Source: Acidimicrobiales bacterium
GTDB lineage: Bacteria; Actinomycetota; Acidimicrobiia; Acidimicrobiales; Acidimicrobilacustridaceae
Assembly (NCBI GenBank): GCA_041394145.1
Contig: JAWKIW010000002.1
Location: 379,252-443,251, forward strand
Length of the DNA: 64,000 nt
Direction of reading: 5' to 3'
The notes under the pieces are model-generated. The model had not been told where the DNA came from. It saw only the letters and a list, made by a program, of their open reading frames with translations, and ran no database searches. The position numbers and the translations under genes are program-made. Shown piece by piece: positions 1-64,000 of this stretch (positions are counted from its first letter, which is position 1; each line of letters opens with the position of its first letter).

Positions 1-1147
1 GCCCGCGGTCATCGGCGTGCTGGTCGCCTCGTTCTCGCTGGCCCAGCTGGTGTTCGCGCCGATCTGGGGTCGGCTGTCGGACAAGGTGGGCCGCAAGCCG
101 GTGCTCCTCGTGAGCCTGTTCGGCACGGCGATCGGCTCGCTGCTCACGGGCGTCGCCGGCTCGGTGGCCGTGCTGTTCGCCGGTCGGATCATCGACGGCG
201 CCAGCGGCGCGTCGGTGTCGGTGGCTCAGGCGTCGGCGGCCGACCTGGCCCGGCCGCACCAGCGGGCCAAGCTCATGGGCCTGCTCGGCGCGGCCTTCGG
301 CGTGGGGTTCGTGGCCGGCCCGGCCATCGGTGCGCTCGGCGCGCTGGCCGGTGTGCACGTGCCGTTCTTCCTCGCCGCCGCCATCTCGTTCGTCAACGCC
401 CTGGTGGCGATCAAGCGACTGCCCGAGACGGCGCCGACGAAGGTGACCGCCACGGCGGCGGTGGCGGGGTCCGACCGGGGCTCGGGGCCGGGGCGCAGCT
501 CCGCCCTCGACGACGCCGAGCTCGATGGCGACCGCATCGCCGACGCGCCTGCGCTCGACGGCCCCGGCCTCGTCGAGCCCGGCCACCTCGAGGGACCCGA
601 GCACCGCCGGGAGGTCGACGTCGCCGGCATCGTGCGGCTCATCGTCGTCGCCTTCGTCGGGATGGTCGCCTTCGCCGGCTTCGAGGCGACCTTCTCGTTG
701 CTCGGCGAGAAGCGCTTCGGCTTCGAGCTGGCCGCCACCGGGGCCGTGTTCACCGGCATCGGCCTCGCGCTCGTGGCGGTGCAGGGAGGCCTCGTCGGTC
801 CGGTCACCACGGCGCTCGGGGAGAGGTCGGTGCTCCGCCTCGGCCTGACGGCCAACGCCGTGGGCCTCGCCGTGTTGGCCGTCGACGGAGGGTGGCTGAC
901 CCTCGTGCCGGCGCTGTTGCTGCTCGTCGTGGGCCAGGGCCTGCTCACGCCGACGCTGTCGTCCTCGGTCGCCGGTCGAGCCGGCCACGAGCGCGGGCAG
1001 TGGCTGGGCTGGCAGCAGTCCGCCGGTGGGTTGGCCCGGGTCGTCGGCCCCGTCGCCGCCGGCGTGCTGTTCGGGCAGGTCGGGGTGGCCGCGCCGTATG
1101 TGGTCGGTGCCGTCCTCGTGCTGGTCGCCCTCGCCCTCGTGCCGTAG
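1..1147 (+). CDS. MFS transporter, 5' partial (ORF continues upstream of window)
   Basis: ORF 17..1147 is in frame from base 1. The protein is hydrophobic and Gly/Ala/Leu-rich with MFS-like motifs (GRLSDKVGRKPVLL, multiple TM segments). Confidence 0.8.
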   Translation, partial: PAVIGVLVASFSLAQLVFAPIWGRLSDKVGRKPVLLVSLFGTAIGSLLTGVAGSVAVLFAGRIIDGASGASVSVAQASAADLARPHQRAKLMGLLGAAFGVGFVAGPAIGALGALAGVHVPFFLAAAISFVNALVAIKRLPETAPTKVTATAAVAGSDRGSGPGRSSALDDAELDGDRIADAPALDGPGLVEPGHLEGPEHRREVDVAGIVRLIVVAFVGMVAFAGFEATFSLLGEKRFGFELAATGAVFTGIGLALVAVQGGLVGPVTTALGERSVLRLGLTANAVGLAVLAVDGGWLTLVPALLLLVVGQGLLTPTLSSSVAGRAGHERGQWLGWQQSAGGLARVVGPVAAGVLFGQVGVAAPYVVGAVLVLVALALVP

Positions 1148-1466
1148 CGGCGGCCGCCGGGGCCGCCACCTCGGGTCGCCCGGCGCCGTTCTCGATGGGA
1201 TCGGTGTCGCAGGCCGGTCGGGATCCCATCGAGAACACGGGAACGGGCGGACGCGCCGGAGGTCGCGAGGCCCCGAAACGGGACTTTCGGCCGTCTTGTC
1301 AACACCAGGTCGCTGGGTTACCGTTCGGTACGTTACCGGGGGGTAACTTCGTGCCCGGAGGCGATCCGGGCCCCGGACACCCCACCGCACCGGCGCACCG
1401 ATCGGGCCGATCACCCAGCGCCCAGGCCCTCGGACCCCACTCGCATCGCACAAGGAGCCGTGCCCA

Positions 1467-2699
1467 ATGTCCGACGTGTCGTTCCAGCTGAACGAGGACC
1501 AGCTCACCCTGCAGAAGTGGGTCCACGACTTCGGCGAAGAGGTCATCCGCCCGGTCGCGGCCGAGTGGGACGAGAAGGAGGAGTTCCCCTGGCCGGTGGT
1601 CGAGGAGGCGGCCAAGGTCGGCCTCTACGGCATGGACTTCATGGCTCAGATCATGATGAACGACCCGACCGGGCTCTCGATGCCGGTCGCCACCGAGGAG
1701 CTGTTCTGGGCCGACGCCGGCATCGGCCTGGCGATCATGGGCTCGGGCCTCGCCGCCGCCGGCATCCTCGGCAACGGCACCCCCGAGCAGATCATGGAGT
1801 GGGTCCCGCAGTGCTACGGCACCCCCGACGACGTGAAGCTCGGGGCGTTCTGCGTGTCCGAGCCCGACGCCGGCTCCGACGTGTCCTCGCTGCGCACCAA
1901 GGCCGTCTACGACGAGGCCAAGGACGAGTGGGTCCTCAACGGCACCAAGGCGTGGATCACCAACGGCGGCATCGCCGACGTCCACGTGGTGGTCGCGGCC
2001 GTCGACCCCGAGCTGAAGGGCCGCGGCCAGGCCAGCTTCGTGGTCCCGGCCAACACGCCCGGCCTGTCGCAGGGCCAGAAGTACTCCAAGCTCGGCATCC
2101 GGGCGTCGCACACCGCCGAGGTCGTGCTCGACGACGTGCGGGTGCCCGGCAGCTGCCTGCTCGGCGGCAAGGAGAAGCTCGACGAGAAGCTGGCCCGTGC
2201 CCGTGAGGCGCTGAACAACCCGGGCAAGGTGTCGAGCGGCAAGCAGCCGGCCATGGCCACCTTCGAGGCCACCCGCCCCGCCGTGGGCGCCCAGGCCATC
2301 GGCGTCGCCCGCGCCGCCTACGAGTACGCCCTGCAGTACGCCACCGAGCGCGTCGCCTTCGGCAAGCCGATCGTGATGCACCAGGGCGTGGGCTTCATGC
2401 TCGCCGACATGGCCACCGAGATCGACGCCGCCCGCCTGCTGGTGTGGCGGGCCGCGTGGATGTCGCGCAACAGCCAGTACAAGAACGCCGAGGGCTCGAT
2501 GTCCAAGCTCAAGGCCGGCCGCGTGGCCGTGTGGGTCACCGAGCGGGCCATCCAGATCCTGGGTGGCTACGGCTACGTCAAGGAGTACCCGGTCGAGCGC
2601 TGGCACCGCGACTCGAAGATCTACGACATCTTCGAGGGCACCGAGCAGATCCAGCAGCTGGTGATCGCCCGGGCCATCTCCGGCCTGCGCGTCGAGTAG
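1467..2699 (+). CDS. acyl-CoA dehydrogenase (FAD-dependent)
   Basis: 410-aa ORF with ACAD hallmarks: N-terminal helical domain, central beta domain, and the C-terminal YDIFEGTEQIQQLVIARAISG motif. The last 79 bp lie inside the attL direct repeat. Confidence 0.9.
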   Translation: MSDVSFQLNEDQLTLQKWVHDFGEEVIRPVAAEWDEKEEFPWPVVEEAAKVGLYGMDFMAQIMMNDPTGLSMPVATEELFWADAGIGLAIMGSGLAAAGILGNGTPEQIMEWVPQCYGTPDDVKLGAFCVSEPDAGSDVSSLRTKAVYDEAKDEWVLNGTKAWITNGGIADVHVVVAAVDPELKGRGQASFVVPANTPGLSQGQKYSKLGIRASHTAEVVLDDVRVPGSCLLGGKEKLDEKLARAREALNNPGKVSSGKQPAMATFEATRPAVGAQAIGVARAAYEYALQYATERVAFGKPIVMHQGVGFMLADMATEIDAARLLVWRAAWMSRNSQYKNAEGSMSKLKAGRVAVWVTERAIQILGGYGYVKEYPVERWHRDSKIYDIFEGTEQIQQLVIARAISGLRVE

Positions 2700-2774
2700 C
2701 TCTGACCTGCGCTTTCTTCTGTCAGAGGCCCGCTCACCCGAGCGGGCCTCTGTCGTTGTCGAACCCGGGATCGG
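2621..2774. repeat. attL: 154-bp direct repeat (copy 1) = ACAD 3' end + terminator hairpin
   Basis: Aligned by eye to 34905-35058 with 7 mismatches in 154. Contains two perfect 39-bp blocks, ctacgacatcttcgagggcaccgagcagatccagcagct and gtgatcgcccgggccatctccggcctgcgcgtcgagtag. Confidence 0.8.
2724..2753 (+). terminator. stem-loop (13-bp perfect stem, 4-nt loop) downstream of ACAD; part of att repeat
   Basis: cagaggcccgctc-accc-gagcgggcctctg. A second copy at 35008-35037 has loop accg. No T-tract, which is common in high-GC actinobacteria. Confidence 0.6.
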
Positions 2775-2778
2775 CGTC

Positions 2779-2799
2779 CATCCCTACTCCCATCCCTAC
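2779..2799. promoter_or_regulatory. tandem CATCCCTAC arm-type repeats adjacent to attL (putative integrase arm-binding sites / int promoter region)
   Basis: catccctac at 2779-2787 and 2791-2799, immediately inside the element and 22 bp upstream of the int ATG. A near-identical pair occurs at 34779-34798 next to attR. Confidence 0.5.
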
Positions 2800-2821
2800 T
2801 TTTCACGTAGGGTCTTCAGCC

Positions 2822-4330
2822 ATGGCAACGATCCGGCAGCGCAAGCGCGGTGTCTGGGAGGTCCGGGTGTTCGCCGGGCGCGACGCCCAGGGCAAGCCCG
2901 TCCAGGTCTCCCGTACGGTGCGCGGCGGCAAGAAGGATGCCGAGCGGGTGGCGAGCGAGCTCGAGCTCAAGCCGAGCCGGCCCGACGCCCGCCGGACCGT
3001 CGCCGAGCTCCTCGACGAGTGGCGCGCGCTCAAGGAGGCCAGCTGGGCCCCCTACACGCGCCGAGACCAGGAGAGCCGGTCGCGATCGATCGCCGCCGAT
3101 CGGATCGGGAAGGTCCCCGTCGCCCGGCTGCAGGTCACCGACGTCGATGCCTGGATCGTCCGCCTCCGCAAGGCCGGGGTCGGCGAGGGATCGATCCGCA
3201 ACCAGTTCCAGTCGCTGCGGTCGGCACTGGCCCAGGCGGTCCGTTGGGGGTGGATCGCACAGAACCCGGCCGCGCTGGCGAGCTATGAGCGAGCGAAGCG
3301 GACCTCGCGCGATGTGATGTCCGCCGAGGACGTCCAGGCCGTGCTCGAGGCCGCCGAGCAGGTCAACGAGATGGCGCCGGTCGCGATCCGACTCGCGGCG
3401 ATCACCGGTGCCCGCCGCGCCGAGCTCGCGGCGCTGCGGTGGACCGACCTCGACGGCTCCGTGCTCCGGGTCGACAGCGCCATCACGGTGGTCCGGGAAG
3501 GCTCGGGTGACGATCGGCGGACCGTCCTGCGTGACGATCCGACCAAGACCGCCGACCGTCGACGGGTCGCGCTCGACCCGTCGACCGTGGCCATGCTCGA
3601 AGTGCTGCGGGCCAGGCGTGAGCCCTACACACCGTGGATGTTCAGCGACACGGAGAAGGCTCCCCGCCCCGACCGGATCGGGTACTGGTGGCAGCGTTGC
3701 CGCGAGCTCGCCGGCATCGACGTCGAGTGGCGCCTGCACGACCTCCGCCACTGGTCGGCGACGTTCGCGCTCAGCGAGGGCTACGACGCCGCCACGGTCG
3801 CACATCGGCTTGGGCACTCGGACCCATCGACGACGCTGCGCGCCTACGCCCACGCCAGGGCGCAACGAGACGCCGACCTGGCGTCGAGCCTCGCCGATGC
3901 CTTGGAGATCCCCCCGAACCCGGGTAGCGCCCGCCACGGCGGCGAGGGCCTGTGGCCGGCCGGCGGGACCGATCCCGGGACCGACTGCGGGACCTCGTCC
4001 GACATCCGTTGGTCCGCCCGCGCCGACCGAGTGCCCTCCGGGTCTTGGAGCATGGCGACGCCCGAAAGGCCCGTTGACCTGGGAACGGGACCTTGCTCGG
4101 GACCGAGTACGGGAGTCCCGCCGAGGTCCCGTTGTCGACGCTGCCTGGTCCGCTCCGACGGCCGTCGGTTGAAGGAGATGCCCCGTTTCGGGACCGGAAG
4201 CGTGTCAGCTGCCACCTCACGGCCACGTGGCACGATCTCGAACCGGCGTTCGGCCCGTTGGCGAGACGGTGATCTGGGACACCTCGGCGGTGTGTTCGGA
4301 GACGGATTGCCGCGACCGGGCGGGCGGTAG
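2822..4330 (+). CDS. int: tyrosine integrase (phage-type, N-terminal AP2-like arm-binding domain); catalytic core ends ~3900, ORF reads on to 4330
   Basis: Starts MATIRQRKRGVWEVRVFAGRDAQGKP. The R...HDLRHWSATFALSEGYDAATVAHRLGHSDPSTTLRAYAH motif contains the catalytic Tyr. The C-terminal ~130 aa are a low-complexity GT[DG]-rich extension. Confidence 0.85.
   Translation: MATIRQRKRGVWEVRVFAGRDAQGKPVQVSRTVRGGKKDAERVASELELKPSRPDARRTVAELLDEWRALKEASWAPYTRRDQESRSRSIAADRIGKVPVARLQVTDVDAWIVRLRKAGVGEGSIRNQFQSLRSALAQAVRWGWIAQNPAALASYERAKRTSRDVMSAEDVQAVLEAAEQVNEMAPVAIRLAAITGARRAELAALRWTDLDGSVLRVDSAITVVREGSGDDRRTVLRDDPTKTADRRRVALDPSTVAMLEVLRARREPYTPWMFSDTEKAPRPDRIGYWWQRCRELAGIDVEWRLHDLRHWSATFALSEGYDAATVAHRLGHSDPSTTLRAYAHARAQRDADLASSLADALEIPPNPGSARHGGEGLWPAGGTDPGTDCGTSSDIRWSARADRVPSGSWSMATPERPVDLGTGPCSGPSTGVPPRSRCRRCLVRSDGRRLKEMPRFGTGSVSAATSRPRGTISNRRSARWRDGDLGHLGGVFGDGLPRPGGR
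3964..4207. repeat. cluster of >=7 CGGGACC/GGTCCCG heptamers in the integrase 3' extension
   Basis: cgggacc is seen at 3964, 3976, 3988, 4086, 4099 and 4199, with the inverted form ggtcccg at 4126. Confidence 0.35.
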
Positions 4331-4504
4331 CCTCCGTCGAAGTGCTACGGCAAGGTTGTCGTCTGGGACGCGGGTTCTGGGACGGTCCCGAGACCGAGGG
4401 CAGGGGAACAAACGCCGTGACGAGTCCGACGACCGCCTCGACCCGATGATTGCGAACGTTCTGGCCCGCCGCTGGCCGCCGCCTACGTCGACGGTGATCC
4501 GGGC

Positions 4505-4909
4505 ATGAAGCGGATCCGCTTCTTGACTGTGATTGTCGTGGTGCTGGTCGCTGGCTGTTCGGAACCGTTGTCGTCGTCGACGGTGACAGCCACGCCGACC
4601 AGTAGCACGGTGTCGTCGCCCCCGAGTACGCCGCCGGGGATGACAGTCCTGTCTGATGGCTGGCGTCCGGCCTACCGGGCACACATGGCCGCACCGCTGA
4701 CGTCGGAGAGAGCCGAGCAGACAGGGCGCTCGATCACCGATGCCGGCATGCGCGAAGGCTTCCGGCTGGGGGCCGATGTGGACTATGCGAACGGCTGGTT
4801 GGTGGTCTTGGTGCCCACTGATGTGCCGCCTGACCCGGAGCGGCTACCCGAGCTCGAAGCACTCATCGCGGCGGCGCCGGGTGTCACGGGGGTCGAACGG
4901 CTCCCGTAG
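4505..4909 (+). CDS. lipoprotein (hypothetical)
   Basis: Signal peptide MKRIRFLTVIVVVLVAGCS with lipobox L-V-A-G-C, followed by a Ser/Thr/Pro linker. Confidence 0.65.
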   Translation: MKRIRFLTVIVVVLVAGCSEPLSSSTVTATPTSSTVSSPPSTPPGMTVLSDGWRPAYRAHMAAPLTSERAEQTGRSITDAGMREGFRLGADVDYANGWLVVLVPTDVPPDPERLPELEALIAAAPGVTGVERLP

Positions 4910-5062
4910 GGGTCTGGTCGGCTACCGCTGCGCCCGCCACGATCAGCCCCGGGCATCGACGCGAGGGCAGCATGCGGCGAGTAGTCGCCCTCGGCAGGTT
5001 GACGCGCCACCTTCTCAGGATCCGGCGACGCGGGGGAACCGGCAGCGAGGATCTGATACCGA

Positions 5063-5137
5063 GAAGCGCGGTGCAGGGGGCGGAGCCGGCGATCGGCCCG
5101 TTCGCTGGCCGCGGTTATGCCCGCGTGATCTGGGGCG
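5063..5137. repeat. ~75-bp imperfect direct repeat, copy 1 (intergenic, upstream of 5288 ORF)
   Basis: gaagcgcggtgc ... cccgttc ... ttatgcccgcgtgatctggggcg. Compare 6346-6416. Confidence 0.5.
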
Positions 5138-5287
5138 CGGTGTTTGGGCGAGGGGGCAGGCGATGCTGATAGGAGGTACTCGTCGCTGCGGCAGGGGCGG
5201 GTCGGCGCGTTGCCCGTGGCTTCCTTCGTTCCGCCACCCGTCGTCTGGGACACTTGTTCGCGACCGACAGCTCGTTGACCGTCGCCA

Positions 5288-5779
5288 TTGGCGCGCGTCG
5301 TTGGTCGGAGAGGCGGGGTGTTGGTAGCTCAGCTCGAAACTGGTCAGTGGGCGTTGCTTGCCTTCGGAGCGGTCGCCGCGGTCGCGTTCATCGGGTGGCT
5401 GATCATCCGAACGGCGCGCGGGTCGTGGTTGGGTGTGGTGCAGGATCCGCCTGTCGCCAGGCCCGGTGGTTGGCAACCGACGGCCGTCTACGACGTGGCG
5501 GCCAAAGTGAACGGCGTGGTCGTGCGTCGCCCAGGGTCTGCGCGTCTGGGGATCTCTGCTGATGGCGTCGAGTTGACCAGCGACTCGTTCAACGGCCTGT
5601 GGGTGCCGCGCGTCGAGGTTGCCTGTGTTCGGCTGCGGCCAGCCGTCCCGCCCGTACCCGGCTACCGCACCGCTCGGTTCCTGACGGCTTCTGGTCGCCT
5701 CGATCGAGTCTCGATCACCGCTGCGGTCAGTGCCTTCGACGAGCTGAGGTCGTTGGGTTGGGTCGTCGAGTCGCGGTAG
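5288..5779 (+). CDS. hypothetical membrane-anchored protein (start uncertain)
   Basis: 163-aa ORF with one TM helix (ALLAFGAVAAVAFIGWLII). Coding-like composition. Confidence 0.4.
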   Translation: MARVVGRRGGVLVAQLETGQWALLAFGAVAAVAFIGWLIIRTARGSWLGVVQDPPVARPGGWQPTAVYDVAAKVNGVVVRRPGSARLGISADGVELTSDSFNGLWVPRVEVACVRLRPAVPPVPGYRTARFLTASGRLDRVSITAAVSAFDELRSLGWVVESR

Positions 5780-6345
5780 GCCCCATGGTCCCCGTCGGCA
5801 GGACGCCGTGGCGTTCGAGCGGCTACGGGGACTCGCACTCGCGGCGCTGGCGCGTCGTCGAGCGTTCGCGGTGCGTCGTAGGGCTGCCGACATGCCAGCG
5901 ACCGGGGGCGAAGACGATCGTCGGCCCGTCGTGCCGCCTCGTCGTCCTCCCGCTGGGGTGCTGTCGACCACAGACCTGGCAACGGTGCACGGCCGACTGT
6001 GAGCAAGGTCGTCGAGGATGTTCACGTCAGCGACCTCGCTGACGAACTCGCCTGTGTCGGGTTCGGCCGGTCGTGATCGGACTTCCGTGTACCCGTGGCA
6101 CCTGGTACCGGTACGTGAGCTACTGCTCCGTCGTGTTCTCGATCCCCGGATCCGTCGGATTCGGGGCAGACAACCCGGATGCCCTCCTCTACCGGGGCAC
6201 CGAGCCTACACGCCCGACGCATCGTGCGACGGGCTCATGGGCGCGACAAGAACCTCATCGCCGTTGGCCCCCGACTGGTATTTCGGGTTCGCGCTGCACT
6301 GCTGAGGCACCGGGGCAACCGGCATCGGACGCGCGAACGGCCGCG

Positions 6346-6416
6346 CGAAGCGCGGTGCGGCGGAACCGGCGAACTGCCCGTTCTCGGTGCGTGCTTATGC
6401 CCGCGGATCTGGGGCG
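6346..6416. repeat. ~75-bp imperfect direct repeat, copy 2 (upstream of large cargo gene)
   Basis: gaagcgcggtgc ... cccgttc ... ttatgcccgcggatctggggcg. Confidence 0.5.
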
Positions 6417-6777
6417 GGCGCGCGTCGAATCGGGTCGGCCCGACCTACCCGGGAGAGGGAGATCGCTCTGTCGTGTCGGTAGGGTGGAGGTTGGGTGTGT
6501 TCGGTGGGTTCGGGATCGACGGGGTCTCGTGCGGACTGGCCCGAGAAAGAAACGAGGAGAGGCGGGTGGTGGTGGCGACCACGTCTGGGTCGATCGGGGC
6601 CGGGGGGCCGTGCGGCGGCCGCGGTGGGCGCCTTGGTCACGGTTCGAACGGTGTGGGTGTCTTGCCGGCGGGACCCCCGGCTCGACGGGCTGCCTCGGAC
6701 GGTGTGGCGGTGGGCTTGTCGGGTGGTGTGACGGGTCGGTGGCGGGGCGGGCGGGTCCTCGTGGCGGGGGTGGTTTC

Positions 6778-9117
6778 GTGATCCCCGAGGCCGGTGTGCC
6801 GCCACCGTTCCGCCAACGGCCCCGCCCCCAGGATCTGCTTCCGGATTGCTCGACCCAAGACCCGACGGCGCTGCTGGCGTTCTTGGAGGGTCTCGGGCTG
6901 GTCCGCTGCGACGCCGATGCCTGCGGACACCGGGCCGAGACCCTCGAGGCCTACGACGTCAAGAACGGCGTGCCGGTCTACCTGTTTCGTTGCCATCGTT
7001 GCTTCGACGGGCACCTCGACGGCGATGGTGTGCCCCGTCGCTTGTACCACGAGGGAACGCACGCCAGGTTCGACGAGGACGCCTACATGTGGCGCTACGA
7101 CCAGGTCGACCGTCGCTACGGGATGGACGGTTGGGTCTGGCGCTATGAGCGGGGCTGGCACCGCGACCACGAGTGGACGGCCCCGCCGGTCGACGACACC
7201 GACGACGCGGTTGTCACGCTCAGCCTCGATGCTGCGGTGGGCCGGCTCGAACGCTGCGCGGCCCGCGTCAGAGGATGGGCGAGCGCGTATGACCTGGTGC
7301 AGGAGGTCGTCGAGGTCGCCGGCCGCATCGACTTCGAGGAGGCCGGGGTCGGCGCCGTCGAGGTGCTCGCCGGGTTCTTCGAGCGGGCTCAGGAGGCGGT
7401 CGATGCCGAGGGGCTGTTCGACGATCGGGCTCGGATGCTGGGGGTGTGGCAGCGCGAGCGACCCGCGCAGGTGCCCGACGAGGTTGAGGCCGCCTGGATG
7501 CGCTATCGGGCTCGGCGGTGGGACGAGCTCGTCGGCGCCACCGACGACCTCGGCGCTTGGCTGTTCAACTATCTGTCGGCCAACAGCGGGTGGCGGCCGC
7601 CGCGCACGGTGGACCCGGTGGGCCTCCTCAACCAGCTGCGTGGCGCCGATGACGTCCTAGTGGAGAAGGGGTGGGGGGTCATCGACGAGGACTCCGGCAT
7701 GGGGCCGAGCCTGACGTCGTTCGTTCGTCGGCTGCGGGGCGTCTCGACTCGGCCCGGGACCGAGCCGGCCTTCGCGAACCTGCAGGTCTGTGTGGCGTCC
7801 GCGCTGCGCCACGTCGGTGACGTGTCCGACGTCGATGTGCTCGGCATCGTCGAGGCGTGGGGCGACGATCGAGTGGCAGCCGACCGGCTCGCCGTCGAGC
7901 ATCCGACTCCGGCGATCGTCGCGGCGCTGGTGTGCCAGCGACAAGGCGACGTGTGCGGACCGATCCACCTTGGCGAGGTCGCAGCCCGGGCCGCCCGCGA
8001 GCCGTTGCCCGAGGTGTTGTTCGTCGAGCTCGTCGACGCCTGGGCCGAGGCGCGCAATCCGGCGATTGCCACGGCCTTGGGGTCGAACCCGGTGTGCCCC
8101 CCCGCAGCGCAGCGCCGCCTCGCTGTCCACGACAGGGTGGAGGTGGCGATCGGGGTGGCGTCCAACCCGAACCTGGACGCCGTAGCCGCCCGGATCGTGG
8201 CCGACCGGCCTGTCGGATCTGACTTCCGCGAGACGCAAGCTGCCCTGGTGGTGGCCGCCAACCCAGTCTGCCCACCGGACGTCGCCGAGCGGGCGCGAGC
8301 CAACGCGCGGGCCGCGCTCGACGCGGATGCCGACCTGGGCAAGGAACATGCCCCTCGTTGTCGGGAGCCGGCACCCGGGTGGTTCGACCCGCGCGTCCAA
8401 CGCTGTGGCCCCAACTTCCTACTGGACTGGGCATGGGGGTACGCCGCCTATGGCGTCGACGACCCGGAGGTCGTCGTCGCCCTGCACTCCGCCAATTGCC
8501 ACGCCACCCGCGTGGCGCTGCCCCTGTATGCCAATGGCGCCTGCACGCTGGATGAGGCCGTGGCGCTCGCTCGTCTCGATCCGAGCGGCGACAGCTTGCG
8601 GTCTTGGATGCTCGCCGGCGCCGATACCGTCCACGACGTCTTGCGACTTGTCGAGGCTCGAGTCAGCGTGACCCAGGCCGAGCGGGTCGCCACGACGGCC
8701 GGACCGGTCGACGTCGACGAGCTGATCGCCCACCGTGAAGATCTCGACTCCTGGCTGGCCGGGCTTCCCCCTCGTGACACGGACGCCGTGATCGCCCAGA
8801 TCATCAGCCCCTGCTGGTGGTCCCTGGTCGGCGTTCCCGACGGGGCGTGGTCCGGACGTCTCGAGATCATCGCCTCCGCCCCTGAGGCGGTGACCCGGGG
8901 TGCGTCCGGGCAGCGCATCGCCGAAGCGTTCATCGACCGCACTGAAGCCGAGCTGGCCTGCTACCCGGAGTGCAGGACCGTCAGAGACCTTCTCGGGTCC
9001 TTCCGTCGTGCGGTCGTCGCCGCTCGCGCCGCCGTCGACGCCGCCGCCGGTGCCGAGGTCGAAGACACCGTCGTCGCCCCTGCGCTGGCCACCATCCGCG
9101 AGATCCGTCCGTGGTGA
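6778..9117 (+). CDS. large hypothetical protein: N-terminal Cys/His-rich (zinc-ribbon-like) region + C-terminal leucine-rich-repeat-variant (LRV)-like NP...P repeats
   Basis: CDADACGHRAETL...LFRCHRCFDGHLDG at the N-terminus. Repeated ...NPAIATALGSNPVCPPAAQRRLAVHDRVEVAIGVASNPNLDAVAARIVAD...ANPVCPPDVAERA. GTG 6778 was chosen because the upstream part of the 6073 ORF is Gly/Arg junk. Confidence 0.55.
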   Translation: MIPEAGVPPPFRQRPRPQDLLPDCSTQDPTALLAFLEGLGLVRCDADACGHRAETLEAYDVKNGVPVYLFRCHRCFDGHLDGDGVPRRLYHEGTHARFDEDAYMWRYDQVDRRYGMDGWVWRYERGWHRDHEWTAPPVDDTDDAVVTLSLDAAVGRLERCAARVRGWASAYDLVQEVVEVAGRIDFEEAGVGAVEVLAGFFERAQEAVDAEGLFDDRARMLGVWQRERPAQVPDEVEAAWMRYRARRWDELVGATDDLGAWLFNYLSANSGWRPPRTVDPVGLLNQLRGADDVLVEKGWGVIDEDSGMGPSLTSFVRRLRGVSTRPGTEPAFANLQVCVASALRHVGDVSDVDVLGIVEAWGDDRVAADRLAVEHPTPAIVAALVCQRQGDVCGPIHLGEVAARAAREPLPEVLFVELVDAWAEARNPAIATALGSNPVCPPAAQRRLAVHDRVEVAIGVASNPNLDAVAARIVADRPVGSDFRETQAALVVAANPVCPPDVAERARANARAALDADADLGKEHAPRCREPAPGWFDPRVQRCGPNFLLDWAWGYAAYGVDDPEVVVALHSANCHATRVALPLYANGACTLDEAVALARLDPSGDSLRSWMLAGADTVHDVLRLVEARVSVTQAERVATTAGPVDVDELIAHREDLDSWLAGLPPRDTDAVIAQIISPCWWSLVGVPDGAWSGRLEIIASAPEAVTRGASGQRIAEAFIDRTEAELACYPECRTVRDLLGSFRRAVVAARAAVDAAAGAEVEDTVVAPALATIREIRPW

Positions 9118-9224
9118 GTGTGGCACGCCATCAGCAGCGATGGTCTCGCCGGTGAAGGTCGCCGTGGAGAGGAGCGACCACCAACCGCCGTCGAACGTCG
9201 GGCCGCCGCGGGGACGCCCCTAGG

Positions 9225-10919
9225 GTGGCTGCGGTGGTCGGCGGGCGAGCAGTACGGGGTCGGTGTCTCGACGACGCCGCCGAAGACGGCCTGTGGGCCG
9301 AGGCCGGATTCACGGCCGCCGAGGCCCGCCGCTGGACCCGGCTGTACCGCGAATGCACCGACGAGCCTTTCCGGCGCCGGGATCCGGTTGCCAGCGTCGT
9401 CGAGGCCGCCGCTGTCACGGTGAGCGGGCTGCTGCCGACGGGGTGGACCGGGGCGGAGGTCCTCGACGTCGCCGAGCGGCACCAGGTCGTGGGAGAGGTC
9501 CTGCCCGCTGTGGTGCAGATGCTGCCAGACCCGTCACCGGCGGGGTTCGCCGCCGTCGAGGCGGCGGCCGACATCACGGGGATGCCGCTGCTCCACCGGC
9601 TGTGGACGGCGGCTCGGCACCCCGGTCGCGTCGACCACGACGAGCTGGTGGAGGCCATGGCGTGGGCGGCGAGGGCGGTGGCGCTGGGCACCACCCAGGT
9701 GTTGGAGCTGTCGGGGCTGCGGCCGGCCACCTGGGCCGGGTTCCTGGCGACGGCGTCGCCGCCCCCGACGCTGCTCGAGCACCGGCTGTGGCACTACGGG
9801 TGGCGGTGCATGAACGAGATGACCGCCCCCTACCCGTTCACCGGTGCCCTCGGCGCACGGGTCGCGTCGGTCGTCGTCGACCGCAGGCCCTACCGCTCCA
9901 ACGATCAGCGGCGGACGTGGATCTCGCCCGCCGCCGGTGAGGTCTGGTCGGTCGCCCGGCAGGCGCACCTCGACCACGGCGCTCACGTACCGGCGACGCT
10001 CGCTCCCGGCTGGTTGTGGAGCCGCTGTGACCCCCTCCTGTTGGCGCGGCGACCGGTGCCCGACGCCACGCAGATCGAGCGGCTGACCCGGGTGCAGCTG
10101 CGCGACGCGCTCGACGACCTCGGGCTGCCGGTCCCCGAGTGGTCCGACGAGCTGCTCACCGCGGCGGTGGCGTGGGGTACCAGGTACGCCGCCGATCTCG
10201 TCGCCGCCCAGGAGCTGACCTGGGATGTCCCCGGATCACCGCACACGTCCTTGCTCGTGGTCGAGCCAGCTGACTTCGACGAAGGTGAGCTGCTCGCCCG
10301 CGGGTTCCGTCCGTTCGTGTCCGGCTCGAGGACCGACGACGTACTCGGTGTGCTGCGTACCGCCGGGGTACAAGCGGCTCGAACGCGAGGTGACGAGCCG
10401 GTGGGGTGGGCACGAGCTGGTCGCGACGGACGCCGGACGTGGCGCTACGTCCTCGACGTAGCCGCAGACATGGTCGTAGCGCCCGACGACGATCTGGTCG
10501 CCCGATGGCGGCGCGTGGTGGGGACCGTCGCCGCCGAACTCGACAGCCGCCGCGAGCAGCCCCTACGGCCCTGGCCGCTCCAAGGGACCTCGAGGCGCTG
10601 TCGGCAGCCACCGCGCCCGTGGCGGGCATCGACACCGGCTCGACCGACCGGCACGGTCGAACCGCTTAAACGTCTCCCAGCGACGACGTGTGGCGTCGCC
10701 GCGGTCAACGTCTCGGTCTCGGTGGCGCCGACATCGACGGTGAACGACCTGCACCTCCGCACCCTGGTGCGTGTCGTACCGATGGAGAGCCCGAACCGCC
10801 TCGGTCACGACGAACTGGTGTTTGGTGCCCAGACCGGACGCCGGTTGGCCTCCGACAGACGAGGCGGCCCAGGCTCGACAAGCCCTCGACGAGGTCTTTA
10901 CCGCCCGTCGACGCCCTAA
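9225..10919 (+). CDS. hypothetical protein (family duplicated downstream); true 3' end probably ~10.7 kb
   Basis: Contains LEHRLWHYGWRC, EWSDELLTAAVAWGTRYAADLVAAQ and GWARAGRDGRRTWRYVLDVAADMVVAP blocks. These recur in shifted frames at 10.85-12.25 kb. Confidence 0.5.
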   Translation: MAAVVGGRAVRGRCLDDAAEDGLWAEAGFTAAEARRWTRLYRECTDEPFRRRDPVASVVEAAAVTVSGLLPTGWTGAEVLDVAERHQVVGEVLPAVVQMLPDPSPAGFAAVEAAADITGMPLLHRLWTAARHPGRVDHDELVEAMAWAARAVALGTTQVLELSGLRPATWAGFLATASPPPTLLEHRLWHYGWRCMNEMTAPYPFTGALGARVASVVVDRRPYRSNDQRRTWISPAAGEVWSVARQAHLDHGAHVPATLAPGWLWSRCDPLLLARRPVPDATQIERLTRVQLRDALDDLGLPVPEWSDELLTAAVAWGTRYAADLVAAQELTWDVPGSPHTSLLVVEPADFDEGELLARGFRPFVSGSRTDDVLGVLRTAGVQAARTRGDEPVGWARAGRDGRRTWRYVLDVAADMVVAPDDDLVARWRRVVGTVAAELDSRREQPLRPWPLQGTSRRCRQPPRPWRASTPARPTGTVEPLKRLPATTCGVAAVNVSVSVAPTSTVNDLHLRTLVRVVPMESPNRLGHDELVFGAQTGRRLASDRRGGPGSTSPRRGLYRPSTP

Positions 10920-12252
10920 CCGGGTCCGGGTGGAGCCAAGCCACGTTGGCCGACGCAGTGGAGCGCACGAACCTGTGGGTGACCGAGCTTCGGTGCCCCT
11001 CGTCAGGCGCTCGGCGGCCTGTCACCCGACCGCGCCACGGTTACCAGAGCCGTCGGGCTCAGCGGTCCGCCGTGGCCGCCGCCTTGGCCAATCTTCGCTG
11101 CGCGCCCGACACCCTGCAGCACCGACGACAAGGTGGCGGCCGCGAGGTGGTGGCCTGCCGCCGACGCTCTCGGCTTGCGCGCCTCGTGCTGGAGCTGGCC
11201 GGTGTGGTCGATCCCACCTGGCAGGCCCATGAGAGCGTCGCACCGCAGCCTCCGACCGCTGTGGATCGGGCACTGTGGCACCACGGCTGGCGATGTGCTG
11301 GCTCACTGGCCGTGGGCACCTCCTACGAGGACATCAGCCAGCATCGCCAGGGGGCTCTTTGTGTTCTCCCTTACCCAGGAATCGCCCGTGGCGACAGGTG
11401 AGCACTCCGGGCCGGTGTGGCTGCACCAGTCGCCGGACAGGTATGGCCCGCGGTAATCGGCGCGCCTCATCGGCCCCGACGGCGGACCGCGTCGACGCAC
11501 CGCCTCCGAGGCTGAGCGTGGCGCTCGTAGACATCGCCCGGGACCCGCCGGCCGGCTGCACCGACCTGGAGCAGGGTGCGGCGGTGAAGCCGTAATCTCG
11601 CTGCTGGTCGCCCTCAGACCTCGGCCTGCCCGTCGACGAGTGGTCCGACGAGATCGTGCGTTTCGCCGCCCGCTACGAAAGCAGGGCCGAAGCCGCCGAC
11701 CTCGTCGCCGTGCAGGTCGACCACCTCGGGCTGGCCGCCGACCTCATCGTCGTCGACATGGCCGCTAGGCGAGGAGATCGACCTCGCGATCCGGGGTACC
11801 GGCCCGTCGTGGCCGGCGCCGACACCGATCCGGTGCTCGCCCTGCTCGACGACCACGGCCACGACACCGCCACCACCCGTCCTGACCACCCTGTCGGCTG
11901 GGCGCGTCCTCGCGACTGGGTCTGGCGCTATGTCCTCGACGTCGCTGGTCAGGCCGTGCCCACCGCCACCGAATCGGTGCCCGACCGCTGGCTGCTCGAC
12001 ATCGCCGCCGCTCACCCGGCCGGCGAGCCGACCACAGCCCACTCCACTGACGTCCTCCGCCAGCTCGACGGGATGCGTGCCGGCGGCCTTCGACTTCGAG
12101 ACCGGTGTTGCGTCCCGGAGCGGAAGGGCGGAGGCAAGGCCTCTCGGCCGCCGGTGTGCGCTCCACCCAGGCCAACACCAGAGGCCCGCGACCTTGCCAG
12201 CAGGGCGACGCTGATGTCCTCTCCAGTCGAGCGAACCCCTGGGATTCGATGA
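10850..12252 (+). pseudogene. frameshifted paralog of the 9225 gene
   Basis: ORF 10688..11401 carries DRALWHHGWRC. ORF 11656..12252 carries EWSDEIVRFAARYESRAEAADLVAVQ...GWARPRDWVWRYVLDVAGQAVP. The pieces share order and spacing with the 9225 protein but lie in different frames. Confidence 0.5.
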
Positions 12253-12558
12253 AAGGCCCCAGACCATGGAACCCGTCGGAACCGAGGACCGGGTCGCCGG
12301 AGGAGAAGCCCTCCTGGAAGCCGACGGCGGGCCGGCGAGTCGGAGAAGGATCGAACCCCCACACCGGTCGAGACGATGTCGTCGAACGTCATCGGCGCAC
12401 TGTCCCTTAACGCAGCCGCCAACGTCGCCCGCAGGGTGGGTGTGCTCACCTGCATTCCCGGCCCCACTTGAGCAGGTTTGTGCTCGTCTGATTTGGCCCC
12501 ACCCTGACGGTGTCGGGGTCCACCTGGGAGCGGCCGGCTGCTGTGAACCGTGGGGTTC

Positions 12559-14091
12559 ATGGCGAAGAGGTCGAAGGTGGAGTTGTACAGGCAGATCCGC
12601 AAGACCCGCGAGCGTGAGCAGCTCGGGATCCGGGCGTTGGCGCGCCGGTTCGGGGTTCATCGCCGCGCGATGTGCGCCAGGCGTTGGCGTCGGCGGTGCC
12701 GCCGCCGCGCAAGCCGTGCAGCGGGCGTCGCCGGTGCTGGATCGGTGGAAGCCGATCATCGATGGCTGGTTGGAGGCCGACCGGGCGGTGCCGAAGAAGC
12801 AGCGGCACACGGCCCGGCGGGTGTGGCAGCGGCTGGTCGCCGAGCACGGCGCCGAGATCGGCGAGTCGACCGGTGCGCCGCTTACGTGGCGGCGTGGAAG
12901 CCGGCAGCAAGGCGCTGGTGGAGGTGGCGGTGCCCCAGACCCATCCGCTGGGCGCGGAGGCCGAGGTGGACTTCGGGGCGGTCAGCTTCTATCTCGACGG
13001 GGTGCTGTGTGAGGGCCACATGTTCGTGATGCGCTTGTCGGCGTCGGCCAAGGGGTTCCATCAGGTGTATCCGAACGAGGCCCAGCAGGCGTTCCTCGAT
13101 GGCCATGTCCGGGCCTTCGCCCATTTCAGTGGGGTGCCGGGCCGGGTGCGCTATGACAACTTGAAGCCGGCGGTGGAGCGGGTGCTGCGGGGCCGGGACC
13201 GCGCCGAGTCCGAACGGTTCAGTGGCGCTCGCATTCGCCACTACAGGTTCCGACTCGATTGTTCTTCTGTCAGCCCGGCCCCGACGGCGCCCGCCCAGAA
13301 GGTGGCGTGGAAGGAGAGGTGGGCCGGTTCCGTCGCCGTCACCTGGTCCCGATGCCCAACGTCGCCTCGTTCGCCGAGCTCAACGACCTGATCGCGGCCG
13401 CCGACGCCGCCGATGACGCCCGCTGGGTGGCGGGTCGACGCCTCAGCGTCGGTGACCACTTCGCCCTGGAGGCCCCACGCTGGGGTGCCTGCCCGACGAG
13501 GCGTTCGACCCGGCGTTGATGCTGCGGCCCCGGGTGGACACGAAGTCCCGGGTGTGTGTGCGTCAGTGCTTCTACTCAGTGCCGGTGCGCTACGTCCGGG
13601 CGACGCATCGATGTGCGTCTGGGCGCCGACACGATCGAGGCGCTCGACGGGCCCCGGGTGGTGGCCACCCACCCCGGTTGTTGGCCAAAGGCACCGAGAG
13701 CTTGGTGCTGGACCACTACCTGGAGGTGCTACGGCTCAAGCCCGGGGCGCTGCCAGGCGCCACCGCGCTGGCTCGAGCCCGGGCGTCGGGCGCGTTCAGC
13801 GCCGACCACGAAGACGTATTGGTCCGCGGCCCGCCGACGCCTCAACGGCGCCGGCGCACCCAGGCCCTGATCGAGGTCCTGCTGGCCGCAGGCCCTGCCC
13901 GCCGACGCCGTGCGCGCCGGGATCCGAGCGGCGCTACGGATCCCGGTTCAGTCGACCCCGCCATCGTCGTCGTCGGTGCCCGACGAGCCCTCGAGGACCA
14001 CGACGCACGGTCGTGGCGATCGGTAATCGCCCGCTACGACCGCCCACCGCCGACGATCGCCCACTACGACCAGCTCCTGGAGGCCCGATGA
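12559..14091 (+). pseudogene. istA: IS21 transposase IstA (HTH + DDE), multiple frameshifts
   Basis: MAKRSKVELYRQIRKTREREQLGIRALARRFGVHRR is the N-terminal HTH. GHMFVMRLSASAKGFHQVYPNEAQQAFLDGHVRAFAHFSGVPGRVRYDNLKPAV is the catalytic core. C-terminal pieces (VCVRQCFYSVPVRY..., HYLEVLRLKPGALPGATAL) lie in other frames. Confidence 0.7.
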
Positions 14092-14862
14092 ACACCGACA
14101 CCGCCGCCGGTGCCACCGTCGACGCCGCAGCCCGCGAGCTGCGCCTACCGGCGGTGCGCGACCACACGCCACGACAGCCGCCGAAGCCAAACGGGCCCGC
14201 TCCACCCACCTGGGGTTCCTCGCCGACGTGCTCACCGTCGAGGTCGACGACCGAGCCGAACGACGACAGGCCCGGCGCATCCACGAGGCGCACTTCCCGC
14301 GCCTCAAACGCCTCGCCGACTTCCGACCTCGACGCCGCCCCCACCGTGGCCCCCACCGACCTCCCCGCCACCCTCGCCGCCGGCACCTTCCTCGACGTCG
14401 GCGAACCCGTCGTGTTGCTCGGCGACTCCGGCACCGGCAAGACCCACCTGCTCATCGGCACCGGCCTCGCCGCCTGCGAAGCCGGACGACGAGTCCACCG
14501 CCACCTGCGCACAACTCGTCAACGAACTCGTCGAAGCCGCCGACGAACGCCGCCTCGCCCGCCTCGTCGCCCGCTACGGCGCCGCCTCGACCTGCTGTGC
14601 GTCGACGAGCTCGGCTACGTCCAACTCGACAGCCGCGGCGCCGAGCTGTTGTTCCAAGTGCTCACCGAACGAGACGAACGAGCATCCGTGGCCGTCGCGT
14701 CCAACCTCCCCGTTCAGCGAATGGGGCCAGATCATCACCGACGCCCGCCTCGTCGCCGCCGTCATCGACCGGCTCACCTTCAACGCCCACATCATCGAAA
14801 CCGGCACCCGCTCTACCGTCTGCGCGCCAGCAGCCGCACCCGTCACCAACAAGACCGCCTGA
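14088..14862 (+). pseudogene. istB: IS21 helper ATPase IstB, frameshifted
   Basis: Starts MNTDTAAGATVDAAARELRLPAVRDH. Walker A VLLGDSGTGKTHLLIG. LDLLCVDELGYVQLD and DRLTFNAHIIETG lie in shifted frames. Confidence 0.65.
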
Positions 14863-15320
14863 ACGCCCCGAACATCCGCACCCGTCACCCACCCGACCCG
14901 ACCCGAGAGGCTCTACGGGCCACACAGCAGCCAGTTCCTCGGCTCGACGCCGACCGAAGGGGTGGGGCCAAATCAGACGAGCACGGTGGGGCCAATCCAG
15001 GTTGACATTCCCGGCAGAGCGCCGAAGGGGCCGATAGGCCCGGCTTCATAACCATCGGGGACACCGTCGAGGGTCGGAAATCGACACGGCGGCTCCGGCT
15101 GCCGATACTGCCTCTCGGTGGGGCGGCTCGTCGGCCCGGGAGGCTGTCATGGATGCCGGTACCGCCATGTCCCTGCGCTCGCGCTCAGTGAGCCTTTGCA
15201 CTGCTGATGATCCAGCGGAGGTAGCTGCCGCCGGGTTCCTGGCCCGCTACGGGACGGACCCTCAGTCGTATCATTCATGACCTGCGGGTCTTCCAGTGGG
15301 CGGCTGACGCTCGCATCGAC

Positions 15321-16124
15321 GTGCTCGCGGCCACTCGAGCCCACATCGGCTGTACCGCACCCACCTCGAAGCGCCGCGGCCTGGCCGGCACCACCATCGG
15401 CCGGCGTCTCTCGACAGTGTGTGGCTTCTACCGGTTCGCCCACATCGACGGCTACATCAATGCCAACCCCGCCCAGTACGTCCGCCGGGTACAGCGTCGA
15501 ACCCCGAGGGTCGAGGCTGGACCTGTCGAGCTGGCCCAGCTGCTGTTCGAAGCCGAACGCACCGACCACCACCACGCGGCCCTGGCCCTGTTGTTGGGAC
15601 TCAACGGGCTTCGCGTCAGCGAAGCCTGCGGCGCCGACCTCGCCGACCTCGGCGCTGACCACGGTCACCGCACCTGCGCATCATCGGCAAGGGCAACAAG
15701 CCCGCCGTTGTCCCGCTCGTACCTCGCACCGCCCGCACCATCGATCTGGCGCGAGGCGAACGCACCGACGGGCCGCTGCTCCTACGGAGCGACGGCGACC
15801 GCCTCGACCGTCGCACCGCCTACCGCTGGATCCGCTCCATGGCCCGCCGCGCCGGGCTCCGGCTCGGTCCATCCCCACATGCTGCGCCGCCGCGTTCATC
15901 ATGGCCGCCCTCGACAGCGGCGTCCCGCTAACGACGTTGCAGATCGCCGCCCGCCGCCGATCCACGCACCACCACCGTACGACCGGCGCCGCGCCAACTT
16001 CGACCATCACGCCGCCTACGTCGTCGCGGCCTTCGTCACGGCGGATAGCACCGCTCTCGACGGTGTCCCACTCGTTATGAGCCGGGCCTATCGGCCCATC
16101 CGAACTAGCAGTGTCAGAACGTAG
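15321..16124 (+). pseudogene. tyrosine recombinase remnant (frameshifted, N-terminally truncated)
   Basis: CGFYRFAHIDGYINANPAQYV...LLLGLNGLRVSEACGADLADL, then in another frame HRTLRIIGKGNKPAVVPLVPRTARTIDLARGERTDGPLLLRSDGDRLDRRTAYRWIRSMARRAG. Confidence 0.65.
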
Positions 16125-16485
16125 CCGTTGTTCGGCCCGCCAGCAGAAGACACTGGCGACTTCGGGTCCACGTTAGCGCTCCCGTCATGGGCAACAGACG
16201 TTGGTCAATTTGTGCTGCAGCCAGGTACTGCTCAACGCACCCAGATGTATAGACAAGCAGGGGGATGGTGTCGTATGGTGCCGTCTTAGTGGTTAGCGAC
16301 GGGATGCACGGTGCGGTGGCACCGTAGGTCGGGACGGCGACGTCGATCCGGGATGGGGTGCGCATGGCGCCGCAGGCTGGCCTGGGGAAGGTTACTGACA
16401 AGGTCCCTGCGCTTGCCGGCCGACCCCGGCGACCGCGAGACGCCGTCTCGGTGACCTGCTTAGCCACGCGGAAACGCAGCTGCTC

Positions 16486-17163
16486 GTGTGGGCGCTCCAG
16501 CTCGGTGCGGGCCTCGACCGATCCCGCGGTGGGCCCGTCCGCCTCGTCGGCGACGTTGCGTACTGGCTGAGCGGCGCACCCGGTCCCGTCGCGGCCCGGA
16601 CCGCCGCTCGGGCGGTACGAGACGCCCTCGGCGTCGCTGCGAGCGATCACCGAAGCCGACGTCGGCCTGATCTACCAGGCGTCGCTGCGGCCGCACACGG
16701 CGCACCGCTGGCGCTTCCGGGGGATCACCCCGTCGCCGGAGGCTTCGGCCGGGCGCTGTTCAGCGACAACGTGCTCGCCCACCTTATGGTGACGTCGCGG
16801 ACGAGCCCGAGGCCGGTCAGCTGCGTGTGCGCCTACTCGGCGGACCTCGCATCGCGGTTCGCCTCGATGGCGGTCCTGCGCGTAGACGGGTCCGACGGCG
16901 ACGGGCTCATGATCGAAGGTGTTGCGGCCTTCGCGTCGTACCTGTTCGATCACTTCGACCTGCGCAAGATCTACTTCGAGGTCCCCGCTTACAACGCCGA
17001 GCTGTTCTCGGTGCGCGGCACCGGCCTGCTGCGGGAGGAGGGGCGCTTCGTCGACCATTTCTACTACGGCGGCCGGTTCTGGGACCTCCACACGTTCGCC
17101 ATGCACCGCAGTGACTGGGAGGCCGCGGTCGGCGGCTTCTTCGGACCCCGGGAGGGAACATGA
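16486..17163 (+). CDS. GNAT-family N-acetyltransferase (RimL-like C-terminal half clear; N-terminus uncertain/possibly degraded)
   Basis: GLMIEGVAAFASYLFDHFDLRKIYFEVPAYNAELFSVRGTGLLREEGRFVDHFYYGGRFWDLHTFAM. Confidence 0.5.
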   Translation: MWALQLGAGLDRSRGGPVRLVGDVAYWLSGAPGPVAARTAARAVRDALGVAASDHRSRRRPDLPGVAAAAHGAPLALPGDHPVAGGFGRALFSDNVLAHLMVTSRTSPRPVSCVCAYSADLASRFASMAVLRVDGSDGDGLMIEGVAAFASYLFDHFDLRKIYFEVPAYNAELFSVRGTGLLREEGRFVDHFYYGGRFWDLHTFAMHRSDWEAAVGGFFGPREGT

Positions 17164-17640
17164 CAAGGACACCGCTGCGACCCCTGGGGGCGCGCACGGG
17201 AGCTGCAGGGATCGCAGCAACCGCCGCCCTCGTGGCCGGCGTCGCCACCGAGGCCGGCGCGGCCCCGACGCGTGAACCCGGCGATCGCTGAGACCTCGAT
17301 CTGCGGCCCGGACTCGACCTACGTCCTCGACCTGTACGAGAGCACCGACTTCTCCGGTGACACGCCGTCGTTCCCACCAGCCCGACCTCCGCACCGACAC
17401 CTGGTACAACCTCGTCTACATCTCCATGATCCGCCACCCCTGGAGCTGGAACGACCAGGTCTCCTCGTGGTGGAACAGCTGCAACGCCCCGGCCACCTGC
17501 TCGACCGACTACGGCGGCGGGCGGCTCGAAGCTACTGATGCAGGGCGAGCGCTGCGGCACGAACCCGCACTACTACGACGTGTACATCGGCGACGCGGAA
17601 CGACCTTGCCGTCGGCGTCGACCAGCGTGGCCGCCCGAAG
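17161..17640 (+). pseudogene. secreted beta-gamma-crystallin (Greek-key)-like protein, >=2 frameshifts
   Basis: Signal-like MTRTPLRPLGARTGAAGIAATAALVAGVATEAGAAP. Then ICGPDSTYVLDLYESTDFSGDTPSF / PDLRTDTWYNLVYISMIRHPWSWNDQVSSWWNSCNAPATC / CGTNPHYYDVYIGDAERPC split across three frames (Y..DFSG...PDL...W.D..SS motif). Confidence 0.35.
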
Positions 17641-19296
17641 TCCCCGTGCTGGACGACCGGACGTGGACCCACTGCACGACTGAGGTCGGTGAGCCCGCGT
17701 CCGCGGTGTGGGTCAACCGTCGTCCTGTCCGACCGCCGGTGATCGCCGCTGCCATGGAGGCCGATCACCCGCCGGCCGTGTCGCCGCCGGTCGGGGTGCC
17801 GCCCCGTGCCCCGCCGGCGTTGCCGATGGCGGCCACCTCGTCGCTCCACGAGCGCTACGGCGAACGCCAGTCGCCGATGGCGTTCGTGGGCGACGCTCCG
17901 ATGGGCCTCGCCGCGAGGTCCGGACCACGGCGACCGTCGACGTGTCGGGTCGGTGGCCACTGACGGTGGCCGTGTACGGTGTCCACCGGTGGTGACGACG
18001 GGTGGCCGCCGACCTGGGTCGGCCCCGGCGACGCACCGTGGTTGCCCGGTCACGACGTACCCGTCGACTCCGCCGTCAGGAGCGGGCGGCCTCGGGCCTG
18101 CCGGTCCGCCTCACCGCGATCTCCGACAGCTTGCTGTCGATGTCGACCACGGCCGGGTCGACCTCGTCGGCCACCGACCTGCCAGTCGAATGCGTCGACG
18201 AACCCGGCCGAGGAGGTGGACGGGGTCGCGCAGGTGTCCGGGCTGGGACCGGAGCCAGGGGATGCCCAGCGCCGCACCGCACGGTCCGCCCTCGGCGGTG
18301 TGGTCGGCACCGTCGTTGACCCGGCAGCAGGCCGGGTGGTGGGCGCCGAGGTCGACGGTGGCGCGGTGGTCGAGGGTGGTGCCGATCGACTGGGCGATGT
18401 CGGTGGCGGGCAGGCTCGACGGACGATGCCCGGCTGCTCACGGCCAACAGGGTCGCCACCACCGCTGGTCGACCACGACCACCGCGGCGCGCGACCTACG
18501 GGCAACTGGCTGTGGCCGGTGTACGTCGGCGGCACCGGGGCCACGGGGGCATCGGGCACCCCAGCGACGTCCCAACCGCGTGACGGCCTGCCGTCGGGTC
18601 CCGGCGGCGGCGATCGGACAGCGGGCTCGTCGACGTACGGCTGGGCTCGCTGGAGTGCGGCTGCGACGGCCACCAGGTCAGCCGTGCGCCGACGCTCGGC
18701 GCGTGGCGGAGGCGATCGGTCGGCGCCGAACGGGGGCCAGGACAGGGGTGTCGGTGGGCATGGCGATCCTCACGGTCGAGCGCCGCGAACGGTGCCGTCA
18801 GTGGACGCCGATGACGAGTGGGATCACGCCTGGCAGACCAAGGCAGGGCAAGACCCGTATCCGAAAAGTACCGAGGCTGGCGTGCGAGCACCGCGCACCT
18901 TCGGGCCGGGCTGGTCCGTGACAGCTCTCGACCGGCGTCGTTGGACCATGCGCTCCGAGACGTGCCCTGTGCCTGGGACGGTGCGAACTGTCGCCAGCCG
19001 CCAGCTCGACGGCTATGAGGCTATCGCCGCGGTCGACGTGGTCGGCGACCAAGTGGCCGAGACGGTTACCGCACCGCCGGATCCGGCCCCAGAGCGGGCC
19101 AGACCACCGAAGGCGGCTCACACTGCTGAGCGCAATGGTGGTGAGCTCGAACCGGGAACCGGCGTGCCCTGTCGACACTGCCCAAATCACCGGATCAGCC
19201 CGCCGGTCCTCGGCGTCCCTGATCGCCAGATCCGTGGGGACGGGCGAAGCAAGGCGGTCTTCGGCGTGACGGCTCGTGGATCTTCGTCACTTGTGG

Positions 19297-19640
19297 CTAC
19301 TCGATCTGGTCCTCAGCGGGGAGTGCCGAAGTTGAGGCGGTGTCCATCGATCGTCTCGATGCCGAAGTCGCGCATGCCGTATGGCTGCCTCGCAGGGCGC
19401 AGAACGTCGGAGTCGCGCCGCTGGCCACGAACGTCGCGAACAGCTCGTCGATGTCACCAGCCACGTAGAAGTACGTGCCGTAGTGCATCGGGTCACGCTC
19501 GCCCCGCGACGTCCCGGCCCTGAAGGTGCACACCGGCCTCGTCGCGGTCGAGGATGGCGTAGGTGGCTGGGCCGCCGGGCTCCGCCGTGAAGATCCCGCG
19601 GTCGGGGTCGAGGTTGAACCGCGAGGGTGTCCCGCCACCA
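19297..19640 (-). pseudogene. VOC/glyoxalase-family protein remnant (C-terminal half, 2 frameshifts)
   Basis: Reverse-strand translation gives IFTAEPGGPATYAILDRDEAGVHLQ / DPMHYGTYFYVAGDIDELFATFVASGATP / PYGMRDFGIETIDGHRLNFGTPR-stop, split across three frames. Confidence 0.5.
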
Positions 19641-20607
19641 GGCCGCGCTTCGCAGCCACATCCGGCAACCGAGTACCGGCACCACCCGCGACGACATCGC
19701 CGAAGCCTACCGATCAGGGTCTGCCGCGGCAGCCGTCGACGCTGCCAGGGCCCGAGGGCGTCCCAGACCATCCGGCATGACCCTACCCCGCGAAAGTGGG
19801 CAGATCGTCGGCAGGGCTCACCCGGATGGAGTGTCCGCGCTTGCTGCCTGGCGGCAGATCGGGCCCGGCTCTGGCGCCAGCTGGCGGTGCGTTCCGATCG
19901 CGCGCGCCACGCCAGGCACCGGATGCCAACATGTCCGCGGAACAAACCTGACCGTCCGGTCGGAGCACCAGAGCGGACCGTCGCGGCGGCTGGGGATGTC
20001 GGCCACCAGGATCGTCCTTCCGATCATCTGGTGGACCGCAAGCGTCATCGTGTGGACCAGTCGGATCAGTCGTGCACCGCAGAGATGGGTACACGCCCTC
20101 GGAGGCACGGAGCTTTCCTGACCACCCCACCGGACCCTTCCTCTACCGACGTGGCGTCCCGTCGACGAAGCTCGGCCCGGCATGGTTGATCGCCTTCGAC
20201 GAGTCAGACCTTCGTGATCATCCCACGCGGCCTGCTGACAACGGCCAGGCATTTCTACCGCAGCGAAGAACGGCTGGTCGTGCGAGTCGATCGCGCCCGA
20301 CCGTCGATCTGGCGGTCGCGGGCAAGTGGCCCAGATCACCAAGGGCCCACTCGGAAGACATCGACGCGCGGTTGGCGGCAACCGGCTGGACCGACGAACC
20401 GCTAGCGAGCACTCCCACCACCCCCATGCTTCACCTCGTCCCCTGGCCGCTCCCCATCCAGACCTGACCACGTCCACCGAGCCGACCCAGACCACTGGAC
20501 CCGATCAGCAGATCTGCCCGCACCACCGAGGTATCCAGATCGCCTAATACACGGATGATCCATCTGGCATCCCGTGTGATCTCACCGGCGGCGGGGAGCA
20601 TGCGGGG

Positions 20608-21651
20608 ATGAACCAGTTCCCGTGTTTGATCCGTTCGTCGTCGCCCGGTGGGGAGGCCCGCTTCGCCCTGGGTGATCCGCTCGTGGACGCCTACCTCGAG
20701 TTCGTCGCGGGCCGGGCCCGACCGAACACGTTGCGGGCGGTCGCCCATGACTTGAAGACGTTCTTCACGGTGATCGACAAGGCGCCCGCGGCGGTGGTCA
20801 CCGCCGATGTGTTCGACTTCCTCGCTGACCAACGTGGTGACCGCACCGTGATCCGTCTGTCTGATCGCGAGTCGGGGTTGTCGGCTCGCACGATCGCCCG
20901 GCGGTTGTCGTCGGTGTCGGGCTTGTACGCGTATCTGATCGCTCGGGGCGACACCGGCGTGGACACCAACCCGGTGCCGCGTGGCCTGTCGACCCGGCGG
21001 CGAGGCGGACGCACCCAGATCGTGCCCCTGGTGCGGGTGCCGCGCACCCTGCCCAAGATCTTGTCGCCCGCCGAGGTGAACGCACTGGTGGGTGCGCTGC
21101 GCACCCACCGGGACCGGGCGATGGTGTTCGCGATGGTGCTGGGAGGACTGCGCCGCTGCGAGGTCCTCGGTCTGCGCCTGGCCGACATCCGCGTGCCGGA
21201 CCGGTCGGTGTTCATCGCCGAAGGCAAGGGCGGCCACCAACGCATCGTGCCGATCAGCAACCCGTTCTTCGCGGCGGTCGGCCACTACCTGCGCTCGGAA
21301 CGACCCGCGGTGGACACCGACCGCGTCTTCGTCACCTTGAAGGGCCCCACCCGGGGGCACCCGATGACCCCCGACGGCATCGACAAGATCCTCCAGGCTG
21401 CCCGCCGACGCGGCGGGCTGGAACGGGCGACGTGTCACCAGCTGCGCCACACCTGCCTGACCCGCCTGCGCGAAGCCGGCATGGCCCTCGAAGCGGTCCA
21501 GGCCCAGGCCGGGCACGTCTCGATCGAGTCGACCCGGATCTACCTGCACCTCACCAACGACTGGCTCGCCAACGAATACCGGCGGGCCAGCGAACGCATC
21601 GACGCCGACCACACCGCCGAGCTCCTCGAGGCTCAGGAGATCAACCGATGA
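20608..21651 (+). CDS. tyrosine recombinase (XerC/D-like integrase), intact
   Basis: 347 aa. Catalytic-domain motifs present: LRRCEVLGLRLADI, HQLRHTCLTRLREAGMALEAVQAQAGHVSIESTRIYLH (the Y is the nucleophile). Confidence 0.85.
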   Translation: MNQFPCLIRSSSPGGEARFALGDPLVDAYLEFVAGRARPNTLRAVAHDLKTFFTVIDKAPAAVVTADVFDFLADQRGDRTVIRLSDRESGLSARTIARRLSSVSGLYAYLIARGDTGVDTNPVPRGLSTRRRGGRTQIVPLVRVPRTLPKILSPAEVNALVGALRTHRDRAMVFAMVLGGLRRCEVLGLRLADIRVPDRSVFIAEGKGGHQRIVPISNPFFAAVGHYLRSERPAVDTDRVFVTLKGPTRGHPMTPDGIDKILQAARRRGGLERATCHQLRHTCLTRLREAGMALEAVQAQAGHVSIESTRIYLHLTNDWLANEYRRASERIDADHTAELLEAQEINR

Positions 21652-22930
21652 CTGCCCTTGCTGCGGTCCCCGAACCTGCCACACCGAGCACCCAAGCCGA
21701 CCGCGACTGGGCCGAGCTGTCCGCCACTGCCCCCCAGCTGACCTCGACGATGCGCCGCTACCTGATCCAGCTCGGCACCTTCCTCGCGCCCCGCAGCGTC
21801 GACGTCGCCGACTCGACACTGCGCCCGTTCGCACGCTGGCTCACCACCACCACCGACGTCCGCGTCGTCGCTGGCATCGAACGCCACCACATCGAGGACT
21901 ACAAGGTGTGGCTCGCCGCCCGACCCGGCGCCCGCCCCGGCACCACCCTCGCCAAGAACACCCAACGCCAACGGCTGCGCACGATCCGGATCTTCCTCGA
22001 ACGCCTCATCGAATGGGACTGGCCCGACGCCCCCGGTCGGAACCCGATCCTGCACGGTGACATCCCACCGCGCCCCGAACCGCTCCCCAAGTTCCTCAAC
22101 GACCAAGACGCCGCCAAGTTCATGGCCGCCGCCCGCGCCCACCCCCTCCCGCGCTACCGCCTCGTCGCCGAAATGCTCGCCCGCACCGGCATGCGCGTCA
22201 GCGAGCTGTGCGACCTCACCGCCGATGCCGTCACCCGCATCGGTGACGCCCACTGGCTCCGCATCCCCGTCGGCAAGCTCCGCAACGACCGGTTCATCCC
22301 CCTGCACCCCGACCTCACCCTCGCCGACTGGACCGCCACCAACGCCAACCACATCCGCTCTACAACCGGCTCCTCGCCGACCACCACAAACCCTCGACCG
22401 GCGCACCGCCTACCGCATCGTCGCGGCCCGTCGGCCGCACCGCCGGCATCCACGTGCACCCCCACCAGCTCCGCCACACCCTCGCCACCCAAGCCATCAA
22501 CCGCGGCATGCGCCTCGAAGCCATCGCCGCGCTCCTCGGCCACCGCTCCCTGGAGATGACCCTCGTCTACGCCCGCATCGCCGACCGCGTCGTCGCCGAC
22601 GAATACGCCTCGGTCTGCCAACAGATCGACGCCCTCTACAACACCGCCGCCACCCCCAGCGCCCTGCCCGCCGACATCGAAACCGCCGCCATGACCCGAC
22701 TACGCGAACAAGCCCACGCCCGCATGCTCGGCAACGGACTCTGCACCCGCCCCGCCGAACTCGAATGCCGCATGGAAACCATCTGCGAGACCTGCGCCTA
22801 CTTCACCACCGGCCCCGAGTTCGTCCCCGTCCTCCTCCGCCAACGAGACCACGCCCGCCACCACCACCAACCCGACCGCGCCACCCTCTACGACCAGCTC
22901 CTCGACCAAGCCGCCAAGGACACCCCTTGA
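21648..22930 (+). CDS. second tyrosine recombinase, start overlaps upstream stop (ATGA); apparent frameshifts at ~22.35-22.44 kb
   Basis: ARTGMRVSELCDL, GKLRNDRFIPLHP, then RTAYRIVAA / GRTAGIHVHPHQLRHTLATQAINRGMRLEAIAALLGHRSLEMTLVYARI in other frames. Confidence 0.7.
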
Positions 22931-23086
22931 CACCGATACTGCGTATAACGCCGGCTCGGCTCCAACCTGCCGCCGGCGAGCAGTCCGGCCCCTGTTGGAC
23001 GCGACTCGGCCGTTGACCAGCGGTGTTGTGCCCGAGGGGCCATCATCCCTCAGGTGGGCACCCACTGAGTCGCGTACATTCTGCCT

Positions 23087-23719
23087 ATGCGCCGATCTGC
23101 TTGGCGGAGGGGGTTGCTCGCCGGGGGCATCGTCTTCGTCGCCACGACGGCGGTCTCGACGAGCTACCTCTACTGGTCGTTCCAGTCAGGGCGCACCATT
23201 CGCGCGCCGCGACCGTTCACGGCGTGGTTGTACGAGGGCGCGCTCAACGGGGTCATGGTCGGAGCGGTTGTCGGTGTCGCCGTGGCGGCCGCCGTCTACC
23301 TGCTCAATGTCCGAGATGACGCTAATCAGGTCGACGTTTGCGCACGCGGTGCTCCGGACGGTCTTCTACACGATGGCCATTCGCTTCGTCCGCGGCTCTT
23401 TCCGCGGCAATCGTGGCCAGTGTTGGCGGTGGTGCTGGTCGTGATCGTTGTCGTGTCTGCTTCGATCGCCGCAGTCGGGGTTCGCTCCGACGACGAGCTG
23501 GACAGCAAGGGTTCCGTGGTCCAGTTCGTTGTCGGAGCTATCTACGCGACCTACATCGCGGTCTATGCCGCCTTCTGTGTGTCTGTCGTGGGCATCGTGC
23601 TTTTGCTCATCCGGTGGACGGTTCTGACCCGACGATGGACCGACGCCGAGCGTCTGAACGCTCCACTCTCGCTTCGGGAGGCGCGGACTGGACTCGACGG
23701 AGCGTCCGACACCCAATGA
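23087..23719 (+). CDS. hypothetical integral membrane protein (4 predicted TM)
   Basis: Hydrophobic segments GGIVFVATTAVSTSYLYW, GVMVGAVVGVAVAAAVYLL, LAVVLVVIVVVSASIAAVG and VYAAFCVSVVGIVLLLI. Confidence 0.55.
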   Translation: MRRSAWRRGLLAGGIVFVATTAVSTSYLYWSFQSGRTIRAPRPFTAWLYEGALNGVMVGAVVGVAVAAAVYLLNVRDDANQVDVCARGAPDGLLHDGHSLRPRLFPRQSWPVLAVVLVVIVVVSASIAAVGVRSDDELDSKGSVVQFVVGAIYATYIAVYAAFCVSVVGIVLLLIRWTVLTRRWTDAERLNAPLSLREARTGLDGASDTQ

Positions 23720-23815
23720 CGATCCGTAGGCAGCGAACGAGTCCGAGCGCCGCCATCGAGCGCGGCAGAACGCCGGCAGGGCGCAACGTGAGAGCTCGCG
23801 TGCGTGCGCCGCGGA

Positions 23816-24073
23816 CTAGCCCTGTCCCATGACAAGCGCAGCGATCGCCAAGGCCGCCGTCGTCGCCCAGGCGCCCCCGACGAGCAACGTGCACGCCCAC
23901 CGGTAGAACGGCCACCGGTTCTCGCGCCACTCGTTGTCGTAGATGTCCCGGTTCGCCTTCCGACTCCAGTAGATCCACCGCGGGCTGAAGTACCAGCTCA
24001 CCGCGCTCAGCGTGAGCAACGACGCCATGAACCCGGCGAACATGGCGGCGGCGCCGAGGTCGACGTCCAACAT
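23816..24073 (-). CDS. small membrane protein (hypothetical)
   Basis: MLDVDLGAAAMFAGFMASLLTLSAVSWYF...WACTLLVGGAWATTAALAIAALV, with two TM helices. The longer ORF upstream is an Arg-rich extension. Confidence 0.35.
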   Translation of the reverse strand: MLDVDLGAAAMFAGFMASLLTLSAVSWYFSPRWIYWSRKANRDIYDNEWRENRWPFYRWACTLLVGGAWATTAALAIAALVMGQG

Positions 24074-25007
24074 GGCGCAAAGGACCACGATGGGGCTCAC
24101 CAGCAGTGTGAGCAGCACCACGGCCGAGACAACCGTGCGACCAAGGCAGGCGTCCGATGCCTTACCCGAATACCTGCTGGCGGCGCGCGGCCACCGCCGA
24201 GGGCCACCCCGGAGGCGCCAGCGCCGACGCCGCCGCCTCGACATCCAACGGGCGGAACGCCGCTGCGACCGTCAGCTCGGCGCAACAGCCACCATCGGCC
24301 AACCGGACGCCCGGGCGAACACGACCGCCAGGCACGGGAACGAATCGTGCCGGTGACCGATAGTCGAACTGCTCGATCGGCTGAGCATCAAGTGCAGTCA
24401 CCACGTGTTCGTCGTGTCCGACGACGACCTGCAGCATCCCGTCTGGCTCGACCAGAAGCTCAGCCGGCTCGAAACGCCAGCCACACCGTTCACCGTCCCG
24501 CACAGACGCGGGGACGGCGAGTCGTCGGCCACCCCGGTGGACCGGCGACGACGCCGAGCCACCTTCGGGCGACACGCTCTCCGTGCAACCGGTCCAGGTC
24601 CCCGCTCGACATCGCCACAGCGGGAGAGCGACGAGGTGGTACCAGGGCAGACGATCTTCTTCGCCCCCGGCCGCTGACATGTCGCGACCATACGACCGAA
24701 CGCAGGTGCGGAAACGACGTGGCCCGGAGAGTCGAGTCGTGGGCCCGAATCTCGGGCCGCGCCGCGGCTGCGACGCCGCTGCACCTGGGCAGGCTCCGGC
24801 GGAAGCCAGAGGCTCACGATTGAAGAGCGCCCCAGAACACCCCACCGATGTATCCCCGATCATCAGCCCGCGATCATGCCGATCGCCGGCTCGGCGTGGC
24901 CTTGAGGGGTCTGGCCCCCCAAAAGGCACGAGGGATGAGGGTGAATGCCACCAGCTGCCGTCAGCCCAGGATCGCCCAGTCGTTCGCCTGCGATAGCGTG
25001 GAATCGA

Positions 25008-25170
25008 GATGTCGAGCGAGCTGATCCAGCCCAGCCATGACGACAGCTTGGAGCTGCCCGTCGAGCTGCTGCTGCGTCGCGCACGGCCGCTGCCACCCCA
25101 CGAGGAGATGGTGATCGACGATCTCACCAGCGAAGAGGGTGACGCCTTCCTCGCCGCGCTACGACAGTGA
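25008..25170 (+). CDS. vapB: antitoxin of VapBC-type TA pair (54 aa)
   Basis: MSSELIQPSHDDSLELPVELLLRRARPLPPHEEMVIDDLTSEEGDAFLAALRQ. Its stop overlaps the toxin start (GTGA). Confidence 0.6.
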
Positions 25171-25601
25171 CGCCGCCTACCGGCCGCAGCGCCGTCGTCA
25201 TCGACATCGATGTCTTCGGAGCGGATCTCGTACCCAGTTCTGCTCTGGCAGGGCGATACGAGCCGCTGATCGTCGGACGGCCGGCGTTCATCTCCTTCCA
25301 GACCGCCGCTGAGCTGCGCTATGGAGCCATGCTCCGCAGCTGGGGCGACGCACGCTTGCTGAAGCTCGAAGCGAGGATCGCCGCAGCCGAGGTCGTGCAC
25401 ACCGGCCCAGATCTGATCGAGGTCTACGCGCGACTCCGGGTGGCATGCCAGCGCGCAGGCCACGGCCTGTCCCAGCGCGAACACGACGCAGACCGCTGGA
25501 TCGCTGCAACCGCAATCCGGCTCGGTCTCCCCCTCGTGTCGAACGACACGATCTTCGAGGGCGTGCCGGGACTCGTCCTGGAGTCCGCCCACGACGAATA
25601 G
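25167..25601 (+). CDS. vapC: PIN-domain ribonuclease toxin VapC
   Basis: VIDIDVF...D, AAELRYG, EVYARLRV, D.WIAATAIRLGLPLVSNDTIFEGVPGL: conserved acidic PIN residues in canonical order. Confidence 0.8.
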   Translation: MTPPTGRSAVVIDIDVFGADLVPSSALAGRYEPLIVGRPAFISFQTAAELRYGAMLRSWGDARLLKLEARIAAAEVVHTGPDLIEVYARLRVACQRAGHGLSQREHDADRWIAATAIRLGLPLVSNDTIFEGVPGLVLESAHDE

Positions 25602-25832
25602 GGCGCCACCCCAACCGACGCCTATCCCAGATCAGCAGATCAGCGCGAACGCCGGCCGCGTCCCTGATCGCCGGCTCCGCCAATGCGCTTCCCATGGCGC
25701 ACTGCGGTCGCCCGCCGGTGAGTCACCCGGAGCGGGCGGCGAGCCGGACCGGTCGCCGGGATCCGCGGGCCGGTCCGTCGACCATGGGCGCGGGATAGGG
25801 TCACGTCGGTTCGGCGGACGAGAAGCCGGGAG

Positions 25833-27014
25833 GTGGGGGCGGTGGCGCTCGACGACACATACGCGCCGGTGGACAGCGTCGATCGGGAGGCGGCACGCAC
25901 CGCGGTGAGGGACCTGACGGTTGCGATGATCGACCACTTCGTGGACGGTTCTGCCAACGTTGCGTGCTCGGGGCTGGGGCTGTGGAACGTCGTTGCGGTG
26001 CTGGCGTCGGGAGCCGACGGTGCGACCGCCGACGAGTTGGCGTCGCTGATCGGGGTGAGCGCGGACCGCGCCGCCGCCGCGGTAACGGGCCTCGACACCG
26101 ACGTGGACGCCGTCGACGGGGTGGCCCACGCTCTGGGGATGTGGAGCCAGGTGCCCACCTACCGGGCCTGGCGCGAGGAGCTGCCGACGATCGGGGTCGC
26201 CCACCTCGGCGACGACACCGACCTGGCCGCCTGGGTCGCCGACCACACCGGCGGCGCCATCCCCGGCTTCGACCTCACGATCCCATCCGACGCCCTGCTG
26301 GTGCTCGCCGACCTGATCCGGGTGAAGGTCACCTGGGCCGACGCCTTCCCCAAGGACAGCACCCGCCACCGGGCCTTCCGGGCTCCCGGCGGCGACGCGG
26401 ACGTGTCGACCATGACCAAGACCGACGCCACCGACTGCCTGGCGGTGGTGGGACGCACGCTCACCTACGACGTGCCCACCACCGCCGGAGAGGGCCCGGC
26501 GACGGTGATGCGCTTCGCCATCGGTGCCGCCGATGCCTCACCCGCCGAGGTCATCGGCGACATCATCGCCCCGCACCAGCGACGGCGACCCCTGTCGGCG
26601 TGCACCTGGTCGGACCTGCCCGACGACGCCACCACCGACAGCGATCTCCCGCCGGGCTCCTTCGGCCGGTTCACGGTGTTCCTCCCCAAGTTCGCCACGA
26701 CGACCAGCCTCGACCTGCTCAGCCTCCTCGACGTCCTCGGTGCTCGCCGCTGCCAGACCGACCAGGCTGGGTTCACGCGCATGTCCCCCGAGCCACTCAT
26801 GGTCGAGCAAGCGCTGCAGGACAGTGAGGTGAAGCTCGACGAGGCCGGCGTCGAGGCCACGGTCGTCACCCGCTCGTCCATGGTCACCACCGGTAGGTAC
26901 AAGAGTCCGGACCTCGAGGTCTTCTTCGACCGACCCTTCGGCTACGCCCTGGTCACCGAAGATACCGGCCTGCCCCTCTTCGCTGGTTGGGTCGCCGACC
27001 CCACCGTCACCTGA
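25833..27014 (+). CDS. serpin (serine protease inhibitor family)
   Basis: Hinge/RCL EAGVEATVVTRSSMVTTGRY and FDRPFGYALV, plus N-terminal FVDGSANVACSGLGLWNVVAVLASGADGATADELASL: serpin shutter and breach motifs. Confidence 0.75.
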   Translation: MGAVALDDTYAPVDSVDREAARTAVRDLTVAMIDHFVDGSANVACSGLGLWNVVAVLASGADGATADELASLIGVSADRAAAAVTGLDTDVDAVDGVAHALGMWSQVPTYRAWREELPTIGVAHLGDDTDLAAWVADHTGGAIPGFDLTIPSDALLVLADLIRVKVTWADAFPKDSTRHRAFRAPGGDADVSTMTKTDATDCLAVVGRTLTYDVPTTAGEGPATVMRFAIGAADASPAEVIGDIIAPHQRRRPLSACTWSDLPDDATTDSDLPPGSFGRFTVFLPKFATTTSLDLLSLLDVLGARRCQTDQAGFTRMSPEPLMVEQALQDSEVKLDEAGVEATVVTRSSMVTTGRYKSPDLEVFFDRPFGYALVTEDTGLPLFAGWVADPTVT

Positions 27015-27164
27015 TGGTGACGCCGCACCGTGTAGCGGGGCACCCAGGTTGCGTGCGGTCGATGGCCGGCCGAGGGCGGCGTGCTTCGGTCCACCGGTGC
27101 GATGTCCAGAGGCCGCTCGTGGGTGGAAGGTGACGGCTCGCCGGCTCGACCTCGGTGGCGTCGT

Positions 27165-28493
27165 TCAACCGGATGAGGTGTCGTCGTGGTCGCTCGGCCC
27201 GTTGCCGTGAGGGAGCTCGTCAACGACGGCGGGTCGAAGGTTGTTCTCCTTGATGAAGCGCAGTCGCTGTTGCGCTCGTTGTCGCGCCATGACGCGGTCT
27301 TGGCCGTGTTCGACGGCGGCAACCCCTGCAGAGAAGGTGACCGGCCGTCCCGCTATCAGGCGTCGATGGTGGTGGTCGTCGAGAAGAGCGCGCAGCCGCC
27401 GGGTGAGCTCGTGCTCGTCGAGGTTGGGGACAGCCACGACGAACTCGTCGCCGCCCCAGCGGCCGACCTGACCTTCGGGGTCGACGTCGCCCAGCAGGCG
27501 CGCCACGGTGCACAGGGCCTGGTCGCCGGCGTCGTAGTTGTCCGCCGTGGCGTTGAAGCCGCGCAGGTCGTCGAGATCGACGAACGCCACCGCGAACGGG
27601 ACAGGCAAAGCGTTGAGCGCCCGTTCGGTCCCGACGCGGTTCAACACGCCGGTGAGCCCATCGTGGTCGGCGCGTTCCTCCGCGTCGGACAGTCGACGCC
27701 TGAGATCCCGGATCTCGGCCTGCGTGCCCCGCACCGAGACCCCGGCGGTGGCTTCGAGGTGCTCGAGGCGCTGCACCAGCGGCACGAGGCGCTCCCAACG
27801 GGCGTCACTTCGGGCGGCCCACAAAGCGTTGGCATGGGTCGGTGACGGCCCCGCCCGCGGCGTGACCTGCAGCTCGATCGCCACGCAACGGTCCCCGAGG
27901 TCGACGTCGCCACCGCAACCGGCACGGATGCGGCGAGCCAACTGGGTGACGCCGTCGGCGGGCAGCCGGTCGACGAGCACGGCCAGCTCGCTGGGGCCCA
28001 CCCGACCGACGGTGACCGCGTCGGCGACGGTGGCATGCAGGCGGCGGGCCAGCTCGTCGAGGACACGGTCACCCACCTCGCGGCCCACATCCCGGTTGAG
28101 GTGGCGCAACCCGACCAGGTTCACCAGCGCCACCCCGTACGACAGCCGGGTCCCGGCCGATCGGGCCCGCCCGTCGACCTCGGCCAGCCGCTGGAGGAAC
28201 ACGACCTCGGAATCCCACGGCTCATCGCCCCGCGCCACTCCGACAGTATTGCCCTCGCTCCAAGCCCGCACCGAGGCGACCGACGAAGTGTCAACGGCTG
28301 CTCCCCGAACGCCGGCTATGTGCGCGACAACTACGGCGAGCTCCACGTCTGGTTCGCACGGTGGTGCGTCGTAGCTGTCCGAGACGTGAACCTGGCCCGG
28401 GACTCGGTGGCCTCGTGGTCCGTAGCGTTCCCGACGGCGACCTCCCTGACATCGCCGACTGCTGGCCGACGTGGCCGACCAGGCGCAACGCAC
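27165..28493 (-). CDS. diguanylate cyclase: degenerate N-terminal GGDEF-like domain + coiled coil + canonical GGDEF domain
   Basis: C-terminal domain DGLTGVLNRVGTERAL...VAFVDLDDLRGFNATADNYDAGDQAL...GRWGGDEFVVAV. N-terminal region SYGVALVNLVGLRHLNRDVGREVGDRVLDELARRL lacks GGDEF. GTG start 12 bp after upstream stop. Confidence 0.75.
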   Translation of the reverse strand: MRCAWSATSASSRRCQGGRRRERYGPRGHRVPGQVHVSDSYDAPPCEPDVELAVVVAHIAGVRGAAVDTSSVASVRAWSEGNTVGVARGDEPWDSEVVFLQRLAEVDGRARSAGTRLSYGVALVNLVGLRHLNRDVGREVGDRVLDELARRLHATVADAVTVGRVGPSELAVLVDRLPADGVTQLARRIRAGCGGDVDLGDRCVAIELQVTPRAGPSPTHANALWAARSDARWERLVPLVQRLEHLEATAGVSVRGTQAEIRDLRRRLSDAEERADHDGLTGVLNRVGTERALNALPVPFAVAFVDLDDLRGFNATADNYDAGDQALCTVARLLGDVDPEGQVGRWGGDEFVVAVPNLDEHELTRRLRALLDDHHHRRLIAGRPVTFSAGVAAVEHGQDRVMARQRAQQRLRFIKENNLRPAVVDELPHGNGPSDHDDTSSG

Positions 28494-28508
28494 CTCGCCG
28501 GGCAGGTG

Positions 28509-29074
28509 TCAGTTGAGGCGGTAGCGGGTGGTGCCGTCGCTGATGAGGTCGTGGCCGGGCTCGTCGTTGAACCGGGCGTAGAAGGCGTCGTCGTAGGCCG
28601 CGACAGCGCCGTCCCAGCCGTCGGGTTCGGCGGCGGTAACGCCGGCGCACACGTGGACGTCGGTGAGGAGCGGGTCGAAGTCCGGGAGTGCCCGGATGCG
28701 GGCGGCGGTGGCAGCGACGGCGTCGGCGAGCGTCGGGGCGTCGATCGTGTAGCCGCAGGTCGCCCACCCGGAGAAGATGATGAGGCGTCCGTCGCCGCCC
28801 AGATTCGCGTCCGGTCCGTCGCCGGCGACACTGGGTTCGGTGTCACTACTGGTGTCGCCGTACGGGTCGTGGTTGACGATGGAGTCCCGCCACCAAGGCA
28901 GGATGAACCACCCGTACGGCGGGCGGGGTGCTGGCCGGCACCCGGCGGCCAGCGCGCCGAACAGCGTGTACTTCTGGTGTGGTCCCAGCGCCGGTGGCTG
29001 CCGCCGTGGTCGTACTCGAGGGTCGCTTTCGCGAACGGGTCCGGGATGCCGGTGACGACCAGGTAGGTGGCCAT
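28509..29074 (-). CDS. hypothetical protein with one apparent frameshift near 28.99 kb
   Basis: MATYLVVTGIPDPFAKATLEYDHGG, then in another frame KYTLFGALAAGC...WWRDSIVNHDPYGD...GRLIIFSGWATCGYTIDAPTLADAVAATAARIRALPDFDPLLTDVHVCAG...YDDAFYARFNDEPGHDLISDGTTRYRLN-stop. Not in ORF track because of the frame change. Confidence 0.45.
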
Positions 29075-29282
29075 GTCGTCCACATTCTTGCCGACCCCCA
29101 CCGACTGACTTGACACCGGGTCCGGCGAGGTGCCGTGCCCGGGGGCCTTGCGGTTTGGTCTGGTGTGAGGTCGACCACTGTGGCCGGGTTCGTCACCGCC
29201 ACGTTGATCTGGTGTGCACCTCGAGCGCCGCCCCGAGGAATGTCCGACAAACGCCGGCGACATCGGTTCACCACTCGCCGCG

Positions 29283-29408
29283 ATGGAAAGCGACTGGAAA
29301 ATGGCATTCGGCGAGCTTGAGGCTCTCACCAGGGCGATCAACAAGCGCGCTCAGTACCTGACTGCGTGCCGAGTGCGTGTGGCGAAGGCGGACGACCGGG
29401 GGATCTGA
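29283..29408 (+). CDS. small ORF (41 aa), hypothetical
   Basis: MESDWKMAFGELEALTRAINKRAQYLTACRVRVAKADDRGI. Sits in a lower-GC stretch. Confidence 0.2.
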   Translation: MESDWKMAFGELEALTRAINKRAQYLTACRVRVAKADDRGI

Positions 29409-30490
29409 TCACGATCCATGGTCATGTCGACGAGTTGTGGGAGGTATTCTCGGCCTGCTCTCGCCGGAGCGAGCCGCGGTTCGCCAAGTGCCGTGGTGCG
29501 CTACTCGTTGACATGCTCATGTCGAGGACGGCTTTCAAGCGCAGCCGATCGCCAGGTAGGTCCGGCTTGCGGGTCTATCCCAGATCGCCGGCCTGGTTGA
29601 TGCGCTCGACGAAGCAGTGCCGGCGAGTGGGCTCATCGGCGAGACTGGCTCATGGCATTCGGACAAACAGGGCGGGTCCACCCGCGACTTCCCGACAGAC
29701 AAAGGAGTTGCTCGATCTCTACGTACGCGGGACACAGCGATTTCCGAGACGCTCGTTGGCCCGATGGGGTTCACGCAATGCCAGGCCGCCGGTAGGTTCA
29801 CCCGAGACGAGGCCGACGCGCCCATCACACACCAACTTCGCGACGCGGCCGATGCCGCGGAGGAGGGTGTGGGCGAATCCGACGCACACGCGCCTGATCG
29901 GCTTCGCTCTGCGGCGGAGCAAGACCGAGTTGGCCTCACCAAGGTTCCGGACGGGGTTGCCTGCGGCGGAACTGCAACGGCGTGGGTGGATCGTCGTCGA
30001 ACCTGGAGTGAGCAGCAGCGTCCCATAACACCTACAGCGCTCAGAAACAACGTACCCGCTGCCCCTGAACGCCGGCTCCGCCGCGACGTTGCTGTCTGGC
30101 GCCGGGACGGCGCGGCCGTAGATCGGGCGGCTCGTCCGGCGGCCGTTGACGGTGGTGGGCTACGAGGACATACGGGCCGTGGGCCGTCGGCGAGCGATGC
30201 ACGCCGCTTCTTCCACGTCGGCCATAACGGGTGACCGTCCTGAACGCCTCCCGGCAGACGTCTCGGATGGCCTGACGCGGAGAGCCGGGACTCGTCGGGT
30301 CGCGCGACGGTTCGGGCGTCCAGCAAGGGGTTTGAGGGTGAGCCCTGTTCCGCCCGTCCCGGTCTGACTGATTCCACGACCGAGATGTGGAGACCGTCGC
30401 TGAGTTCGGGGTGGGTCTGAATAGGTAGAGCCGTGTCGTCCGTGGCTGCGTCGTGTGCCCGGGCGTCCGAACCCGTCAGGAGAACCCCTC

Positions 30491-30727
30491 ATGGACATCG
30501 ACTCCCTGCCCGACATGCTCCGGGTCGACGAGGCTGCGGCGGTGCTGCGGATCAGTCGCAGCCGGGCCTATGAGGAGGTCGCGGCGTTCCAGCGCACGGG
30601 CGGTGTCGAGGGCTTAGCGTCGATCCGCATCGGTCGCACGCTGCGGGTCCTCGAAGCGGGCGCTGCTGGCGTGGATCGAGGCGCAGCTTGGCGGCCCGAG
30701 CGCTGCGTGACCGTCGCCGGCTCGTGA
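30491..30727 (+). CDS. xis: excisionase / MerR-like HTH DNA-binding protein (Xis family); indel near 30645 (canonical reading ends 30710)
   Basis: MDIDSLPDMLRVDEAAAVLRISRSRAYEEVAAFQRTGGVEGLASIRIGRTLRV. In the +1 frame PSKRALLAWIEAQLGGPSAA-stop is the canonical excisionase tail. Confidence 0.7.
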   Translation: MDIDSLPDMLRVDEAAAVLRISRSRAYEEVAAFQRTGGVEGLASIRIGRTLRVLEAGAAGVDRGAAWRPERCVTVAGS

Positions 30728-31615
30728 TCGATGTCGACGTGGCGGCGCTTGCACGCGCGGCGAGGTCGGTCAGATCGGCTGGCTGGTGCTCGAGGCGATC
30801 GCCGGACACGCATCGCCCGGCGTCGCGTGGTCGAGGCTCTCGTGCGCAGCCTGCGGTCGCAGGCAGTGACGCGTCGGGGTGTCGAGGGACTGGGGTGGCC
30901 CGGGCGTTGCGGTCGCTGATCGACGCTGGGGATCGTCGGCGCGTAGATGACCGCGACGAGCAGAGGGGTCGGCTCCCGTCGGCGACCTACCGGGTCGACC
31001 TGGCGGCCGACGGCATCACCGTCGTCGCCGTGTCGCAGGACACCGTCGAGGCACCTGCCGTCATGGACTAGCCGGCCAACGACTCGCGCCCGGTCGACCA
31101 GCTCAGCCTCACCTGGACGCCAGTCCCGCTCCGATGCTCGCCGCCATGCCAGTCGCCGTCACTGCCGCCACGACCCATGGGCGACCAGAGATGGCTCACA
31201 GACTTGCACGCGGTCGTGCGGACCCTGGTCGGGACCGTCGGTGGCGCCGTCGAGGCCGCTGGCGCCGGCGGCGTGGACGACTCGACGGCCGGCAGAGCTG
31301 GGTGATCGATCGGGTGCGCCTGTGGTAGGCGCGCCGCCTGTCGTTCGTCCTGCTGGCAGGTCGGGTTACGGCGCCGGGTCGTTCAGCGAGGCGTCAGGAG
31401 GGGTCGGGACGCGGTGGGCAGGTCGTTGGTCGGGTCGTGGCTCGGTCGTTCGCTGTGGCCGCCTTGGCGCCGGGAGGCGGTCGGCCTGGGTTGCTGCGGC
31501 AGAGGCCGTGGGTCCCGGGTTCGGTCCCCGGGTGGGGTTCGGTCCTGGTGGCCCGGCCACCCCGGATTGAGGCGGATCGGCGCGGCGGCGGCGGGCTGGG
31601 AGTGGGTCTAGGTCG

Positions 31616-34154
31616 GTGGAGGTTCGTGTCGTGTTGAACATCGGGAAGCTGGCGGCGGGCAAGGCCGGCTACTACGTGTCGCTGGCTGCTGGGGTCGAGG
31701 ACTACTACACTGACACGGCGAACCTCCGCCGAGCCCGACGGCGCCGAGCTGCTCGGCTTGGCCATTGCCGGCACCGTGACGGCCGACGATCTGGTCACGG
31801 TGCTGGGTGGGCGGGCGCCGGGGACTGGCGAGCGGCTGACGGGCTCGGGTGGCGGGGTTCGATCTGGACGTTCCGGGCGCCGAAGTCGGTGTCGTTGCTG
31901 TACGGGTTGGGCGAGGCCGACACGGTCGCCGGCGTGGTGGTCGATCGCGCGACGAGGCGGCTGTGGACGCCGCGGTCGGCTACCTCGAGCGGGCCGCCTG
32001 GTGCGACCCGCCGCCGGGTCGACGGGACGATCACCCGGTTCGCGGGGAGGGGTCTGCTGCGGCCGGGTTCGGCACCAGACGTCGCGGCGGGGACCCGACC
32101 CTGCACACCCACGTGCTGGTGGCGAACATGACCTGCACACCCGGCGGCCGGTGGGGGCGCTGGACGGGCGACGGGTCTACGAGCACGCCTTGATCGCCGG
32201 CTACTTCTACCAGGCCCAGCTGCGGGCCGAGCTGATCCGCCGCCTCGGCGTCGAGTGGGACTGCGGTCAACGGCTGTGCCGACGTCGCCGGTGTCGACGA
32301 CGGGGTGATCGCCGCGCCTTCCGGCGGCGCGCCGAGATCCTCGAACGTCTGACCAGCGCGGCCAGCGGTCGGCCCGGCGCAGGCGGCCACGCTCGACACC
32401 CGCCGCGCCAAGGACTACCGCCACGGCCGGGTCGACGCCACCGAGCTGCGGAGCCGCGGGCCGAACGCGGCGACCGGGTCGGGTTCGGACCGGCACAGGT
32501 GGCCGGGTTGTCGACGCCGGCGTCCGACGAACCCTCCTCCCTGGCCCAGGTCGGCGACATCTTCCGCGATCTGGCCGGCCCCGACGGGCTCACCAAGCAC
32601 AAGAGCACCTTCACCCGCCCCGACGTGCTGCGAGCGTTCGCGTCGGCGCTGCCCGACGGCGCCGACGTCGCCGCCATCGAAGACCTCGCCAGCTTCTACC
32701 TGTTCGCCACCGAACCGGTCGCAGTCGGTGACGTGCACGGCGCCGAGGCGTGGACGACCCAGGACCTCCTCGACACCGAACGACGGGTGCTCGCCGGCAT
32801 CGCCGCCCGCCGACACGCCGGCACCGGCATCGCCGACCGGGCCGAGGTGGCCGCCGCCATCGGTGCCCGGCCCACCATCGGTGACGAGCAGGCCGACATG
32901 GTCGCCGACCTGTGCCTGGCCGGACACGGCGTCGACGTCGTGGTGGGTGCCGCCGGCACCGGCAAGACCTTCGCCCTCGACACCGCCCGCGTCGCTTGGG
33001 AGCGCTCCGGGTACCGGGTCCACGGCGCCGCCCTGTCGGCGCGGGCCGCCGCCGAGCTGCAGGCCGGCTCGGGCATCGAGTCGACCACGATCGCCCGGCT
33101 GCTCGGCCAGATCGACGCCGGCCGGACCCGACTCGATACCCGGGCGGTCGTGGTCGTCGACGAAGCCGGCATGGTCGGCACCCGGACCCTGGACCGGCTC
33201 CACCAGGCGACCTCGGCCGCCGGCGCCAAGCTGGTGCTCGTCGGTGACCCCGCCCAGCTCCCCGAGATCGACGCCGGCGGCGCCTTCGCGGCGCTCACCG
33301 AACGCCTCGACCCGATCCGCCTCGTCGACAACCGCCGCCAGGTCCACCACTGGGAACGCGGCGCCCTCGACGACCTGCGCTCCGGCCGGATCGCCGCCGC
33401 CGTGGCCACCTACCAGCAACGGCAGCGCATCGTGGTCGTCGCCGACCCCGACGAGCTGCACACCCGCGTCGTCCAAGACTGGTTCGCCTCCCACCAGGCA
33501 GGGGACCAGGCGCTCATGGTCGCCGCGCACCGCGCCGAGGTCCGAGACCTCAACCAACGAGCACGCCAGCTGCTCGACGACGCCGGCCTCCTCGGCCCGA
33601 CCCGCCTACGGGTCGGCGGCCACGAGTTCGCCGAAGGCGACCGGGTCATGGCCGTCGGCCGCAACCACTACGACCTCGACATCCTCAACGGCGACCTCGG
33701 CACCATCACCGGCATCGGACCCAACGGCGACATCACCTTCCACGCCGACCGAACGGCCGAGCCACGCACGATGCCCGCCGCCCGCATCGAAGCAGGCTTC
33801 CTCGACCACGGCTACGCCCGCACCAACCACAAGACCCAAGGCGCTACGGTCGACCGCACCTTCATCCTCGGCGACGACGGCGACCTCGACCGCCAAGCCG
33901 CCTACGCCGCCCTGTCCCGGGGTCGCATCGAGAACCGCCTCTACGTGCCGGACCCCGACGACGACCTCCTCCTGGACACACCAGCTGCCTCCCCGATCCA
34001 CGAGCACGTCACCTACGAGCTGTCCCGCGACCGATCCCAACGCCTCGCCACCGACCACCTCGACGCCCAGGCCGGCCGCGCCGACGACCTGGACGCCCAC
34101 CTGCCCCACGCCCACCCCGATCCCGAACCCACCGTCGACAACGACCTCTGGTGA
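31616..34154 (+). CDS. MobF-family conjugative relaxase (TrwC/TraA N-terminal relaxase + RecD-like helicase); relaxase domain split over 3 frames
   Basis: MEVRVVLNIGKLAAGKAGYYVSLAAGVEDYY (YY/DYY motif), WTFRAPKSVSLLYG, DPTLHTHVLVANMT (HxH motif), WRALDGRRVYEHALIAGYFYQAQLRAEL, helicase motifs GAAGTGKTF, VVVDEAGMV, LVGDPAQLP. Confidence 0.85.
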
Positions 34155-34184
34155 GCTGTCGAGCGGCCTGAGCGGACCGTCGCC

Positions 34185-34440
34185 TTGCGTCGGCGGGGCT
34201 GGTGGAGCCGCCTGGTACCGTGCCGGTGTGGCGCTGCGCCGAGACGACCTGACCCTGAGCAGCTGGAGCTCCAGCGGGCGCTGGATCGATCGTGGACCGA
34301 GGCCCAGCGGGGGCTCGCCGACCCGGAGTTCCGGGCCTACCTCGAGGACTCGATGCGCCGGCTCGATGCCAGGGAGCCGGCCCCGATGCTCACCCGCGAG
34401 GAGTTCCTGGCGCAGACCAGGATCCTCGACCAGCAGTGCC
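34185..34440 (+). CDS. putative antitoxin (ParD/Phd-like C-terminal motif); start/stop unclear
   Basis: ...ELQRALDRSWTEAQRGLADPEFRAYLEDSMRRLDAREPAPMLTREEFLAQTRIL. Duplicated outside the island at 35097-35313. Confidence 0.3.
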
Positions 34441-34448
34441 CCTCCGAG
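34232..34448. repeat. ~215-bp direct repeat, element-internal copy (antitoxin-like region)
   Basis: gaccctgagcagctggagctccagcgggcgctggatcgatcgtgg... about 92% identical to 35097-35313. Confidence 0.6.
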
Positions 34449-34711
34449 ACGTCGAGGAGTTCCACCGCTGGATCGAGCGGGAGTCCCTGTCGATCGCGGC
34501 CCAGCGAGTCGCCCGCCACTCTCGCCGAGGTCGGCGACGAGGCCTGGCGATCACCGAGTGTCCCGGTCGAAGCCCTTTCGAACCAACCGGAGTACGAAGT
34601 GCGCGAGAGGTCGCCCTTCCTGCCGAGGGCGACGACCGGCCGGTCCGGCTCTGGTACCGCCACATCTACGCCACGGACGCTGTCGATGTCATCGCCGTCA
34701 CCAACCGGTGA
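34437..34711 (+). CDS. putative ParE/RelE-superfamily toxin (GTG start overlapping antitoxin frame)
   Basis: VPLRDVEEFHRWIERESLSIAAQRVARH...RPVRLWYRHIYATDAVDVIAVTNR-stop has ParE-like motif spacing. Low confidence. Confidence 0.3.
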
Positions 34712-34778
34712 CCGCGCCGTCGAACCGGATCGAGCGTCTCCCGATCGGCGGCGATCGATCGCTCGCAGGCCCCCGATC

Positions 34779-34798
34779 CATCCCTACTCCATCCCTAC
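34779..34798. promoter_or_regulatory. tandem CATCCCTAC arm-type repeats adjacent to attR
   Basis: catccctac at 34779-34787 and 34790-34798, 106 bp inside attR. Mirrors the attL-proximal pair. Confidence 0.5.
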
Positions 34799-34904
34799 AA
34801 CTGCACGACACAGGCCCACATCGGCTGGTACGGGCCGACACAAACCTCGGGAAAACCGCAGGTCAACGGCACAATCGCGCACTGGCTGGACAAGCAGGTC
34901 AGAC

Positions 34905-35058
34905 CTACGACATCTTCGAGGGCACCGAGCAGATCCAGCAGCTCGTGATCGCCCGGGCCATCTCCGGCCTGCGCGTCGAGTAGTCCTGACCTGCGCGTTC
35001 TTCTGTCAGAGGCCCGCTCACCGGAGCGGGCCTCTGGCGTTGTCGGACCCGGGATCGG
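34905..35058. repeat. attR: 154-bp direct repeat (copy 2), displaced ACAD 3' fragment + hairpin
   Basis: Encodes ...YDIFEGTEQIQQLVIARAISGLRVE-stop with no upstream gene body. Hairpin at 35008-35037. Confidence 0.8.
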
Positions 35059-35096
35059 TCCTGTCCCGCGGGCGCTCGGGTAGCGTGCGTGCGTGG

Positions 35097-35313
35097 CGCG
35101 GCGTCGAGACCGCTTGACCCTGAGCAGCTGGAGCCTCCGGCGGGCGCTGGATCGATCGTGGGCCGAGGCCCAGCGGGGCTCGCCGACCCGGAGCTCCGGG
35201 CCTACCTCGAGGACTCGATGCGCCGGCTCGATGCCAGGGGGCCGGCCCCGCTGGTCACCCGCGAGGAGCTCCTGGCGCAGACCGAGGTCCTCGACGGGTA
35301 GTGCCCCTCCGAG
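35097..35313. repeat. ~215-bp direct repeat, chromosomal copy just outside attR
   Basis: Same sequence with two compensating 1-bp indels. The antitoxin-like ORF ends with TAG here. Confidence 0.6.
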
Positions 35314-35443
35314 ACGTCGAGGAGCTCGGCCACATCATCAGGGACGGCGGTCCCGAGGACGTCGAACGCCTCCACCGAGCCGAGCGGCGGCCCCGCTGGA
35401 CCCGACCATCCTGCGTGTCACACGCCCTCGTCATGATGGGAGC

Positions 35444-37177
35444 ATGGTCGAGGGATCGGGGTTCTCCGACGTGTCGCTGGAGCTGGTCGGTGCCGTCGGG
35501 GGCATCGTCGGTGCAGCAGCCGTGGACCCGGCGTCGGCGTCCGACGAGGACCTGTGTGCGGCGATGGTGACGTTGGAGGGGGTGCGGCGGGCCGTCGACG
35601 CCCTGCAGGCGCGGGTGGTGGCCGAGGCCGACGCCCGCGACGTGTGCAACCTCGCCGACGGGCTGTCCACGGCGCGGTGGCTCGCCCGCGAAGCCGGCCT
35701 GGCCGGGGCGACGGCCAAGCAGCGGGTCAAGGTCGCCAACGTCCTGTGTCGCCACCTCGACGTCGTCCACCAGGCACTGGCCGACGGTCGCATCTCGTGG
35801 GACCACGCCCGGGTGCTGGCCGATCTGGTGAACCCCCGTGTCGTCGACCAGGTCGTCGCCCTGCAGGGCGAGCTGGTGGCGCTGGCGGAGCTGTGCGGGT
35901 TCGAGCGGTGGCGCCGCGAGGTCACCGCCGTCGTGGCCCGGTTGGACCACGACGGTGGCTACGACCCCGCCGCGGACCTGGCGCGGAACCGGCTGCGGGT
36001 CGGACCGGTGCTGGGCGGCGTCGCCGACGTGTCCGGCTCGTTGACCGGTGACCACGCCGTGCTCGCGGCGCACGCCATCGACACCGTCGCCGACGAGCTG
36101 TTCCACCGCTACCGCCGCGACCACGACCAGTGCCCCGACATCGAGGTGCCGTCGCGGGCGACCTTGCGGGCACTGGCCCTGGTCGAGCTGTGCCGCCGCG
36201 GCCTCGCCACCGACCCCCGCTCGTCCACGCCGCCGCGGCCCGAGATCGTGGTCGTCACGCCGGCGTCGGATCCCCTCGATGCCGATGCGCTCGCCGATGC
36301 GGCCACCCTCGACGGTGTGCCGTTGCCGGACGGCACGATGCGGCTGCTGGCCTGTGACGCTGCCTGGCGGGCGCTGATCGTGGACCACCTCGGCGTCCCG
36401 TTGGACCTGGGTCGCCGCGTCCGGTTCGCCACCCCCGACCAACGGCTGGCACTGGCCGTGCGCGACGGCGGCTGCGTCTTCCCCGGCTGTGACGCCCCAC
36501 CGTCGTGGTGCGACGCCCACCACCTCGACGAGTTCGTCCGCCACCGCGGCCACACCGATCTCGTTCGGCTCGCCCTGCTGTGCCGCCACCACCACGGCGT
36601 CACCCACCGCCGGGGCTGGACGATGCGGTCCACGGGCGACGGGTGGTTCCGGTGGCAGACGCCGACCGGCCGCACCCTCCACTCCCAACGCCACGGCCGC
36701 CGACGAGCCGGTGCCGATCCCCGGGGAGGCCGGCCACCACGAGCGCCACGCACCACCGACCACCTCGGGCCGCGCGAGATGGCCTGCACCTCCACCACCC
36801 TCTGTGCCACCGCTCCCATCACCGCCACGGTGCCCTCGAGTGGCGTGGCGACAGGTGCTCGTCGGGTCGCGACGCGCACCTGGTCGACTCCGGCGGTGCC
36901 GCCGCTCGTCGGCGTCAGGCGGGGTCGAGCACGAAGAGCGGGATCACCCGCTCGGTGGCCGCCTGGTAGCTGTCGTAGTCGGGCCAGACCGCAGTGGCGC
37001 GGGCCCACCACGTCGACTTCTCGTCGCCGTGCACCTCCCGAACCGTGTAGTCGCCGAGGACGTCGCCGTCCTGGAGCCGCGCGACGGCGTTGGCGCGGAC
37101 GTTGTGCACCCACTGCGGGTTGGTCGGCGCACCACCCATCGAGCCGACCACGGCGTAGCGGCCCTCGCCGTCGCTGA
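35444..37177 (+). CDS. DUF222 + HNH endonuclease protein (REP13E12-like); real C-terminus probably ~36.75 kb, ORF reads through to 37177
   Basis: MVEGSGFSDVSLELVGAVGGIVGAAAVDPASASDEDLCAAMVTLEGVRRAVDALQARVVAEAD. C-terminal HNH GGCVFPGCDAPPSWCDAHHLDEFVRHRGHTDLVRLALLCRHHHGVTHRRGW. Confidence 0.7.
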   Translation: MVEGSGFSDVSLELVGAVGGIVGAAAVDPASASDEDLCAAMVTLEGVRRAVDALQARVVAEADARDVCNLADGLSTARWLAREAGLAGATAKQRVKVANVLCRHLDVVHQALADGRISWDHARVLADLVNPRVVDQVVALQGELVALAELCGFERWRREVTAVVARLDHDGGYDPAADLARNRLRVGPVLGGVADVSGSLTGDHAVLAAHAIDTVADELFHRYRRDHDQCPDIEVPSRATLRALALVELCRRGLATDPRSSTPPRPEIVVVTPASDPLDADALADAATLDGVPLPDGTMRLLACDAAWRALIVDHLGVPLDLGRRVRFATPDQRLALAVRDGGCVFPGCDAPPSWCDAHHLDEFVRHRGHTDLVRLALLCRHHHGVTHRRGWTMRSTGDGWFRWQTPTGRTLHSQRHGRRRAGADPRGGRPPRAPRTTDHLGPREMACTSTTLCATAPITATVPSSGVATGARRVATRTWSTPAVPPLVGVRRGRARRAGSPARWPPGSCRSRARPQWRGPTTSTSRRRAPPEPCSRRGRRRPGAARRRWRGRCAPTAGWSAHHPSSRPRRSGPRRR

Positions 37178-37364
37178 TGCGGACCAGCGGCGTCTTGCGG
37201 ACCTTTCCGGACTTCGCCCCGAGCGTCCAGAGGACGATCCACTGCTCGCCGACGATCTCGCTCGGCTCGGTCCCACCGGTCCGCTCGTAGCGTTCGACCT
37301 CCTCGGCGATCGGTGCCCAGGGGCTGGGCTCGTACTCGGCATCGAACGCTTCGAACCCTGACAT
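36915..37364 (-). CDS. nitroreductase-family deazaflavin (F420H2)-dependent oxidoreductase, DUF385
   Basis: MSGFEAFDAEYEPSPWAPIAEEVERYERTGGTEPSE...TLGAKSGKVRKTPLVRISDGEGRYAVVGSMGGAPTNPQWVHNVRANAVARLQDGD...YQAATERVIPLFVLDPA. Confidence 0.75.
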   Translation of the reverse strand: MSGFEAFDAEYEPSPWAPIAEEVERYERTGGTEPSEIVGEQWIVLWTLGAKSGKVRKTPLVRISDGEGRYAVVGSMGGAPTNPQWVHNVRANAVARLQDGDVLGDYTVREVHGDEKSTWWARATAVWPDYDSYQAATERVIPLFVLDPA

Positions 37365-37548
37365 CGCGGCCTCCTCGCTGCGGCTCCGGCGCCCCCTGGC
37401 ACGACGGCAGGAACGGGGCGTCCCGGAGGCGCAACGTAGCCGCCTCGACCGGCCGGGCACCGAACCCGACGAGTGCCACGGGGTCGTTCAGCACTACCCG
37501 GGCGCCGCGTCGTCGGCCTACGGTGCAGCGAGGGCACGGGGAGGCGAG

Positions 37549-38520
37549 ATGCAGGCGATCGTCCGTCGCGAGTACGGCTCGGCACAGGTCTTGGAGCTGA
37601 CGGACGCCGATCGGCCCGTTCCCGAGGACGACCAGGTGCTCGTGCGGGTGCGGGCGTCGTCGGTCAACCCCTACGACTGGCACGCCATGACCGGGTTGCC
37701 GCAGTTCATGCGGCTGATGACCGGTCTGCGCCGGCCGAAGGTGGCGGCGCTGGGCGCCGACCTGGCCGGCGTGGTCGAGGAGGTCGGTCCGGCGGTGCAC
37801 GACCTCCGCCCCGGCGACGAGGTCTTCGGCGAGGTCGAGGAGGGCGCGTTCGCCGAGTACGTGGGCGCGGCGGCCGACGTGGTGGCACCCAAGCCGGCCG
37901 GCCTCACCTTCGAGCAGGCGGCGGCCGTGCCGATGGCCGGGGTCACGGCACTGCAGGCGCTCCGTGACCACGGACGGGTGCGACCCGGCCACGCCGTGCT
38001 CGTCAACGGTGCATCGGGCGGTGTGGGCACCTTTGCCGTGCAGCTGGCGCGGCACCTCGGTGCCGAGGTCACCGGGGTCTGCAGCACGCGCAACGTCGAG
38101 CTGGTCCGGTCCCTCGGTGCCGCCGAGGTCGTCGACTACACGCGCGACGACTTCACCCGCGGCGGCCCGCGCTACGACGTGATCCTCGACCTCATCGGGA
38201 ACCGCTCGACGAGGGAGTGCCGGCGGGTGCTCGCTCCCAAGGGCGTCTACATCGCGTCGTTCGGCCAGCCGGAGCACCGGGTGCTCGGCCCGCTGGGGCG
38301 CCTGGCCGGGATGCTGGTGGTCTCGCCGTTCGTCGGCCACACCCTGACCACGTTCGTGTCGAAGCCGAACCGGCCCGACCTGGTGCTGCTGGCGGACCTC
38401 CTCGAGCGCGACGAGGTGACCCCGGTCATCGACCGCACCGTCGCCCTGGGCGACCTCGCCGACGCCATGGCCCACGTGGCGGCCGGTCACGCCCGTGGCA
38501 AGGTCGTCGTGACGATCTGA
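37549..38520 (+). CDS. NAD(P)H quinone oxidoreductase / zinc-type alcohol dehydrogenase (MDR superfamily)
   Basis: VLVRVRASSVNPYDWHAMTG and LVNGASGGVGTFAVQLARHLGAEVTGV (Rossmann). GGAGG-like RBS upstream. Confidence 0.85.
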   Translation: MQAIVRREYGSAQVLELTDADRPVPEDDQVLVRVRASSVNPYDWHAMTGLPQFMRLMTGLRRPKVAALGADLAGVVEEVGPAVHDLRPGDEVFGEVEEGAFAEYVGAAADVVAPKPAGLTFEQAAAVPMAGVTALQALRDHGRVRPGHAVLVNGASGGVGTFAVQLARHLGAEVTGVCSTRNVELVRSLGAAEVVDYTRDDFTRGGPRYDVILDLIGNRSTRECRRVLAPKGVYIASFGQPEHRVLGPLGRLAGMLVVSPFVGHTLTTFVSKPNRPDLVLLADLLERDEVTPVIDRTVALGDLADAMAHVAAGHARGKVVVTI

Positions 38521-38633
38521 CGTCCGAGCCGGAGCCCGAGCCCGGGCGAGGGTCGGGAGGCGGGGGCGCGGCGGGGCGTTGTTCCCTACTCGGCGCCCCC
38601 TCGTCGTCGCACCATCGGGCTAGGAGCAAGGCG

Positions 38634-40144
38634 ATGTATCCCGTCCACACGAACCCCGATGGTTCGCGCTACCGGTGGGACGGCGAGCAGTGGGTGCCGT
38701 TGCCACCCGAGCGGCAGGGCCCGCGAGGCCTGGTGTTCGGCATCGTCGTGGTGACCGTGGCCCTGATCGCCTTCGTGATGGTCGGGCTGGCGGGCAACGC
38801 GGTCTACCAGCGGGTCACCTCCGGCGGTTCGACGACCACCGCGGCGCGGCCGACCACGACCCGCGCCGGGCAGAGCACCACCACGACGAGCCGCTCGACG
38901 GACCGCACCCCGGCGCCAGACCGCGACGGGGAGGCGGCACAGGCCGACGAGAGCTTCTTCGTGACCTTCCTGCCCGAGCTGCGGTCGGCGAAGGCCCCGT
39001 CGTGGGTGCAGCAGGGCACCCGCATCACCTACTACTCGGCCGCCGCCTCGGTCCCGCAGTCGTACCACCGCTACGTCGAGGACGAGGAGGGCGGCTGGAT
39101 CGACCCGACCACCGGCGACAAGTACCGACGGGAGGACATCCAGAGCGCCGCGGGGCACGGCTACAACGAGATCAACGTGACGGCCCTGAACGACGCGGTG
39201 GTGGCCCTCAACATCCGGGCCTACGGGCTGCAGGACGTCGATCGGTCGAGCCCGGTCACCACCCTCACCTGGAGCGGGGCGGTCGGGCTCCCGGGAGCGG
39301 GGTCGGACTGGTGGCTCGCTCCGGAGGTGCTCGCCGGCATCGAGGAGACGGTCACCTCCGACCTCAAGATCGTGCGCATGCCCTACACCGCCGAGGGCAC
39401 GACCTACTCGTCGATCTGGATCCAGTCCCTCAGCGACCGCGGCAACCACACGTGGGTCTACGACCTCGACTCCGGGGTGCTGCTGCACACCGCCAGCTCG
39501 ACCCAGGGGCCGCCGATCACCGGTCCGGTCGCCCGAGGTGAGGGCCGTGAGGGCTCGACGTTCCTGACCACCAGCACGATCGTGAACACCCGCCAGCTGT
39601 CGATGCCGTGGGTCGGCTCCTCGGCGCCGTCGTGGATCGGCTCGAGTCCCACTTCGACTACCAGGGCACGGTCACGGCCGAGGTCGGGTCGCCCATCCCG
39701 CTCGACGCCACCGTGGCCATCGACCGCAAGGCGTCCGGGTCGGACTGGGCCCGCTACACCTACGCCCGGACGCTGTACTCGACCGTCGCTCCGTCGGTGA
39801 CCGAGGGCTTCGAGCGCGTCGACGGCCCCGGGCAGGTCGGCGGCCTGTTCCTGCCGCCGGACGCCATCGGTGACCTGCGGGCCGGCGACGACCTCGACCA
39901 CGACCCGGTGACGAACGTCGACGTCTCCGTCGCCGCTGTCGATCCGGGGTCGACGGTGACGATCCGCGAGTCCGGCCAGGGCGAGGTGTCCGAGCTCACC
40001 TACGACGCCCGGTCCGGGCTCCTGGTCGCCTGGTCGTACCAGAACCCGTACCAGTACCAGCGCCACGACTTCCGGCTCACCGGCCAGGGCGCGCGGCAGC
40101 GGGCCTGCGCCACGCCGACACCGGGTGGCCGGCGAGCACGGTGA
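38634..40144 (+). CDS. hypothetical membrane-anchored secreted protein; apparent frameshift ~39.61 kb
   Basis: MYPVHTNPDGSRYRWDGEQWVPLPPE, a TM segment FGIVVVTVALIAFVMVGL, and a Thr-rich linker. The body continues in ORF 39608..40144. AGGAG RBS at ~38620. Confidence 0.55.
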
Positions 40145-41508
40145 CGAGTGCTCGTGCCGCCTCCACCACGGAGTCGCTCGTCAGCGAGGCAGGTGAGCGC
40201 CCGGGGGCGTGGGTGGGGATGCGGATGCGCACGGCACCGGGCTTCGATGTGAAGACCAGCGGCGGGTCCAGCACGAGGGCCTCACCGTCCACGCCGGCCT
40301 CGACGGGCGAGTCGCTGGTCACCGCGAAGCGCGGGGTCGACCAGTCGAGCCATCCCTCGAACTTGGAGACCTGTCCGGCGGTCTCGAGGGCCACGAAGCG
40401 GGCCACGTCGGTGTCCCGGGTGAGGTGCACGGCGGCGATGCCGAGCGTGCCGGCGTCGAGGCGGGCCCGAGTGCCGAACCCGCCCAGCAGCCGCGCCAGC
40501 ACGTACCGGTTGTTCGAGACCTGGATGACCTGGGCGCCGTCGACCGCCTTCGCCGTCGGGGCCGTCGAAGTGCAGGTCGAACGGCGGGGCGTCGGGGCCG
40601 AGCATCTCGGGCAGCATCGCCAGGGTGGTCTGGCGCTTGGCGTCGCGGTAGTCGGGTGACTGGACGATCTTGGCGTACACGCCGAGCGACACGTTGTTGA
40701 CGAACACCCGCCCGTTGACCTCGGCGAGGTCGATGCGGCGCTCCACCGCGTCGCCGAAGGCGTCGAGCGCACCGACGACGTCGTCGCGGTCGAGGCCGAG
40801 GTCGAGGGCGAAGTGGTTGCGGGTGCCGGCGGGTATGCACACGTGGGCGACGCCGTGCTCGGCGGCGACCGAGGCGACGAGGGCCTGCGAGCCGTCACCC
40901 CCGGCCATGCCGATGACGTCGGCCCCGCGCTCGACCGCGTCCACGGCGAGCTCGCGCGGGTCGAGGCCGGGCTTCAGGATGATCGGCTCGATGCCACGCG
41001 CCCGGCAGGCGTCTTCGAGGTGGAACCGCTCGGCCTTCCCACCCCCGGACTTGAGGTTCATGATCAGCACCGGCCGCGACGCCGGGCCGACCGGCCGCCC
41101 TTCGACCGGCGCCGCCTCCAGCGAGGCGGCGTCGTGGCCCAGGGCGACCTTGGCGGCGGCGATCGACACGGCCACGTGCGCCACCACGATCGCCAGCGCG
41201 AGGCCGTGGTGCTCACCGAGCACGAACAGCGCGACCACGCCGACGACTGCCGCCATCGCGACGACGAGCGCGACGAGGCGGCGCACCCCGGTCCTCGTGA
41301 TGGCGAACCAGCCGGCGAGGACCACCACGAGCAGCAGGACGACCAGGGCCACCAGGTCGACGACGTTGCCCCAGGCGGCGACGGCCGCCAGCACGATGGC
41401 GACGAGCGGGCAGACGAGGGCCACGGCGGCCAGGGCACGTCGCCCGGTCGAGGGTCGGGCGCTGGCGGAGGTCGGCCGGGGTGCCGCAGGGGATCGGTCG
41501 TCGTCCAT
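40077..41508 (-). CDS. lipid kinase, DAGK catalytic domain (YegS/BmrU family) with N-terminal TM region; apparent frameshift ~40.6 kb
   Basis: PVLIMNLKSGGGKAERF, GADVIGMAGGDGSQALVASVAAEHGVAHVCIPAGTRNHFALDLGL. C-terminal ARFVALETAGQVSKFEGW lies in ORF 40077..40898. Confidence 0.7.
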
Positions 41509-41557
41509 GAGCGGCCTCCTGGGTCGGCGAGCGGTCGGCGGTCTCCGGCGTCGTGGT

Positions 41558-42961
41558 CTACCCGGTCGCCGTCACGTGTGCCACGAAGGCGGCGTGGTCG
41601 CGCTCGTTCTGGTCGGCGTACGCGGAAGCGAAGGCGATCATGGCCCTGCCCATCGACCTGCCGTTGCCGAGGTAGGACGTGATGGCCACGGCGTCACCGC
41701 TGCGGGCATGGGCCCGGGCCAGCGTGTACCCGCAGATCTGGGCGTAGACGCCCATCACGGGGGGCGTCATCGAGTCGGTCTCGGCGGAGACCTTCCAGTC
41801 CCACAGCTGGCGGAAGTAGTAGTCGTGGTCTCGGCCGTCGATCCCCGCGAAGCGGTCCCAGCCGAGGAAGATGTCGCTGCTGGCCTGCAGCAGGCGCTGG
41901 CCCTCGACCACCCGCCGGCCCTGCTGGCGGTACACCGACCGGGGGAGGTGACCCTCGAGGACCGAGGCCTCGGCCTCCTTCACCTGCAGGAAGAGCGGAT
42001 CGCCCTCGTCGTTCCCCACGAGCAGCATCACCCAGCAGCGGGTGCCCACGCTGCCCACGCCCACCACCTTCCGGGCGATGTCGACGAAGCGGTAGCGCTC
42101 GAGCAGGGCGCGACGGTCGGGCTGCAGCGTGGCCCGGTAGGCGCGCAGCGCACCGTGCATCAGCTCGGTCAGGTCCCGGGCGTCGGTGTCGGGGAGCAGC
42201 TCGGTCACGGGCTGCAGGACGGGCGGTTGGGAGAGGAAGCGAGGCCCGTCCGAGGTCACCGTCGTGAGCTTGCGCAGGGCCTTGAGCCGGTCCTTGCCCT
42301 GGGCCTTCTGCGTGCTCTGGAGGAACCGCTTCCGGGTGGCGGCGTCGACCTGGGTGCCCCAGCCGGCCATGATGTCCTCGGCGGTCAGCTTCAGGTACCA
42401 GACGTCCAGGCTCGACATGGCCGAGAAGCGCGCCATGGACCGGGCATAGGCGTCGGTGAGGGTGGTCTGCAGCCCGGCCCGCTCCTTGTCGGCGAAGCCG
42501 TTGTGGCGGGCGGCGACCTCGAAGCTGGCGGCGAGGCGCTTGAGATCCCACTCGAACGGTCCGGGCAACGTCTCGTCGAAGTCGTTCAGGTCGAACACCA
42601 GCGACCGTTCGGGGGAGGCGAAGCCGCCGAAGTTGGCCAGGTGGGCGTCACCGCACAGCTGCACCTTCAGGCCGGTCTGGGGCTCACCGGCGAGGTCGGC
42701 CGCCATCACTGCGGCGGCCCCCCGGTAGAAGGTGAACGGCGACTCGCTCATGCGCTCGTGGCGCAGCGGCACGAGCTCGGGGACCCGGGTCGTCTCCTGG
42801 GCCTCGAGGATCGCCAGGGGATCTCGTCCGCTCGGCGGCGACCACTCCCCCTGCTGGGACCGCCGGACCCTGCGGCGGGCCTCTCGGCCCAGCTCGGCTC
42901 GTTCGGCCACGGTCCGGTGCCGGACCACCGGTGCAGCTCGGGTGTCACCCTTGTCGGCCAT
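41558..42961 (-). CDS. DUF2252 domain protein
   Basis: Starts MADKGDTRAAPVVRHRTVAERAELGREARR. LKVQLCGDAHLANFGGFASPERSLVFDLNDFDETLPGPFEWDLKRLAASFEVAAR is typical DUF2252. The long N-terminal extension of ORF 41558..44050 was rejected. Confidence 0.7.
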   Translation of the reverse strand: MADKGDTRAAPVVRHRTVAERAELGREARRRVRRSQQGEWSPPSGRDPLAILEAQETTRVPELVPLRHERMSESPFTFYRGAAAVMAADLAGEPQTGLKVQLCGDAHLANFGGFASPERSLVFDLNDFDETLPGPFEWDLKRLAASFEVAARHNGFADKERAGLQTTLTDAYARSMARFSAMSSLDVWYLKLTAEDIMAGWGTQVDAATRKRFLQSTQKAQGKDRLKALRKLTTVTSDGPRFLSQPPVLQPVTELLPDTDARDLTELMHGALRAYRATLQPDRRALLERYRFVDIARKVVGVGSVGTRCWVMLLVGNDEGDPLFLQVKEAEASVLEGHLPRSVYRQQGRRVVEGQRLLQASSDIFLGWDRFAGIDGRDHDYYFRQLWDWKVSAETDSMTPPVMGVYAQICGYTLARAHARSGDAVAITSYLGNGRSMGRAMIAFASAYADQNERDHAAFVAHVTATG

Positions 42962-43131
42962 GATCGTCCCCTCCCGGGTCGCGCCCCAGGTCGTGTCGGT
43001 CGGTGTCGTCGGGTCTGCCGCACCACGGGGTGGCGCCGGGACCAGCGTGTGAGTCCTGACGGCGACCGTATTCGGTGCGCCCGACCGGGTCGTCATCCCG
43101 AAGGGGTGAGCGGGGTGAGCCCGGGCCGCCG

Positions 43132-44397
43132 TCAGCGGACCTGGTGGCAGTGCTTGGCCTTGCGGCCGCTGCCGCAGGGGCAGGGGTCGTTGCGTCCGGC
43201 GGCGGCGAGGATGCCGCGCACCTCGTCGGCGAAGCGGCCCGAGCGCAGCAGGTCGGCCATGATCCGCACGAGCCCGTCGGCGTGGCGGAAGAAGGCGTAG
43301 TAGCCGGCACAGAGGTAGTTCAGACCGGGCTCGCCGTCGACGCTGACGGTGAAGCGGTTCTTGGGGCACTCGCCGTTGCACGCGAAGCGGACCTCGCAGC
43401 GCCGGCACTGGCCGGGCAGGCCGTCTCGCTTGGCGGCGCCGAAGGCCCGCTGCCGGGGTGAGGCGACGAGCTCGACGAGGTGCGTCGACGCGATGTTGCC
43501 GAGCAGGTGCCCCGGTTCGACGAAGTGGTCGCACGAGTAGACGTCGCCGTTGTGCTCGAGGGCCAGCGCATCGCCGCAGGTCTCCCGGAAGATGCACAGG
43601 GACGGCGGCACGCCGAGCCAGGAGGCGAGGGCGGCGTCGAACTGCGACACGAACACCTCGCCGACGTCGCGCACCACCCACTCGTCGAACACGGCGACGA
43701 GGAAGCGCCCCCAGGCCTCGGGGTCGACGGATCGGCCCGTGACCGTGTCGCCCTCCTGGAAGCCGGTGTCGTTGTCGCGCTCGACGATCGGGATGAGCTG
43801 GATGTGGCGCAGGCCGAGGACATCGCGGAAGAAGCGGTAGACGTCGAGCGGGTGGTCCTGGTTGGCGGCGTGCACGGAACACAAGACGTTGGTGTCGACG
43901 TCGTGCGCGACGAGAAGCTCGAAGCCGGCCATGACCTTGTCGAAGGTGGGTGCTCCCCGCTTGTCGACCCGGTAGGCGTCGTGCAGCTCGCGCGGCCCGT
44001 CGATGCTGATGCCGACGAGGAAGCCGTGCTCGGCGAACAGCTCGCACCACTCGTCGGTGAGCAGCGTGCCGTTGGTCTGGATGGTGTGGTGCACCTGCTG
44101 GCCCTGGCGACGGTGGCGCTGCACGGCGTCGAGCGACCGTCGGAAGAAGTCCACTCCCATGAGCGTGGGCTCACCGCCCTGCCAGGCGATGGTCACCTCC
44201 GGTCCGTCGTGAGCCTCGAGCAGCTGGCGGACGTAGGTGTCGAGGACCTCGTCGCTCATGCGGAAGCGGTCGCCCGGGTACAGCGCCTCCTTCGACAGGA
44301 AGAAGCAGTAGTCGCAGTCGAGGTTGCAGATCGCCCCGGTGGGCTTGGCGAGCACGTGGAAGGACGGCGGCGCGTCGTCGGGTCGGGCGGTGGGCAT
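43132..44397 (-). CDS. anaerobic sulfatase-maturating enzyme (radical SAM/SPASM) with C-terminal SEC-C motif
   Basis: FHVLAKPTGAICNLDCDYCFF (CxxxCxxC). SPASM cysteines CIFRETCGD...CDHF, CRRCEVRFACNGECPKNRF. Terminal DPCPCGSGRKAKHCH. Confidence 0.8.
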   Translation of the reverse strand: MPTARPDDAPPSFHVLAKPTGAICNLDCDYCFFLSKEALYPGDRFRMSDEVLDTYVRQLLEAHDGPEVTIAWQGGEPTLMGVDFFRRSLDAVQRHRRQGQQVHHTIQTNGTLLTDEWCELFAEHGFLVGISIDGPRELHDAYRVDKRGAPTFDKVMAGFELLVAHDVDTNVLCSVHAANQDHPLDVYRFFRDVLGLRHIQLIPIVERDNDTGFQEGDTVTGRSVDPEAWGRFLVAVFDEWVVRDVGEVFVSQFDAALASWLGVPPSLCIFRETCGDALALEHNGDVYSCDHFVEPGHLLGNIASTHLVELVASPRQRAFGAAKRDGLPGQCRRCEVRFACNGECPKNRFTVSVDGEPGLNYLCAGYYAFFRHADGLVRIMADLLRSGRFADEVRGILAAAGRNDPCPCGSGRKAKHCHQVR

Positions 44398-44483
44398 CGC
44401 CGGTCCGAGAGCCGGGCCCGGGGGCTCGGAGCCGACGGGGATCAGGGCCGGCATCGGGTGGTCGGGGTCGGTGCCATCGGCGA

Positions 44484-46748
44484 TCAGCCCGGCAGGAGGC
44501 CGAGGCGTCGGGCTTCGGCCACCGCGTCGCTGCGCGAGGAGACGCCGAGCTTGCGGTAGATGGCCACCGAGTGGGTCTTGGCGGTGTTGCGGCTGACGTG
44601 CAGCTCCCCGGCGATCTCCTGCAGGGAGAGGTGGGTGGCCAGGTGGGGCAGCACCCGCAGCTCGGCCTCGGTGAGCGGGGTGACGAGCGACGTCGAGGCG
44701 GCGACGGCGTCCACCTGGGCTTCGACGTCGTGCAGCTGCGCGATGAGCCAGGTGGCGGTGGGCTCGCGGTCCGCAGCTCGCTGTGCGTCGCGCACGTGCC
44801 GGCGAGCCCCGTGGCCGTCACCGAGCGCGAGGCAGGCCTGGGCGATGACGGCGTGGTTGAGCAGCGCCGTGCGGGGGGAGATGTCGCCGAGGCGCTCGAG
44901 CAGCACCTCGGTCACGGCGACGGCCCGTTCGGCTCGGGTGAGGTCACCGGCTCGCGCCGCCACGAGCGCGTCGACCGAGTAGGTGACCATGGTGGCCACG
45001 AGGCCCTCGAGGTCGTGGCGGTCGGCGATCCGACGGCTCGCCTCGACGTGTTGGCGGGCCGACTCGACGTCGCCCGTCGAGAGGTCGAGCAGCGCCATCC
45101 AGGCGTGGCTGCCCGCCTCCATGCCCGGCAGGGACCCGACGGCGGGCAGGGCGTCGGCGAGCAGGCGACGGGCCTCGGTCAGCTCGCCGATGTTGGCCAG
45201 CGCCGTCGCCCGGATGGCGGTGGCCATGCCCCACCACGGGTTGGTGGTCCAGCCGCCGCTGTCGATGACGGTGGCGGTGTCGCGCAGGATCCCCGGGATG
45301 CCCCCGACGGCCAGCAACGACCGCTGCAGCGCGATCGCCACCCCGGCGCTCGGCGTCCCGTCGCCGAGGCGGCGACCGTCGTCGAGGCCGGCGGCCTGCT
45401 GCGCCGACCGGTGGATGAGCGCAGGGTCGGGGACGCTCAGCCCGTACCAGGCGGTCGCCACGGCGGCGTCCACCCAGCGGTCGGCGGCCCCGTCGCCGAG
45501 GAGCGCCAATCGCCGGGCCAGCACGCCGCTGCGACCGTCGAACGCAAGCGCGACCGCCTCCCGCATGACCAGCGCAGCAGCCCGTTCCTCGTCGCCCGCG
45601 TCGACGGCATGCGCGATCGCGGTGTCGAGGTCGCCGACGGCCTCGAAGCGGTCCGCGGCCTGCCGGTGGAGGTACCGGGCCCGTCCCGGGTCCCGCCGGC
45701 GCAGGCGGTCGCGCAGCAGCTCGGCGAAGAGGTGGTGATAGCGGTACCACCGGCGCTCGTCGTCGAGCGGCACCAGGAAGAGGTTGCCGGAGTCCTCCAG
45801 CGCTTGCAGGCGCGTCGCCGAGTCGTCACGCTCGAGCAGGTCGTCGAGCAGGTCGGCGTCCATCCGTTCGACCACCGCCGAGTCCTCGAGGAAGGCGGTC
45901 ACGGCTGGATCGAGGCCACGGAGCACCTCCTCGACGAGGTAGTCGGCCACGAGCCGATGGCGGCCGGTCAGCACCGGGGCCGTGGGGCTCCGGGGCTCAC
46001 GGGCCGCCAGCGCGGCGAGGTGGAGCCCTGCCGCCCAGCCTTCGACCCGAGCGACGAGGCCCTCGGTCGTGGTCCGATCGAGGGCCACGCCCTGGTGCGC
46101 GAGCGCGCGCTGCGCCTCGTCGACCGACAGGGCGAGCTCGCCGGGGCCGATCTCGACGACGGTGCCGTCGAGGCGGCGACGGGCGAGCGGCACGGCGGCG
46201 ATGGACCGGCCGATCAGCACCGGGAGCAGGTGGGGACCCAGCTCGTCGACCAGGGTGGTCAGGCAGGACCGCGCGGCTTCGGACCCAAGGGCCTGGACGT
46301 CGTCGAACACCAGGACGACCCGCGGGGCGACGGCGAGCCGGGCCACCACTGCGGGCAGCAGCTCGTCGGCGACCGAGCGTCCGGGGAGGCCAGGAGGTGG
46401 TGAAGGTCGGGGCCCAGGTCGGCGACCGAGTCGACGGCGCACGCCAGGTGCTGCAGGAGGTGGACGGGGTCGTCGTCGAGTCGGTCGAGCGCGACTCCAC
46501 GCGAACGGGCGCTCGTCGGCCTGGGCCCACAGCGCCACCGTCGTGGTCTTGCCGTAGCCGGCCGGCGCCGCGACCACGACCAGGGAGCCGGACGCGCTGC
46601 GTCGCAGACGACCGACCAGGCGGTCGCGGGCCACGACGCCCGGCCGCACGCCCGGGACCTCGCCCTCGCTGCATCGCTGCCGGTGGGGCACCACCGTCGC
46701 CCCGGGGGTCGGAGCGGCATCCGGTCCCCGAGCTTCTGTCATCGCCAC
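44484..46748 (-). CDS. LAL-type (large ATP-binding) LuxR-family transcriptional regulator
   Basis: N-terminal P-loop VVVAAPAGYGKTTTVALW. C-terminal LuxR HTH LTEAELRVLPHLATHLSLQEIAGELHVSRNTAKTHSVAIYRKLGV. Confidence 0.85.
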   Translation of the reverse strand: MAMTEARGPDAAPTPGATVVPHRQRCSEGEVPGVRPGVVARDRLVGRLRRSASGSLVVVAAPAGYGKTTTVALWAQADERPFAWSRARPTRRRPRPPPAAPGVRRRLGRRPGPRPSPPPGLPGRSVADELLPAVVARLAVAPRVVLVFDDVQALGSEAARSCLTTLVDELGPHLLPVLIGRSIAAVPLARRRLDGTVVEIGPGELALSVDEAQRALAHQGVALDRTTTEGLVARVEGWAAGLHLAALAAREPRSPTAPVLTGRHRLVADYLVEEVLRGLDPAVTAFLEDSAVVERMDADLLDDLLERDDSATRLQALEDSGNLFLVPLDDERRWYRYHHLFAELLRDRLRRRDPGRARYLHRQAADRFEAVGDLDTAIAHAVDAGDEERAAALVMREAVALAFDGRSGVLARRLALLGDGAADRWVDAAVATAWYGLSVPDPALIHRSAQQAAGLDDGRRLGDGTPSAGVAIALQRSLLAVGGIPGILRDTATVIDSGGWTTNPWWGMATAIRATALANIGELTEARRLLADALPAVGSLPGMEAGSHAWMALLDLSTGDVESARQHVEASRRIADRHDLEGLVATMVTYSVDALVAARAGDLTRAERAVAVTEVLLERLGDISPRTALLNHAVIAQACLALGDGHGARRHVRDAQRAADREPTATWLIAQLHDVEAQVDAVAASTSLVTPLTEAELRVLPHLATHLSLQEIAGELHVSRNTAKTHSVAIYRKLGVSSRSDAVAEARRLGLLPG

Positions 46749-46832
46749 GGTTCGTGATCCTAGGCCTCGGACCCCGCGGCACCACCCCGGTCACGCACAC
46801 CGATGGGCCCGTCGCCTCCGTTGTTGCCTCGA

Positions 46833-47160
46833 TCAGCCGGACCGGCCGTCGTCGGACTCGCCGACGACCAGCAGCACCTGCTCGATGAGGGCAGCGTCGT
46901 CGAAGGTCGTGTGGATGCAGGTGATGCGGTCGTCGTGCAGCTCGGCGATCGAGACCCCTCGGAGGCTCAGGTGGCGGCGGTCGGCCTCGACCAGCACGTC
47001 GTCGTCGACCAGCAGCGGGGTGTCGACGCTGGCCTCGAGGATCCACTCGACCACGGCGACCGGGTCGAACCACCACAGGTGATCGGCGGCGAAGCGGTGG
47101 ACGGCCAAGGAATCGGCGGCGTCGGACAGGGCACGGCATGCGTCGGCGCGACGAAGGTGA
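46833..47160 (-). CDS. small hypothetical protein (start unresolved)
   Basis: C-terminal ~105 aa ...HRFAADHLWWFDPVAVVEWILEASVDTPLLVDDDVLVEADRRHLSLRGVSIAELHDDRITCIHTTFDDAALIEQVLLVV looks protein-like. The upstream part of ORF 46833..47717 is junk. Confidence 0.25.
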
Positions 47161-47719
47161 AGCCGGGGCACCACCCGGTGGCGTCGTGGCTGAGGACGTC
47201 GACGAGGTCGCGGGCGGACCGACGACGGTGGCGGCGACGGCGTGGGTGAGGGCCTCGCGACGGCCGTCACCGACGGCCAGCTCGGTGTCCCAGCGCCCGG
47301 CCCCGGGCGTCGGGACGCGGCGGCCTCCCGGATCGCTCGTCGGCCGCGGACCGGCTGGGATCGTCGTCGCCCGGCGAGCATCGGCGGCGACGCGCGAGCC
47401 GGCGGTGGGCCCCGAACGGCAGGCGGCCGATGACCCGCGAGGGCCGGTGCTGCTCGGTCAGGGCTGGAGGTGGCGTCGTCGCGATGGCTCGACGGTACGA
47501 AGCCGTGCCATCGGGGCATCACCCGATGCGGGCGACCAGGGCTGATGGCGCAGGACGCCACCGATCGGCCGTTCACCCTCATCGGGTGACGACGGTGGGA
47601 CGCTTCAACGACACGATGGGCACGATCCTCGGTGCGCACCTGACGCGGATCGGCCTGACGATCGCCGGGATCGGCGAGGATCGCCGCTTCCGCCAGCTCC
47701 ACCCAGAAGGACCGCACCC

Positions 47720-48235
47720 ATGGGCATCCTGCGCAACCGCCACGATGATGGCGGCGAGCCCACCCGCTACCGGATGCAGCAGCGACTGCTGTCGGTCGGC
47801 GACGACTACTGGATCGAGGACGACCGTGGCGAGCGGGTGTTCCTCGTCGACGGCAAGGCGCTGCGCGTCCGTGACACGTGGGAGCTGAAGGACCGGGCCG
47901 GCCACGAGGTGGCCAAGATCCGGGAGCGCAAGCTGAGCGTGCGCGACGCCATGACGATCGAGCTGGGCGACCGCAAGGCGGTGGTGAAGAAGGCGGTCGT
48001 GGGCATCCGCGACCGCTTCCACATCGATGTCGACGGCGGCCCCGACCTGAAGGCCCACGGCAACGTCGTCGACCACGAGTACGAGATCGAGGGCGACGAC
48101 GGCACGATCGCCAACGTGTCCAAGCGGTGGTTCCGGGTGCGCGACACCTACGGCGTCGAGGTGCTGCCCGGGGCCGACCCCGTCCTGGCGCTGGCGATCA
48201 CCGTCGCCATCGACGCACTCGCCGGCGACCACTGA
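47720..48235 (+). CDS. LURP-one-related / DUF567 (tubby-like) protein
   Basis: MQQRLLSVGDDYWIEDDRGERVFLVDGKALRVRDTWELKDRAGHEVAKIRERKLSVRDAMTIE. Confidence 0.7.
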   Translation: MGILRNRHDDGGEPTRYRMQQRLLSVGDDYWIEDDRGERVFLVDGKALRVRDTWELKDRAGHEVAKIRERKLSVRDAMTIELGDRKAVVKKAVVGIRDRFHIDVDGGPDLKAHGNVVDHEYEIEGDDGTIANVSKRWFRVRDTYGVEVLPGADPVLALAITVAIDALAGDH

Positions 48236-48249
48236 CCCAGGAGCCCGTC

Positions 48250-50605
48250 ATGGCCAAGCGCTTCAACGGCAAGATCTCGCTCGACGTCCGGGACTCGGAG
48301 CCGGACTGGGAGCCGTACCTCGCGCCGAAGGCGCCGGAGGGTGCGCCCAACGTCTTGCTGCTGGCCTGGGACGACCTCGGGTTCGCCACCATGGACGTGT
48401 ACGGCGGGCCGGTGGAGTGCCCGAACATGCGACGCATCGCCGAGCGGGGGGTGCAGTTCTCGAACTTCCACACCACGGCGCTGTGCTCGCCGACGCGGGC
48501 CTCGCTGCTCACCGGCCGCAACGCCACCACCAACGGCATGGCCACCATCGCCGAGTTCGCCAGCGGCTTCCCGGGCATCTCCACCCGGATCCCGTTCGAG
48601 AGCGGCTTCGTCTCCGAGGTGCTCGCCGAGCACGGCTACAACACCTACTGCGTCGGCAAGTGGCACCTCACCCCGGGCGAGGAGTGCAACCTCGCCGCCT
48701 TCAAGGGCCGGTGGCCCCTGGGTCGCGGCTTCGAGCGCTTCTACGGCTGGCTCGGCGGCGAGACCAACTCGTACTACCCCGACCTCGTCCACGACAACCA
48801 CCCGATCGAGCCGCCGGGCCGTCCCGAGGACGGCTACCACCTCGCCGACGACATGGCCGACCGGGCCGTCCAGTTCATCCAGGACGCCAAGGTCATCGAT
48901 CCCGACAAGCCGTTCTTCATGTACCTCGCGCCGCAGGCCGGCCATGCGCCGCACCTGGTCCCGAACGAGTGGGCCGACCGGTACGAGGGCCGCTTCGACG
49001 ACGGCTACGAGGCCATCCGGGCCGGGATCCTGGCCCGTCAGATCGAGCTCGGCATCCTGCCCGAGGGCACCGAGCTGTCGCCGATCAACCCCCACGGCGA
49101 GCCCGAGCGCACCGGCCCCGACGGCCAGCCCTGGCCCCAGCTCGACACCGTGCGCCCGTGGGACACGCTCGGCGACGACGAGAAGCGGCTGTTCTCCCGG
49201 ATGATGGAGGTCTTCGCCGGCTACATCTCGTACTACGACGACCGCCTCGGCCGGGTGCTCGACCACCTGGAGGAGTCGGGCCAGATCGACAACACGCTGA
49301 TCATCGTCGTGTCCGACAACGGGGCCAGCGGCGAGGGCGGCCCCAACGGCTCGTTCAACGAGTGGCGCTTCTTCAACGGCGTGCCCGACACCACCGAGAC
49401 CACGATGCCCCACATCGACGAGCTCGGCACCCCGGCGTCGAACAACCACTACAACACCGGCTGGGCCTGGGCCCTCGACACGCCCTTCCCGTACTGGAAG
49501 CGCTGGGCAGGCGAGGAGGGCGGCACCGCCGACATGTTGCTGGTGTCGTGGCCGGCGAAGATCCCGGCCAGCCGCGAGATCCGCCACCAGTACACCCACG
49601 CGGTCGACGTCGTGCCGACGATCTACGACCTCCTGGGCATCGAGCCGCCCGACGTGATCAGGGGCTACCCGCAGCTGCCCATCGAGGGCGAGAGCTTCGC
49701 CGCCGCCCTCACCGATCCGTCGGTGCCGGGCAAGGCGACGCAGTTCTACACGATGCTCGGGCAGCGGGCCCTCTACCACGAGGGCTGGCTGGCGACGACG
49801 GTGCACCCGCCGCTGTCGGGCTGGGGCGACTTCATGGCCGACGAGTGGGAGCTGTTCCACCTCGAGGCCGACCGCTCCCAGTCGAAGAACGTGGCGGCGG
49901 AGCACCCCCGCCGGCTCGAGCTGCTGAAGGACCTGTGGTTCTACTACGCCGGCATCTACAACGGCCTGCCCCTCGACGACCGGTCTGCTCCTCGAACAGG
50001 TCCTGGCCGAGCGGCCGCACGCGGCCGCGCCCCGCGACCAGTACGTCTTCTACCCGGGCGCGTCCGACGTGCCCGAGTCGGCGGGCCCGTCGGTCAACGG
50101 CCGCTCCTACACGGTCGCGGCCGGGGTGACCGTCGACTCTGCCGACGTGGAAGGGGTGATCTGGGCGGCCGGTGGCGTGCCGGGCGGCCACAGCCTCTAC
50201 GTCAAGGACGGCCGGTTGCGCTACACGTTCAACTGGATCGGCACGAAGCTCCAGGACGTGGTGGCCGACCGGTCCCTCACCCCCGGGCCGCACGTGTGCA
50301 CCGCCGAGTTCGAGGCCGCCGGGCCCAGTGCAGATCCGGCCATGCCCGGCACGGCGGGCACCCTCACCCTCTACGTCGACGACCAGGCCGTCGGCTCGGG
50401 TCAGATCGTCACCCAGCCCGGTTACTTCTGCCTGACCGGCGACGGCATCTGCGTCGGCCGTGACAGCGCGCCGGCGGTGACCCCTGCGTACGACGCACCG
50501 TTCGCCTTCACCGGCGGCAGGATCGACAAGGTCGTGGTCGACGTGTCGGGCGAGCGCTACGTCGACCACGAGGCCCAGGTCCGCGGCTGGTTCCTGATCG
50601 ACTGA
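48250..50605 (+). CDS. arylsulfatase (Cys-type, formylglycine-dependent); apparent frameshift ~50.0 kb
   Basis: Sulfatase signature CSPTRASLLTGR (48.49 kb) and GKWHLTPGEE. C-terminal domain in ORF 50069..50605. Confidence 0.85.
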
Positions 50606-50904
50606 ACGTCGCCGCTGCCGGCGGTCATCCGCTTGGGGTGATGTCTCGCCGGAGATCGCCTCGTGGGTTCGACGAACGGTGGCGCTCGCGCCCCCGAGCA
50701 TCGACCGCCGGTGAGCGGGGTTCCGCCGTTCGGACCCGACCCGACCCGAGGAGCCCCCCATGCCCGACCTGATCGCCATCGGCTACGACGACACCACCAC
50801 CGCGCTCCCGGCTGATCCCGGCCGCCTCCGTCAGAATCGACGGGCGCCCGGCCCAACTCGTGGGCCGGGCGCCGTCGCAGGATCCGGGGTGTGACCGGAC
50901 AGGA

Positions 50905-51448
50905 TCAGCCGGACTTCGTCGCCGCGACCGTCGTGCCGGTTCTCGCCGTGCCGGTGGTGCCGGTCGAGCCGGTGCCGGCCGTCTCGAGCACGACCACGAT
51001 GTAGGTCTGGCCGTCCCTCGGCAGTACGGTGACGCGGCCGGTGTCGGAGCCGCTGAACTTGACCGTGCCGACGTAGCGGTCCCCGCTGCCGATCGAGCTC
51101 TTGCTCTCCACCGTGAGGCTCGACTGGCTCGTGTAGAAGCCGTAGGCGTCCTCCGGCGAGCCCGGGGCGGTGAAGACGCCGACCAGCACGGTCGTCGAGG
51201 ACCCGCCGAGCGAGCCCGAGCCGGCGGGCTGGGCACCGTTCGGCACCGGGAACGCGCTGGGCCAGCCGGGCGGCAGCTTGCCGTCGAGCGACAAGCGACA
51301 CCTGCCCGTCCTCGGTCGAGATCTCGAAGCTCTTCTTGGAGGCGGTGGTGGTCGTGGTGGCCGCCTCGTTCGTCGAGCTGCTCGAGCAGGCGACGCCGCC
51401 GAGCAGGACGGCGGCGGACACGGCGGTGGCGGTGAGGGCTCGCTTCAT
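50905..51448 (-). CDS. lipoprotein (hypothetical); apparent frameshift ~51.29 kb
   Basis: MKRALTATAVSAAVLLGGVACSSS lipobox. The body continues in ORF 50905..51294. Confidence 0.55.
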
Positions 51449-52000
51449 TGCTTCTCCTGGGTCGAGGGTGGCGGCAGGGTACCGCCGACCGGCTCACCTG
51501 CCGGTGCGGCCCGGAAGGCGGCGACGGCGGCGCCCACCGAGTCCTGGTAGGCGTCGGCTCCCACCAGCTCGGTGATCCCGAAGCGGTCGAGCTCGGCGCG
51601 GGTGGCCTCGGCGAACAGCGGGCGCTTGGCCGGGATGCCGGGTCGAGGCCACCGGTCACCAGCCGGACGTTGTGCTCCTGCAGAGCGGCGTGGAGCTGCT
51701 TCAGCGTCTCGCTGCCGGTGAAGTCGACGTCGGGCAGGGCGGACAGGTCGAGGCAGATCCAGCGCACGGCGTCGTCGTCGTCGTGTTGACGAATAGCAGC
51801 ACCTCCTCGCCGAACCACTCGGCGTTCGCGTAGTACAGGGATGCGGCGAAGCGGTACACGACGAGGCCGTCGACGGTCCGGGCGTCGGGCGTGGCCGGCT
51901 CGCCCGTGAACCCCCGGCCGCCCGGCTCCGGCTCGAGCACGGCGGTGGGCGGTCGGTAGGAGCGGCGGATGTGGTCGACGATCGAGGCCACGATGGCGAT
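51445..52000 (-). pseudogene. remnant of SulP-family sulfate permease (STAS domain only, frameshifted)
   Basis: LVVYRFAASLYYANAEWFGEEVL / VRWICLDLSALPDVDFTGSETLKQLHAALQEHNVRL / FAEATRAELDRFGITELVGADAYQDSV across three frames. No transmembrane domain upstream. Confidence 0.45.
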
Positions 52001-52207
52001 GACGATGCTGCGGTCGCGGGACGAGGAACTTCGTGCGCGGGAAGACCACGGGCGTGGTCGACGCCGCACCGGTGCCCGCTCCGTCGCCCCGGCTCACGCC
52101 GGGACAGCGTAGGCGCGGCGGTCCCCAGCCGCCGTCGATCGCTCGGGCCGGATCTCGAGCCGGGGTGCCCTGGGGACCGATCCGTGTGTCGCGAACCGGC
52201 CCGCGGC

Positions 52208-54271
52208 TCAGGGCTCGGGCAGCGTCGGAGGCGTCTGGCCGCCGGCGAGCGCGGCCGCCGGCTCCCGGTCGACCTCGTCGTCTTGTGCCGAGCCCTCGTC
52301 GTCGTCATGGCCGTCGCCGAGGGCGGCGCCGTTGCCCGAGCCGTTGCTGCCGTTGGCGTCGACGGCGAGGTTGCGCATGAGCAGGGCGCCGACGCCGCCG
52401 AGGACGCCGGCATCGCCGCCCACCTGGATGTCGGGCACGATCTTCACGTGGCCGGTGCCCACCTCGCGCAGGGCGGCCACCAGCGCGGTCTGCTCGGCGC
52501 CGATGGCGCGGCGCTGGGCGTCGAAGCCCTTCGCCCGGGCCAGGCCCAACGCCTCCTCGGCCGACGCCGACGCCTCACCGAGGGCCTTGGTGCGGGTGGC
52601 CTCGGCGTCGCCGGTGGTGGTGATGACCGCCGCCTCGCCCTCGGCGCGTGCTCGGGCAGCCTGGGCGCGCGAGCGCTCGATGTCGACCGAGACGTTGGCC
52701 TGGGCCAGCTCGGCCTGCATGTCGGCCACGCCGCGCTGCTGCTCGAGGCTCACCCGGGCCTCCTGGGCCTCGCGCTGCTGGGCGAAGGTGGACCGCTCCT
52801 GGGCGGCGATCTCCCGGCTCGTGAGGACCTGTACGAGGTCGGGCGGGAACACCACGTCCTGGATGTAGACACCGCGCGTCTCGACCTCGTAGCGGGACAG
52901 GTACTGCTGGATGTAGCGCTCGGCGGCGTTCTGCACCTCGTCGCGCTTCTCGATGAACTCGGTGGCGCCGAGGGTCTGCAGCTTGTTGCGGAAGTAGTTG
53001 CCGACGGCGGACTGCAGCACCTCGTTGACCAGGTTCTGCATGGTGCCGACCATGCTGATCACCTTGGGCGCCCGGGTGTCGGGCACGTGGATCTGCACCT
53101 GCAGGTCGATGCTGAAGTTGAACGCCTCCTTCGACTTGGCGTCGATCGGTGCGAGGCGGGCGTCGAGGCTGTGGGCCTCGCTGGTGACGTGGGACCAGTT
53201 GAGGGTCAGGATCGAGGTGGGCACGATCTCGGCCTCGTAGATGCGCGGGTTCAGCGTGTACTTGCCGGTGCGCAGCGGCTCGGACCAGATGCCCTGGTGG
53301 CCGGGCTTGACGATCGAGCCGAACTTGAACTCCTCGCCGGAGGTGTCCTCGGTGGGCAGGCCCACATAGGACTTGATGACCGCCACCTCGCCCTGGCGCA
53401 CCACGAGCATCTCGCGCAGCTCGACCTTCACCAGGAACGGGTTGAGCAGGTACGAGCCGTACAGCAACGGGTCGTGCTGGAGGCCGATGCAGCCGCCGGC
53501 CTCCAGGAACGCCTGGTAGTCCTGGTAGTTGTCGTGCAGGTCGTTCTTGGCCCGCAGCACCGCCTGGATCACCTGGGTGGGTGAGCCGCCGCCCGACTGC
53601 TCCATGGCGGTGACGTCGTCGAAGCCGCCGATGCGGCTGGCGATGTCGCCCGACGGGGGTCCCTCCAGCGTGGTGACCACGCCGACGATGTCCCGGTCAC
53701 CTTGCGGCGTGATGTGCACGACGCGCAGGACGGCGGGGTCGACCTGGCGGATGGCCGCCTGGGTGGCGTCGGAGACGACCTTGCCGAAGGTCGACTCGCT
53801 GGTGAGCACGACGAAGCCGACCGGGTGGATCGGCGCGGTGGTGCCCGGCGGCAGCACCGGGCGCTGCACGCCCCGCTGGCCCCCGTTGGCGAGGAAGGCG
53901 CGGACGTCGGCGAAGCTGCCGAACTCCGGGCGGTACTGGGCCGACTTGGCGCCCGTGGGCAGCGCCGCACCGACCTGGGCGATCACCAGCCCGACGTGGT
54001 CGGGGGGCACCTGCACCCAGTCGAAGCGCTGCACGCGGAACAGCGGCCACAGCTTGAAGCGCAGCCCCGGCATGAGCAGGTCGGCCTGGTAGCCGGCCTC
54101 GCCGTGCATGGCGATGAGCTGGTCGCCCTTGAGCTTCTTGCCGACCCGCTTGGTGACGAGCCCCACCTCGGCAGGCCCGATCGAGTGGAGGCTGCGCAGG
54201 AACAGCAGCACGATCACCGCGGCGACCGCGGCGATCACGATCAACGTGACGCCGATCTGGTCGAAGGACAT
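52208..54271 (-). CDS. SPFH/band-7 flotillin-like protein (YqiK/FloT family)
   Basis: N-terminal TM region, then SPFH domain and a long Ala/Glu/Gln coiled-coil (REAQEARVSLEQQRGVADMQAELAQANVSVDIERSRAQAARARAEGEAA). Confidence 0.85.
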   Translation of the reverse strand: MSFDQIGVTLIVIAAVAAVIVLLFLRSLHSIGPAEVGLVTKRVGKKLKGDQLIAMHGEAGYQADLLMPGLRFKLWPLFRVQRFDWVQVPPDHVGLVIAQVGAALPTGAKSAQYRPEFGSFADVRAFLANGGQRGVQRPVLPPGTTAPIHPVGFVVLTSESTFGKVVSDATQAAIRQVDPAVLRVVHITPQGDRDIVGVVTTLEGPPSGDIASRIGGFDDVTAMEQSGGGSPTQVIQAVLRAKNDLHDNYQDYQAFLEAGGCIGLQHDPLLYGSYLLNPFLVKVELREMLVVRQGEVAVIKSYVGLPTEDTSGEEFKFGSIVKPGHQGIWSEPLRTGKYTLNPRIYEAEIVPTSILTLNWSHVTSEAHSLDARLAPIDAKSKEAFNFSIDLQVQIHVPDTRAPKVISMVGTMQNLVNEVLQSAVGNYFRNKLQTLGATEFIEKRDEVQNAAERYIQQYLSRYEVETRGVYIQDVVFPPDLVQVLTSREIAAQERSTFAQQREAQEARVSLEQQRGVADMQAELAQANVSVDIERSRAQAARARAEGEAAVITTTGDAEATRTKALGEASASAEEALGLARAKGFDAQRRAIGAEQTALVAALREVGTGHVKIVPDIQVGGDAGVLGGVGALLMRNLAVDANGSNGSGNGAALGDGHDDDEGSAQDDEVDREPAAALAGGQTPPTLPEP

Positions 54272-54331
54272 CTCCGCCTCCGTTCTGGGGGCCGACCTGC
54301 CCCCGGCGTGGTCGTCCTGGTCGGCTGGCGG

Positions 54332-55129
54332 TCAGCCGGCGAAGACCTCGACGTCGTCCAACATAACGAAGCCGACGTGCAAATCACCGCGCAGTATCCG
54401 ATCGTCGACCTCGACGTCGGCCCGGCCACCGGGGTAGAGCACCGGCTCGAGGTGCCCGTCGTCGCCGGACCCCGTGGCCGACCCGACGCGGATGAGGGCA
54501 TGCGGCTCGAGCCGCTCACCCTGCCACGTCTGCTCGTCGTAGTCGCGGGTCACGAAGTACCCACCGCGTGGGTTGAAGACGTCGTCGATGACCCGGAAGC
54601 GGCCCGGCTCGACGCCGCGCAGCACCAGGCGGCGGGCGCAGGTGGCCGACGTCTCGCCCTTGACCAGCGCCGCTCGCACGTCGTCCTCTCGGAACAGGCC
54701 GAGGGTGAGGTCGACGCCCGGCGGCACCGCCGTGGTGTCGAGCCGCCGCTCGAGGCGGGTGCGGTGGGCCACCGCACGGGCCGCCTCGGTGCGGCGGAGC
54801 CGGGCCAGGCGCTCCTCTCGCTCCTCGGCGAGGTAGCGCCGGATCTCCTCGTCACCGAACGCCCGGGCCAGCACCGCCCACTGGGCCTCGACCGGCAGCC
54901 GGGCGAACACCGACCGCACGACGCGCTCGCGCTCCTGGTCGGGGATGCGCTCGATGGCGGCGGTGATGGCCGAGGCGTCGGCGGTGTCGTCGGCGACGAC
55001 GCGGGCCACCTCGAGGCGGATCTCGCGGGCGAGGTCGAGGAAGGGGGCCAGCTCGTCGGCCTCGGCGGCCCGCCGCTCGAGCTCGGCTCGATCGGCCCGC
55101 TCCCACCAGCGCTTGCGATCCTCGGCCAC
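54332..55129 (-). CDS. hypothetical protein upstream of flotillin (GTG start chosen; ORF extends to 55369)
   Basis: VAEDRKRWWERADRAELERRAAEADELAPFLDLAREIRLEVARVVADD...GDLHVGFVMLDDVEVFAG. Coding-like composition. Helical N-terminal half. Confidence 0.45.
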   Translation of the reverse strand: MAEDRKRWWERADRAELERRAAEADELAPFLDLAREIRLEVARVVADDTADASAITAAIERIPDQERERVVRSVFARLPVEAQWAVLARAFGDEEIRRYLAEEREERLARLRRTEAARAVAHRTRLERRLDTTAVPPGVDLTLGLFREDDVRAALVKGETSATCARRLVLRGVEPGRFRVIDDVFNPRGGYFVTRDYDEQTWQGERLEPHALIRVGSATGSGDDGHLEPVLYPGGRADVEVDDRILRGDLHVGFVMLDDVEVFAG

Positions 55130-55251
55130 GTCGCCATGATGCCAGCCCCACCGGGGGTCCCGGTCGTGGCGACGGCAGCGGTGGTCGGACCGCCCGGGCG
55201 CGGACGTGCCGCCGGAGGGCCGGCGGCACGTCGACGGGGTGGGGTCCGAGC

Positions 55252-55578
55252 TCAGCGGCGGGTGACCGTGTGGGCGGCCCTGCTCGCTGCGGCGGCGCCG
55301 GGGACCTTCGGGCCCTTGGGGCCGGTGGGCTGGGAGACGAGATCGGTGGTCACGGTGCCGAAGTGCCACTCGCCGTCGGAGCCGCAGTGGAAGAGGCCGA
55401 CCTGGGTGCCGACCGGCACGTAGGAGACCTTGCCGTTGGCGTCCTCGACGGCGCAGCCCTGGCCGGGCTTGCCGGCGGGGCCGTTGTTGGGCTCGGCCGA
55501 CACGGCGTGGCCACCGAGGGCGGCGACGGGGGCGGCGAACAGGACGAGGGAGGCGATGGCGGTGCGGAAGGGCTTCAT
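55252..55578 (-). CDS. small secreted protein
   Basis: MKPFRTAIASLVLFAAPVAALGGHAVSAEP signal peptide. Four Cys. Confidence 0.55.
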   Translation of the reverse strand: MKPFRTAIASLVLFAAPVAALGGHAVSAEPNNGPAGKPGQGCAVEDANGKVSYVPVGTQVGLFHCGSDGEWHFGTVTTDLVSQPTGPKGPKVPGAAAASRAAHTVTRR

Positions 55579-55811
55579 GGCGGGCTCCTGGGTGCTGGCC
55601 CCTCGGGGCCGGTGGTGTGTGGTCGGACGTCCTGACCGCCCTGGGAGCCCGCGCTTACGCGGAGCCGCAGGATTTCTCGCTGGCGCCGTCCGGGCTCCCG
55701 GACCGGGTGGGGGACCGACCTCGCTGCACGACTGGCGTCGGGGCGGTCGCGTCCGGTGGCGGCGCCCCGGTAGCCTCGGTCCTGTTCGGCCGGCGAGCAG
55801 AGGTGATCGGG

Positions 55812-56357
55812 ATGCGCAGGGTGGTCGTGGCGGGCGTGCTGGGCGCGGTGGCCCTGGTGGGCGCCGTGGGCTGCAGCAAGGACGAGCAGGCGTCGGACGC
55901 CACCACGTCGACGTCGGCGCCCACCGAGGTGTCGGCCCCGGCCGAGCCGGGCACGACGGCCAAGGCCCCGGCGAGCTCGGTCACCACCGCCAAGGCGACC
56001 TCCACCACCAGGCCGACGTCGTCGTCGAGCTCGTCGTCGTCGAGCTCGTCGTCCTCGAGCTCGTCGTCGTCGAGCACCTCGTCGTCGGTGCTGGCATCGG
56101 TGAGCTGCGGTCAGATCGCCTTCACGCCCCAGTCGGGCAACATGGCGACCAACATCTCGGGCTCGGGCGTCACCTGTCAGGAGGCGACCGACCTGGTCCG
56201 CCAGGTGGCGGCCGGTCACGACTTCTACAACGGCCCCCGGTCGTTCTCGAGGGGCGGGTACTCCTGCACGGAGCAGCTCGATGCCAGCGCGGTGCTCCCC
56301 ACCGGCCTGTACACCTGCACGAACGGCACGAAGAGGGTCTCCTGGGCCAAGGGATGA
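55812..56357 (+). CDS. lipoprotein with 21-residue poly-Ser tract
   Basis: MRRVVVAGVLGAVALVGAVGCSKDEQ lipobox. SSSSSSSSSSSSSSSSSTSSS is encoded by tcgtcgagc-type repeats at 56.02-56.09 kb. C-terminal Cys-rich domain. Confidence 0.65.
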   Translation: MRRVVVAGVLGAVALVGAVGCSKDEQASDATTSTSAPTEVSAPAEPGTTAKAPASSVTTAKATSTTRPTSSSSSSSSSSSSSSSSSSSTSSSVLASVSCGQIAFTPQSGNMATNISGSGVTCQEATDLVRQVAAGHDFYNGPRSFSRGGYSCTEQLDASAVLPTGLYTCTNGTKRVSWAKG

Positions 56358-56410
56358 GGCGACGCCGGGGGATCTTGCGCCCACGTCGCGCCCTGGCCTA
56401 GGACGGCGGG

Positions 56411-57331
56411 ATGGCCCACGACCCGTTGCCGATCCACCCCCGCGCGCCGGGGTGGTTCCGCCAGGCGCTGGAGGTGCCCTTCGAGGACGGCCGGGTCGAG
56501 GTGGCCGGCGCCACCGTGCACTACGTCGCCTGGGGGCCGCCGGACCGGCCCGGGCTGGTGTTCGTCCACGGCGGCGGCGCCCACGCCCACTGGTGGACCC
56601 ACGTGGCCGCCCGCTTCGCCGACGACTTCCGCGTCCTGGCCCTCGACCTGACCGGCCACGGCGACAGCGACCACCGCGACGTCTACGACTTCGGGCAGTG
56701 GACCGAGGAGGTGGTGGCGGTGGCCGCAGCCGGGCGGATCGAGGGCCCCCCGGTCCTCGTCGGCCACTCGATGGGGGGCTTCGTCACCATCGTGACCGCC
56801 GCCCTGCACGGCGACCGGCTGTCGGGCGTGATCGTGTGCGACTCGCCCGTCACCGAACCCGACCCCGAGGTCGAGTCGTACCGCCTGAAGGAGGCCTTCG
56901 GGCGACCCCGGACCTACGCCTCGGTCGACGAGGCGCTGGCCCGCTTCCGCACGGTCCCGCCCCAGGAGCACTACCTCGACTACGTGATCGACCACGTGGG
57001 CCGCCGATCGCTGCGCCCGGTCGAGGGTGGCTGGCAGTGGAAGTTCGACCGGCGGATCTTCGAGCAGTTCTCCGGCTCCCTGCGCGGCGTCGCCCTGCCC
57101 TACCTGCCCGAGGTGCGCTGCCGGCTCGCGCTGCTGCGCTCCGAGTGCGGCCTGGTCACCCCCGACATCGGCGCGTCGATGTACGAGGCGATGGGACGGG
57201 TGACGCCGATCATCGAGATCCCCGAGGCCGGCCACCACGCCATGCTGGACCAGCCTCAGGTGCTGCTGACCGCGCTGCGGGCCTTCCTCGCCGACTGGGC
57301 CCACTCGACGCCGGTGCGGGCGCGTCGCTGA
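56411..57331 (+). CDS. alpha/beta hydrolase
   Basis: GHSMGG nucleophile elbow. Asp/His later (IPEAGHHAMLDQP). Confidence 0.85.
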   Translation: MAHDPLPIHPRAPGWFRQALEVPFEDGRVEVAGATVHYVAWGPPDRPGLVFVHGGGAHAHWWTHVAARFADDFRVLALDLTGHGDSDHRDVYDFGQWTEEVVAVAAAGRIEGPPVLVGHSMGGFVTIVTAALHGDRLSGVIVCDSPVTEPDPEVESYRLKEAFGRPRTYASVDEALARFRTVPPQEHYLDYVIDHVGRRSLRPVEGGWQWKFDRRIFEQFSGSLRGVALPYLPEVRCRLALLRSECGLVTPDIGASMYEAMGRVTPIIEIPEAGHHAMLDQPQVLLTALRAFLADWAHSTPVRARR

Positions 57332-57394
57332 CGTCGACGCCGTCGAGCTCCCCGACCCCCGGGTACGGTGACGGCCGCACCGGGAGGGGACAGC

Positions 57395-58174
57395 ATGGGC
57401 ACCATCGCCATCACGGGCTCGGCCAGCGGCATCGGTCGGGCGACCAGGGAGCGGCTCGAGGCCGACGGCCACCGGGTCATCGGGGTCGACCTGCACGACG
57501 CCGAGGTCATCGCCGACCTCGCCACGCCCGAAGGCCGTGACGCGATGGTCGCCGGGGTCACCGAGGTCAGCGGTGGCGTGCTCGACGGGCTCGTGGCGGG
57601 CGCGGGGGTGAGCGGCGTGCCCGGGCCGCTGGTGGCGTCGATCAACTACTTCGGGGCGGTGGCGACGCTGGAGGGGCTCCGCCCGCTGCTGGCCGCGGGC
57701 ACCGACACCTCGGCGGTGGCCATCTCGTCGAACTCGACGTCCACCCAGTCCGGCGTGGACCTCGCCGTCGAAGCGGCGTGCGAGGCGGGCGACGAGGCCG
57801 AGGCCCGGCGGTTGGCCGAGGCCGACGACACCGGTGTGACGGTCTACCCGGCCACCAAGATGGCGCTCGCCCACTGGGTGCGACGACGGGCCGTCACCGA
57901 CGACTGGATCGGCACCGGCATCCGGCTCAACGCCATCGCCCCCGGCTTCATCGACACGGCCATGACGGCGGGGCTGCGCGACATGGTCTTCGAGCTGGGC
58001 GACGTGTACCCGATCCCGATCGACCGGATGGGGCGGGCCGACGAGGTGGCGGGCCTGCTCGCCTACCTGCTGGGCCCGGAGGCCGGGTTCTTCGTCGGCT
58101 CGGTCGTGTACATGGACGGCGGCACCGACGCCGCCGTGCGGGCCGACGACTGGCCGAGCCCCCGCCCGGACTGA
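57395..58174 (+). CDS. SDR-family oxidoreductase (alt. GTG start 57368)
   Basis: TGSASGIGRAT cofactor-binding motif. YxxxK region (YPATKMALAHWV). Confidence 0.8.
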   Translation: MGTIAITGSASGIGRATRERLEADGHRVIGVDLHDAEVIADLATPEGRDAMVAGVTEVSGGVLDGLVAGAGVSGVPGPLVASINYFGAVATLEGLRPLLAAGTDTSAVAISSNSTSTQSGVDLAVEAACEAGDEAEARRLAEADDTGVTVYPATKMALAHWVRRRAVTDDWIGTGIRLNAIAPGFIDTAMTAGLRDMVFELGDVYPIPIDRMGRADEVAGLLAYLLGPEAGFFVGSVVYMDGGTDAAVRADDWPSPRPD

Positions 58175-58196
58175 GCCGTCATCGCTCCCGCCGTGC

Positions 58197-58754
58197 TCAC
58201 CGGACCGTCAGCTTGGCGACGCGGTCGCCGGGACGGACGGTGCCGGCCACCACGACCTTGGCGTTCACGCCACGCAGGTTCAGCTCGCGGCCGACCTCGG
58301 AGTTGACGAAGCGCATCGCCGCGGCACCGACGCGCCGGCGGAACTTGGCGCAGCCCCGGTGGGGGCGGTCGGTGATCTCGATGACCGCCTCGCCGACCGC
58401 GAGCCGGGTGCCCGGCGGGAGGTTGGCGGTGCTCAGGTCGAGGTCGAGGTGGAGCTGATCGCCCGCCAGGGCCCGCCGGTCGGGGTCGGGCGACACCGCG
58501 GCCGCCGCCCGGGCGTTGATCACGTTGAGCTGCATGTCCGGATGGGGGCTCCCATCCGCGGTGTGCCGGCTGCCCCGGGTGGACCAGCTGTCGCCGACGA
58601 GCCCCTCGTCGACCGACAGCAGGCCGACCTCGAGCACCTCCCGCTCGCCGACGGTGGGGCGGCGCACGACGAGTGCCACGACACCGGCGTCGCTCGGCGA
58701 GCGGCGGATGGGGTCGAGGGCCGTCTGGAGCTCGGTTGCGGTCGGATGGGTCAC
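58197..58754 (-). CDS. MOSC domain protein (YiiM-like)
   Basis: GDSWSTRGSRHTADGSPHPDMQLNVINA...GEAVIEITDRPHRGCAKFRRRVG. Confidence 0.7.
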   Translation of the reverse strand: MTHPTATELQTALDPIRRSPSDAGVVALVVRRPTVGEREVLEVGLLSVDEGLVGDSWSTRGSRHTADGSPHPDMQLNVINARAAAAVSPDPDRRALAGDQLHLDLDLSTANLPPGTRLAVGEAVIEITDRPHRGCAKFRRRVGAAAMRFVNSEVGRELNLRGVNAKVVVAGTVRPGDRVAKLTVR

Positions 58755-58805
58755 GGCTGCATCCTCGCCGGCCGGGACCGGTGCGCCCAGCGGGTTTCGG
58801 CCCGG

Positions 58806-58900
58806 CCGGCGGTCCCGTGGCCGTCCCGTGCCCGTCCCGTGCCCGTCCCGTGGCCGTCCGTGGCGGTCCCGTGGCCGTCCCGTGGCCGTCGGGCTCGGCG
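58806..58900. repeat. tandem array of ~8 x 11-bp units (GTCCCGTGGCC variants) in divergent intergenic region
   Basis: ggtcccgtggcc gtcccgtgccc gtcccgtgccc gtcccgtggcc gtccgtggcg gtcccgtggcc gtcccgtggcc, between MOSC (-) and the membrane protein (+). Confidence 0.7.
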
Positions 58901-58953
58901 CGCACGGTGCTCGGTGCGCCCGCCGTCGACCGGCGGCCTCCTAGCCTCTGGCC

Positions 58954-60771
58954 GTGACCGACGCCCGGCTGCGCCGCCTCGACCAGGTCGCCGGCTGGGC
59001 GGCGGTGGTCCTCGTCGCCGTGCCGTTCGTCGCCAACGCGGTGGTGGCCGCCGGGCTGGAGTGGCACCCGGCGTCGGACCGGGCGGTGATCCTCGCCCGC
59101 ATCACCGACGTCCTCGGCGGCGACCGCCCGCTGGTCGGGGCGTACTCGCGGTTCCGCTTCAACCACCCGGGTCCGCTCGGCTCGTACCTGCTGGCCCCGG
59201 CGTGGGCCCTGCGCTCGACGCCGGGGTCGGTGCTGGCCGCGTGTGCGCTGCTCAACGGGGCGGCCGTCCTCGGCGCTGTTGCGCTCACCCGCCGACGAGC
59301 GGGAAGCCTCGCCGCCGTGGGGATGGCTGCGACGTTGCTGCTCGTCGCCCGGTCGATGGGCCCCGTGCTGCTGCGCGACCCGTGGAACCCGTGGCTGCCG
59401 GTGCTGCCGTTCGCCCTGTTCCTCGTGGCCGCGTGGGCCATGGCCACGGGTTCGCGCTGGGCCCTCCCGGTGGCCGTCGGCGCCGGCTCCTTCGTGGTGC
59501 AGGAGCACATCGGCAGCGCGGCGGTGCTCGCCGCCGTGGGGCTGTGGGGCGCCGCCGCCCTGGCGGCGGTCGCCTGGCGGGAGCGCCCGGCGACCGCGGC
59601 GCGGCCCTGGCTGCGGCCGGTGCTGGTGGGCTCGCTCACCGCCGTGGTGGTCCTCGTGGCCTGGGCTCCACCCGTGCGTCAGCAGGTCACGGCGTCGCCG
59701 GGAGAGGGCAACCTGTCCCGGCTGGTGAGCCACTTCCGCGACGGTGGTGACGACGCCGTCGGCACGACCACGGCCGGTCTCGGCACGGCGCTGGCGATCG
59801 TCGGTCGGCAGGTGCGCCCGCTCGGGCCCTGGCTCGTCGCCGACGAGCCCGTGAACCTGTTCACCGGCGAGGTGGAGCCGCTCTCGCCCTGGTGGGTCGG
59901 CCTCTTCGTCGCCGCGGTCGCCGGCGCCGCGGCCCTGCGGGTTCGACGTCGCCGCGGGCGCGATCCCGCGGTGCTGCTCGCCGTCACCGTGCTCGTGGGG
60001 GCGGCCGCCGGCGTCCTGGCCGTCGCCCGCGTCGAGGACGGCGTCTTCCCCTACCTCATCCGGTGGTGGTGGGTGCTCGCCGCCATGGGGTGGTTCGTGG
60101 TGGCCTGGGTCGTCGGCGGGCTGCTCCTGGAGCTCGTCGGGCGCGATCGACCCGCACCGGCCAGGGCAGTCCTCACCGCCATCGCCGGGTCCGTCCTCGT
60201 GGGTCTGGTCGCGGTCACGAGCGTGCAGGCCGCCGACCGGTCGGTGCCCGATCCCGACCAGAGCCGGGCCCTGGCTGCGCTGGTGGGCCCCGTGCGCGCC
60301 GCCATGGCTCCCGGGGCGGCGGTGCGGGTCACCTCGGCCGGCCAGGACAGCGGATCCTCGAGGCCGGGCTGGCCTTCGACCTCGAGCAGGCGGGCAGCCC
60401 GCTGGCCGCCCCCGCCGACCAGGCCTACATCTGGGGACCGGTGCGCCGGTCGCGACGAGCCACCACCCGATCGACGGCTGATCGTCGCCACCGGCCCGGG
60501 AACGCTGGCGGCGCCAGCACCGCCGGGGTACGAGGTGCTGGCCACCTACGACTCCCTGCCGGCGAGCGAGCGGGCCGAGGCCGAGGTGCTGCGGGTCGAG
60601 GTCGACGCCGCGGTGGCGGTGGCCGAGGCGCGCGGCGACACCGCCTGGGGGCTCGCCGGCGACGCCGATCGACTCGGCATCCCCGAGGAGCGCCTCGCCC
60701 GCCTCGCCGACCTCACCCGGCGCTCGACCGAGGCCGTCGTCTACCGAGCGCGCGCCGAGGCTCCCGGCTGA
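58954..60771 (+). CDS. polytopic membrane protein (hypothetical); apparent frameshifts ~60.33-60.48 kb
   Basis: >=10 hydrophobic helices. C-terminal soluble region ...EVLATYDSLPASERAEAEVLRVEVDAAVAVAEARGD. An alternative frame carries ILEAGLAFDLEQAGSPLAAPADQAYIWGPV. Confidence 0.6.
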   Translation: MTDARLRRLDQVAGWAAVVLVAVPFVANAVVAAGLEWHPASDRAVILARITDVLGGDRPLVGAYSRFRFNHPGPLGSYLLAPAWALRSTPGSVLAACALLNGAAVLGAVALTRRRAGSLAAVGMAATLLLVARSMGPVLLRDPWNPWLPVLPFALFLVAAWAMATGSRWALPVAVGAGSFVVQEHIGSAAVLAAVGLWGAAALAAVAWRERPATAARPWLRPVLVGSLTAVVVLVAWAPPVRQQVTASPGEGNLSRLVSHFRDGGDDAVGTTTAGLGTALAIVGRQVRPLGPWLVADEPVNLFTGEVEPLSPWWVGLFVAAVAGAAALRVRRRRGRDPAVLLAVTVLVGAAAGVLAVARVEDGVFPYLIRWWWVLAAMGWFVVAWVVGGLLLELVGRDRPAPARAVLTAIAGSVLVGLVAVTSVQAADRSVPDPDQSRALAALVGPVRAAMAPGAAVRVTSAGQDSGSSRPGWPSTSSRRAARWPPPPTRPTSGDRCAGRDEPPPDRRLIVATGPGTLAAPAPPGYEVLATYDSLPASERAEAEVLRVEVDAAVAVAEARGDTAWGLAGDADRLGIPEERLARLADLTRRSTEAVVYRARAEAPG

Positions 60772-60826
60772 CCACGGGGGGTGAGCGGGGGCGGCGCCGG
60801 GCTCAAGGCGGGCGACCGCACCGCCG

Positions 60827-61525
60827 ATGCAACCGGGCACCGGCGCGGGCCCGCTGGGGTCCGACGGCTCGGGATGCCCTCGGGGGGAGGGCGGCCGGGT
60901 CGGGCGCCGGCCGCCGCACCGCTCGCCACCAGGGGGATCCGTCTTGTCGTCTGCACGCACGCGCGCCCGTGTCCGACGCCTCGGAGGTGTCGCGCTGGTC
61001 GCCGCGCTGGGCATCGTGGCCGTGGCCTGCATGCCGCCCATCCACCCCGACAACAAGCCGTCGAAGCTCGTCGGGCTCACGAACGGCCAGATCCCGACGA
61101 GTCAGCTGGTCGCCGTGAGCTCCAGCTGCTCGGTGTACTACAAGGCGGGCAGGAGCCTGCAGGCCCTGCTGGCCGACGCCAAGAAGGACGGCGTCACCCT
61201 GCTCGGGCGCTCCTGCTACCGCGACTACGCCGGACAGGTCGCCGCCCGCCAGTACTGGTGCAGCCTCGGTCAGTGCTACATGGCGGCGGTGCCGGGCACG
61301 TCGATGCACGGCTGGGGCAAGGCCGTCGACTTCGGCGAAGCGGGGCGGGACCTCGACTTCGGCACGCCCGGCTACGCCTGGCTGGAGGCCAACGCCTGGC
61401 GGTACGGCTGGAACCATCCGGGCTGGGCGGCCGAGGACCAGGTCGGGGCCGAGCCGTGGCACTGGGAGTGGGTCGGCGACGGCGGCACCATGTACCCGGG
61501 CACGACCATCGGCCCGCAGACCTGA
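60827..61525 (+). CDS. D-Ala-D-Ala carboxypeptidase, peptidase M15 (VanY-like) lipoprotein; start uncertain (TTG ~60942 possible)
   Basis: SCYRDYAGQ, GTSMHGWGKAVDF, EPWHWEW: zinc-binding H..D...H pattern of VanY/M15B. Signal LGGVALVAALGIVAVAC. Confidence 0.75.
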   Translation: MQPGTGAGPLGSDGSGCPRGEGGRVGRRPPHRSPPGGSVLSSARTRARVRRLGGVALVAALGIVAVACMPPIHPDNKPSKLVGLTNGQIPTSQLVAVSSSCSVYYKAGRSLQALLADAKKDGVTLLGRSCYRDYAGQVAARQYWCSLGQCYMAAVPGTSMHGWGKAVDFGEAGRDLDFGTPGYAWLEANAWRYGWNHPGWAAEDQVGAEPWHWEWVGDGGTMYPGTTIGPQT

Positions 61526-61578
61526 GCGCGGTCGAGCCGCCGAGTGGCCGAGTGGCCGAGTGGCCGAGCGACGCGCCG

Positions 61579-61866
61579 CTAGACGGTGACGACGGAGTCG
61601 TCGCTGCCGTAGTCGTTGGCGACGTAGCCGTCGGCGGTCCAGTCGTTCTCCCAGCGCTCGCCGTCGAGCAGGTAGCGGAAGCGGTAGCGGCCCGGCGGCA
61701 GGGTGACCGTGGTGGAGAACCGGCCGTCCTTGCGCCGGGCCAGCGGCGTGGGCTCGATGCCCCAGCCGTTGAACTCGCCGCACACGGCGACCTCGCGGGC
61801 CTCGACGGCCGGGGGCAGCTCGAAGGTCACCTTGGCCTTGCCCGAGCGCAGCATCGTCTTCTTCAT
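61579..61866 (-). CDS. CBM48/AMPK-beta glycogen-binding-domain-like small protein
   Basis: MKKTMLRSGKAKVTFELPPAVEAREVAVCGEFNGWGIEPTPLARRKDGRFSTTVTLPPGRYRFRYLLDGERWENDW. Confidence 0.65.
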   Translation of the reverse strand: MKKTMLRSGKAKVTFELPPAVEAREVAVCGEFNGWGIEPTPLARRKDGRFSTTVTLPPGRYRFRYLLDGERWENDWTADGYVANDYGSDDSVVTV

Positions 61867-62039
61867 CGGTCGGTCCCACCTCGTCGGCTGATCGGTCGGG
61901 GTCGGCGCCCGACGGTAGAGCCCCGGTGGCCGCCAGCCGCGGCAATCCGGTCCCCGTCGCCGTGAACTCCCCGTGAACGCGGCCCTGCCGCGACCTGTCC
62001 GGGCGCCGAGGCCGGTGCCGCCCGAGGGTGGCGGCGTGC

Positions 62040-62675
62040 TCAGTGCTGCCGGACGCCCTCGACGGCGGTGCGCACCAGGCGGCGCAGGTACCGGTCGGTG
62101 ACCGGCTCGCCGCTGATGAGCACCCGGTAGAAGATCGGCGCCGACACCAGGTCGAGCAACAGGTCGGTGTCGATGTCGTCGGGCAGCTCGCCTCGGGCCA
62201 CGGCCCGGTCGATCACCGCCCTGGTCCCGCTCCGTCGGCGCTGCACCATGGCCCGGTGCCCCTCGGCCAGCTCGGGATGGCGGGCCGCGGCGGCGATGGC
62301 TGCCGGCACGGTCCGGCCGATCAGGCTGTCGGTGAGCATCCGGTGCAGCTGGTGGGCCACGTCGAGCAGGTCGCCCTCGATCGTCCCGGTGTCGGGCACC
62401 GAGCGCGCGTCGTCGCTGGTGCGCGCCGCCGCGTCCACGAGGAGGTCGGTCTTGCAGGGGTAGCGCCGGTACACCGTCGAGCGGGCGACGCCGGCCCGGG
62501 CGGCCACCTCCTCGATGGTGACCCCTTCGAAGCCGGCTTCGGCCAGCAGCTCCAGGGCGGCCCGGTCGATGGCCCGGTCGGCCTCGGCGCTGCGCGGGCG
62601 ACCGGGACCGGTTCGCGCCACGGCGGTGTCGGCGGGCCTGTCCGCGGCCGGCCCGGGGTGCGCCGTCGGCGCCAT
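62040..62675 (-). CDS. TetR/AcrR-family transcriptional regulator
   Basis: N-terminal HTH RAALELLAEAGFEGVTIEEVAARAGVARSTVYRRYPCKTDLL. Divergent from or cotranscribed with the MFS pump. Confidence 0.85.
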   Translation of the reverse strand: MAPTAHPGPAADRPADTAVARTGPGRPRSAEADRAIDRAALELLAEAGFEGVTIEEVAARAGVARSTVYRRYPCKTDLLVDAAARTSDDARSVPDTGTIEGDLLDVAHQLHRMLTDSLIGRTVPAAIAAAARHPELAEGHRAMVQRRRSGTRAVIDRAVARGELPDDIDTDLLLDLVSAPIFYRVLISGEPVTDRYLRRLVRTAVEGVRQH

Positions 62676-62680
62676 CGGCC

Positions 62681-64000
62681 TCAGTCCACCGCCGGGGCGG
62701 GGGCCAGGTCGGTGGGGGGGAGGCCGAGGTCGGCACGGTGCTCTTCGGCGTACTCGTCGTGCTGCAGCGCGACGTCGCGCGCCCGGGCGCGCGCCGGCAG
62801 GAAGGCCAGCGCCACGATCACGCCGGCGAAGGTGGCCACGGCGGCGACGAGGGCGCCGGTGTGCAGGGCGTCCACGAAGGCCTGGTTGGCCGTGGCCAGG
62901 AGGCGGTCGGCGAAGGCTGCGCTCGGACCGCCGGCCGCCTGCAGGCCCTGGGCCACGCCGATGGCGCCACCGAGGGAGCCCTTCGCTGCCGCGACCGCCT
63001 CGGGCGGTGCCGGGGTGCCGGCGAAGAACTCGGTGATCTTGGCGCCGTAGGTCGACGACAGCACGCTGCCGACCACGGCCACGCCCAGGGCGCCGCCCAC
63101 CTGGCGGGTGGTGTCGTTGACCGCCGAGCCGACGCCGGCCTTGGCCAGGGGGAGCGAGCCCATCACCGACTCGGTGGCCGGTGCCATCACGAACGCCATG
63201 CCGAGGGCGATCACCATCAGCCGAACGAGGACGCCACCGTAGGAGGTGTCCACCTGGAGGCTGGTCATCGACACCAGGCCGATGGTGACCAGGCCGAGGC
63301 CGGCGGCGACGATGACCTTGGTGCCGACCTTCTCGGTGATGCGGGCGCTGGTGGGGGCGGCGATCATCATCGTCGCGGCGAAGGGCAGCATCCGCACGCC
63401 CGTCTCGAGGGGGGAGTAGGCGAGCACGAACTGCAGGTACTGGGTCAGCAGGAACATCGACCCGAACATGGCGAAGAACACCAGGGTGATCGAACCGCTG
63501 GCCGCCGAGAACCGCGGGTTCTTGAAGAACCGCAGGTCGAGCATGGGGTGGTCGGTGTGCAGCTCCCAGGCCCCGAAGGCGCCGAGCAGGACGATGCCGA
63601 CGGCGAAGGCGGTGAGGATCGTCGGCGACGTCCAGCCCTCGGCCGGCGCCTCGATCAGCCCGTACAGCAGGGCGACCAGGCCGCCGATCGACAGCAGCGC
63701 GCCGAGCGGGTCGAGCTTGGGGGCGGTCGGGTCCTTCGACGTGGGGATGAGGACGAAGCCCGCCACGATGCCCACCAGCACGATCGGGACGTTCACGAGG
63801 AACACCGAGCCCCAGTAGAAGTGCTCGACGAGGAAGCCGCCGGTGAGCGGGCCGAGGGCGCCGCCGAGGCCGGCCACGCCGGCCCACACGCCGATGGCCC
63901 GGCCGCGCTCCTCGTCGGGGAAGACGTTCGTGATGATCGACAGGGTGGCGGGCATGATCAGCGCGCCGCCGATGCCCATGAAGGCCCGGGTGGCGATGAG
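62681..64000 (-). CDS. MFS drug-efflux transporter (EmrB/QacA-like), N-terminus beyond window
   Basis: Stop 5 bp upstream of the TetR start. 12+ TM helices. ORF 62681..63979 continues to the window edge. Confidence 0.8.
   Translation of the reverse strand, partial: LIATRAFMGIGGALIMPATLSIITNVFPDEERGRAIGVWAGVAGLGGALGPLTGGFLVEHFYWGSVFLVNVPIVLVGIVAGFVLIPTSKDPTAPKLDPLGALLSIGGLVALLYGLIEAPAEGWTSPTILTAFAVGIVLLGAFGAWELHTDHPMLDLRFFKNPRFSAASGSITLVFFAMFGSMFLLTQYLQFVLAYSPLETGVRMLPFAATMMIAAPTSARITEKVGTKVIVAAGLGLVTIGLVSMTSLQVDTSYGGVLVRLMVIALGMAFVMAPATESVMGSLPLAKAGVGSAVNDTTRQVGGALGVAVVGSVLSSTYGAKITEFFAGTPAPPEAVAAAKGSLGGAIGVAQGLQAAGGPSAAFADRLLATANQAFVDALHTGALVAAVATFAGVIVALAFLPARARARDVALQHDEYAEEHRADLGLPPTDLAPAPAVD

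What the first reader, a model, noticed from the sequence alone, without database searches (positions are those of the whole stretch)
20608..22930. Overlapping tandem tyrosine recombinase pair deep inside the element, besides int and a third remnant
Two phage-integrase-family genes overlap by 4 bp (ATGA). This arrangement is reminiscent of recombinase-in-trio (RIT) elements and the paired integrases common in actinobacterial plasmids and islands. A third degraded recombinase lies 4.5 kb upstream.

The pair could mark a nested or fused second element, or act as a resolvase or accessory recombination module.
Basis: partly seen in the sequence, partly recalled or inferred. Interest (0 to 1): 0.5.

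Follow-up and report, generated by a model that had tools for sequence, protein, structure and literature searches.

The report
Decayed Tn554-like two-recombinase transposon
The overlapping recombinase pair is one 2.4-kb copy, with its second gene broken, of a small jumping element related to the staphylococcal transposon Tn554; the element is abundant in Acidimicrobiales genomes and inserts at a specific symmetric DNA site.

Summary
The pair is real. Gene 1 (20608-21651, 347 aa) is an intact tyrosine recombinase. Gene 2 starts at 21648 in the ATGA overlap, but five indels (22319-22449) break it, so its catalytic H-R-H-Y residues lie out of frame.

DNA similarity to copies in unrelated contexts starts at 20541 and stops at 22954. 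This defines a 2,414-bp unit holding only these two genes, with imperfect terminal inverted repeats.

Gene 1 is the reciprocal best match of Tn558/Tn554 TnpA and gene 2 of TnpB, including TnpB's C-terminal 4-Cys motif. Both are 53-61% identical to the Rhodococcus pREL1 pair, already described as an actinobacterial Tn554-like transposon. Similarity to RitA/B/C and XerC/D is weaker.

Related copies are multi-copy in Acidimicrobiales MAGs, 99.75-100% identical within a genome. They sit in a dyad-symmetric target, TGYCCCNKAW-CRCCGG-NTCNGGG.

It is not a RIT element, a Xer/dif pair or a resolvase of the surrounding island. It is a nested, now non-autonomous, cargo-less and TnpC-less Tn554-related transposon with a short TnpB: a variant of a known kind, of moderate interest. 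The upstream remnant (15.2-16.1 kb) is a separate frameshifted recombinase pseudogene. The 16.2-20.5 kb stretch holds no recombinase trace.

The parts
20530..20540 (+). Left target half-site (flank, not part of the element): GGTATCCAGAT, a weak match to the family target arm (G)TGYCCCNKAW
   Evidence: Consensus from 51 distinct left flanks. Near-identical copies have different flanks, so this is target sequence, not element.
20541..20561 (+). Left end of the element: core CGCC (20541-20544) followed by the left inverted repeat TAATACACGGATGATCC
   Evidence: DNA similarity to copies in unrelated contexts begins here. The end motif occurs once in the window, with 0.01 expected.
20608..21651 (+). 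tnpA-like tyrosine recombinase gene (347 aa), intact, with catalytic R182 K207 H277 R280 H303 Y312
   Evidence: Pfam PF00589 and PF02899. 100% identical to an NCBI Acidimicrobiales MAG protein. Best non-family match is Tn558 TnpA at 108 bits, E 3e-30 over the full length. Catalytic residues mapped on E. coli XerD.
21648..22359 (+). tnpB-like recombinase pseudogene, N-terminal part in the frame of the ATG (core-binding domain, catalytic R in GMRVSE, K in GKLRNDR)
   Evidence: tblastn of the intact L007 homologue: residues 1-239, 89% identity. Motif coordinates.
22319..22449 (+). Cluster of indels that breaks tnpB: -6 nt after 22319, -1 after 22359, -1 after 22386, +1 at 22426, -3 after 22449. 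Reading frame goes 0 to 2 to 1 to 2.
   Evidence: Nucleotide alignment with L007 and L003. Positions computed. GC3 frame switch seen.
22361..22930 (+). tnpB-like pseudogene, C-terminal part out of frame with the start: HPHQLRH (22457-22477), LGHRS, LVYARI (catalytic Y), and the 4-Cys motif NGLCTRPAELECRMETICETC (22733-22795)
   Evidence: tblastn residues 241-430, 87% identity. Alignment with pREL1 long recombinase and Tn558 TnpB. Coordinates.
22927..22954 (+). Right end of the element: TTGACACCGATACTGCGTATAA (conserved TTGACA box and right inverted repeat) followed by the 6-bp CGCCGG
   Evidence: Similarity to other copies stops at 22954. The motif is unique in the window, with 0 expected. The inverted-repeat relation to the left end and co-variation across lineages are shown.
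22955..22964 (+). Right target half-site (flank): CTCGGCTCCA, a weak match to NTCNGGG
   Evidence: Consensus of 38 distinct right flanks.

Best explanation
Window 20541-22954 is one copy of a 2.4-kb, IS-like, site-specific transposon of the Tn554-related kind. It carries only two overlapping tyrosine-recombinase genes, a TnpA-like short one and a TnpB-like longer one with a C-terminal 4-Cys domain. It has no TnpC and no cargo. It lies nested inside a larger integrated element that has its own integrase at 2.4-4.3 kb and a relaxase/helicase at 31.8-34.2 kb.

**Inferred mechanism, by analogy with Tn554 and tyrosine recombinases in general.**
- The two recombinases together synapse the imperfect terminal inverted repeats.
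- They join the ends into a circular intermediate.
- They integrate that circle into a dyad-symmetric target: arms TGYCCCNKAW and NTCNGGG around a 6-bp spacer CRCCGG, which shares the trinucleotide CRC with the element.

In every copy the left junction carries the element-type spacer (CRCYTA) and the right junction the target-type spacer (CRCCGG). This fits exchange of one pair of strands followed by replication. That resembles what is proposed for strand-biased integrative elements, and what I recall for CTX-phage/XerC, better than a symmetric two-strand exchange.

This copy has intact ends and an intact tnpA, but its tnpB is frameshifted. It can no longer move on its own and could only be mobilised by an intact copy elsewhere in the genome.

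**Shown:** gene content, boundaries, family relationship, multi-copy dispersal, target consensus, broken tnpB.
**Inferred:** circular intermediate, division of labour between the two proteins, one-strand exchange.
For: **Boundaries.** blastn to copies in three unrelated contexts starts at 20535-20541 and ends at 22954-22957. Two copies in one MAG are 100% identical over exactly 2,427 bp from CACT... to ...CACCGG.

**Gene order.** A 344-348-aa gene plus a 4-bp-overlapping 428-432-aa gene recurs in JGI, NCBI and Logan contigs.

**Family.**
- Rec1 is 61% identical to the pREL1 short recombinase. The intact Rec2 homologue is 53% identical to residues 186-605 of the pREL1 long one.
- Reciprocal best hits outside the family: Rec1 to Tn558 TnpA (108 bits) and Rec2 to Tn558 TnpB (100 bits). 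XerC scores 80/66 bits and the best Rit protein 67/56 bits.
- The motif NGxC-x7/8-C-x5-C-x2-C is shared with TnpB.
- The R-K-H-R-H-Y residues are present in both protein families.

**Mobility.**
- 66 genome loci, nearly all in Acidimicrobiales MAGs, with 2 to at least 5 distinct sites per genome.
- Within-genome copies are 99.75-100% identical with sharp ends.
- 51 distinct left flanks and 38 distinct right flanks were found.

**Target.** Position-specific conservation is C at -5 in 51/51, A at -2 in 49/51, and G at +7 in 35/38. The right arm is the reverse complement of the left.

**Core.** The CAC lineage has CAC at both junctions and the CGC lineages have CGC at both.

**Unoccupied paralogues.** Two paralogous sites in the window carry a single CGCCGG/CGCCAG.

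**Broken tnpB.**

**Context.** int; TrwC/AAA_30 relaxase-helicase.

**Literature.** Tn554-related tandem recombinases in Actinobacteria (PMC3414803). Key features of Tn554: one ordinary and one large recombinase, target specificity, no mobilisation genes (PMC10214605).
Against: - No orthologous empty site was recovered. Two metagenome scans gave nothing relevant. Mobility therefore rests on multi-copy, multi-context evidence and on paralogous unoccupied sites.
- TnpC, required for Tn554 transposition, is absent, as is the roughly 180-200-aa N-terminal part of TnpB. Direct transfer of the Tn554 mechanism is uncertain.
- The 6-bp donor footprint reported for Tn554 and SEs is not visible. The position before the core is variable at the left junction (A 22, T 22, C 7 of 51) but always A at the right junction.
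- Only 3-4 nt are shared between the two junctions, unusually few for a tyrosine-recombinase overlap region. The cleavage positions are therefore not established.
- The frameshifts could in principle come from assembling a multi-copy repeat in a MAG.
Confidence: 0.85

Rival explanations
1. The copy is intact and active. The five indels in tnpB are assembly or consensus errors from collapsing several near-identical copies in a metagenome-assembled genome.
For: - The element is multi-copy in related genomes.
- Many MAG copies from long-read projects also show frameshifts.
- Both ends and tnpA are perfect.
Against: - Long housekeeping ORFs elsewhere in the window are uninterrupted, so the general indel rate is low.
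- The changes include 6-nt and 3-nt in-frame deletions and are not in homopolymer runs.
- The copy is 9% diverged from its nearest relative, which fits an old insertion.
Confidence: 0.12
2. The two recombinases, or relatives encoded elsewhere, also act on an array of unoccupied att-like sites in the surrounding island. They would move or shuffle the gene segments between these sites, as in integron cassettes or the dif modules of Acinetobacter plasmids. On this reading the pair would be part of a cassette system, not only a selfish transposon.
For: - Five exact matches to YCCNKAWCGCCRG, all on the + strand and all within 19.2-30.1 kb, against 0.38 expected.
- Three or four of them share a 50-100-nt upstream segment.
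- An antitoxin-like ORF plus a PIN-toxin-like ORF (25009-25601; no Pfam or other family match obtained, assigned from the translation) lies between two such sites.
- A 245-nt block is 99% identical to the sister MAG and ends exactly at the core.
- Near elements in other genomes there are 17 same-strand and 4 opposite-strand sites, against about 3.4 expected in 518 kb.
Against: - In L024 the sites simply flank an ordinary GntR-ABC transporter operon, as an intergenic repeat would.
- No case of the same segment between two sites in different contexts was found.
- The enrichment near elements may only reflect a genome-wide intergenic repeat that the transposon prefers as target.
Confidence: 0.08
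3. The pair is a host or island recombination module: a XerC/XerD-like dimer-resolution pair, or a resolvase/accessory recombinase of the large integrated element.
For: The best NCBIfam names are XerC/XerD. Source annotations call homologues 'XerD'.
Against: - Scores are far below the XerC/XerD cut-offs: 139/125 bits against 335/330.
- The 2.4-kb unit occurs in many unrelated contexts with sharp ends and several copies per genome.
- It is closer to Tn558 TnpA/TnpB than to E. coli XerC/XerD.
Confidence: 0.03
4. It is the remnant of a recombinase-in-trio (RIT) element that lost its third gene, perhaps into the 17.6-20.6 kb 'desert'.
For: The genes are adjacent and co-oriented with a 4-bp overlap, as in RIT trios (the trio in L082 has the same 4-bp overlaps).
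Against: - The family-wide unit has only two genes, and its ends exclude a third.
- Rit scores are 32-67 bits, against 100-108 bits for TnpA/TnpB.
- A tyrosine-recombinase profile and tblastn with RitA/B/C find nothing in 16.2-20.5 kb.
- No Pfam domain is found in ORFs there.
Confidence: 0.02

Closest known systems
Actinobacterial Tn554-like tandem tyrosine-recombinase elements (Van Houdt et al. 2012, Famint36 + Famint41; e.g. Rhodococcus erythropolis pREL1 264836-267693)
   Same: - A short recombinase gene followed by a longer one with a 4-bp overlap.
- No TnpC.
- 61% and 53% protein identity.
- The same C-terminal 4-Cys motif.
- Actinobacterial hosts.

   Different: - The long recombinase there is 611-828 aa with a roughly 180-aa or longer N-terminal extension. 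Here it is 428-432 aa and starts directly at the core-binding domain.
- The hosts here are Acidimicrobiales.
- Ends and target were not defined in that paper, as far as I read it.
Tn554 / Tn558 family of Staphylococcus and Enterococcus (tnpA-tnpB-tnpC plus resistance genes)
   Same: - Gene order is short TnpA-type recombinase then TnpB-type recombinase, with reciprocal best similarity (E 3e-30 and 1e-25).
- Full RHRY-type catalytic sets in both proteins.
- The TnpB 4-Cys motif.
- Imperfect terminal inverted repeats, target-site specificity and no transfer genes.

   Different: - No TnpC (DUF6262).
- No cargo.
- TnpB lacks about 200 N-terminal residues.
- Many degenerate target sites instead of one att554.
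- No donor-derived 6-bp footprint is visible.

Recombinase-in-trio (RIT) elements
   Same: Compact elements made only of overlapping tyrosine-recombinase genes between inverted repeats.
   Different: Three genes there against two here. Weaker sequence similarity than to TnpA/TnpB.
Strand-biased circularising integrative elements (SEs) and GInts of Gammaproteobacteria
   Same: - One ordinary plus one large tyrosine recombinase.
- Target specificity.
- Junction asymmetry that suggests exchange of one strand pair.

   Different: - SEs and GInts need four proteins (IntA, Tfp, IntB, Srap) and carry cargo.
- Sequence similarity to them was not tested here.
XerC/XerD-dif and elements that exploit it (e.g. 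CTX phage)
   Same: - Xer-like 'simple' tyrosine recombinases acting as a pair on a site with two inverted arms around a 6-bp spacer.
- Limited spacer homology compatible with one-strand exchange (own knowledge of the CTX/XerC mechanism).
   Different: - Not orthologues of XerC/XerD.
- The recombinases are encoded by the element itself.
- The element is multi-copy and not linked to a terminus site.

Membership tests
Tn554-related transposons | Two adjacent co-oriented tyrosine-recombinase genes, ordinary-size first, larger second | tested here: met
   347 aa then 430 aa (intact homologues), with a 4-bp overlap.
Tn554-related transposons | Sequence relationship: first gene to TnpA, second gene to TnpB | tested here: met
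   Reciprocal best BLASTP against Tn558 TnpA/TnpB compared with Xer, Rit and the window int. Shared TnpB 4-Cys motif.
Tn554-related transposons | Catalytic R-H-R-Y (with K and H) in both recombinases | tested here: met
   Met for the family. In this window copy, the tnpB H-R-H-Y residues are out of frame.
Tn554-related transposons | Third protein TnpC (DUF6262) required for transposition | tested here: not met
   The element ends 24 nt after the tnpB stop. The downstream ORF has no DUF6262 hit.
Tn554-related transposons | Large TnpB (about 610-640 aa) with an N-terminal extension | tested here: not met
   Rec2 aligns to residues 186-605 of pREL1 long and 221-590 of Tn558 TnpB. No upstream coding room exists.
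Tn554-related transposons | Target-site specificity without classical target duplication | tested here: met
   Dyad-symmetric consensus from 51 and 38 flanks. Only CRC(C) is shared by both junctions.
Tn554-related transposons | 6-bp footprint copied from the donor's left flank to the new right junction | tested here: inconclusive
   No insertion-specific hexamer was seen. The right junction is constant (AACRCCGG) while position -1 at the left junction varies. No donor-recipient pairs are known.
Tn554-related transposons | Demonstrated transposition or a circular intermediate | not testable with these tools
   Only indirect evidence: 99.75-100% identical copies at different loci.
Recombinase-in-trio (RIT) | Three consecutive recombinase genes ritA-ritB-ritC within the inverted repeats | tested here: not met
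   Two genes only. Boundaries. No third relic.
Recombinase-in-trio (RIT) | Closest sequence relatives are RitA/B/C | tested here: not met
   Bits to the Rhizobium trio are 32-67, against 100-108 to TnpA/TnpB.
XerC/XerD chromosome-dimer resolution pair | Scores above the NCBIfam equivalog cut-offs for XerC/XerD | tested here: not met
   139 and 125 bits against cut-offs 335 and 330.
XerC/XerD chromosome-dimer resolution pair | Single-copy host genes, not bounded by repeats, acting on dif | tested here: not met
   Multi-copy, with sharp mobile boundaries. Association with dif itself was not tested.

The most novel reading that the evidence does not exclude
This family may be a minimal, autonomous two-protein tyrosine transposon that integrates by a single strand exchange into dyad-symmetric sites. 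The same-strand arrays of unoccupied sites around it (six in 11 kb of this window) may delimit gene segments, such as a toxin-antitoxin pair, that its recombinases can move. That would be an integron-like or dif-module-like cassette system in Actinobacteria.
Probability: 0.08. Interest if true: 0.75.

Novelty: new variant of a known kind. Interest (0 to 1): 0.38.

Why it matters
**A tractable model for Tn554-type transposition.** How Tn554-type elements move is still unresolved: two tyrosine recombinases, no classical target duplication, and a possible strand bias (stated in PMC10214605). This Acidimicrobiales family is a stripped-down version with these properties:
- two genes in 2.4 kb
- no TnpC
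- no TnpB N-terminal domain
- no cargo
- hundreds of natural insertions, which already define its ends and a 26-bp symmetric target

It could therefore serve as a simple model for dissecting that mechanism. It is also a compact candidate for site-directed DNA insertion in high-GC bacteria.

**Annotation and assembly.** These genes are routinely mislabelled 'XerD/XerC'. The element breaks metagenome assemblies: many hits lie on 2.3-2.9-kb contigs.

**This window.** The result is ordinary. It is a dead copy of a selfish element nested in an integrated element.

Tried and rejected
1. **Empty-site search.** A gapped pattern built from the flanks of the L003 insertion found nothing in the metagenome collection. 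A 20-mer from the unoccupied paralogous site B returned 67 unrelated high-GC hits, none with the B-type upstream sequence or an element end.
2. **Hairpin test.** I tested whether the target is a hairpin, meaning site-specific complementarity of the two arms. Observed pairing was 6.0 pairs, against 5.77 +/- 0.23 in permuted pairings, with 362 of 2000 permutations reaching it. The symmetry comes from two consensus half-sites, not a co-varying stem.
3. **AlphaFold2 of an intact TnpB-like protein (P0121, 16-sequence alignment).** Mean pLDDT was 64 and the C-terminal 300-391 region was below 50. This is too poor for a fold search, so none was run.
4. **Window protein lookup.** The window's own protein is not in the gene-position index.
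5. **Megablast of 17.5-23.5 kb against plasmids.** This gave only a 238-nt hit, which nevertheless led to the pREL1 pair.
6. **RIT remnant, Xer pair and island resolvase.** All rejected (see rival explanations).
7. **Junction promoter.** I considered a promoter formed from the conserved TTGACA at the right end. The spacing to TATAAC (11 nt), or to TAATAC across a circle junction (20 nt), does not fit a sigma-70-type promoter. This comes from reading the sequence, not from a tool test.
8. **RNA genes.** No tRNA or Rfam family occurs anywhere in the window.
Full report
**1. What is in the sequence**

The window has about 71% G+C, so long ORFs occur in every frame. I used third-position G+C to pick the coding frame.

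From 20608 to 21651 the + strand carries a clean 347-aa ORF. It has a Phage_integrase catalytic domain (E 1e-32) and an N-terminal SAM-like domain. Its stop overlaps an ATG at 21648 (ATGA), which opens a second integrase-family frame.

The coding frame shifts near 22300-22450:
- The frame opened at 21648 runs into a stop at 22559.
- The recombinase motifs HPHQLRH, LGHRS and LVYARI, and the rest of the protein up to the stop at 22930, are in another frame.

Aligned with an intact 430-aa homologue, the window has a 6-nt deletion, two 1-nt deletions, a 1-nt insertion and a 3-nt deletion between 22319 and 22449.

**2. The pair is a self-contained 2.4-kb unit**

Gene 1 has thousands of close relatives, 78-93% identical, in metagenomes and MAGs. 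It is 100% identical to a protein of an NCBI Acidimicrobiales MAG.

Wherever enough context is available, a 344-348-aa gene is followed, with a 4-bp overlap, by a gene of about 430 aa, and the neighbours differ.

Nucleotide similarity between the window and these loci starts at 20535-20541 and ends at 22954-22957. In genomes with several copies:
- The copies are 99.75-100% identical over 2,427-2,432 bp.
- The identity stops at the same ends. L041 and L054 are 100% identical from CACTTAATAC... to ...TATAACACCGG.

The window copy is 20541-22954 (2,414 bp). It has a 67-nt leader, the two genes, and 24 nt after the second stop. There is no room for a third gene or for cargo.

**3. Ends and target**

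The ends are as follows:
- Left: C(G/A)C(C/T) followed by TAATACAC(G/A)(T/G)(G/A)TGATCC.
- Right: CTTGACA-N-(C/G)GAT-N2-(C/T)(A/G/C)(C/T)GTATAA followed by C(G/A)CCGG.

The inner 15 nt form an imperfect inverted repeat. The variable central bases change together at both ends in different lineages: CACGTGTG with TACGTGTG, CACATGTG with TACATGTA, CACGGGTG with TACGGGTG.

Near-identical copies have different flanks, so the flanks are target sequence. Fifty-one distinct left flanks and 38 distinct right flanks give this consensus:
- Left: (G)TGYCCCNKAW, with C at -5 in 51/51 and A at -2 in 49/51.
- Right, after CRCCGG: NTCNGGG, with G at +7 in 35/38.

The right arm is the reverse complement of the left. 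The target therefore looks like a classical tyrosine-recombinase core site: two inverted arms around a 6-bp spacer.

The symmetry is a property of the consensus, not of individual hairpins.

The trinucleotide at the start of the spacer is the same at both junctions and changes with lineage (CAC...CAC or CGC...CGC). This is what a homology-dependent crossover core predicts.

The window holds two unoccupied paralogues of the insertion site with a single CGCCGG/CGCCAG. True orthologous empty sites were not found.

**4. Which family**

A 238-nt megablast hit led to plasmid pREL1 of Rhodococcus erythropolis. There a 341-aa and a 611-aa recombinase gene overlap by 4 bp.
- Gene 1 is 61% identical to the short one.
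- The intact gene-2 homologue is 53% identical to residues 186-605 of the long one.

Van Houdt et al. 2012 list this pREL1 pair among 'Tn554-like' actinobacterial elements: a short plus an abnormally long recombinase, no TnpC.

I fetched three reference sets:
- a bona fide Tn554-family transposon, Tn558 with tnpA-tnpB-tnpC-fexA on an Enterococcus plasmid
- a RitA/B/C trio from a Rhizobium plasmid
- E. coli xerC and xerD

BLASTP bit scores:

| Query | pREL1 partner | Tn558 partner | XerC | XerD | Best Rit |
|---|---|---|---|---|---|
| Gene 1 | short, 380 | TnpA, 108 | 80 | 74 | RitA, 67 |
| Gene 2 | long, 424 | TnpB, 100 | 66 | 61 | RitC, 56 |

Further points:
- The TnpA and TnpB matches cover nearly the whole proteins.
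- The TnpB match includes a C-terminal motif, NGxC-x7/8-C-x5-C-x2-C.
- All six catalytic residues align in gene 1 and in intact gene-2 homologues.
- NCBIfam XerC/XerD scores are far below the cut-offs.
- By sequence, the only solved relatives are Xer-type catalytic domains.

At the level of 50% clusters, the TnpB-like family has 350 representatives at E <= 1e-30. It has both short (411-439 aa) and long (569-899 aa) forms.

**5. How it most likely works**

*Shown:* a two-gene unit with inverted-repeat ends, dispersed in many copies, in a sequence-defined symmetric target.

*Inferred from the Tn554 literature* (both recombinases required; target-specific; no transfer genes; PMC3414803, PMC10214605) *and from general tyrosine-recombinase mechanism:*
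- The two proteins synapse the ends and form a circle.
- They recombine the circle with the target.

In all 33 distinct end pairs, the left junction has the element-type spacer (CRCYTA) and the right junction the target-type spacer (CRCCGG). Identity between them is limited to CRC(C).

A symmetric two-strand exchange across a 6-bp overlap should give both arrangements. Exchange of one strand pair next to the CRC homology, followed by replication, gives only the observed one. I therefore favour a strand-biased mechanism, as proposed for SEs and, from my own knowledge, for XerC-mediated CTX integration. This is an inference.

The Tn554-type donor footprint is not visible.

The element ends and the target arms are two different kinds of half-site. 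Each junction has one of each, which may be why two recombinases are needed. This is speculation.

**6. This copy and its surroundings**

The copy has consensus ends and an intact tnpA, but a broken tnpB. It is 9% diverged from its closest known relative. About half of the distinct genome copies are intact and the rest are decayed in various ways.

It is nested in a region with these features:
- its own integrase (2444-4327)
- an IstB-like fragment (13413-15005)
- a frameshifted recombinase relic (15225-16121)
- an antitoxin-like ORF and a PIN-toxin-like ORF (25009-25601; identified from the translation only, no family-library hit)
- a serpin gene and a GGDEF gene
- a TrwC/AAA_30 relaxase-helicase (31758-34151)

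Ordinary metabolic genes lie before 2.7 kb and after about 37.5 kb.

The 16.2-20.5 kb stretch has no stable coding frame and no Pfam domain in any ORF tested. It gives no hit with a tyrosine-recombinase profile or with Rit/Tnp/Xer queries. It is not the remnant of a third recombinase of this unit.

**7. A lead not resolved**

The target-like motif YCCNKAWCGCCRG occurs five times in the window, all on the + strand between 19.2 and 30.1 kb, against 0.38 expected.
- Several of these sites share an upstream segment.
- One conserved 245-nt block ends exactly at the core when compared with the sister MAG.
- Around elements in other genomes there are 17 same-strand and 4 opposite-strand sites, against about 3.4 expected.

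This may only mean that the transposon prefers an intergenic repeat. In L024 the sites flank an ordinary operon. A cassette-like role is not excluded.

**8. Verdict**

The object is a decayed copy of a Tn554-related two-recombinase transposon in a compact form: short TnpB, no TnpC, no cargo. I did not find this form described in the papers searched. It is a new variant of a known kind, and of moderate interest mainly as a simple model for an unresolved transposition mechanism.

Noticed in passing
window 19217-19229, 25662-25674, 28303-28315, 29579-29591, 30063-30075 (plus the occupied site at 20532-20544 and a weaker one at 24881-24889): There is a same-strand array of unoccupied sites matching the transposon's target (YCCNKAWCGCCRG): 5 exact matches against 0.38 expected, all within 11 kb of the island. 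Sites at 19.2, 20.5, 24.9 and 25.7 kb also share a 50-100-nt upstream segment.
   Followed up: partly
window 25009-25601 and 25436-25680; L007 6103-6347: A 53-aa antitoxin-like ORF overlaps a 144-aa PIN-toxin-like ORF (assigned from the translation; Pfam found nothing for the 53-aa ORF and the 144-aa ORF was not scanned), and the pair lies between two att-like sites. The last 245 nt (toxin 3' end plus 79 nt) are 99.2% identical to a truncated relic in the sister MAG. The identity ends exactly at the core ...GATCGCCG.
   Followed up: partly
window 15225-16121: A frameshifted tyrosine-recombinase pseudogene. It keeps the N-terminal domain and R-box GLRVSE in one frame, the middle part in another, and an HPHMLRR box. 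It is only about 30% identical to the TnpA-like protein, so it is not a copy of the same element.
   Followed up: yes
window 12445-15005; L007 9-790 and 3717-4749: An IstB-like ATPase fragment sits inside a 530-aa ORF (13413-15005). An adjacent unknown gene is 67-71% identical at DNA level to genes near the element copy of the sister MAG, in inverted order. This is shared mobile-element debris.
   Followed up: no
window 2444-4327, 31758-34151, 35093-37174: An integrase lies next to an acyl-CoA dehydrogenase gene, with a TrwC/AAA_30 relaxase-helicase and a DUF222 protein further on. Together they suggest an integrated mobilisable or conjugative element of about 30-35 kb. No tRNA gene or clear att repeat was found.
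   Followed up: partly
window 25833-27011: A serpin (serine protease inhibitor) gene lies inside the island, with Pfam E 5e-32.
   Followed up: no
L025 8468-8500: A target left arm plus CGCCGG is followed directly by TTATACAGGTGATCC, which resembles an inverted element end. It may be a solo end or a relic of a related element.
   Followed up: no
L029, L056, L054, L026, L024:885 right flanks: In several Acidimicrobiales MAGs, the right flank of the insertion or of unoccupied sites continues with a shared motif, GGGGCGGTTATCGA, followed by a second TGCCCCCGA-like box. The preferred target there seems to be part of a longer intergenic repeat.
   Followed up: no
L001, L003, L005: L005 combines the left flank of L001 with the right flank of L003, and L001 and L003 share 13 nt of right flank. 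This is either recombination between copies or chimeric metagenome assembly across the repeat. The L001 copy also has an internal deletion of about 200 nt in tnpB.
   Followed up: no
protein hit lists: Many homologues sit on contigs of 2.3-2.9 kb, the size of the element itself, and are annotated 'XerD/XerC'. The element evidently breaks metagenome assemblies and is systematically misnamed.
   Followed up: no
window 22927-22932 and the same position in all lineages: A perfectly conserved TTGACA (CTTGACA) lies 22 nt from the right end. From memory, its reverse complement TGTCAAG resembles the XerD-arm end of actinobacterial dif. I did not verify this.
   Followed up: no

Follow-up and report, generated by a model that had tools for sequence, protein, structure and literature searches.

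In actinomycete integrative mobilisable and conjugative elements, direct repeats restore the 3′ end of the target gene, and the elements carry a terminal tyrosine integrase, a relaxase, a helix-turn-helix protein and a toxin–antitoxin module. Type II VapBC systems, which are often found on mobile DNA, combine a PIN-domain toxin possessing four conserved acidic residues with a small acidic partner encoded upstream, and the two reading frames overlap by 4 nt. Serpins of the actinobacterial clade, recorded as 'serpin family protein' from Streptomyces, Kribbella, Nocardia and Acidimicrobiales, match PF00079, adopt the full fold with an exposed reactive-centre loop, show no signal peptide by inspection, and contain Gly and Gln at the positions of Ser56 and His334 of alpha-1-antitrypsin. 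In stalk-plus-GGDEF cyclases such as SiaD, a predicted coiled-coil stalk is followed by a GGDEF domain with a DxD-type metal site and Asn/Asp guanine contacts. All of these features recur in the DNA described here.

The window is the whole stretch of 64,000 nt that was analysed. Its interval 25008–29074 contains a VapBC-type pair, a serpin gene, a gene for a GGDEF protein and an orphan gene; the initial annotation had listed this cargo, and the open reading frames and Pfam matches bear it out. The interval is probably a mosaic of four accessory modules, each acquired independently and lying inside a 32.3-kb integrative, probably mobilisable, Acidimicrobiales element. The modules are ordinary mosaic cargo, unrelated passengers that form no joint system, and they are adjacent because accessory DNA builds up at one spot of the element rather than through shared work.

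Architecture of the integrative element

The element (2621–35058) is defined by the following features:

1467–2699: acyl-CoA dehydrogenase gene, identified by Pfam
2621–2774, no strand: attL-like direct repeat, ~96% identical over 154 bp to 34905–35058
2822–4330, plus strand: tyrosine integrase just inside attL (PF00589 at 9e-18)
20608–21651, plus strand: second tyrosine recombinase, intact (PF00589 at 1e-32 and a SAM-like N-terminal domain)
~21648–22930: third recombinase, frameshifted, split across two frames in three-frame translation
30455–30727, plus strand: small helix-turn-helix protein upstream of the relaxase (weak HTH_23 and HTH_28 matches)
31758–34154, plus strand: relaxase/helicase of the AAA_30/TraI type (PF13604 at 3e-52, PF08751 at 3.6e-5, and PF22232)
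34905–35058, no strand: attR-like direct repeat, partner of the repeat at 2621–2774

The identity of the 154-bp repeats ends abruptly at both sides. The attL repeat comprises the final 79 bp of the acyl-CoA dehydrogenase gene, a terminator hairpin and a few further bases, and the integrase starts 48 bp inside it. It is strongly supported that the element inserted into the 3′ end of this gene and duplicated that end, with 2775–34904 lying between the repeats. The target is thus a protein-coding gene, in contrast to the tRNA targets of comparable actinomycete elements, and the window contains no tRNA genes.

The relaxase displays the AAA_30 match at 3e-52, a TraI helicase-associated match and a weak TrwC N-terminal match; used as a query in a scan of the genome collection, it retrieved two distant loci only. 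Together with the direct repeats and the integrase at attL, this TrwC/TraI-type relaxase agrees with the horizontal carriage claimed in the initial annotation. Host-like codon signal is weak from ~2.8 kb to ~37 kb. Unlike the described actinomycete elements, this one holds extra recombinases, an IS21-type remnant and several broken genes in its interior, and no transfer ATPase was recognised: type IV secretion components, a coupling protein and a VirB4- or FtsK-type translocase were all absent from the matches of the element ORFs scanned. Few clean ORFs occur in the 11–20 kb stretch, about half of the element ORFs lack a family match, and these include the two largest (1014 and 564 aa). We infer mobility from the structure of the element only.

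Serpin fold, hinge and selection

The serpin region consists of the following features:

25661–27183, plus strand: serpin module (the gene and ~170 nt on each side), the blastn block common to contigs L001 and L002
25842–27014, plus strand: serpin gene, encoding 390 aa when read from GTG 25842 and 393 aa when read from GTG 25833
26601–26663, plus strand: lineage-specific 21-aa acidic insertion, residues 257–277, before strand s6A
26841–26930, plus strand: hinge and reactive-centre loop, residues 337–366, with P15 = G339 and P12–P8 = ATVVT

The protein matches PF00079 at 5e-32 (112 bits versus the Pfam gathering cut-off of 27) and is 100% identical to the public record 'MAG: serpin family protein [Acidimicrobiales bacterium]'. 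Its AlphaFold model (pLDDT 88, pTM 0.88) has the entire serpin fold and leaves the reactive-centre loop exposed, and Foldseek aligns it with PAI-1, alpha-1-antitrypsin and 1SNG at a TM of ~0.7 over ~400 columns, including both native and cleaved serpins; the best structural references are PAI-1 and the native-state structure of a thermophilic serpin, 1SNG. The initial description as a full-length serpin therefore holds for profile and model alike. The pLDDT falls below 50 at residues 344–358, consistent with an exposed loop, and is also lower across the 21-aa insertion, which the alignment places in the window protein and its relative P0002 only and which separates them from the clade. Inspection of the sequence reveals no signal peptide, and the serpin is apparently a stand-alone, cytoplasmic protein.

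The window lineage is the most divergent of its group, sharing 41–47% identity with the serpins P0003–P0006, which share 53–67% among themselves. Relatives at 36–47% identity sit among housekeeping genes, whereas the window serpin resides on an integrative element. That bacterial serpins are seldom borne by islands, as the initial annotation had stated, agrees with the rarity of this serpin clade on catalogued mobile DNA, where it occurs in 6 of 72,556 plasmids and in no phage. The contigs L001 and L002 are 93% identical to the window at the nucleotide level over 25661–27183 only (blastn), and outside this block they are unrelated to it. Both close serpin copies are located within ~1 kb of a PIN-type toxin–antitoxin pair, an observation from two loci only.

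The loop string quoted in the initial annotation, EAGVEATVVTRSSMVTTGRY, is found in the serpin; the accompanying claim of an intact hinge is weakened, both by the ATVVT sequence, which is atypical for the family, and by serpin evolution close to neutral. The window protein reads ATVVT at P12–P8 and its 89%-identical relative ATIIT, whereas the other aligned relatives (76 of 76) read AAAVT, so that the change is confined to the window lineage (2 of 78 sequences). Like the clade, the window serpin possesses P17 Glu, P15 Gly, P14 Val and P12 Ala; at P11–P9, Thr-Val-Val stands against Ala-Ala-Val in the clade. The hinge consensus of inhibitory serpins, P17–P9, is ExGTEAAAA with small residues at P12–P9 (PMC8233489), and the window sequence, E-A-G-V-E-A-T-V-V, departs from it. 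To judge from the alignment, the ATVVT hinge lowers the case for a canonical inhibitor and proves no inactivity. Counting places P1 at T353, and R355, two positions on, is the alternative; in the 89%-identical relative, P1 is Gly and P1′ is Arg. Between the window serpin and P0002, 9 of ~20 loop residues differ.

Evolution is near neutral: dN/dS versus the only close relative is 0.85, not distinguishable from 1 (p = 0.58), for a single sequence pair with 71 substitutions. By region, the ratio is 2.7 for the loop and 0.69 for the rest of the protein. Relaxed constraint of this kind would suggest a poor or altered inhibitor heading towards loss or a new role, and the serpin is probably not a conserved housekeeping inhibitor.

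An alternative that we regard as unlikely, though less so than those discussed below, is that the serpin is fully active, with a loop engaged in an arms race with its target protease, an altered hinge that is tolerated, and an element that spreads the anti-protease function. The open frame is complete in both close copies, the high-confidence predicted fold appears to expose the loop, Glu, Gly and Ala are kept at P17, P15 and P12, and the substitutions gather in the loop. However, the loop excess comprises ~14 changes and is not significant (p = 0.5), and the rest of the protein is weakly constrained too (p = 0.17 versus neutrality). Furthermore, the hinge that is invariant in 76 other relatives has been lost, the Met-x-Arg or Met-Arg loop pattern common among the relatives is absent, and the scanned ORFs of the element include no recognisable protease gene.

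Two points count against the relaxed-constraint reading. High loop variability is also expected from diversifying selection on an active inhibitor, and bulky residues at P11–P9 are no proof of lost inhibition.

The VapBC-type pair

Upstream of the serpin, two frames form the toxin–antitoxin module:

25009–25170, plus strand: VapB-like putative antitoxin, 53 aa, no recognised domain
25167–25601, plus strand: PIN-domain VapC-like toxin (PF01850 at 1.9e-9), GTG start

The two frames share 4 nt (GTGA), as the overlapping stop and start reported initially would require. The toxin scores 38.6 bits versus a cut-off of 23.6 for PF01850, its residues D13, E49, D109 and D127 each reach 95% conservation or more across 40 homologs, and its closest solved structure is 3DBO chain B, which we take to be Mycobacterium tuberculosis VapC-5. 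The partner differs from those of other type II systems in its length of only 53 aa and in its unusual conservation (64–94% identity in 36 aligned homologs). It also differs in that Pfam, NCBIfam and PDB profiles recognise no DNA-binding domain (RHH, AbrB, Phd/YefM or HTH) in it; neither Pfam nor NCBIfam gives a match even at E = 10, and no PDB profile match is meaningful.

The partner nevertheless has more than 541 homolog clusters, mostly 53 aa long, and a VapC homolog lies directly downstream in 53 of the 67 metagenome loci with enough downstream sequence. The dN/dS values are 0.12–0.24 for the partner, ~0.1 for the toxin and 0.09–0.24 for the pair overall. The module is widespread, and purifying selection on it is strong; several copies adjoin integrases, and one adjoins a relaxase homolog. 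The 53-aa acidic protein, translationally coupled to the PIN RNase, may neutralise it, and because of such neutralisation the pair would stabilise the element by addiction. This role, like every biochemical activity assigned to the cargo, is an inference.

The tandem-GGDEF cyclase

On the opposite strand, the cyclase region contains three features:

27165–28238, minus strand: predicted tandem-GGDEF diguanylate cyclase, 357 aa from GTG 28238, two PF00990 stretches
27918–28151, minus strand: N-terminal GGDEF core, degenerate (GPSEL); scanned by itself it matches PF00990 at 8.7e-10 over profile positions 29–105 of 161
27243–27671, minus strand: C-terminal GGDEF domain, canonical (GRWGGDEF), matching PF00990 at 5e-17 over profile positions 1–157 of 161

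The open frame reaches 28493, the start in the public annotation. The most likely start is 28238 rather than 28493; the closest homologs (329–346 aa) begin at the equivalent of GTG 28238, and the codon-usage score selects the same start.

A degenerate GGDEF domain in front of a canonical one had been recognised initially, and the GPSEL and GRWGGDEF signatures confirm it. In the N-terminal core, the first metal-binding Asp is replaced; the two domains share 36% identity over 76 residues. In the alignment, the C-terminal domain retains DLD at the metal site and the Asn and Asp that contact guanine, and it is preceded by a predicted coiled-coil stalk, with the NCBIfam SiaD model covering both stalk and domain. 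Compared with stalk-plus-GGDEF cyclases, a second, catalytically dead GGDEF core occupies the sensor position in place of REC, PAS or GAF, and the I-site is missing. The proposed I-site module fails because RxxD, sought five residues before GG(D/E)EF, is absent at both positions in the alignment, DPEG being present at the C-terminal site; eight aligned homologs likewise lack it. The positions of the active site and the I-site refer to PleD, which we take as the reference.

SiaD is the best NCBIfam model, at 91.6 bits versus an equivalog cut-off of 290. Scores so far under the equivalog cut-offs mean that the protein is no ortholog of the named cyclases (SiaD, DgcN, PleD and others). The C-terminal domain would make c-di-GMP as a stalk-mediated dimer, probably without product inhibition through an I-site, and the dead N-terminal core may act as a regulatory or dimerisation domain. 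The suggested effects of the cargo on the host envelope or biofilm are pure speculation.

The orphan gene and the integrity of the assembly

The last module of the interval is a single gene:

28509–29074, minus strand: frameshifted orphan gene, ATG at 29074, frame change near 28975–28985

The frameshift is recognised from the frame-specific GC signal, the translation and an intact 178-aa homolog. The sole homolog family (P0200, 178 aa) is 64% identical, and DNA alignment with the contig L012 reveals 2 extra nt in the window. The gene is rare and apparently broken here. The initial annotation had combined this 'hypothetical' gene and the cyclase into a convergent unit. The minus-strand cyclase is indeed convergent with the serpin; the hypothetical gene is frameshifted and separated from the cyclase by 270 nt, by the start at 28238.

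For the orphan gene and one recombinase, the shifted frames could stem from errors in assembling the metagenome instead of from decay. That part of the whole picture, possibly including the juxtaposition of the modules, results from indel errors or chimeric strain joining appears improbable. The source is a MAG, at least two element genes are frameshifted, and clean ORFs are few in the 11–20 kb stretch; against this, a clean repeat pair flanks the element on one unbroken contig, whose length is given as 443 kb, the reading frames of VapBC, the serpin and the cyclase are uninterrupted, and the borders of the serpin block are identical in two independent contigs, L001 and L002.

Probable mosaic origin of the cargo

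The coherent cluster proposed initially is supported neither by the neighbourhoods, which are unrelated among the homologs of each gene and differ in every related locus, nor by nucleotide homology to other contigs, which ends at the gene borders. Besides the serpin block, homology ends at ~25005 and ~25600 for VapBC, and covers 27427–28141 only for the cyclase and 28425–29074 only for the orphan gene. That the four modules were co-selected on one pathway, for example as a defence or biofilm-switch island, is hardly credible: the genes do lie side by side within 4 kb and the close serpin relative on L001 also adjoins a PIN-type toxin–antitoxin pair, but the genes lie on both strands with their own flanks, no partner is common to any related locus, the L001 pair belongs to a different family on the opposite side of the serpin, no protein matches any PADLOC defence model, and one member is frameshifted. 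The serpin and the cyclase already bear these names in the public MAG record.

Gene content of the 25.0–29.1 kb region

The VapBC pair, the serpin, the cyclase and the orphan gene at 25.0–29.1 kb do not constitute a unit; each stands on its own as an ordinary member of a known family. In the window, where the GC content is ~70%, the genes of this region were called from the ORF listing, the frame-specific GC plot and the codon-usage score, and the annotation of the cyclase start, of one broken gene and of the element borders is put right. The serpin and the cyclase are each 100% identical to public Acidimicrobiales bacterium entries, 'MAG: serpin family protein' and 'MAG: diguanylate cyclase', respectively, whose contig is given as 443 kb long. 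No consensus promoter or terminator is found in 24.5–29.5 kb, a scan that is uninformative at 70% GC, and no Rfam family is present in 20–36 kb.

Genes of the 25.0–29.1 kb region
25009–25170, + strand, 53-aa ORF, partner of VapC (ORF listing, GC plot, codon score)
25167–25601, + strand, PIN-domain ORF, 144 aa (ORF listing, GC plot, codon score)
25833/25842–27014, + strand, serpin, 393 or 390 aa (ORF listing, GC plot, codon score)
27165–28238, − strand, cyclase (inside an open frame reaching 28493)
28509–29074, − strand, broken orphan gene (ORF listing, GC plot, codon score)

Independence of the passenger genes

The initial annotation had described these genes as a cargo cluster; their neighbourhoods speak against a functional unit. 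Nucleotide homology blocks end at the borders of each gene. L001 and L002, the contigs sharing the serpin block, have only 25661–27183 in common with the window (93% identity), and in their unrelated flanks a PIN-Phd pair of another kind stands at the opposite end of the serpin gene. The final few cyclase codons fall inside this shared block, and the window cyclase possesses a C-terminal tail that is absent from its homologs, as expected at a recombination junction. Serpin relatives at 36–47% identity are situated among housekeeping genes or beside an SNF2-family helicase, and the cyclase relatives and the orphan-gene relative each have different neighbours. A conserved operon is rejected, since no partner is shared across the neighbourhoods of the serpin homologs P0002, P0003, P0006 and P0008, the cyclase homologs P0098–P0100 and the orphan-gene homolog P0200; an exact-sequence look-up of P0001 and of the serpin homolog P0005 returns no contig on record. 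An integron-like or repeat-flanked serpin cassette is likewise rejected, because no significant repeats flank 25661–27183 in the window and the 130-nt repeats of L001 are part of the toxin-antitoxin cassettes on that contig. A defence system is dismissed, as the 10 proteins scanned match no PADLOC model.

In L001, the contig with the 89%-identical serpin, two repeats of ~130 nt (2660–2790 and 3737–3867; 86–92% identical, 1077 nt apart) bracket the PIN-Phd cassette, and beyond the second of them lies another minus-strand gene, incomplete; together, they look like a tandem duplication of the cassette.

The observations of the initial annotation largely hold and its cargo reading stands; one gene is broken, and the proposed I-site is absent. 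The locus provides a clean worked example of an actinobacterial integrative element gathering unrelated passenger genes. Experimental follow-up is worthwhile only for the family of 53-aa VapC partners and for the serpin lineage with the changed hinge, and neither would alter current understanding unless its biochemistry proved unexpected.

The 32.3-kb integrative element

These genes lie within a 32.3-kb integrative element, in agreement with the proposed horizontal origin of the cargo. It is bounded by a 154-bp direct repeat (2621–2774 and 34905–35058, ~96% identical). Both copies hold the final 79 bp and the terminator hairpin of one gene, an acyl-CoA dehydrogenase, whose 3' end is thus duplicated. 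No tRNA gene exists in the window and none is involved in the target of the element. The repeats enclose a relaxase-helicase of the TrwC/TraI type, an HTH protein and the following features.

Recombination-related features between the repeats
2822–4330, tyrosine integrase
13413–15005, IstB/IS21-type ATPase segment in a 530-aa ORF (PF01695 at 2e-18)
20608–21651, intact tyrosine recombinase
21648–22930, next tyrosine recombinase downstream, broken into two frames near 22330–22400

The split recombinase represents either a pseudogene or an assembly indel, and the IstB segment suggests an insertion-sequence remnant within the element. Very few clean ORFs surround this segment at 11–20 kb. The host-like codon signal is weak throughout the element, and ordinary metabolic genes are located beyond the repeats. 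No transfer ATPase is recognised among the ORFs of the element that were scanned, and a relaxase-based search for related elements yields two distant loci only, without usable context. The longest ORFs in the element, 6073–9117 (1014 aa) and 9225–10919 (564 aa), have good coding signal and no match in Pfam or PADLOC. Just outside attR, one of the bounding repeats, a DUF222-family gene (35093–37177) precedes the core genes, an F420H2-dependent reductase and a zinc alcohol dehydrogenase.

The VapBC pair

The 144-aa protein contains a PIN domain (PF01850 at 1.9e-9, over the curated cut-off), and its nearest solved structure is PDB 3DBO chain B, which we take to be M. tuberculosis VapC-5. As initially described, the stop and start of the pair overlap, the GTG start of the PIN gene falling on the point where the 53-aa ORF terminates (GTGA). 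The 53-aa protein has no match in Pfam, NCBIfam or PDB, permissive thresholds included, and these profiles reveal no recognisable DNA-binding domain. Its own family is very large, with at least 541 scored clusters, most of them 53 aa in length and labelled 'hypothetical', and the 36 aligned homologs are 64–94% identical to the window protein. Among 80 metagenome loci of the 53-aa gene that were fetched, 67 extend at least 450 nt downstream, and a VapC homolog (54–85% identity) lies directly 3' of the gene in 53 of these 67. Furthermore, the acidic residues D13, E49, D109 and D127 of the PIN domain each show ≥95% conservation across 40 homologs, and dN/dS values of 0.09–0.24 for both genes reveal strong purifying selection. 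Because the partner is kept, the acidic residues are conserved and both genes are under purifying selection, VapBC is confirmed as a conserved two-gene module, for which we infer toxin and antitoxin activities. On a speculative reading of low probability, the 53-aa partner would be the founder of a large antitoxin family, as yet unnamed and devoid of any DNA-binding domain. Very widespread, strongly conserved, paired with a VapC-type PIN toxin and absent from the domain libraries searched, this antitoxin-like family could be useful beyond the locus.

Some copies of the 53-aa gene are orphans adjoining integrases. In the metagenome loci L045 and L057, a tyrosine integrase is situated downstream of the gene, and L057 also carries a relaxase homolog; in a third locus, L079 (444–653), the gene is fused to the apparent final VapC residues, an internal deletion remnant. 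Some VapBC loci stand beside homologs of the window acyl-CoA dehydrogenase (61–62% identity) and F420-dependent reductase (44%), a link treated as coincidence, since such low identities fit paralogs.

Serpin fold, hinge and evolution

The serpin (PF00079 at 5e-32) is complete in its fold, with an exposed reactive-centre loop, in the AlphaFold model (pLDDT 88, pTM 0.88), where confidence is low only at residues 344–358 and Foldseek matches full-length serpins at a TM of ~0.7. No signal peptide is apparent on inspection. The full-length protein was correctly recognised; the hinge, described as intact, departs from the standard of its own family. Inhibitory serpins carry the hinge motif ExGTEAAAA at P17–P9 (PMC8233489). 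In an alignment of 78 actinobacterial sequences, P12–P8 reads AAAVT in all 76 other relatives, whereas it is ATVVT in the window serpin and ATIIT in P0002, its only close relative (89% identity). Counting from P15 (G339), P1 is T353, with R355 two residues on; in the P0002 loop, P1 is Gly and P1' is Arg. A Met-(x)-Arg pattern often seen in the loops of relatives is missing from the window serpin. In addition, a 21-aa acidic insertion (residues 257–277) ahead of s6A is confined to this lineage in the alignment. Gly and Gln at the positions that we take, from the alpha-1-antitrypsin sequence, to be Ser56 and His334 of that protein are clade-wide and not defects of the window gene. Such a hinge-variant lineage offers a natural test of the hinge bulk tolerated by the serpin mechanism.

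The rarity of island-borne serpins holds for this clade: by tblastn, relatives occur on 6 of 72,556 plasmids, each a large replicon from actinobacteria, and phages yield none. A link between serpins and mobile-element defence through PDB 9hbk ('Superinfection exclusion protein') was discarded, because the literature matches concern poxviruses, not bacteria.

Of the changes that separate the serpin gene from that of L001, 21 are synonymous and 50 non-synonymous; the resulting dN/dS of 0.85 does not differ significantly from neutrality (p = 0.58). The window lineage is the most divergent of its group, with 41–47% identity to P0003–P0006, more distant homologs that share 53–67% among themselves. 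We read this as signs of relaxed constraint since capture by mobile DNA. The main alternative is diversifying selection acting on an active inhibitor; the loop has a dN/dS of 2.7 and the remainder of the protein one of 0.69, neither value significantly different from 1. It seems very improbable that, rather than decaying, the mobile lineage is a rapidly evolving cytoplasmic protease decoy whose loop variation and altered hinge are tuned against a serine protease of the host or a rival, such as an antitoxin-degrading Lon- or Clp-type enzyme; such a decoy could explain the PIN-type toxin-antitoxin pairs that adjoin both known copies of the serpin lineage.

The tandem-GGDEF cyclase and the orphan gene

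Two GGDEF stretches are detected by Pfam in the cyclase, 36% identical across 76 residues. Taken alone, the N-terminal part scores 8.7e-10 (profile positions 29–105 of 161) and the C-terminal part 5e-17 (positions 1–157). The anticipated arrangement of a degenerate domain ahead of a canonical one is observed: the N-terminal core is GPSEL, with the first metal-binding Asp missing, and the C-terminal domain aligns with GRWGGDEF and the expected metal and guanine contacts. More distant family members possess GGDEF in both domains. The suggested I-site module is refuted, as the RxxD position reads DPEG and no aligned homolog has an I-site there either. NCBIfam scores are far under every equivalog cut-off (best SiaD, 92 vs 290), and a literature text search for GGDEF-GGDEF tandems gave GGDEF-EAL tandems only. 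The nearest homologs (329–346 aa) start at the equivalent of GTG 28238 and the codon score picks the same start, so residues 1–85 of the public model (442 aa) are probably untranslated.

The initial annotation paired this cyclase with a hypothetical gene; both are present, and the latter is disrupted in this assembly, because the coding signal shifts frame and two extra nucleotides exist at ~28975–28985 in the DNA alignment with L012, the locus of P0200. From ATG 29074, ~31 sensible codons are followed by coding signal in another frame as far as TGA 28509–28511. Among 1.8 billion representative proteins searched, one real homolog family emerges, that of P0200 (178 aa, intact; 64% identity), which adjoins no cyclase in any of its contigs. 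Between the broken gene and the revised cyclase start (28239–28508), a coding-like third-position GC signal lies in another frame (28300–28450), and the L012 homology runs 76 nt beyond the stop of the orphan gene.

Follow-up and report, generated by a model that had tools for sequence, protein, structure and literature searches.

The window, meaning the whole 64-kb stretch of DNA that was analysed, has a G+C content of 71% and contains an integrated island with a gene for a relaxase fused to a helicase at its right end (Table 1). Two direct repeats of 158 nt are present, and the left one covers the 3' end of an acyl-CoA dehydrogenase gene together with its terminator hairpin; the repeats therefore delimit a 32.4-kb integrated island, extending from position 2617 to 35058. 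No tRNA genes were found in the 64-kb window.

The left end of the island is occupied by the gene for a tyrosine integrase. Three tyrosine recombinase genes are arranged in tandem, and a gene for a small, excisionase-like helix-turn-helix protein lies upstream of the relaxase gene; in homologous islands, an HTH_17 gene is found in the matching position. The island also encodes a serpin, a GGDEF protein, a fragment of a PIN protein and two large open reading frames without a Pfam match. Further integrase fragments are present as well, and large parts of the island contain no recognisable genes.

Table 1. Coordinates of the features of the island and of the relaxase-helicase gene. Frames are given as the coordinate modulo 3.
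Feature	Position	Strand	Remarks
Left direct repeat (attL)	2617-2774		acyl-CoA dehydrogenase gene 1449-2699, its 3' end together with the terminator hairpin
Tyrosine integrase, left island end	2831-4007	+	Pfam Phage_integrase, positions 2-171/172, E=9e-18
IS21-like istA and istB	12565-14092 (istA), 14060-14864 (istB); together 12565-14864	+	about 14 and about 7 small frameshifts, respectively
Frameshift cluster	22333-22447	+	115 nt containing 3 frameshifts; belongs to the second gene of the tandem tyrosine recombinase trio (20608-23016)
Small helix-turn-helix protein	30455-30727	+	HTH_17/23/28 type, excisionase-like; upstream of the relaxase gene
MobF/TrwC relaxase and RecD-like helicase gene	31631-34154	+	846 codons with the indels taken out; from frameshift-aware alignments to P0002, P0004 and P0005
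Catalytic tyrosine motifs	31670-31708	+	GYY 31670-31675 and DYY 31700-31708, both in frame 2; align to TrwC SYY and DYY (PDB 1omh)
Indel-dense patch, relaxase domain and linker	31712-32528	+	18-19 frame-breaking indels; from DNA and protein-to-DNA alignments and GC frame plot
APKSVS motif	31877-31894	+	frame 2; GFDL (equivalent of TrwC D85) upstream, on the other side of a +1 insertion near 31866
Histidine triad region RHQTSR-GDPTLHTHVLVANM	32071-32130	+	split by the loss of 2 nt near 32087
DPTLHTHVLVANM motif	32092-32130	+	frame 1
Annotated ORF MEZ5141822.1, 'AAA family ATPase'	32151-34154	+	667 aa; GTG start lies within the frame mosaic, first ~126 residues partly out of frame
(G)ALDGRRVYEHALIAGYFY block	32154-32213	+	frame 0; ALDGRRVYEHALIAGYFY itself at 32157-32213
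SF1B RecD-like helicase half, clean	32529-34154	+	zero frameshifts versus P0017, P0002 and P0004
Right direct repeat (attR)	34901-35058		95% identical to 2617-2774, 32,284 nt away

Genes for transfer machinery are not found near the relaxase gene, as the original prediction had stated. In a Pfam search of the island open reading frames of at least 200 residues and of 121 stop-free segments that cover its unannotated parts, a search which indel-dense or novel genes could escape, no VirB4, VirD4/TraG, FtsK/SpoIIIE or replication families were detected. Genes for a type IV secretion system (T4SS) are also not called within 6-10 kb of five homologues of the relaxase in other genomes, where the relaxase is likewise accompanied by a recombinase, by cargo and by small genes of HTH or unknown type; the absence of a channel is therefore typical of the clade. 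With the limits of the island defined, and with the five homologues equally devoid of T4SS genes, the view that the partners of the relaxase must act in trans is supported.

Judged by its sequence, the element fits best among the integrative mobilizable elements, and it would depend on a helper. It has a site-specific recombinase, flanking direct repeats, a relaxase and no genes for mating-pair formation; the Pfam families expected of a conjugative element (either an ICE of the T4SS type or an AICE with an FtsK-like TraB) do not occur in it. Once the island had been excised, an oriT on it would be nicked by the relaxase, which would bind covalently to the DNA via its tyrosines; the helicase part would unwind the island DNA, and the relaxase would be exported by the type IV secretion system of another element. 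An oriT was not identified, the search for inverted repeats giving only weak repeats upstream and downstream of the relaxase gene.

Reading frame and identity of the relaxase-helicase gene

The relaxase gene likely starts at the GTG at 31631, just before which GGTGGAGG is found, with the GTG at 31616 as an alternative, and it ends at the TGA at 34152-34154. In the deposited sequence there is no single continuous open reading frame for both domains. The four motifs of the original prediction were all found, in TrwC order and in three different frames, between 31670 and 32213, with support from Pfam TrwC fragments and from alignment with homologues. The (G)ALDGRRVYEHALIAGYFY block is one of them, although the 'WRAL' reported there actually reads 'GAL' in frame 0. 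The motifs are not chance occurrences, because the fragments match Pfam TrwC and because frameshift-aware alignment gives 67-75% identity to intact homologues of 850 residues.

As deposited, the sequence matches the TrwC family of Pfam only by fragments, with scores of 35.5 and 23.9 bits (E=1e-8 and 4e-5). The reconstructed protein of 846 residues matches the same family (PF08751) with 214.7 bits over positions 4-272 of 286, and the NCBIfam MobF model NF041492 with 197.9 bits, against a cut-off of 100. It aligns to residues 14-263 of the TrwC structure 1omh (E=4e-27), and in this alignment the tyrosine pairs, the aspartate of GFDL and the H...HxH triad (RHQTSR, LHTHV) are conserved.

In the helicase half, the Walker A motif GAAGTGKT (32946-32969) is intact and VVVDEAGM is present at 33150-33173; Pfam matches are to AAA_30 (177 bits), AAA_19, SH3_13 and TraI_hel_assoc_N. 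This half had been described as one clean reading frame from 32.4 kb on. It is indeed clean, showing no frameshift against three homologues, but it starts only at 32529. With 100% identity, the clean C-terminal part matches MEZ5141822.1, a protein of an Acidimicrobiales metagenome-assembled genome (MAG) located on a 443-kb contig. The gene is best explained as a normal, probably functional one for a relaxase of the MobF (TrwC) type with a RecD-like helicase fused to it.

Distribution of the indels in the gene and in the island

The indels were placed by alignment with intact relatives of about 850 residues, using a custom frameshift-allowing protein-to-DNA aligner and DNA alignment to three intact homologous genes from other genomes. 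The relaxase half proved to be fragmented, but not into just three pieces: 18-19 separate frame-breaking indels were mapped between 31712 and 32528. Most of them, about 14, remove 1, 2 or 4 nt, and four add 1-2 nt. Their approximate sites are 31713, 31739, 31764, 31839, 31866, 31944, 32000, 32046, 32069, 32087, 32156, 32257, 32323, 32350, 32373 and 32457, and these 16 events, up to 32457, cause a net change of -14 nt; a compensating pair follows near 32512-32521 and 32528. An in-frame insertion of 9 nt at 32418 resembles natural variation. The GC frame plot reveals the same frame changes, and does so without using any homologue. The reading frame 31758-34154 is open, yet it is a frame mosaic over its first ~770 nt, up to about 32528. 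Programmed frameshifting was considered as a candidate and rejected, as 18 shifts of both signs would not be decodable.

All lesions lie within 817 nt of the 2.5-kb gene, at a density of about one per 45 nt, and there are none in the other ~1.6-1.7 kb. Were lesions uniform along a gene that its first frameshift had released from selection as a whole, such clustering would, by our own calculation, have a chance of about 0.32^17, or ~1e-8. Several of the deletions are located in runs of G or C, but the sites share no motif and have no strict homopolymer context.

Once restored to frame, the patch resembles a coding sequence under constraint. Its reconstructed frame contains no in-frame stops, and the G+C content at the first, second and third codon positions is 0.75/0.57/0.90, compared with 0.78/0.49/0.91 in the clean half. 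Identity to homologues per codon position is 0.80/0.86/0.58 in the patch and 0.85/0.89/0.58 in pairs of intact genes; as read from these alignments, the codon-position divergence is that of purifying selection, with at most a few percent of extra change. Dividing N-terminal by C-terminal identity gives about 1.07 here and 1.19 ± 0.05 for intact pairs. The deficit in identity amounts to a few percent and stems in part from about ten codons near 31730-31760 that could not be restored to frame.

Similar lesions are present elsewhere in the island. The IS21-like istA and istB genes contain about 21 frameshifts in total, as counted relative to a copy on a Mycobacterium plasmid to which the proteins are 57-66% identical; they contain no in-frame stop, and their GC3 is 0.87. 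The IS21 element is located 18 kb upstream of the relaxase gene. A smaller cluster of frameshifts is found in the second of the three tandem recombinases, the first of which is clean. Several other island genes are also clean across 1-2 kb. Outside the island, the chromosomal genes that were checked show complete domain matches; they encode an acyl-CoA dehydrogenase (all four domains), a DUF222 protein, an F420H2 quinone reductase, a zinc alcohol dehydrogenase, a diacylglycerol kinase, a DUF2252 protein (1-391/392), a radical SAM-SPASM protein, a sulfatase (1-301/301) and a Band 7 protein. With these chromosomal and island genes clean, the assembly is therefore accurate in general, with patches of small indels (about 1-2%) in mobile-element modules.

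A homologue-free error map, calculated by hidden Markov segmentation of the GC frame, also shows the island to be patchy; it confuses the strands and is too noisy for counting errors. When the genes upstream of the relaxase (29.0-31.7 kb) were compared with the genes flanking the relaxases of relatives, only low-complexity matches at noise level were obtained.

Origin of the indels

We consider that the shattering of the relaxase is most likely not biological and that the patch consists of uncorrected small-indel errors in the Acidimicrobiales MAG, a reading to which we assign a probability of roughly 0.78; that sequencing indels in one variant or another are responsible is likewise probable. 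The data show directly the map of the indels, the intact protein beneath them, the limits of the island, its lack of T4SS genes and the recurrence of the signature in IS21 and a recombinase; we infer the technical cause, and with it the assembly step that failed. A technical cause is favoured because the lesions are exclusively indels, are only 1-4 nt long, are clustered, introduce no stops and leave GC3 and the codon pattern as they were, and because the same signature is repeated in the IS21 genes and the recombinase while chromosomal genes are intact. The original prediction had left the choice between decay and sequencing indels; an indel-only patch without stops and with its codon pattern kept speaks for the latter and disfavours the former.

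Such patches would remain where a long-read consensus stayed uncorrected, for example in repeats or conserved mobile modules, onto which short reads would map ambiguously; alternatively, a hybrid assembler may, in our view, have filled a gap with long-read sequence. That short-read polishing leaves residual errors in repeats is among the observations made in PMC8812927, and gene-fragmenting errors in long-read assemblies are among those described in PMC12007338. Two relatives of the relaxase, on long contigs with names in the 'contig_N' style of Flye, are also split, by one or two frameshifts.

Several observations go against an artefact. The chromosomal genes are highly accurate, so a local failure must be assumed. 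A second copy of the N-terminal region of the relaxase, which would explain ambiguous mapping, was not found, and in a collection of 5.8 billion proteins neither half of the gene has a near-identical copy, the best matches after the gene itself being 71-78% identical. About one lesion per 45 nt is also far denser than in other split relaxases, which have one or two per gene. Finally, the lesions fall exactly in selfish genes (transposase, relaxase and recombinase), as the decay of an old island would also produce.

Such decay would make the gene a genuine pseudogene: the selfish genes of an old island would have been inactivated by small indels, and the helicase half would be selected as an independent ATPase of 667 residues. 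Restriction of the lesions to mobile-element genes, with cargo and chromosomal genes intact, is consistent with this, as are the lesion-free helicase half and its public annotation as a 667-aa protein, the identity of just 95% between the att repeats, the other integrase fragments of the island and the existence of at least one relative that is truly truncated (L011). We nevertheless regard true decay as unlikely. In bacterial pseudogenes, substitutions exceed indels by about 10:1 or more, and indels at ~2% of sites should have been accompanied by roughly ten times as many substitutions, but codon-position conservation and GC3 are essentially unchanged and an in-frame stop is not present. Neutral decay would be expected to lead to lesions across the whole gene, many substitutions, stops and larger deletions, whereas here the lesions are not spread, stops are lacking, the codon pattern is not relaxed and the deletions are not of varied size; every lesion is 1-4 nt long. 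Stop codons weigh little for the relaxase alone, the simulated probability of finding none being 0.16 at 10% substitution; by our own extrapolation to about 1,000 affected codons, including those of IS21, it falls to about 0.04 at 5%. Moreover, an insertion sequence that has 21 frameshifts and still encodes a conserved protein is hard to obtain naturally.

A different technical route would be a consensus of a mixed population, in which reads from several diverged versions of the same conserved modules, be they copies or strains, ended up through collapse or mis-polishing in one chimeric consensus, and the indels arose in this way. The affected stretches are the most conserved ones, the relaxase domain being 79% and the helicase 67% identical among relatives, and apart from the relaxase they comprise the IS21 genes and the one patch in the second recombinase; related relaxases are also abundant in Acidimicrobiia metagenomes. 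The collapse of variants, however, usually yields mosaic substitutions instead of frame-breaking indels, and no copy of more than 80% identity was found in public data, making a mixed population an improbable source.

If the fragmentation were true, it would suggest either that the helicase half of the relaxase had been domesticated or that mobile DNA is subject to an unusual mutational process. In an Acidimicrobiales population, catalytic genes of mobile elements (the relaxase domain, the IS21 transposase and helper, one recombinase) would then carry recent 1-4-nt indels with almost no substitutions, which we consider very improbable. Real indels of this kind would call for a process that specifically produces indels and targets selfish DNA, for instance repeated targeted breaks followed by error-prone end joining, with the helicase half retained as a separate protein. 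Whether by error-prone end joining at mobile genes or in the form of a cryptic gene corrected by insertional RNA editing, such a biological origin seems extremely unlikely. All that speaks for it is the nature of the lesions, which are dense, consist of indels alone and affect no genes other than those of mobile elements, facts that a technical cause explains too; the indel sites share no motif, and we know of no such indel-specific process in bacteria.

The organism itself most likely lacks this fragmentation, and uncorrected assembly indels of this kind have consequences for annotation. In the public record, the MobF relaxase misleadingly appears as a 667-aa 'AAA family ATPase', and intact calls of the IS21 genes are also improbable. 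Counts of pseudogenes, or of 'decaying' mobile elements, made from such assemblies would be inflated.

Comparison with known systems

The lesions resemble the residual indels of long-read and hybrid assemblies in being small and gene-fragmenting; in the cases presented in PMC8812927 these are concentrated in repeats, whereas the affected relaxase domain of the present gene is not demonstrably a repeat.

With TrwC of plasmid R388 (PDB 1omh), the reconstructed protein shares an N-terminal relaxase domain of the HUH type, in which the paired tyrosines, the aspartate and the histidine triad are all present, and a C-terminal SF1B RecD-like helicase. TrwC of R388 contains 966 residues; the protein described here is shorter at its C-terminus, with 846. 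Its gene also differs in being chromosomal, as part of an integrated island, with neither a T4SS nor a coupling protein in its vicinity, and in having a relaxase domain that, as deposited, is not a continuous open reading frame.

Like integrative mobilizable elements, the island has an integrase and a relaxase, lacks a mating channel and is flanked by direct repeats where it adjoins the 3' end of a host gene. It differs in that no oriT was identified and in that large parts of it contain no recognisable genes; its excision and mobilization are predicted.

The same length is found in the MobF relaxases of about 850 residues from Acidimicrobiia MAGs (P0002-P0016), some of which are named 'MobF family relaxase' or 'conjugative relaxase-like TrwC/TraI family protein'. 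Identity to them is 63-71% for the helicase half and about 70-77% for the reconstructed relaxase half. These relatives are intact open reading frames or contain one or two frameshifts, in contrast to the 18-19 of the present copy. Their surroundings are alike, with a serine or tyrosine recombinase, small HTH or unknown genes and cargo, and with no T4SS within 6-10 kb; around the relatives in L004 and L005, even the pair of tandem tyrosine recombinases recurs. The underlying biology is ordinary, that of a relaxase-only integrated island of a kind that seems to be common in Acidimicrobiia.

Indel-dense patches in the window and frameshifts in other assemblies

In the public annotation, the relaxase gene is represented by a 667-amino-acid 'AAA family ATPase' (MEZ5141822.1), the start of which falls within the frame mosaic; for this reason, the relaxase domain is absent from the annotated proteome. 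The IS21-like istA/istB pair is a second indel-dense patch of the window, bigger than that of the relaxase gene. It contains about 21 small frameshifts and no in-frame stops, and its GC3 is 0.87.

Split relaxase homologues are also found elsewhere. In L009 and L010, loci from two other long-contig metagenome-assembled genomes (ENA ERZ25039538 and ERZ25039533, with Flye-style contig names), one or two frameshifts separate the TrwC open reading frame from that of the helicase. The C-terminal tail of the homologous public protein P0037 (ENA contig, 560 amino acids) corresponds to an out-of-frame translation of the window near position 33439; therefore, P0037 itself terminates in a frameshift.

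Coordinates of the features discussed
Feature	Sequence	Position	Strand	Remark
Duplicated block, inner copy	window	34214-34462
Duplicated block, outer copy	window	35079-35327
DUF222 protein gene	window	35093-37177
Annotated ATPase	window	32151-34154
Large ORF	window	6859-9117
Large ORF	window	9267-10342
Serpin gene	window	25833-27014		island cargo, apparently intact
GGDEF diguanylate cyclase gene	window	27165-28493	(-)	island cargo, apparently intact
Weak-periodicity stretches	window	4008-6858, 10343-12560, 14865-20600, 22922-25830, 29108-31627
istA/istB (IS21-like)	window	12565-14864
Split relaxase homologue	L009	6001-8707
Split relaxase homologue	L010	6001-9182
Tandem tyrosine recombinases	window	20608-23016
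Homologous recombinase pair	L004	5698-8705
Homologous recombinase pair	L005	7275-10282

Island contents and the right attachment repeat

Two large open reading frames of the island are clean and have a strong coding signal, with zero matches to Pfam. In five long stretches of the island, coding periodicity is weak or switches fast and there are hardly any Pfam matches; among their contents are a PIN domain and, at about 15.3-16.1 kb, fragments of integrases. These stretches could consist of decayed DNA or hold novel genes, or they could be more patches dense in indels.

A block of about 250 nucleotides is present twice (84-95% identity, spacing 865 nucleotides), one copy just inside and the other just outside the right attachment repeat. 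The block, which codes for the beginning of a small open reading frame (…DPEFRAYLEDSMRRLDAREPAP…), may have been left behind by a tandem integration that took place earlier, or may be flanking DNA that was captured. Directly outside the repeat lies a DUF222 protein gene, its long open reading frame extending about 230 codons beyond the end of the domain match.

Tandem tyrosine recombinases

The first of the tandem recombinases is clean, and the second contains three clustered frameshifts. In two metagenome contigs from JGI (loci L004 and L005), proteins of 348 and 654 amino acids form a homologous pair close to the intact relaxase homologue. The tandem arrangement in the window resembles a 'recombinase in trio' element.
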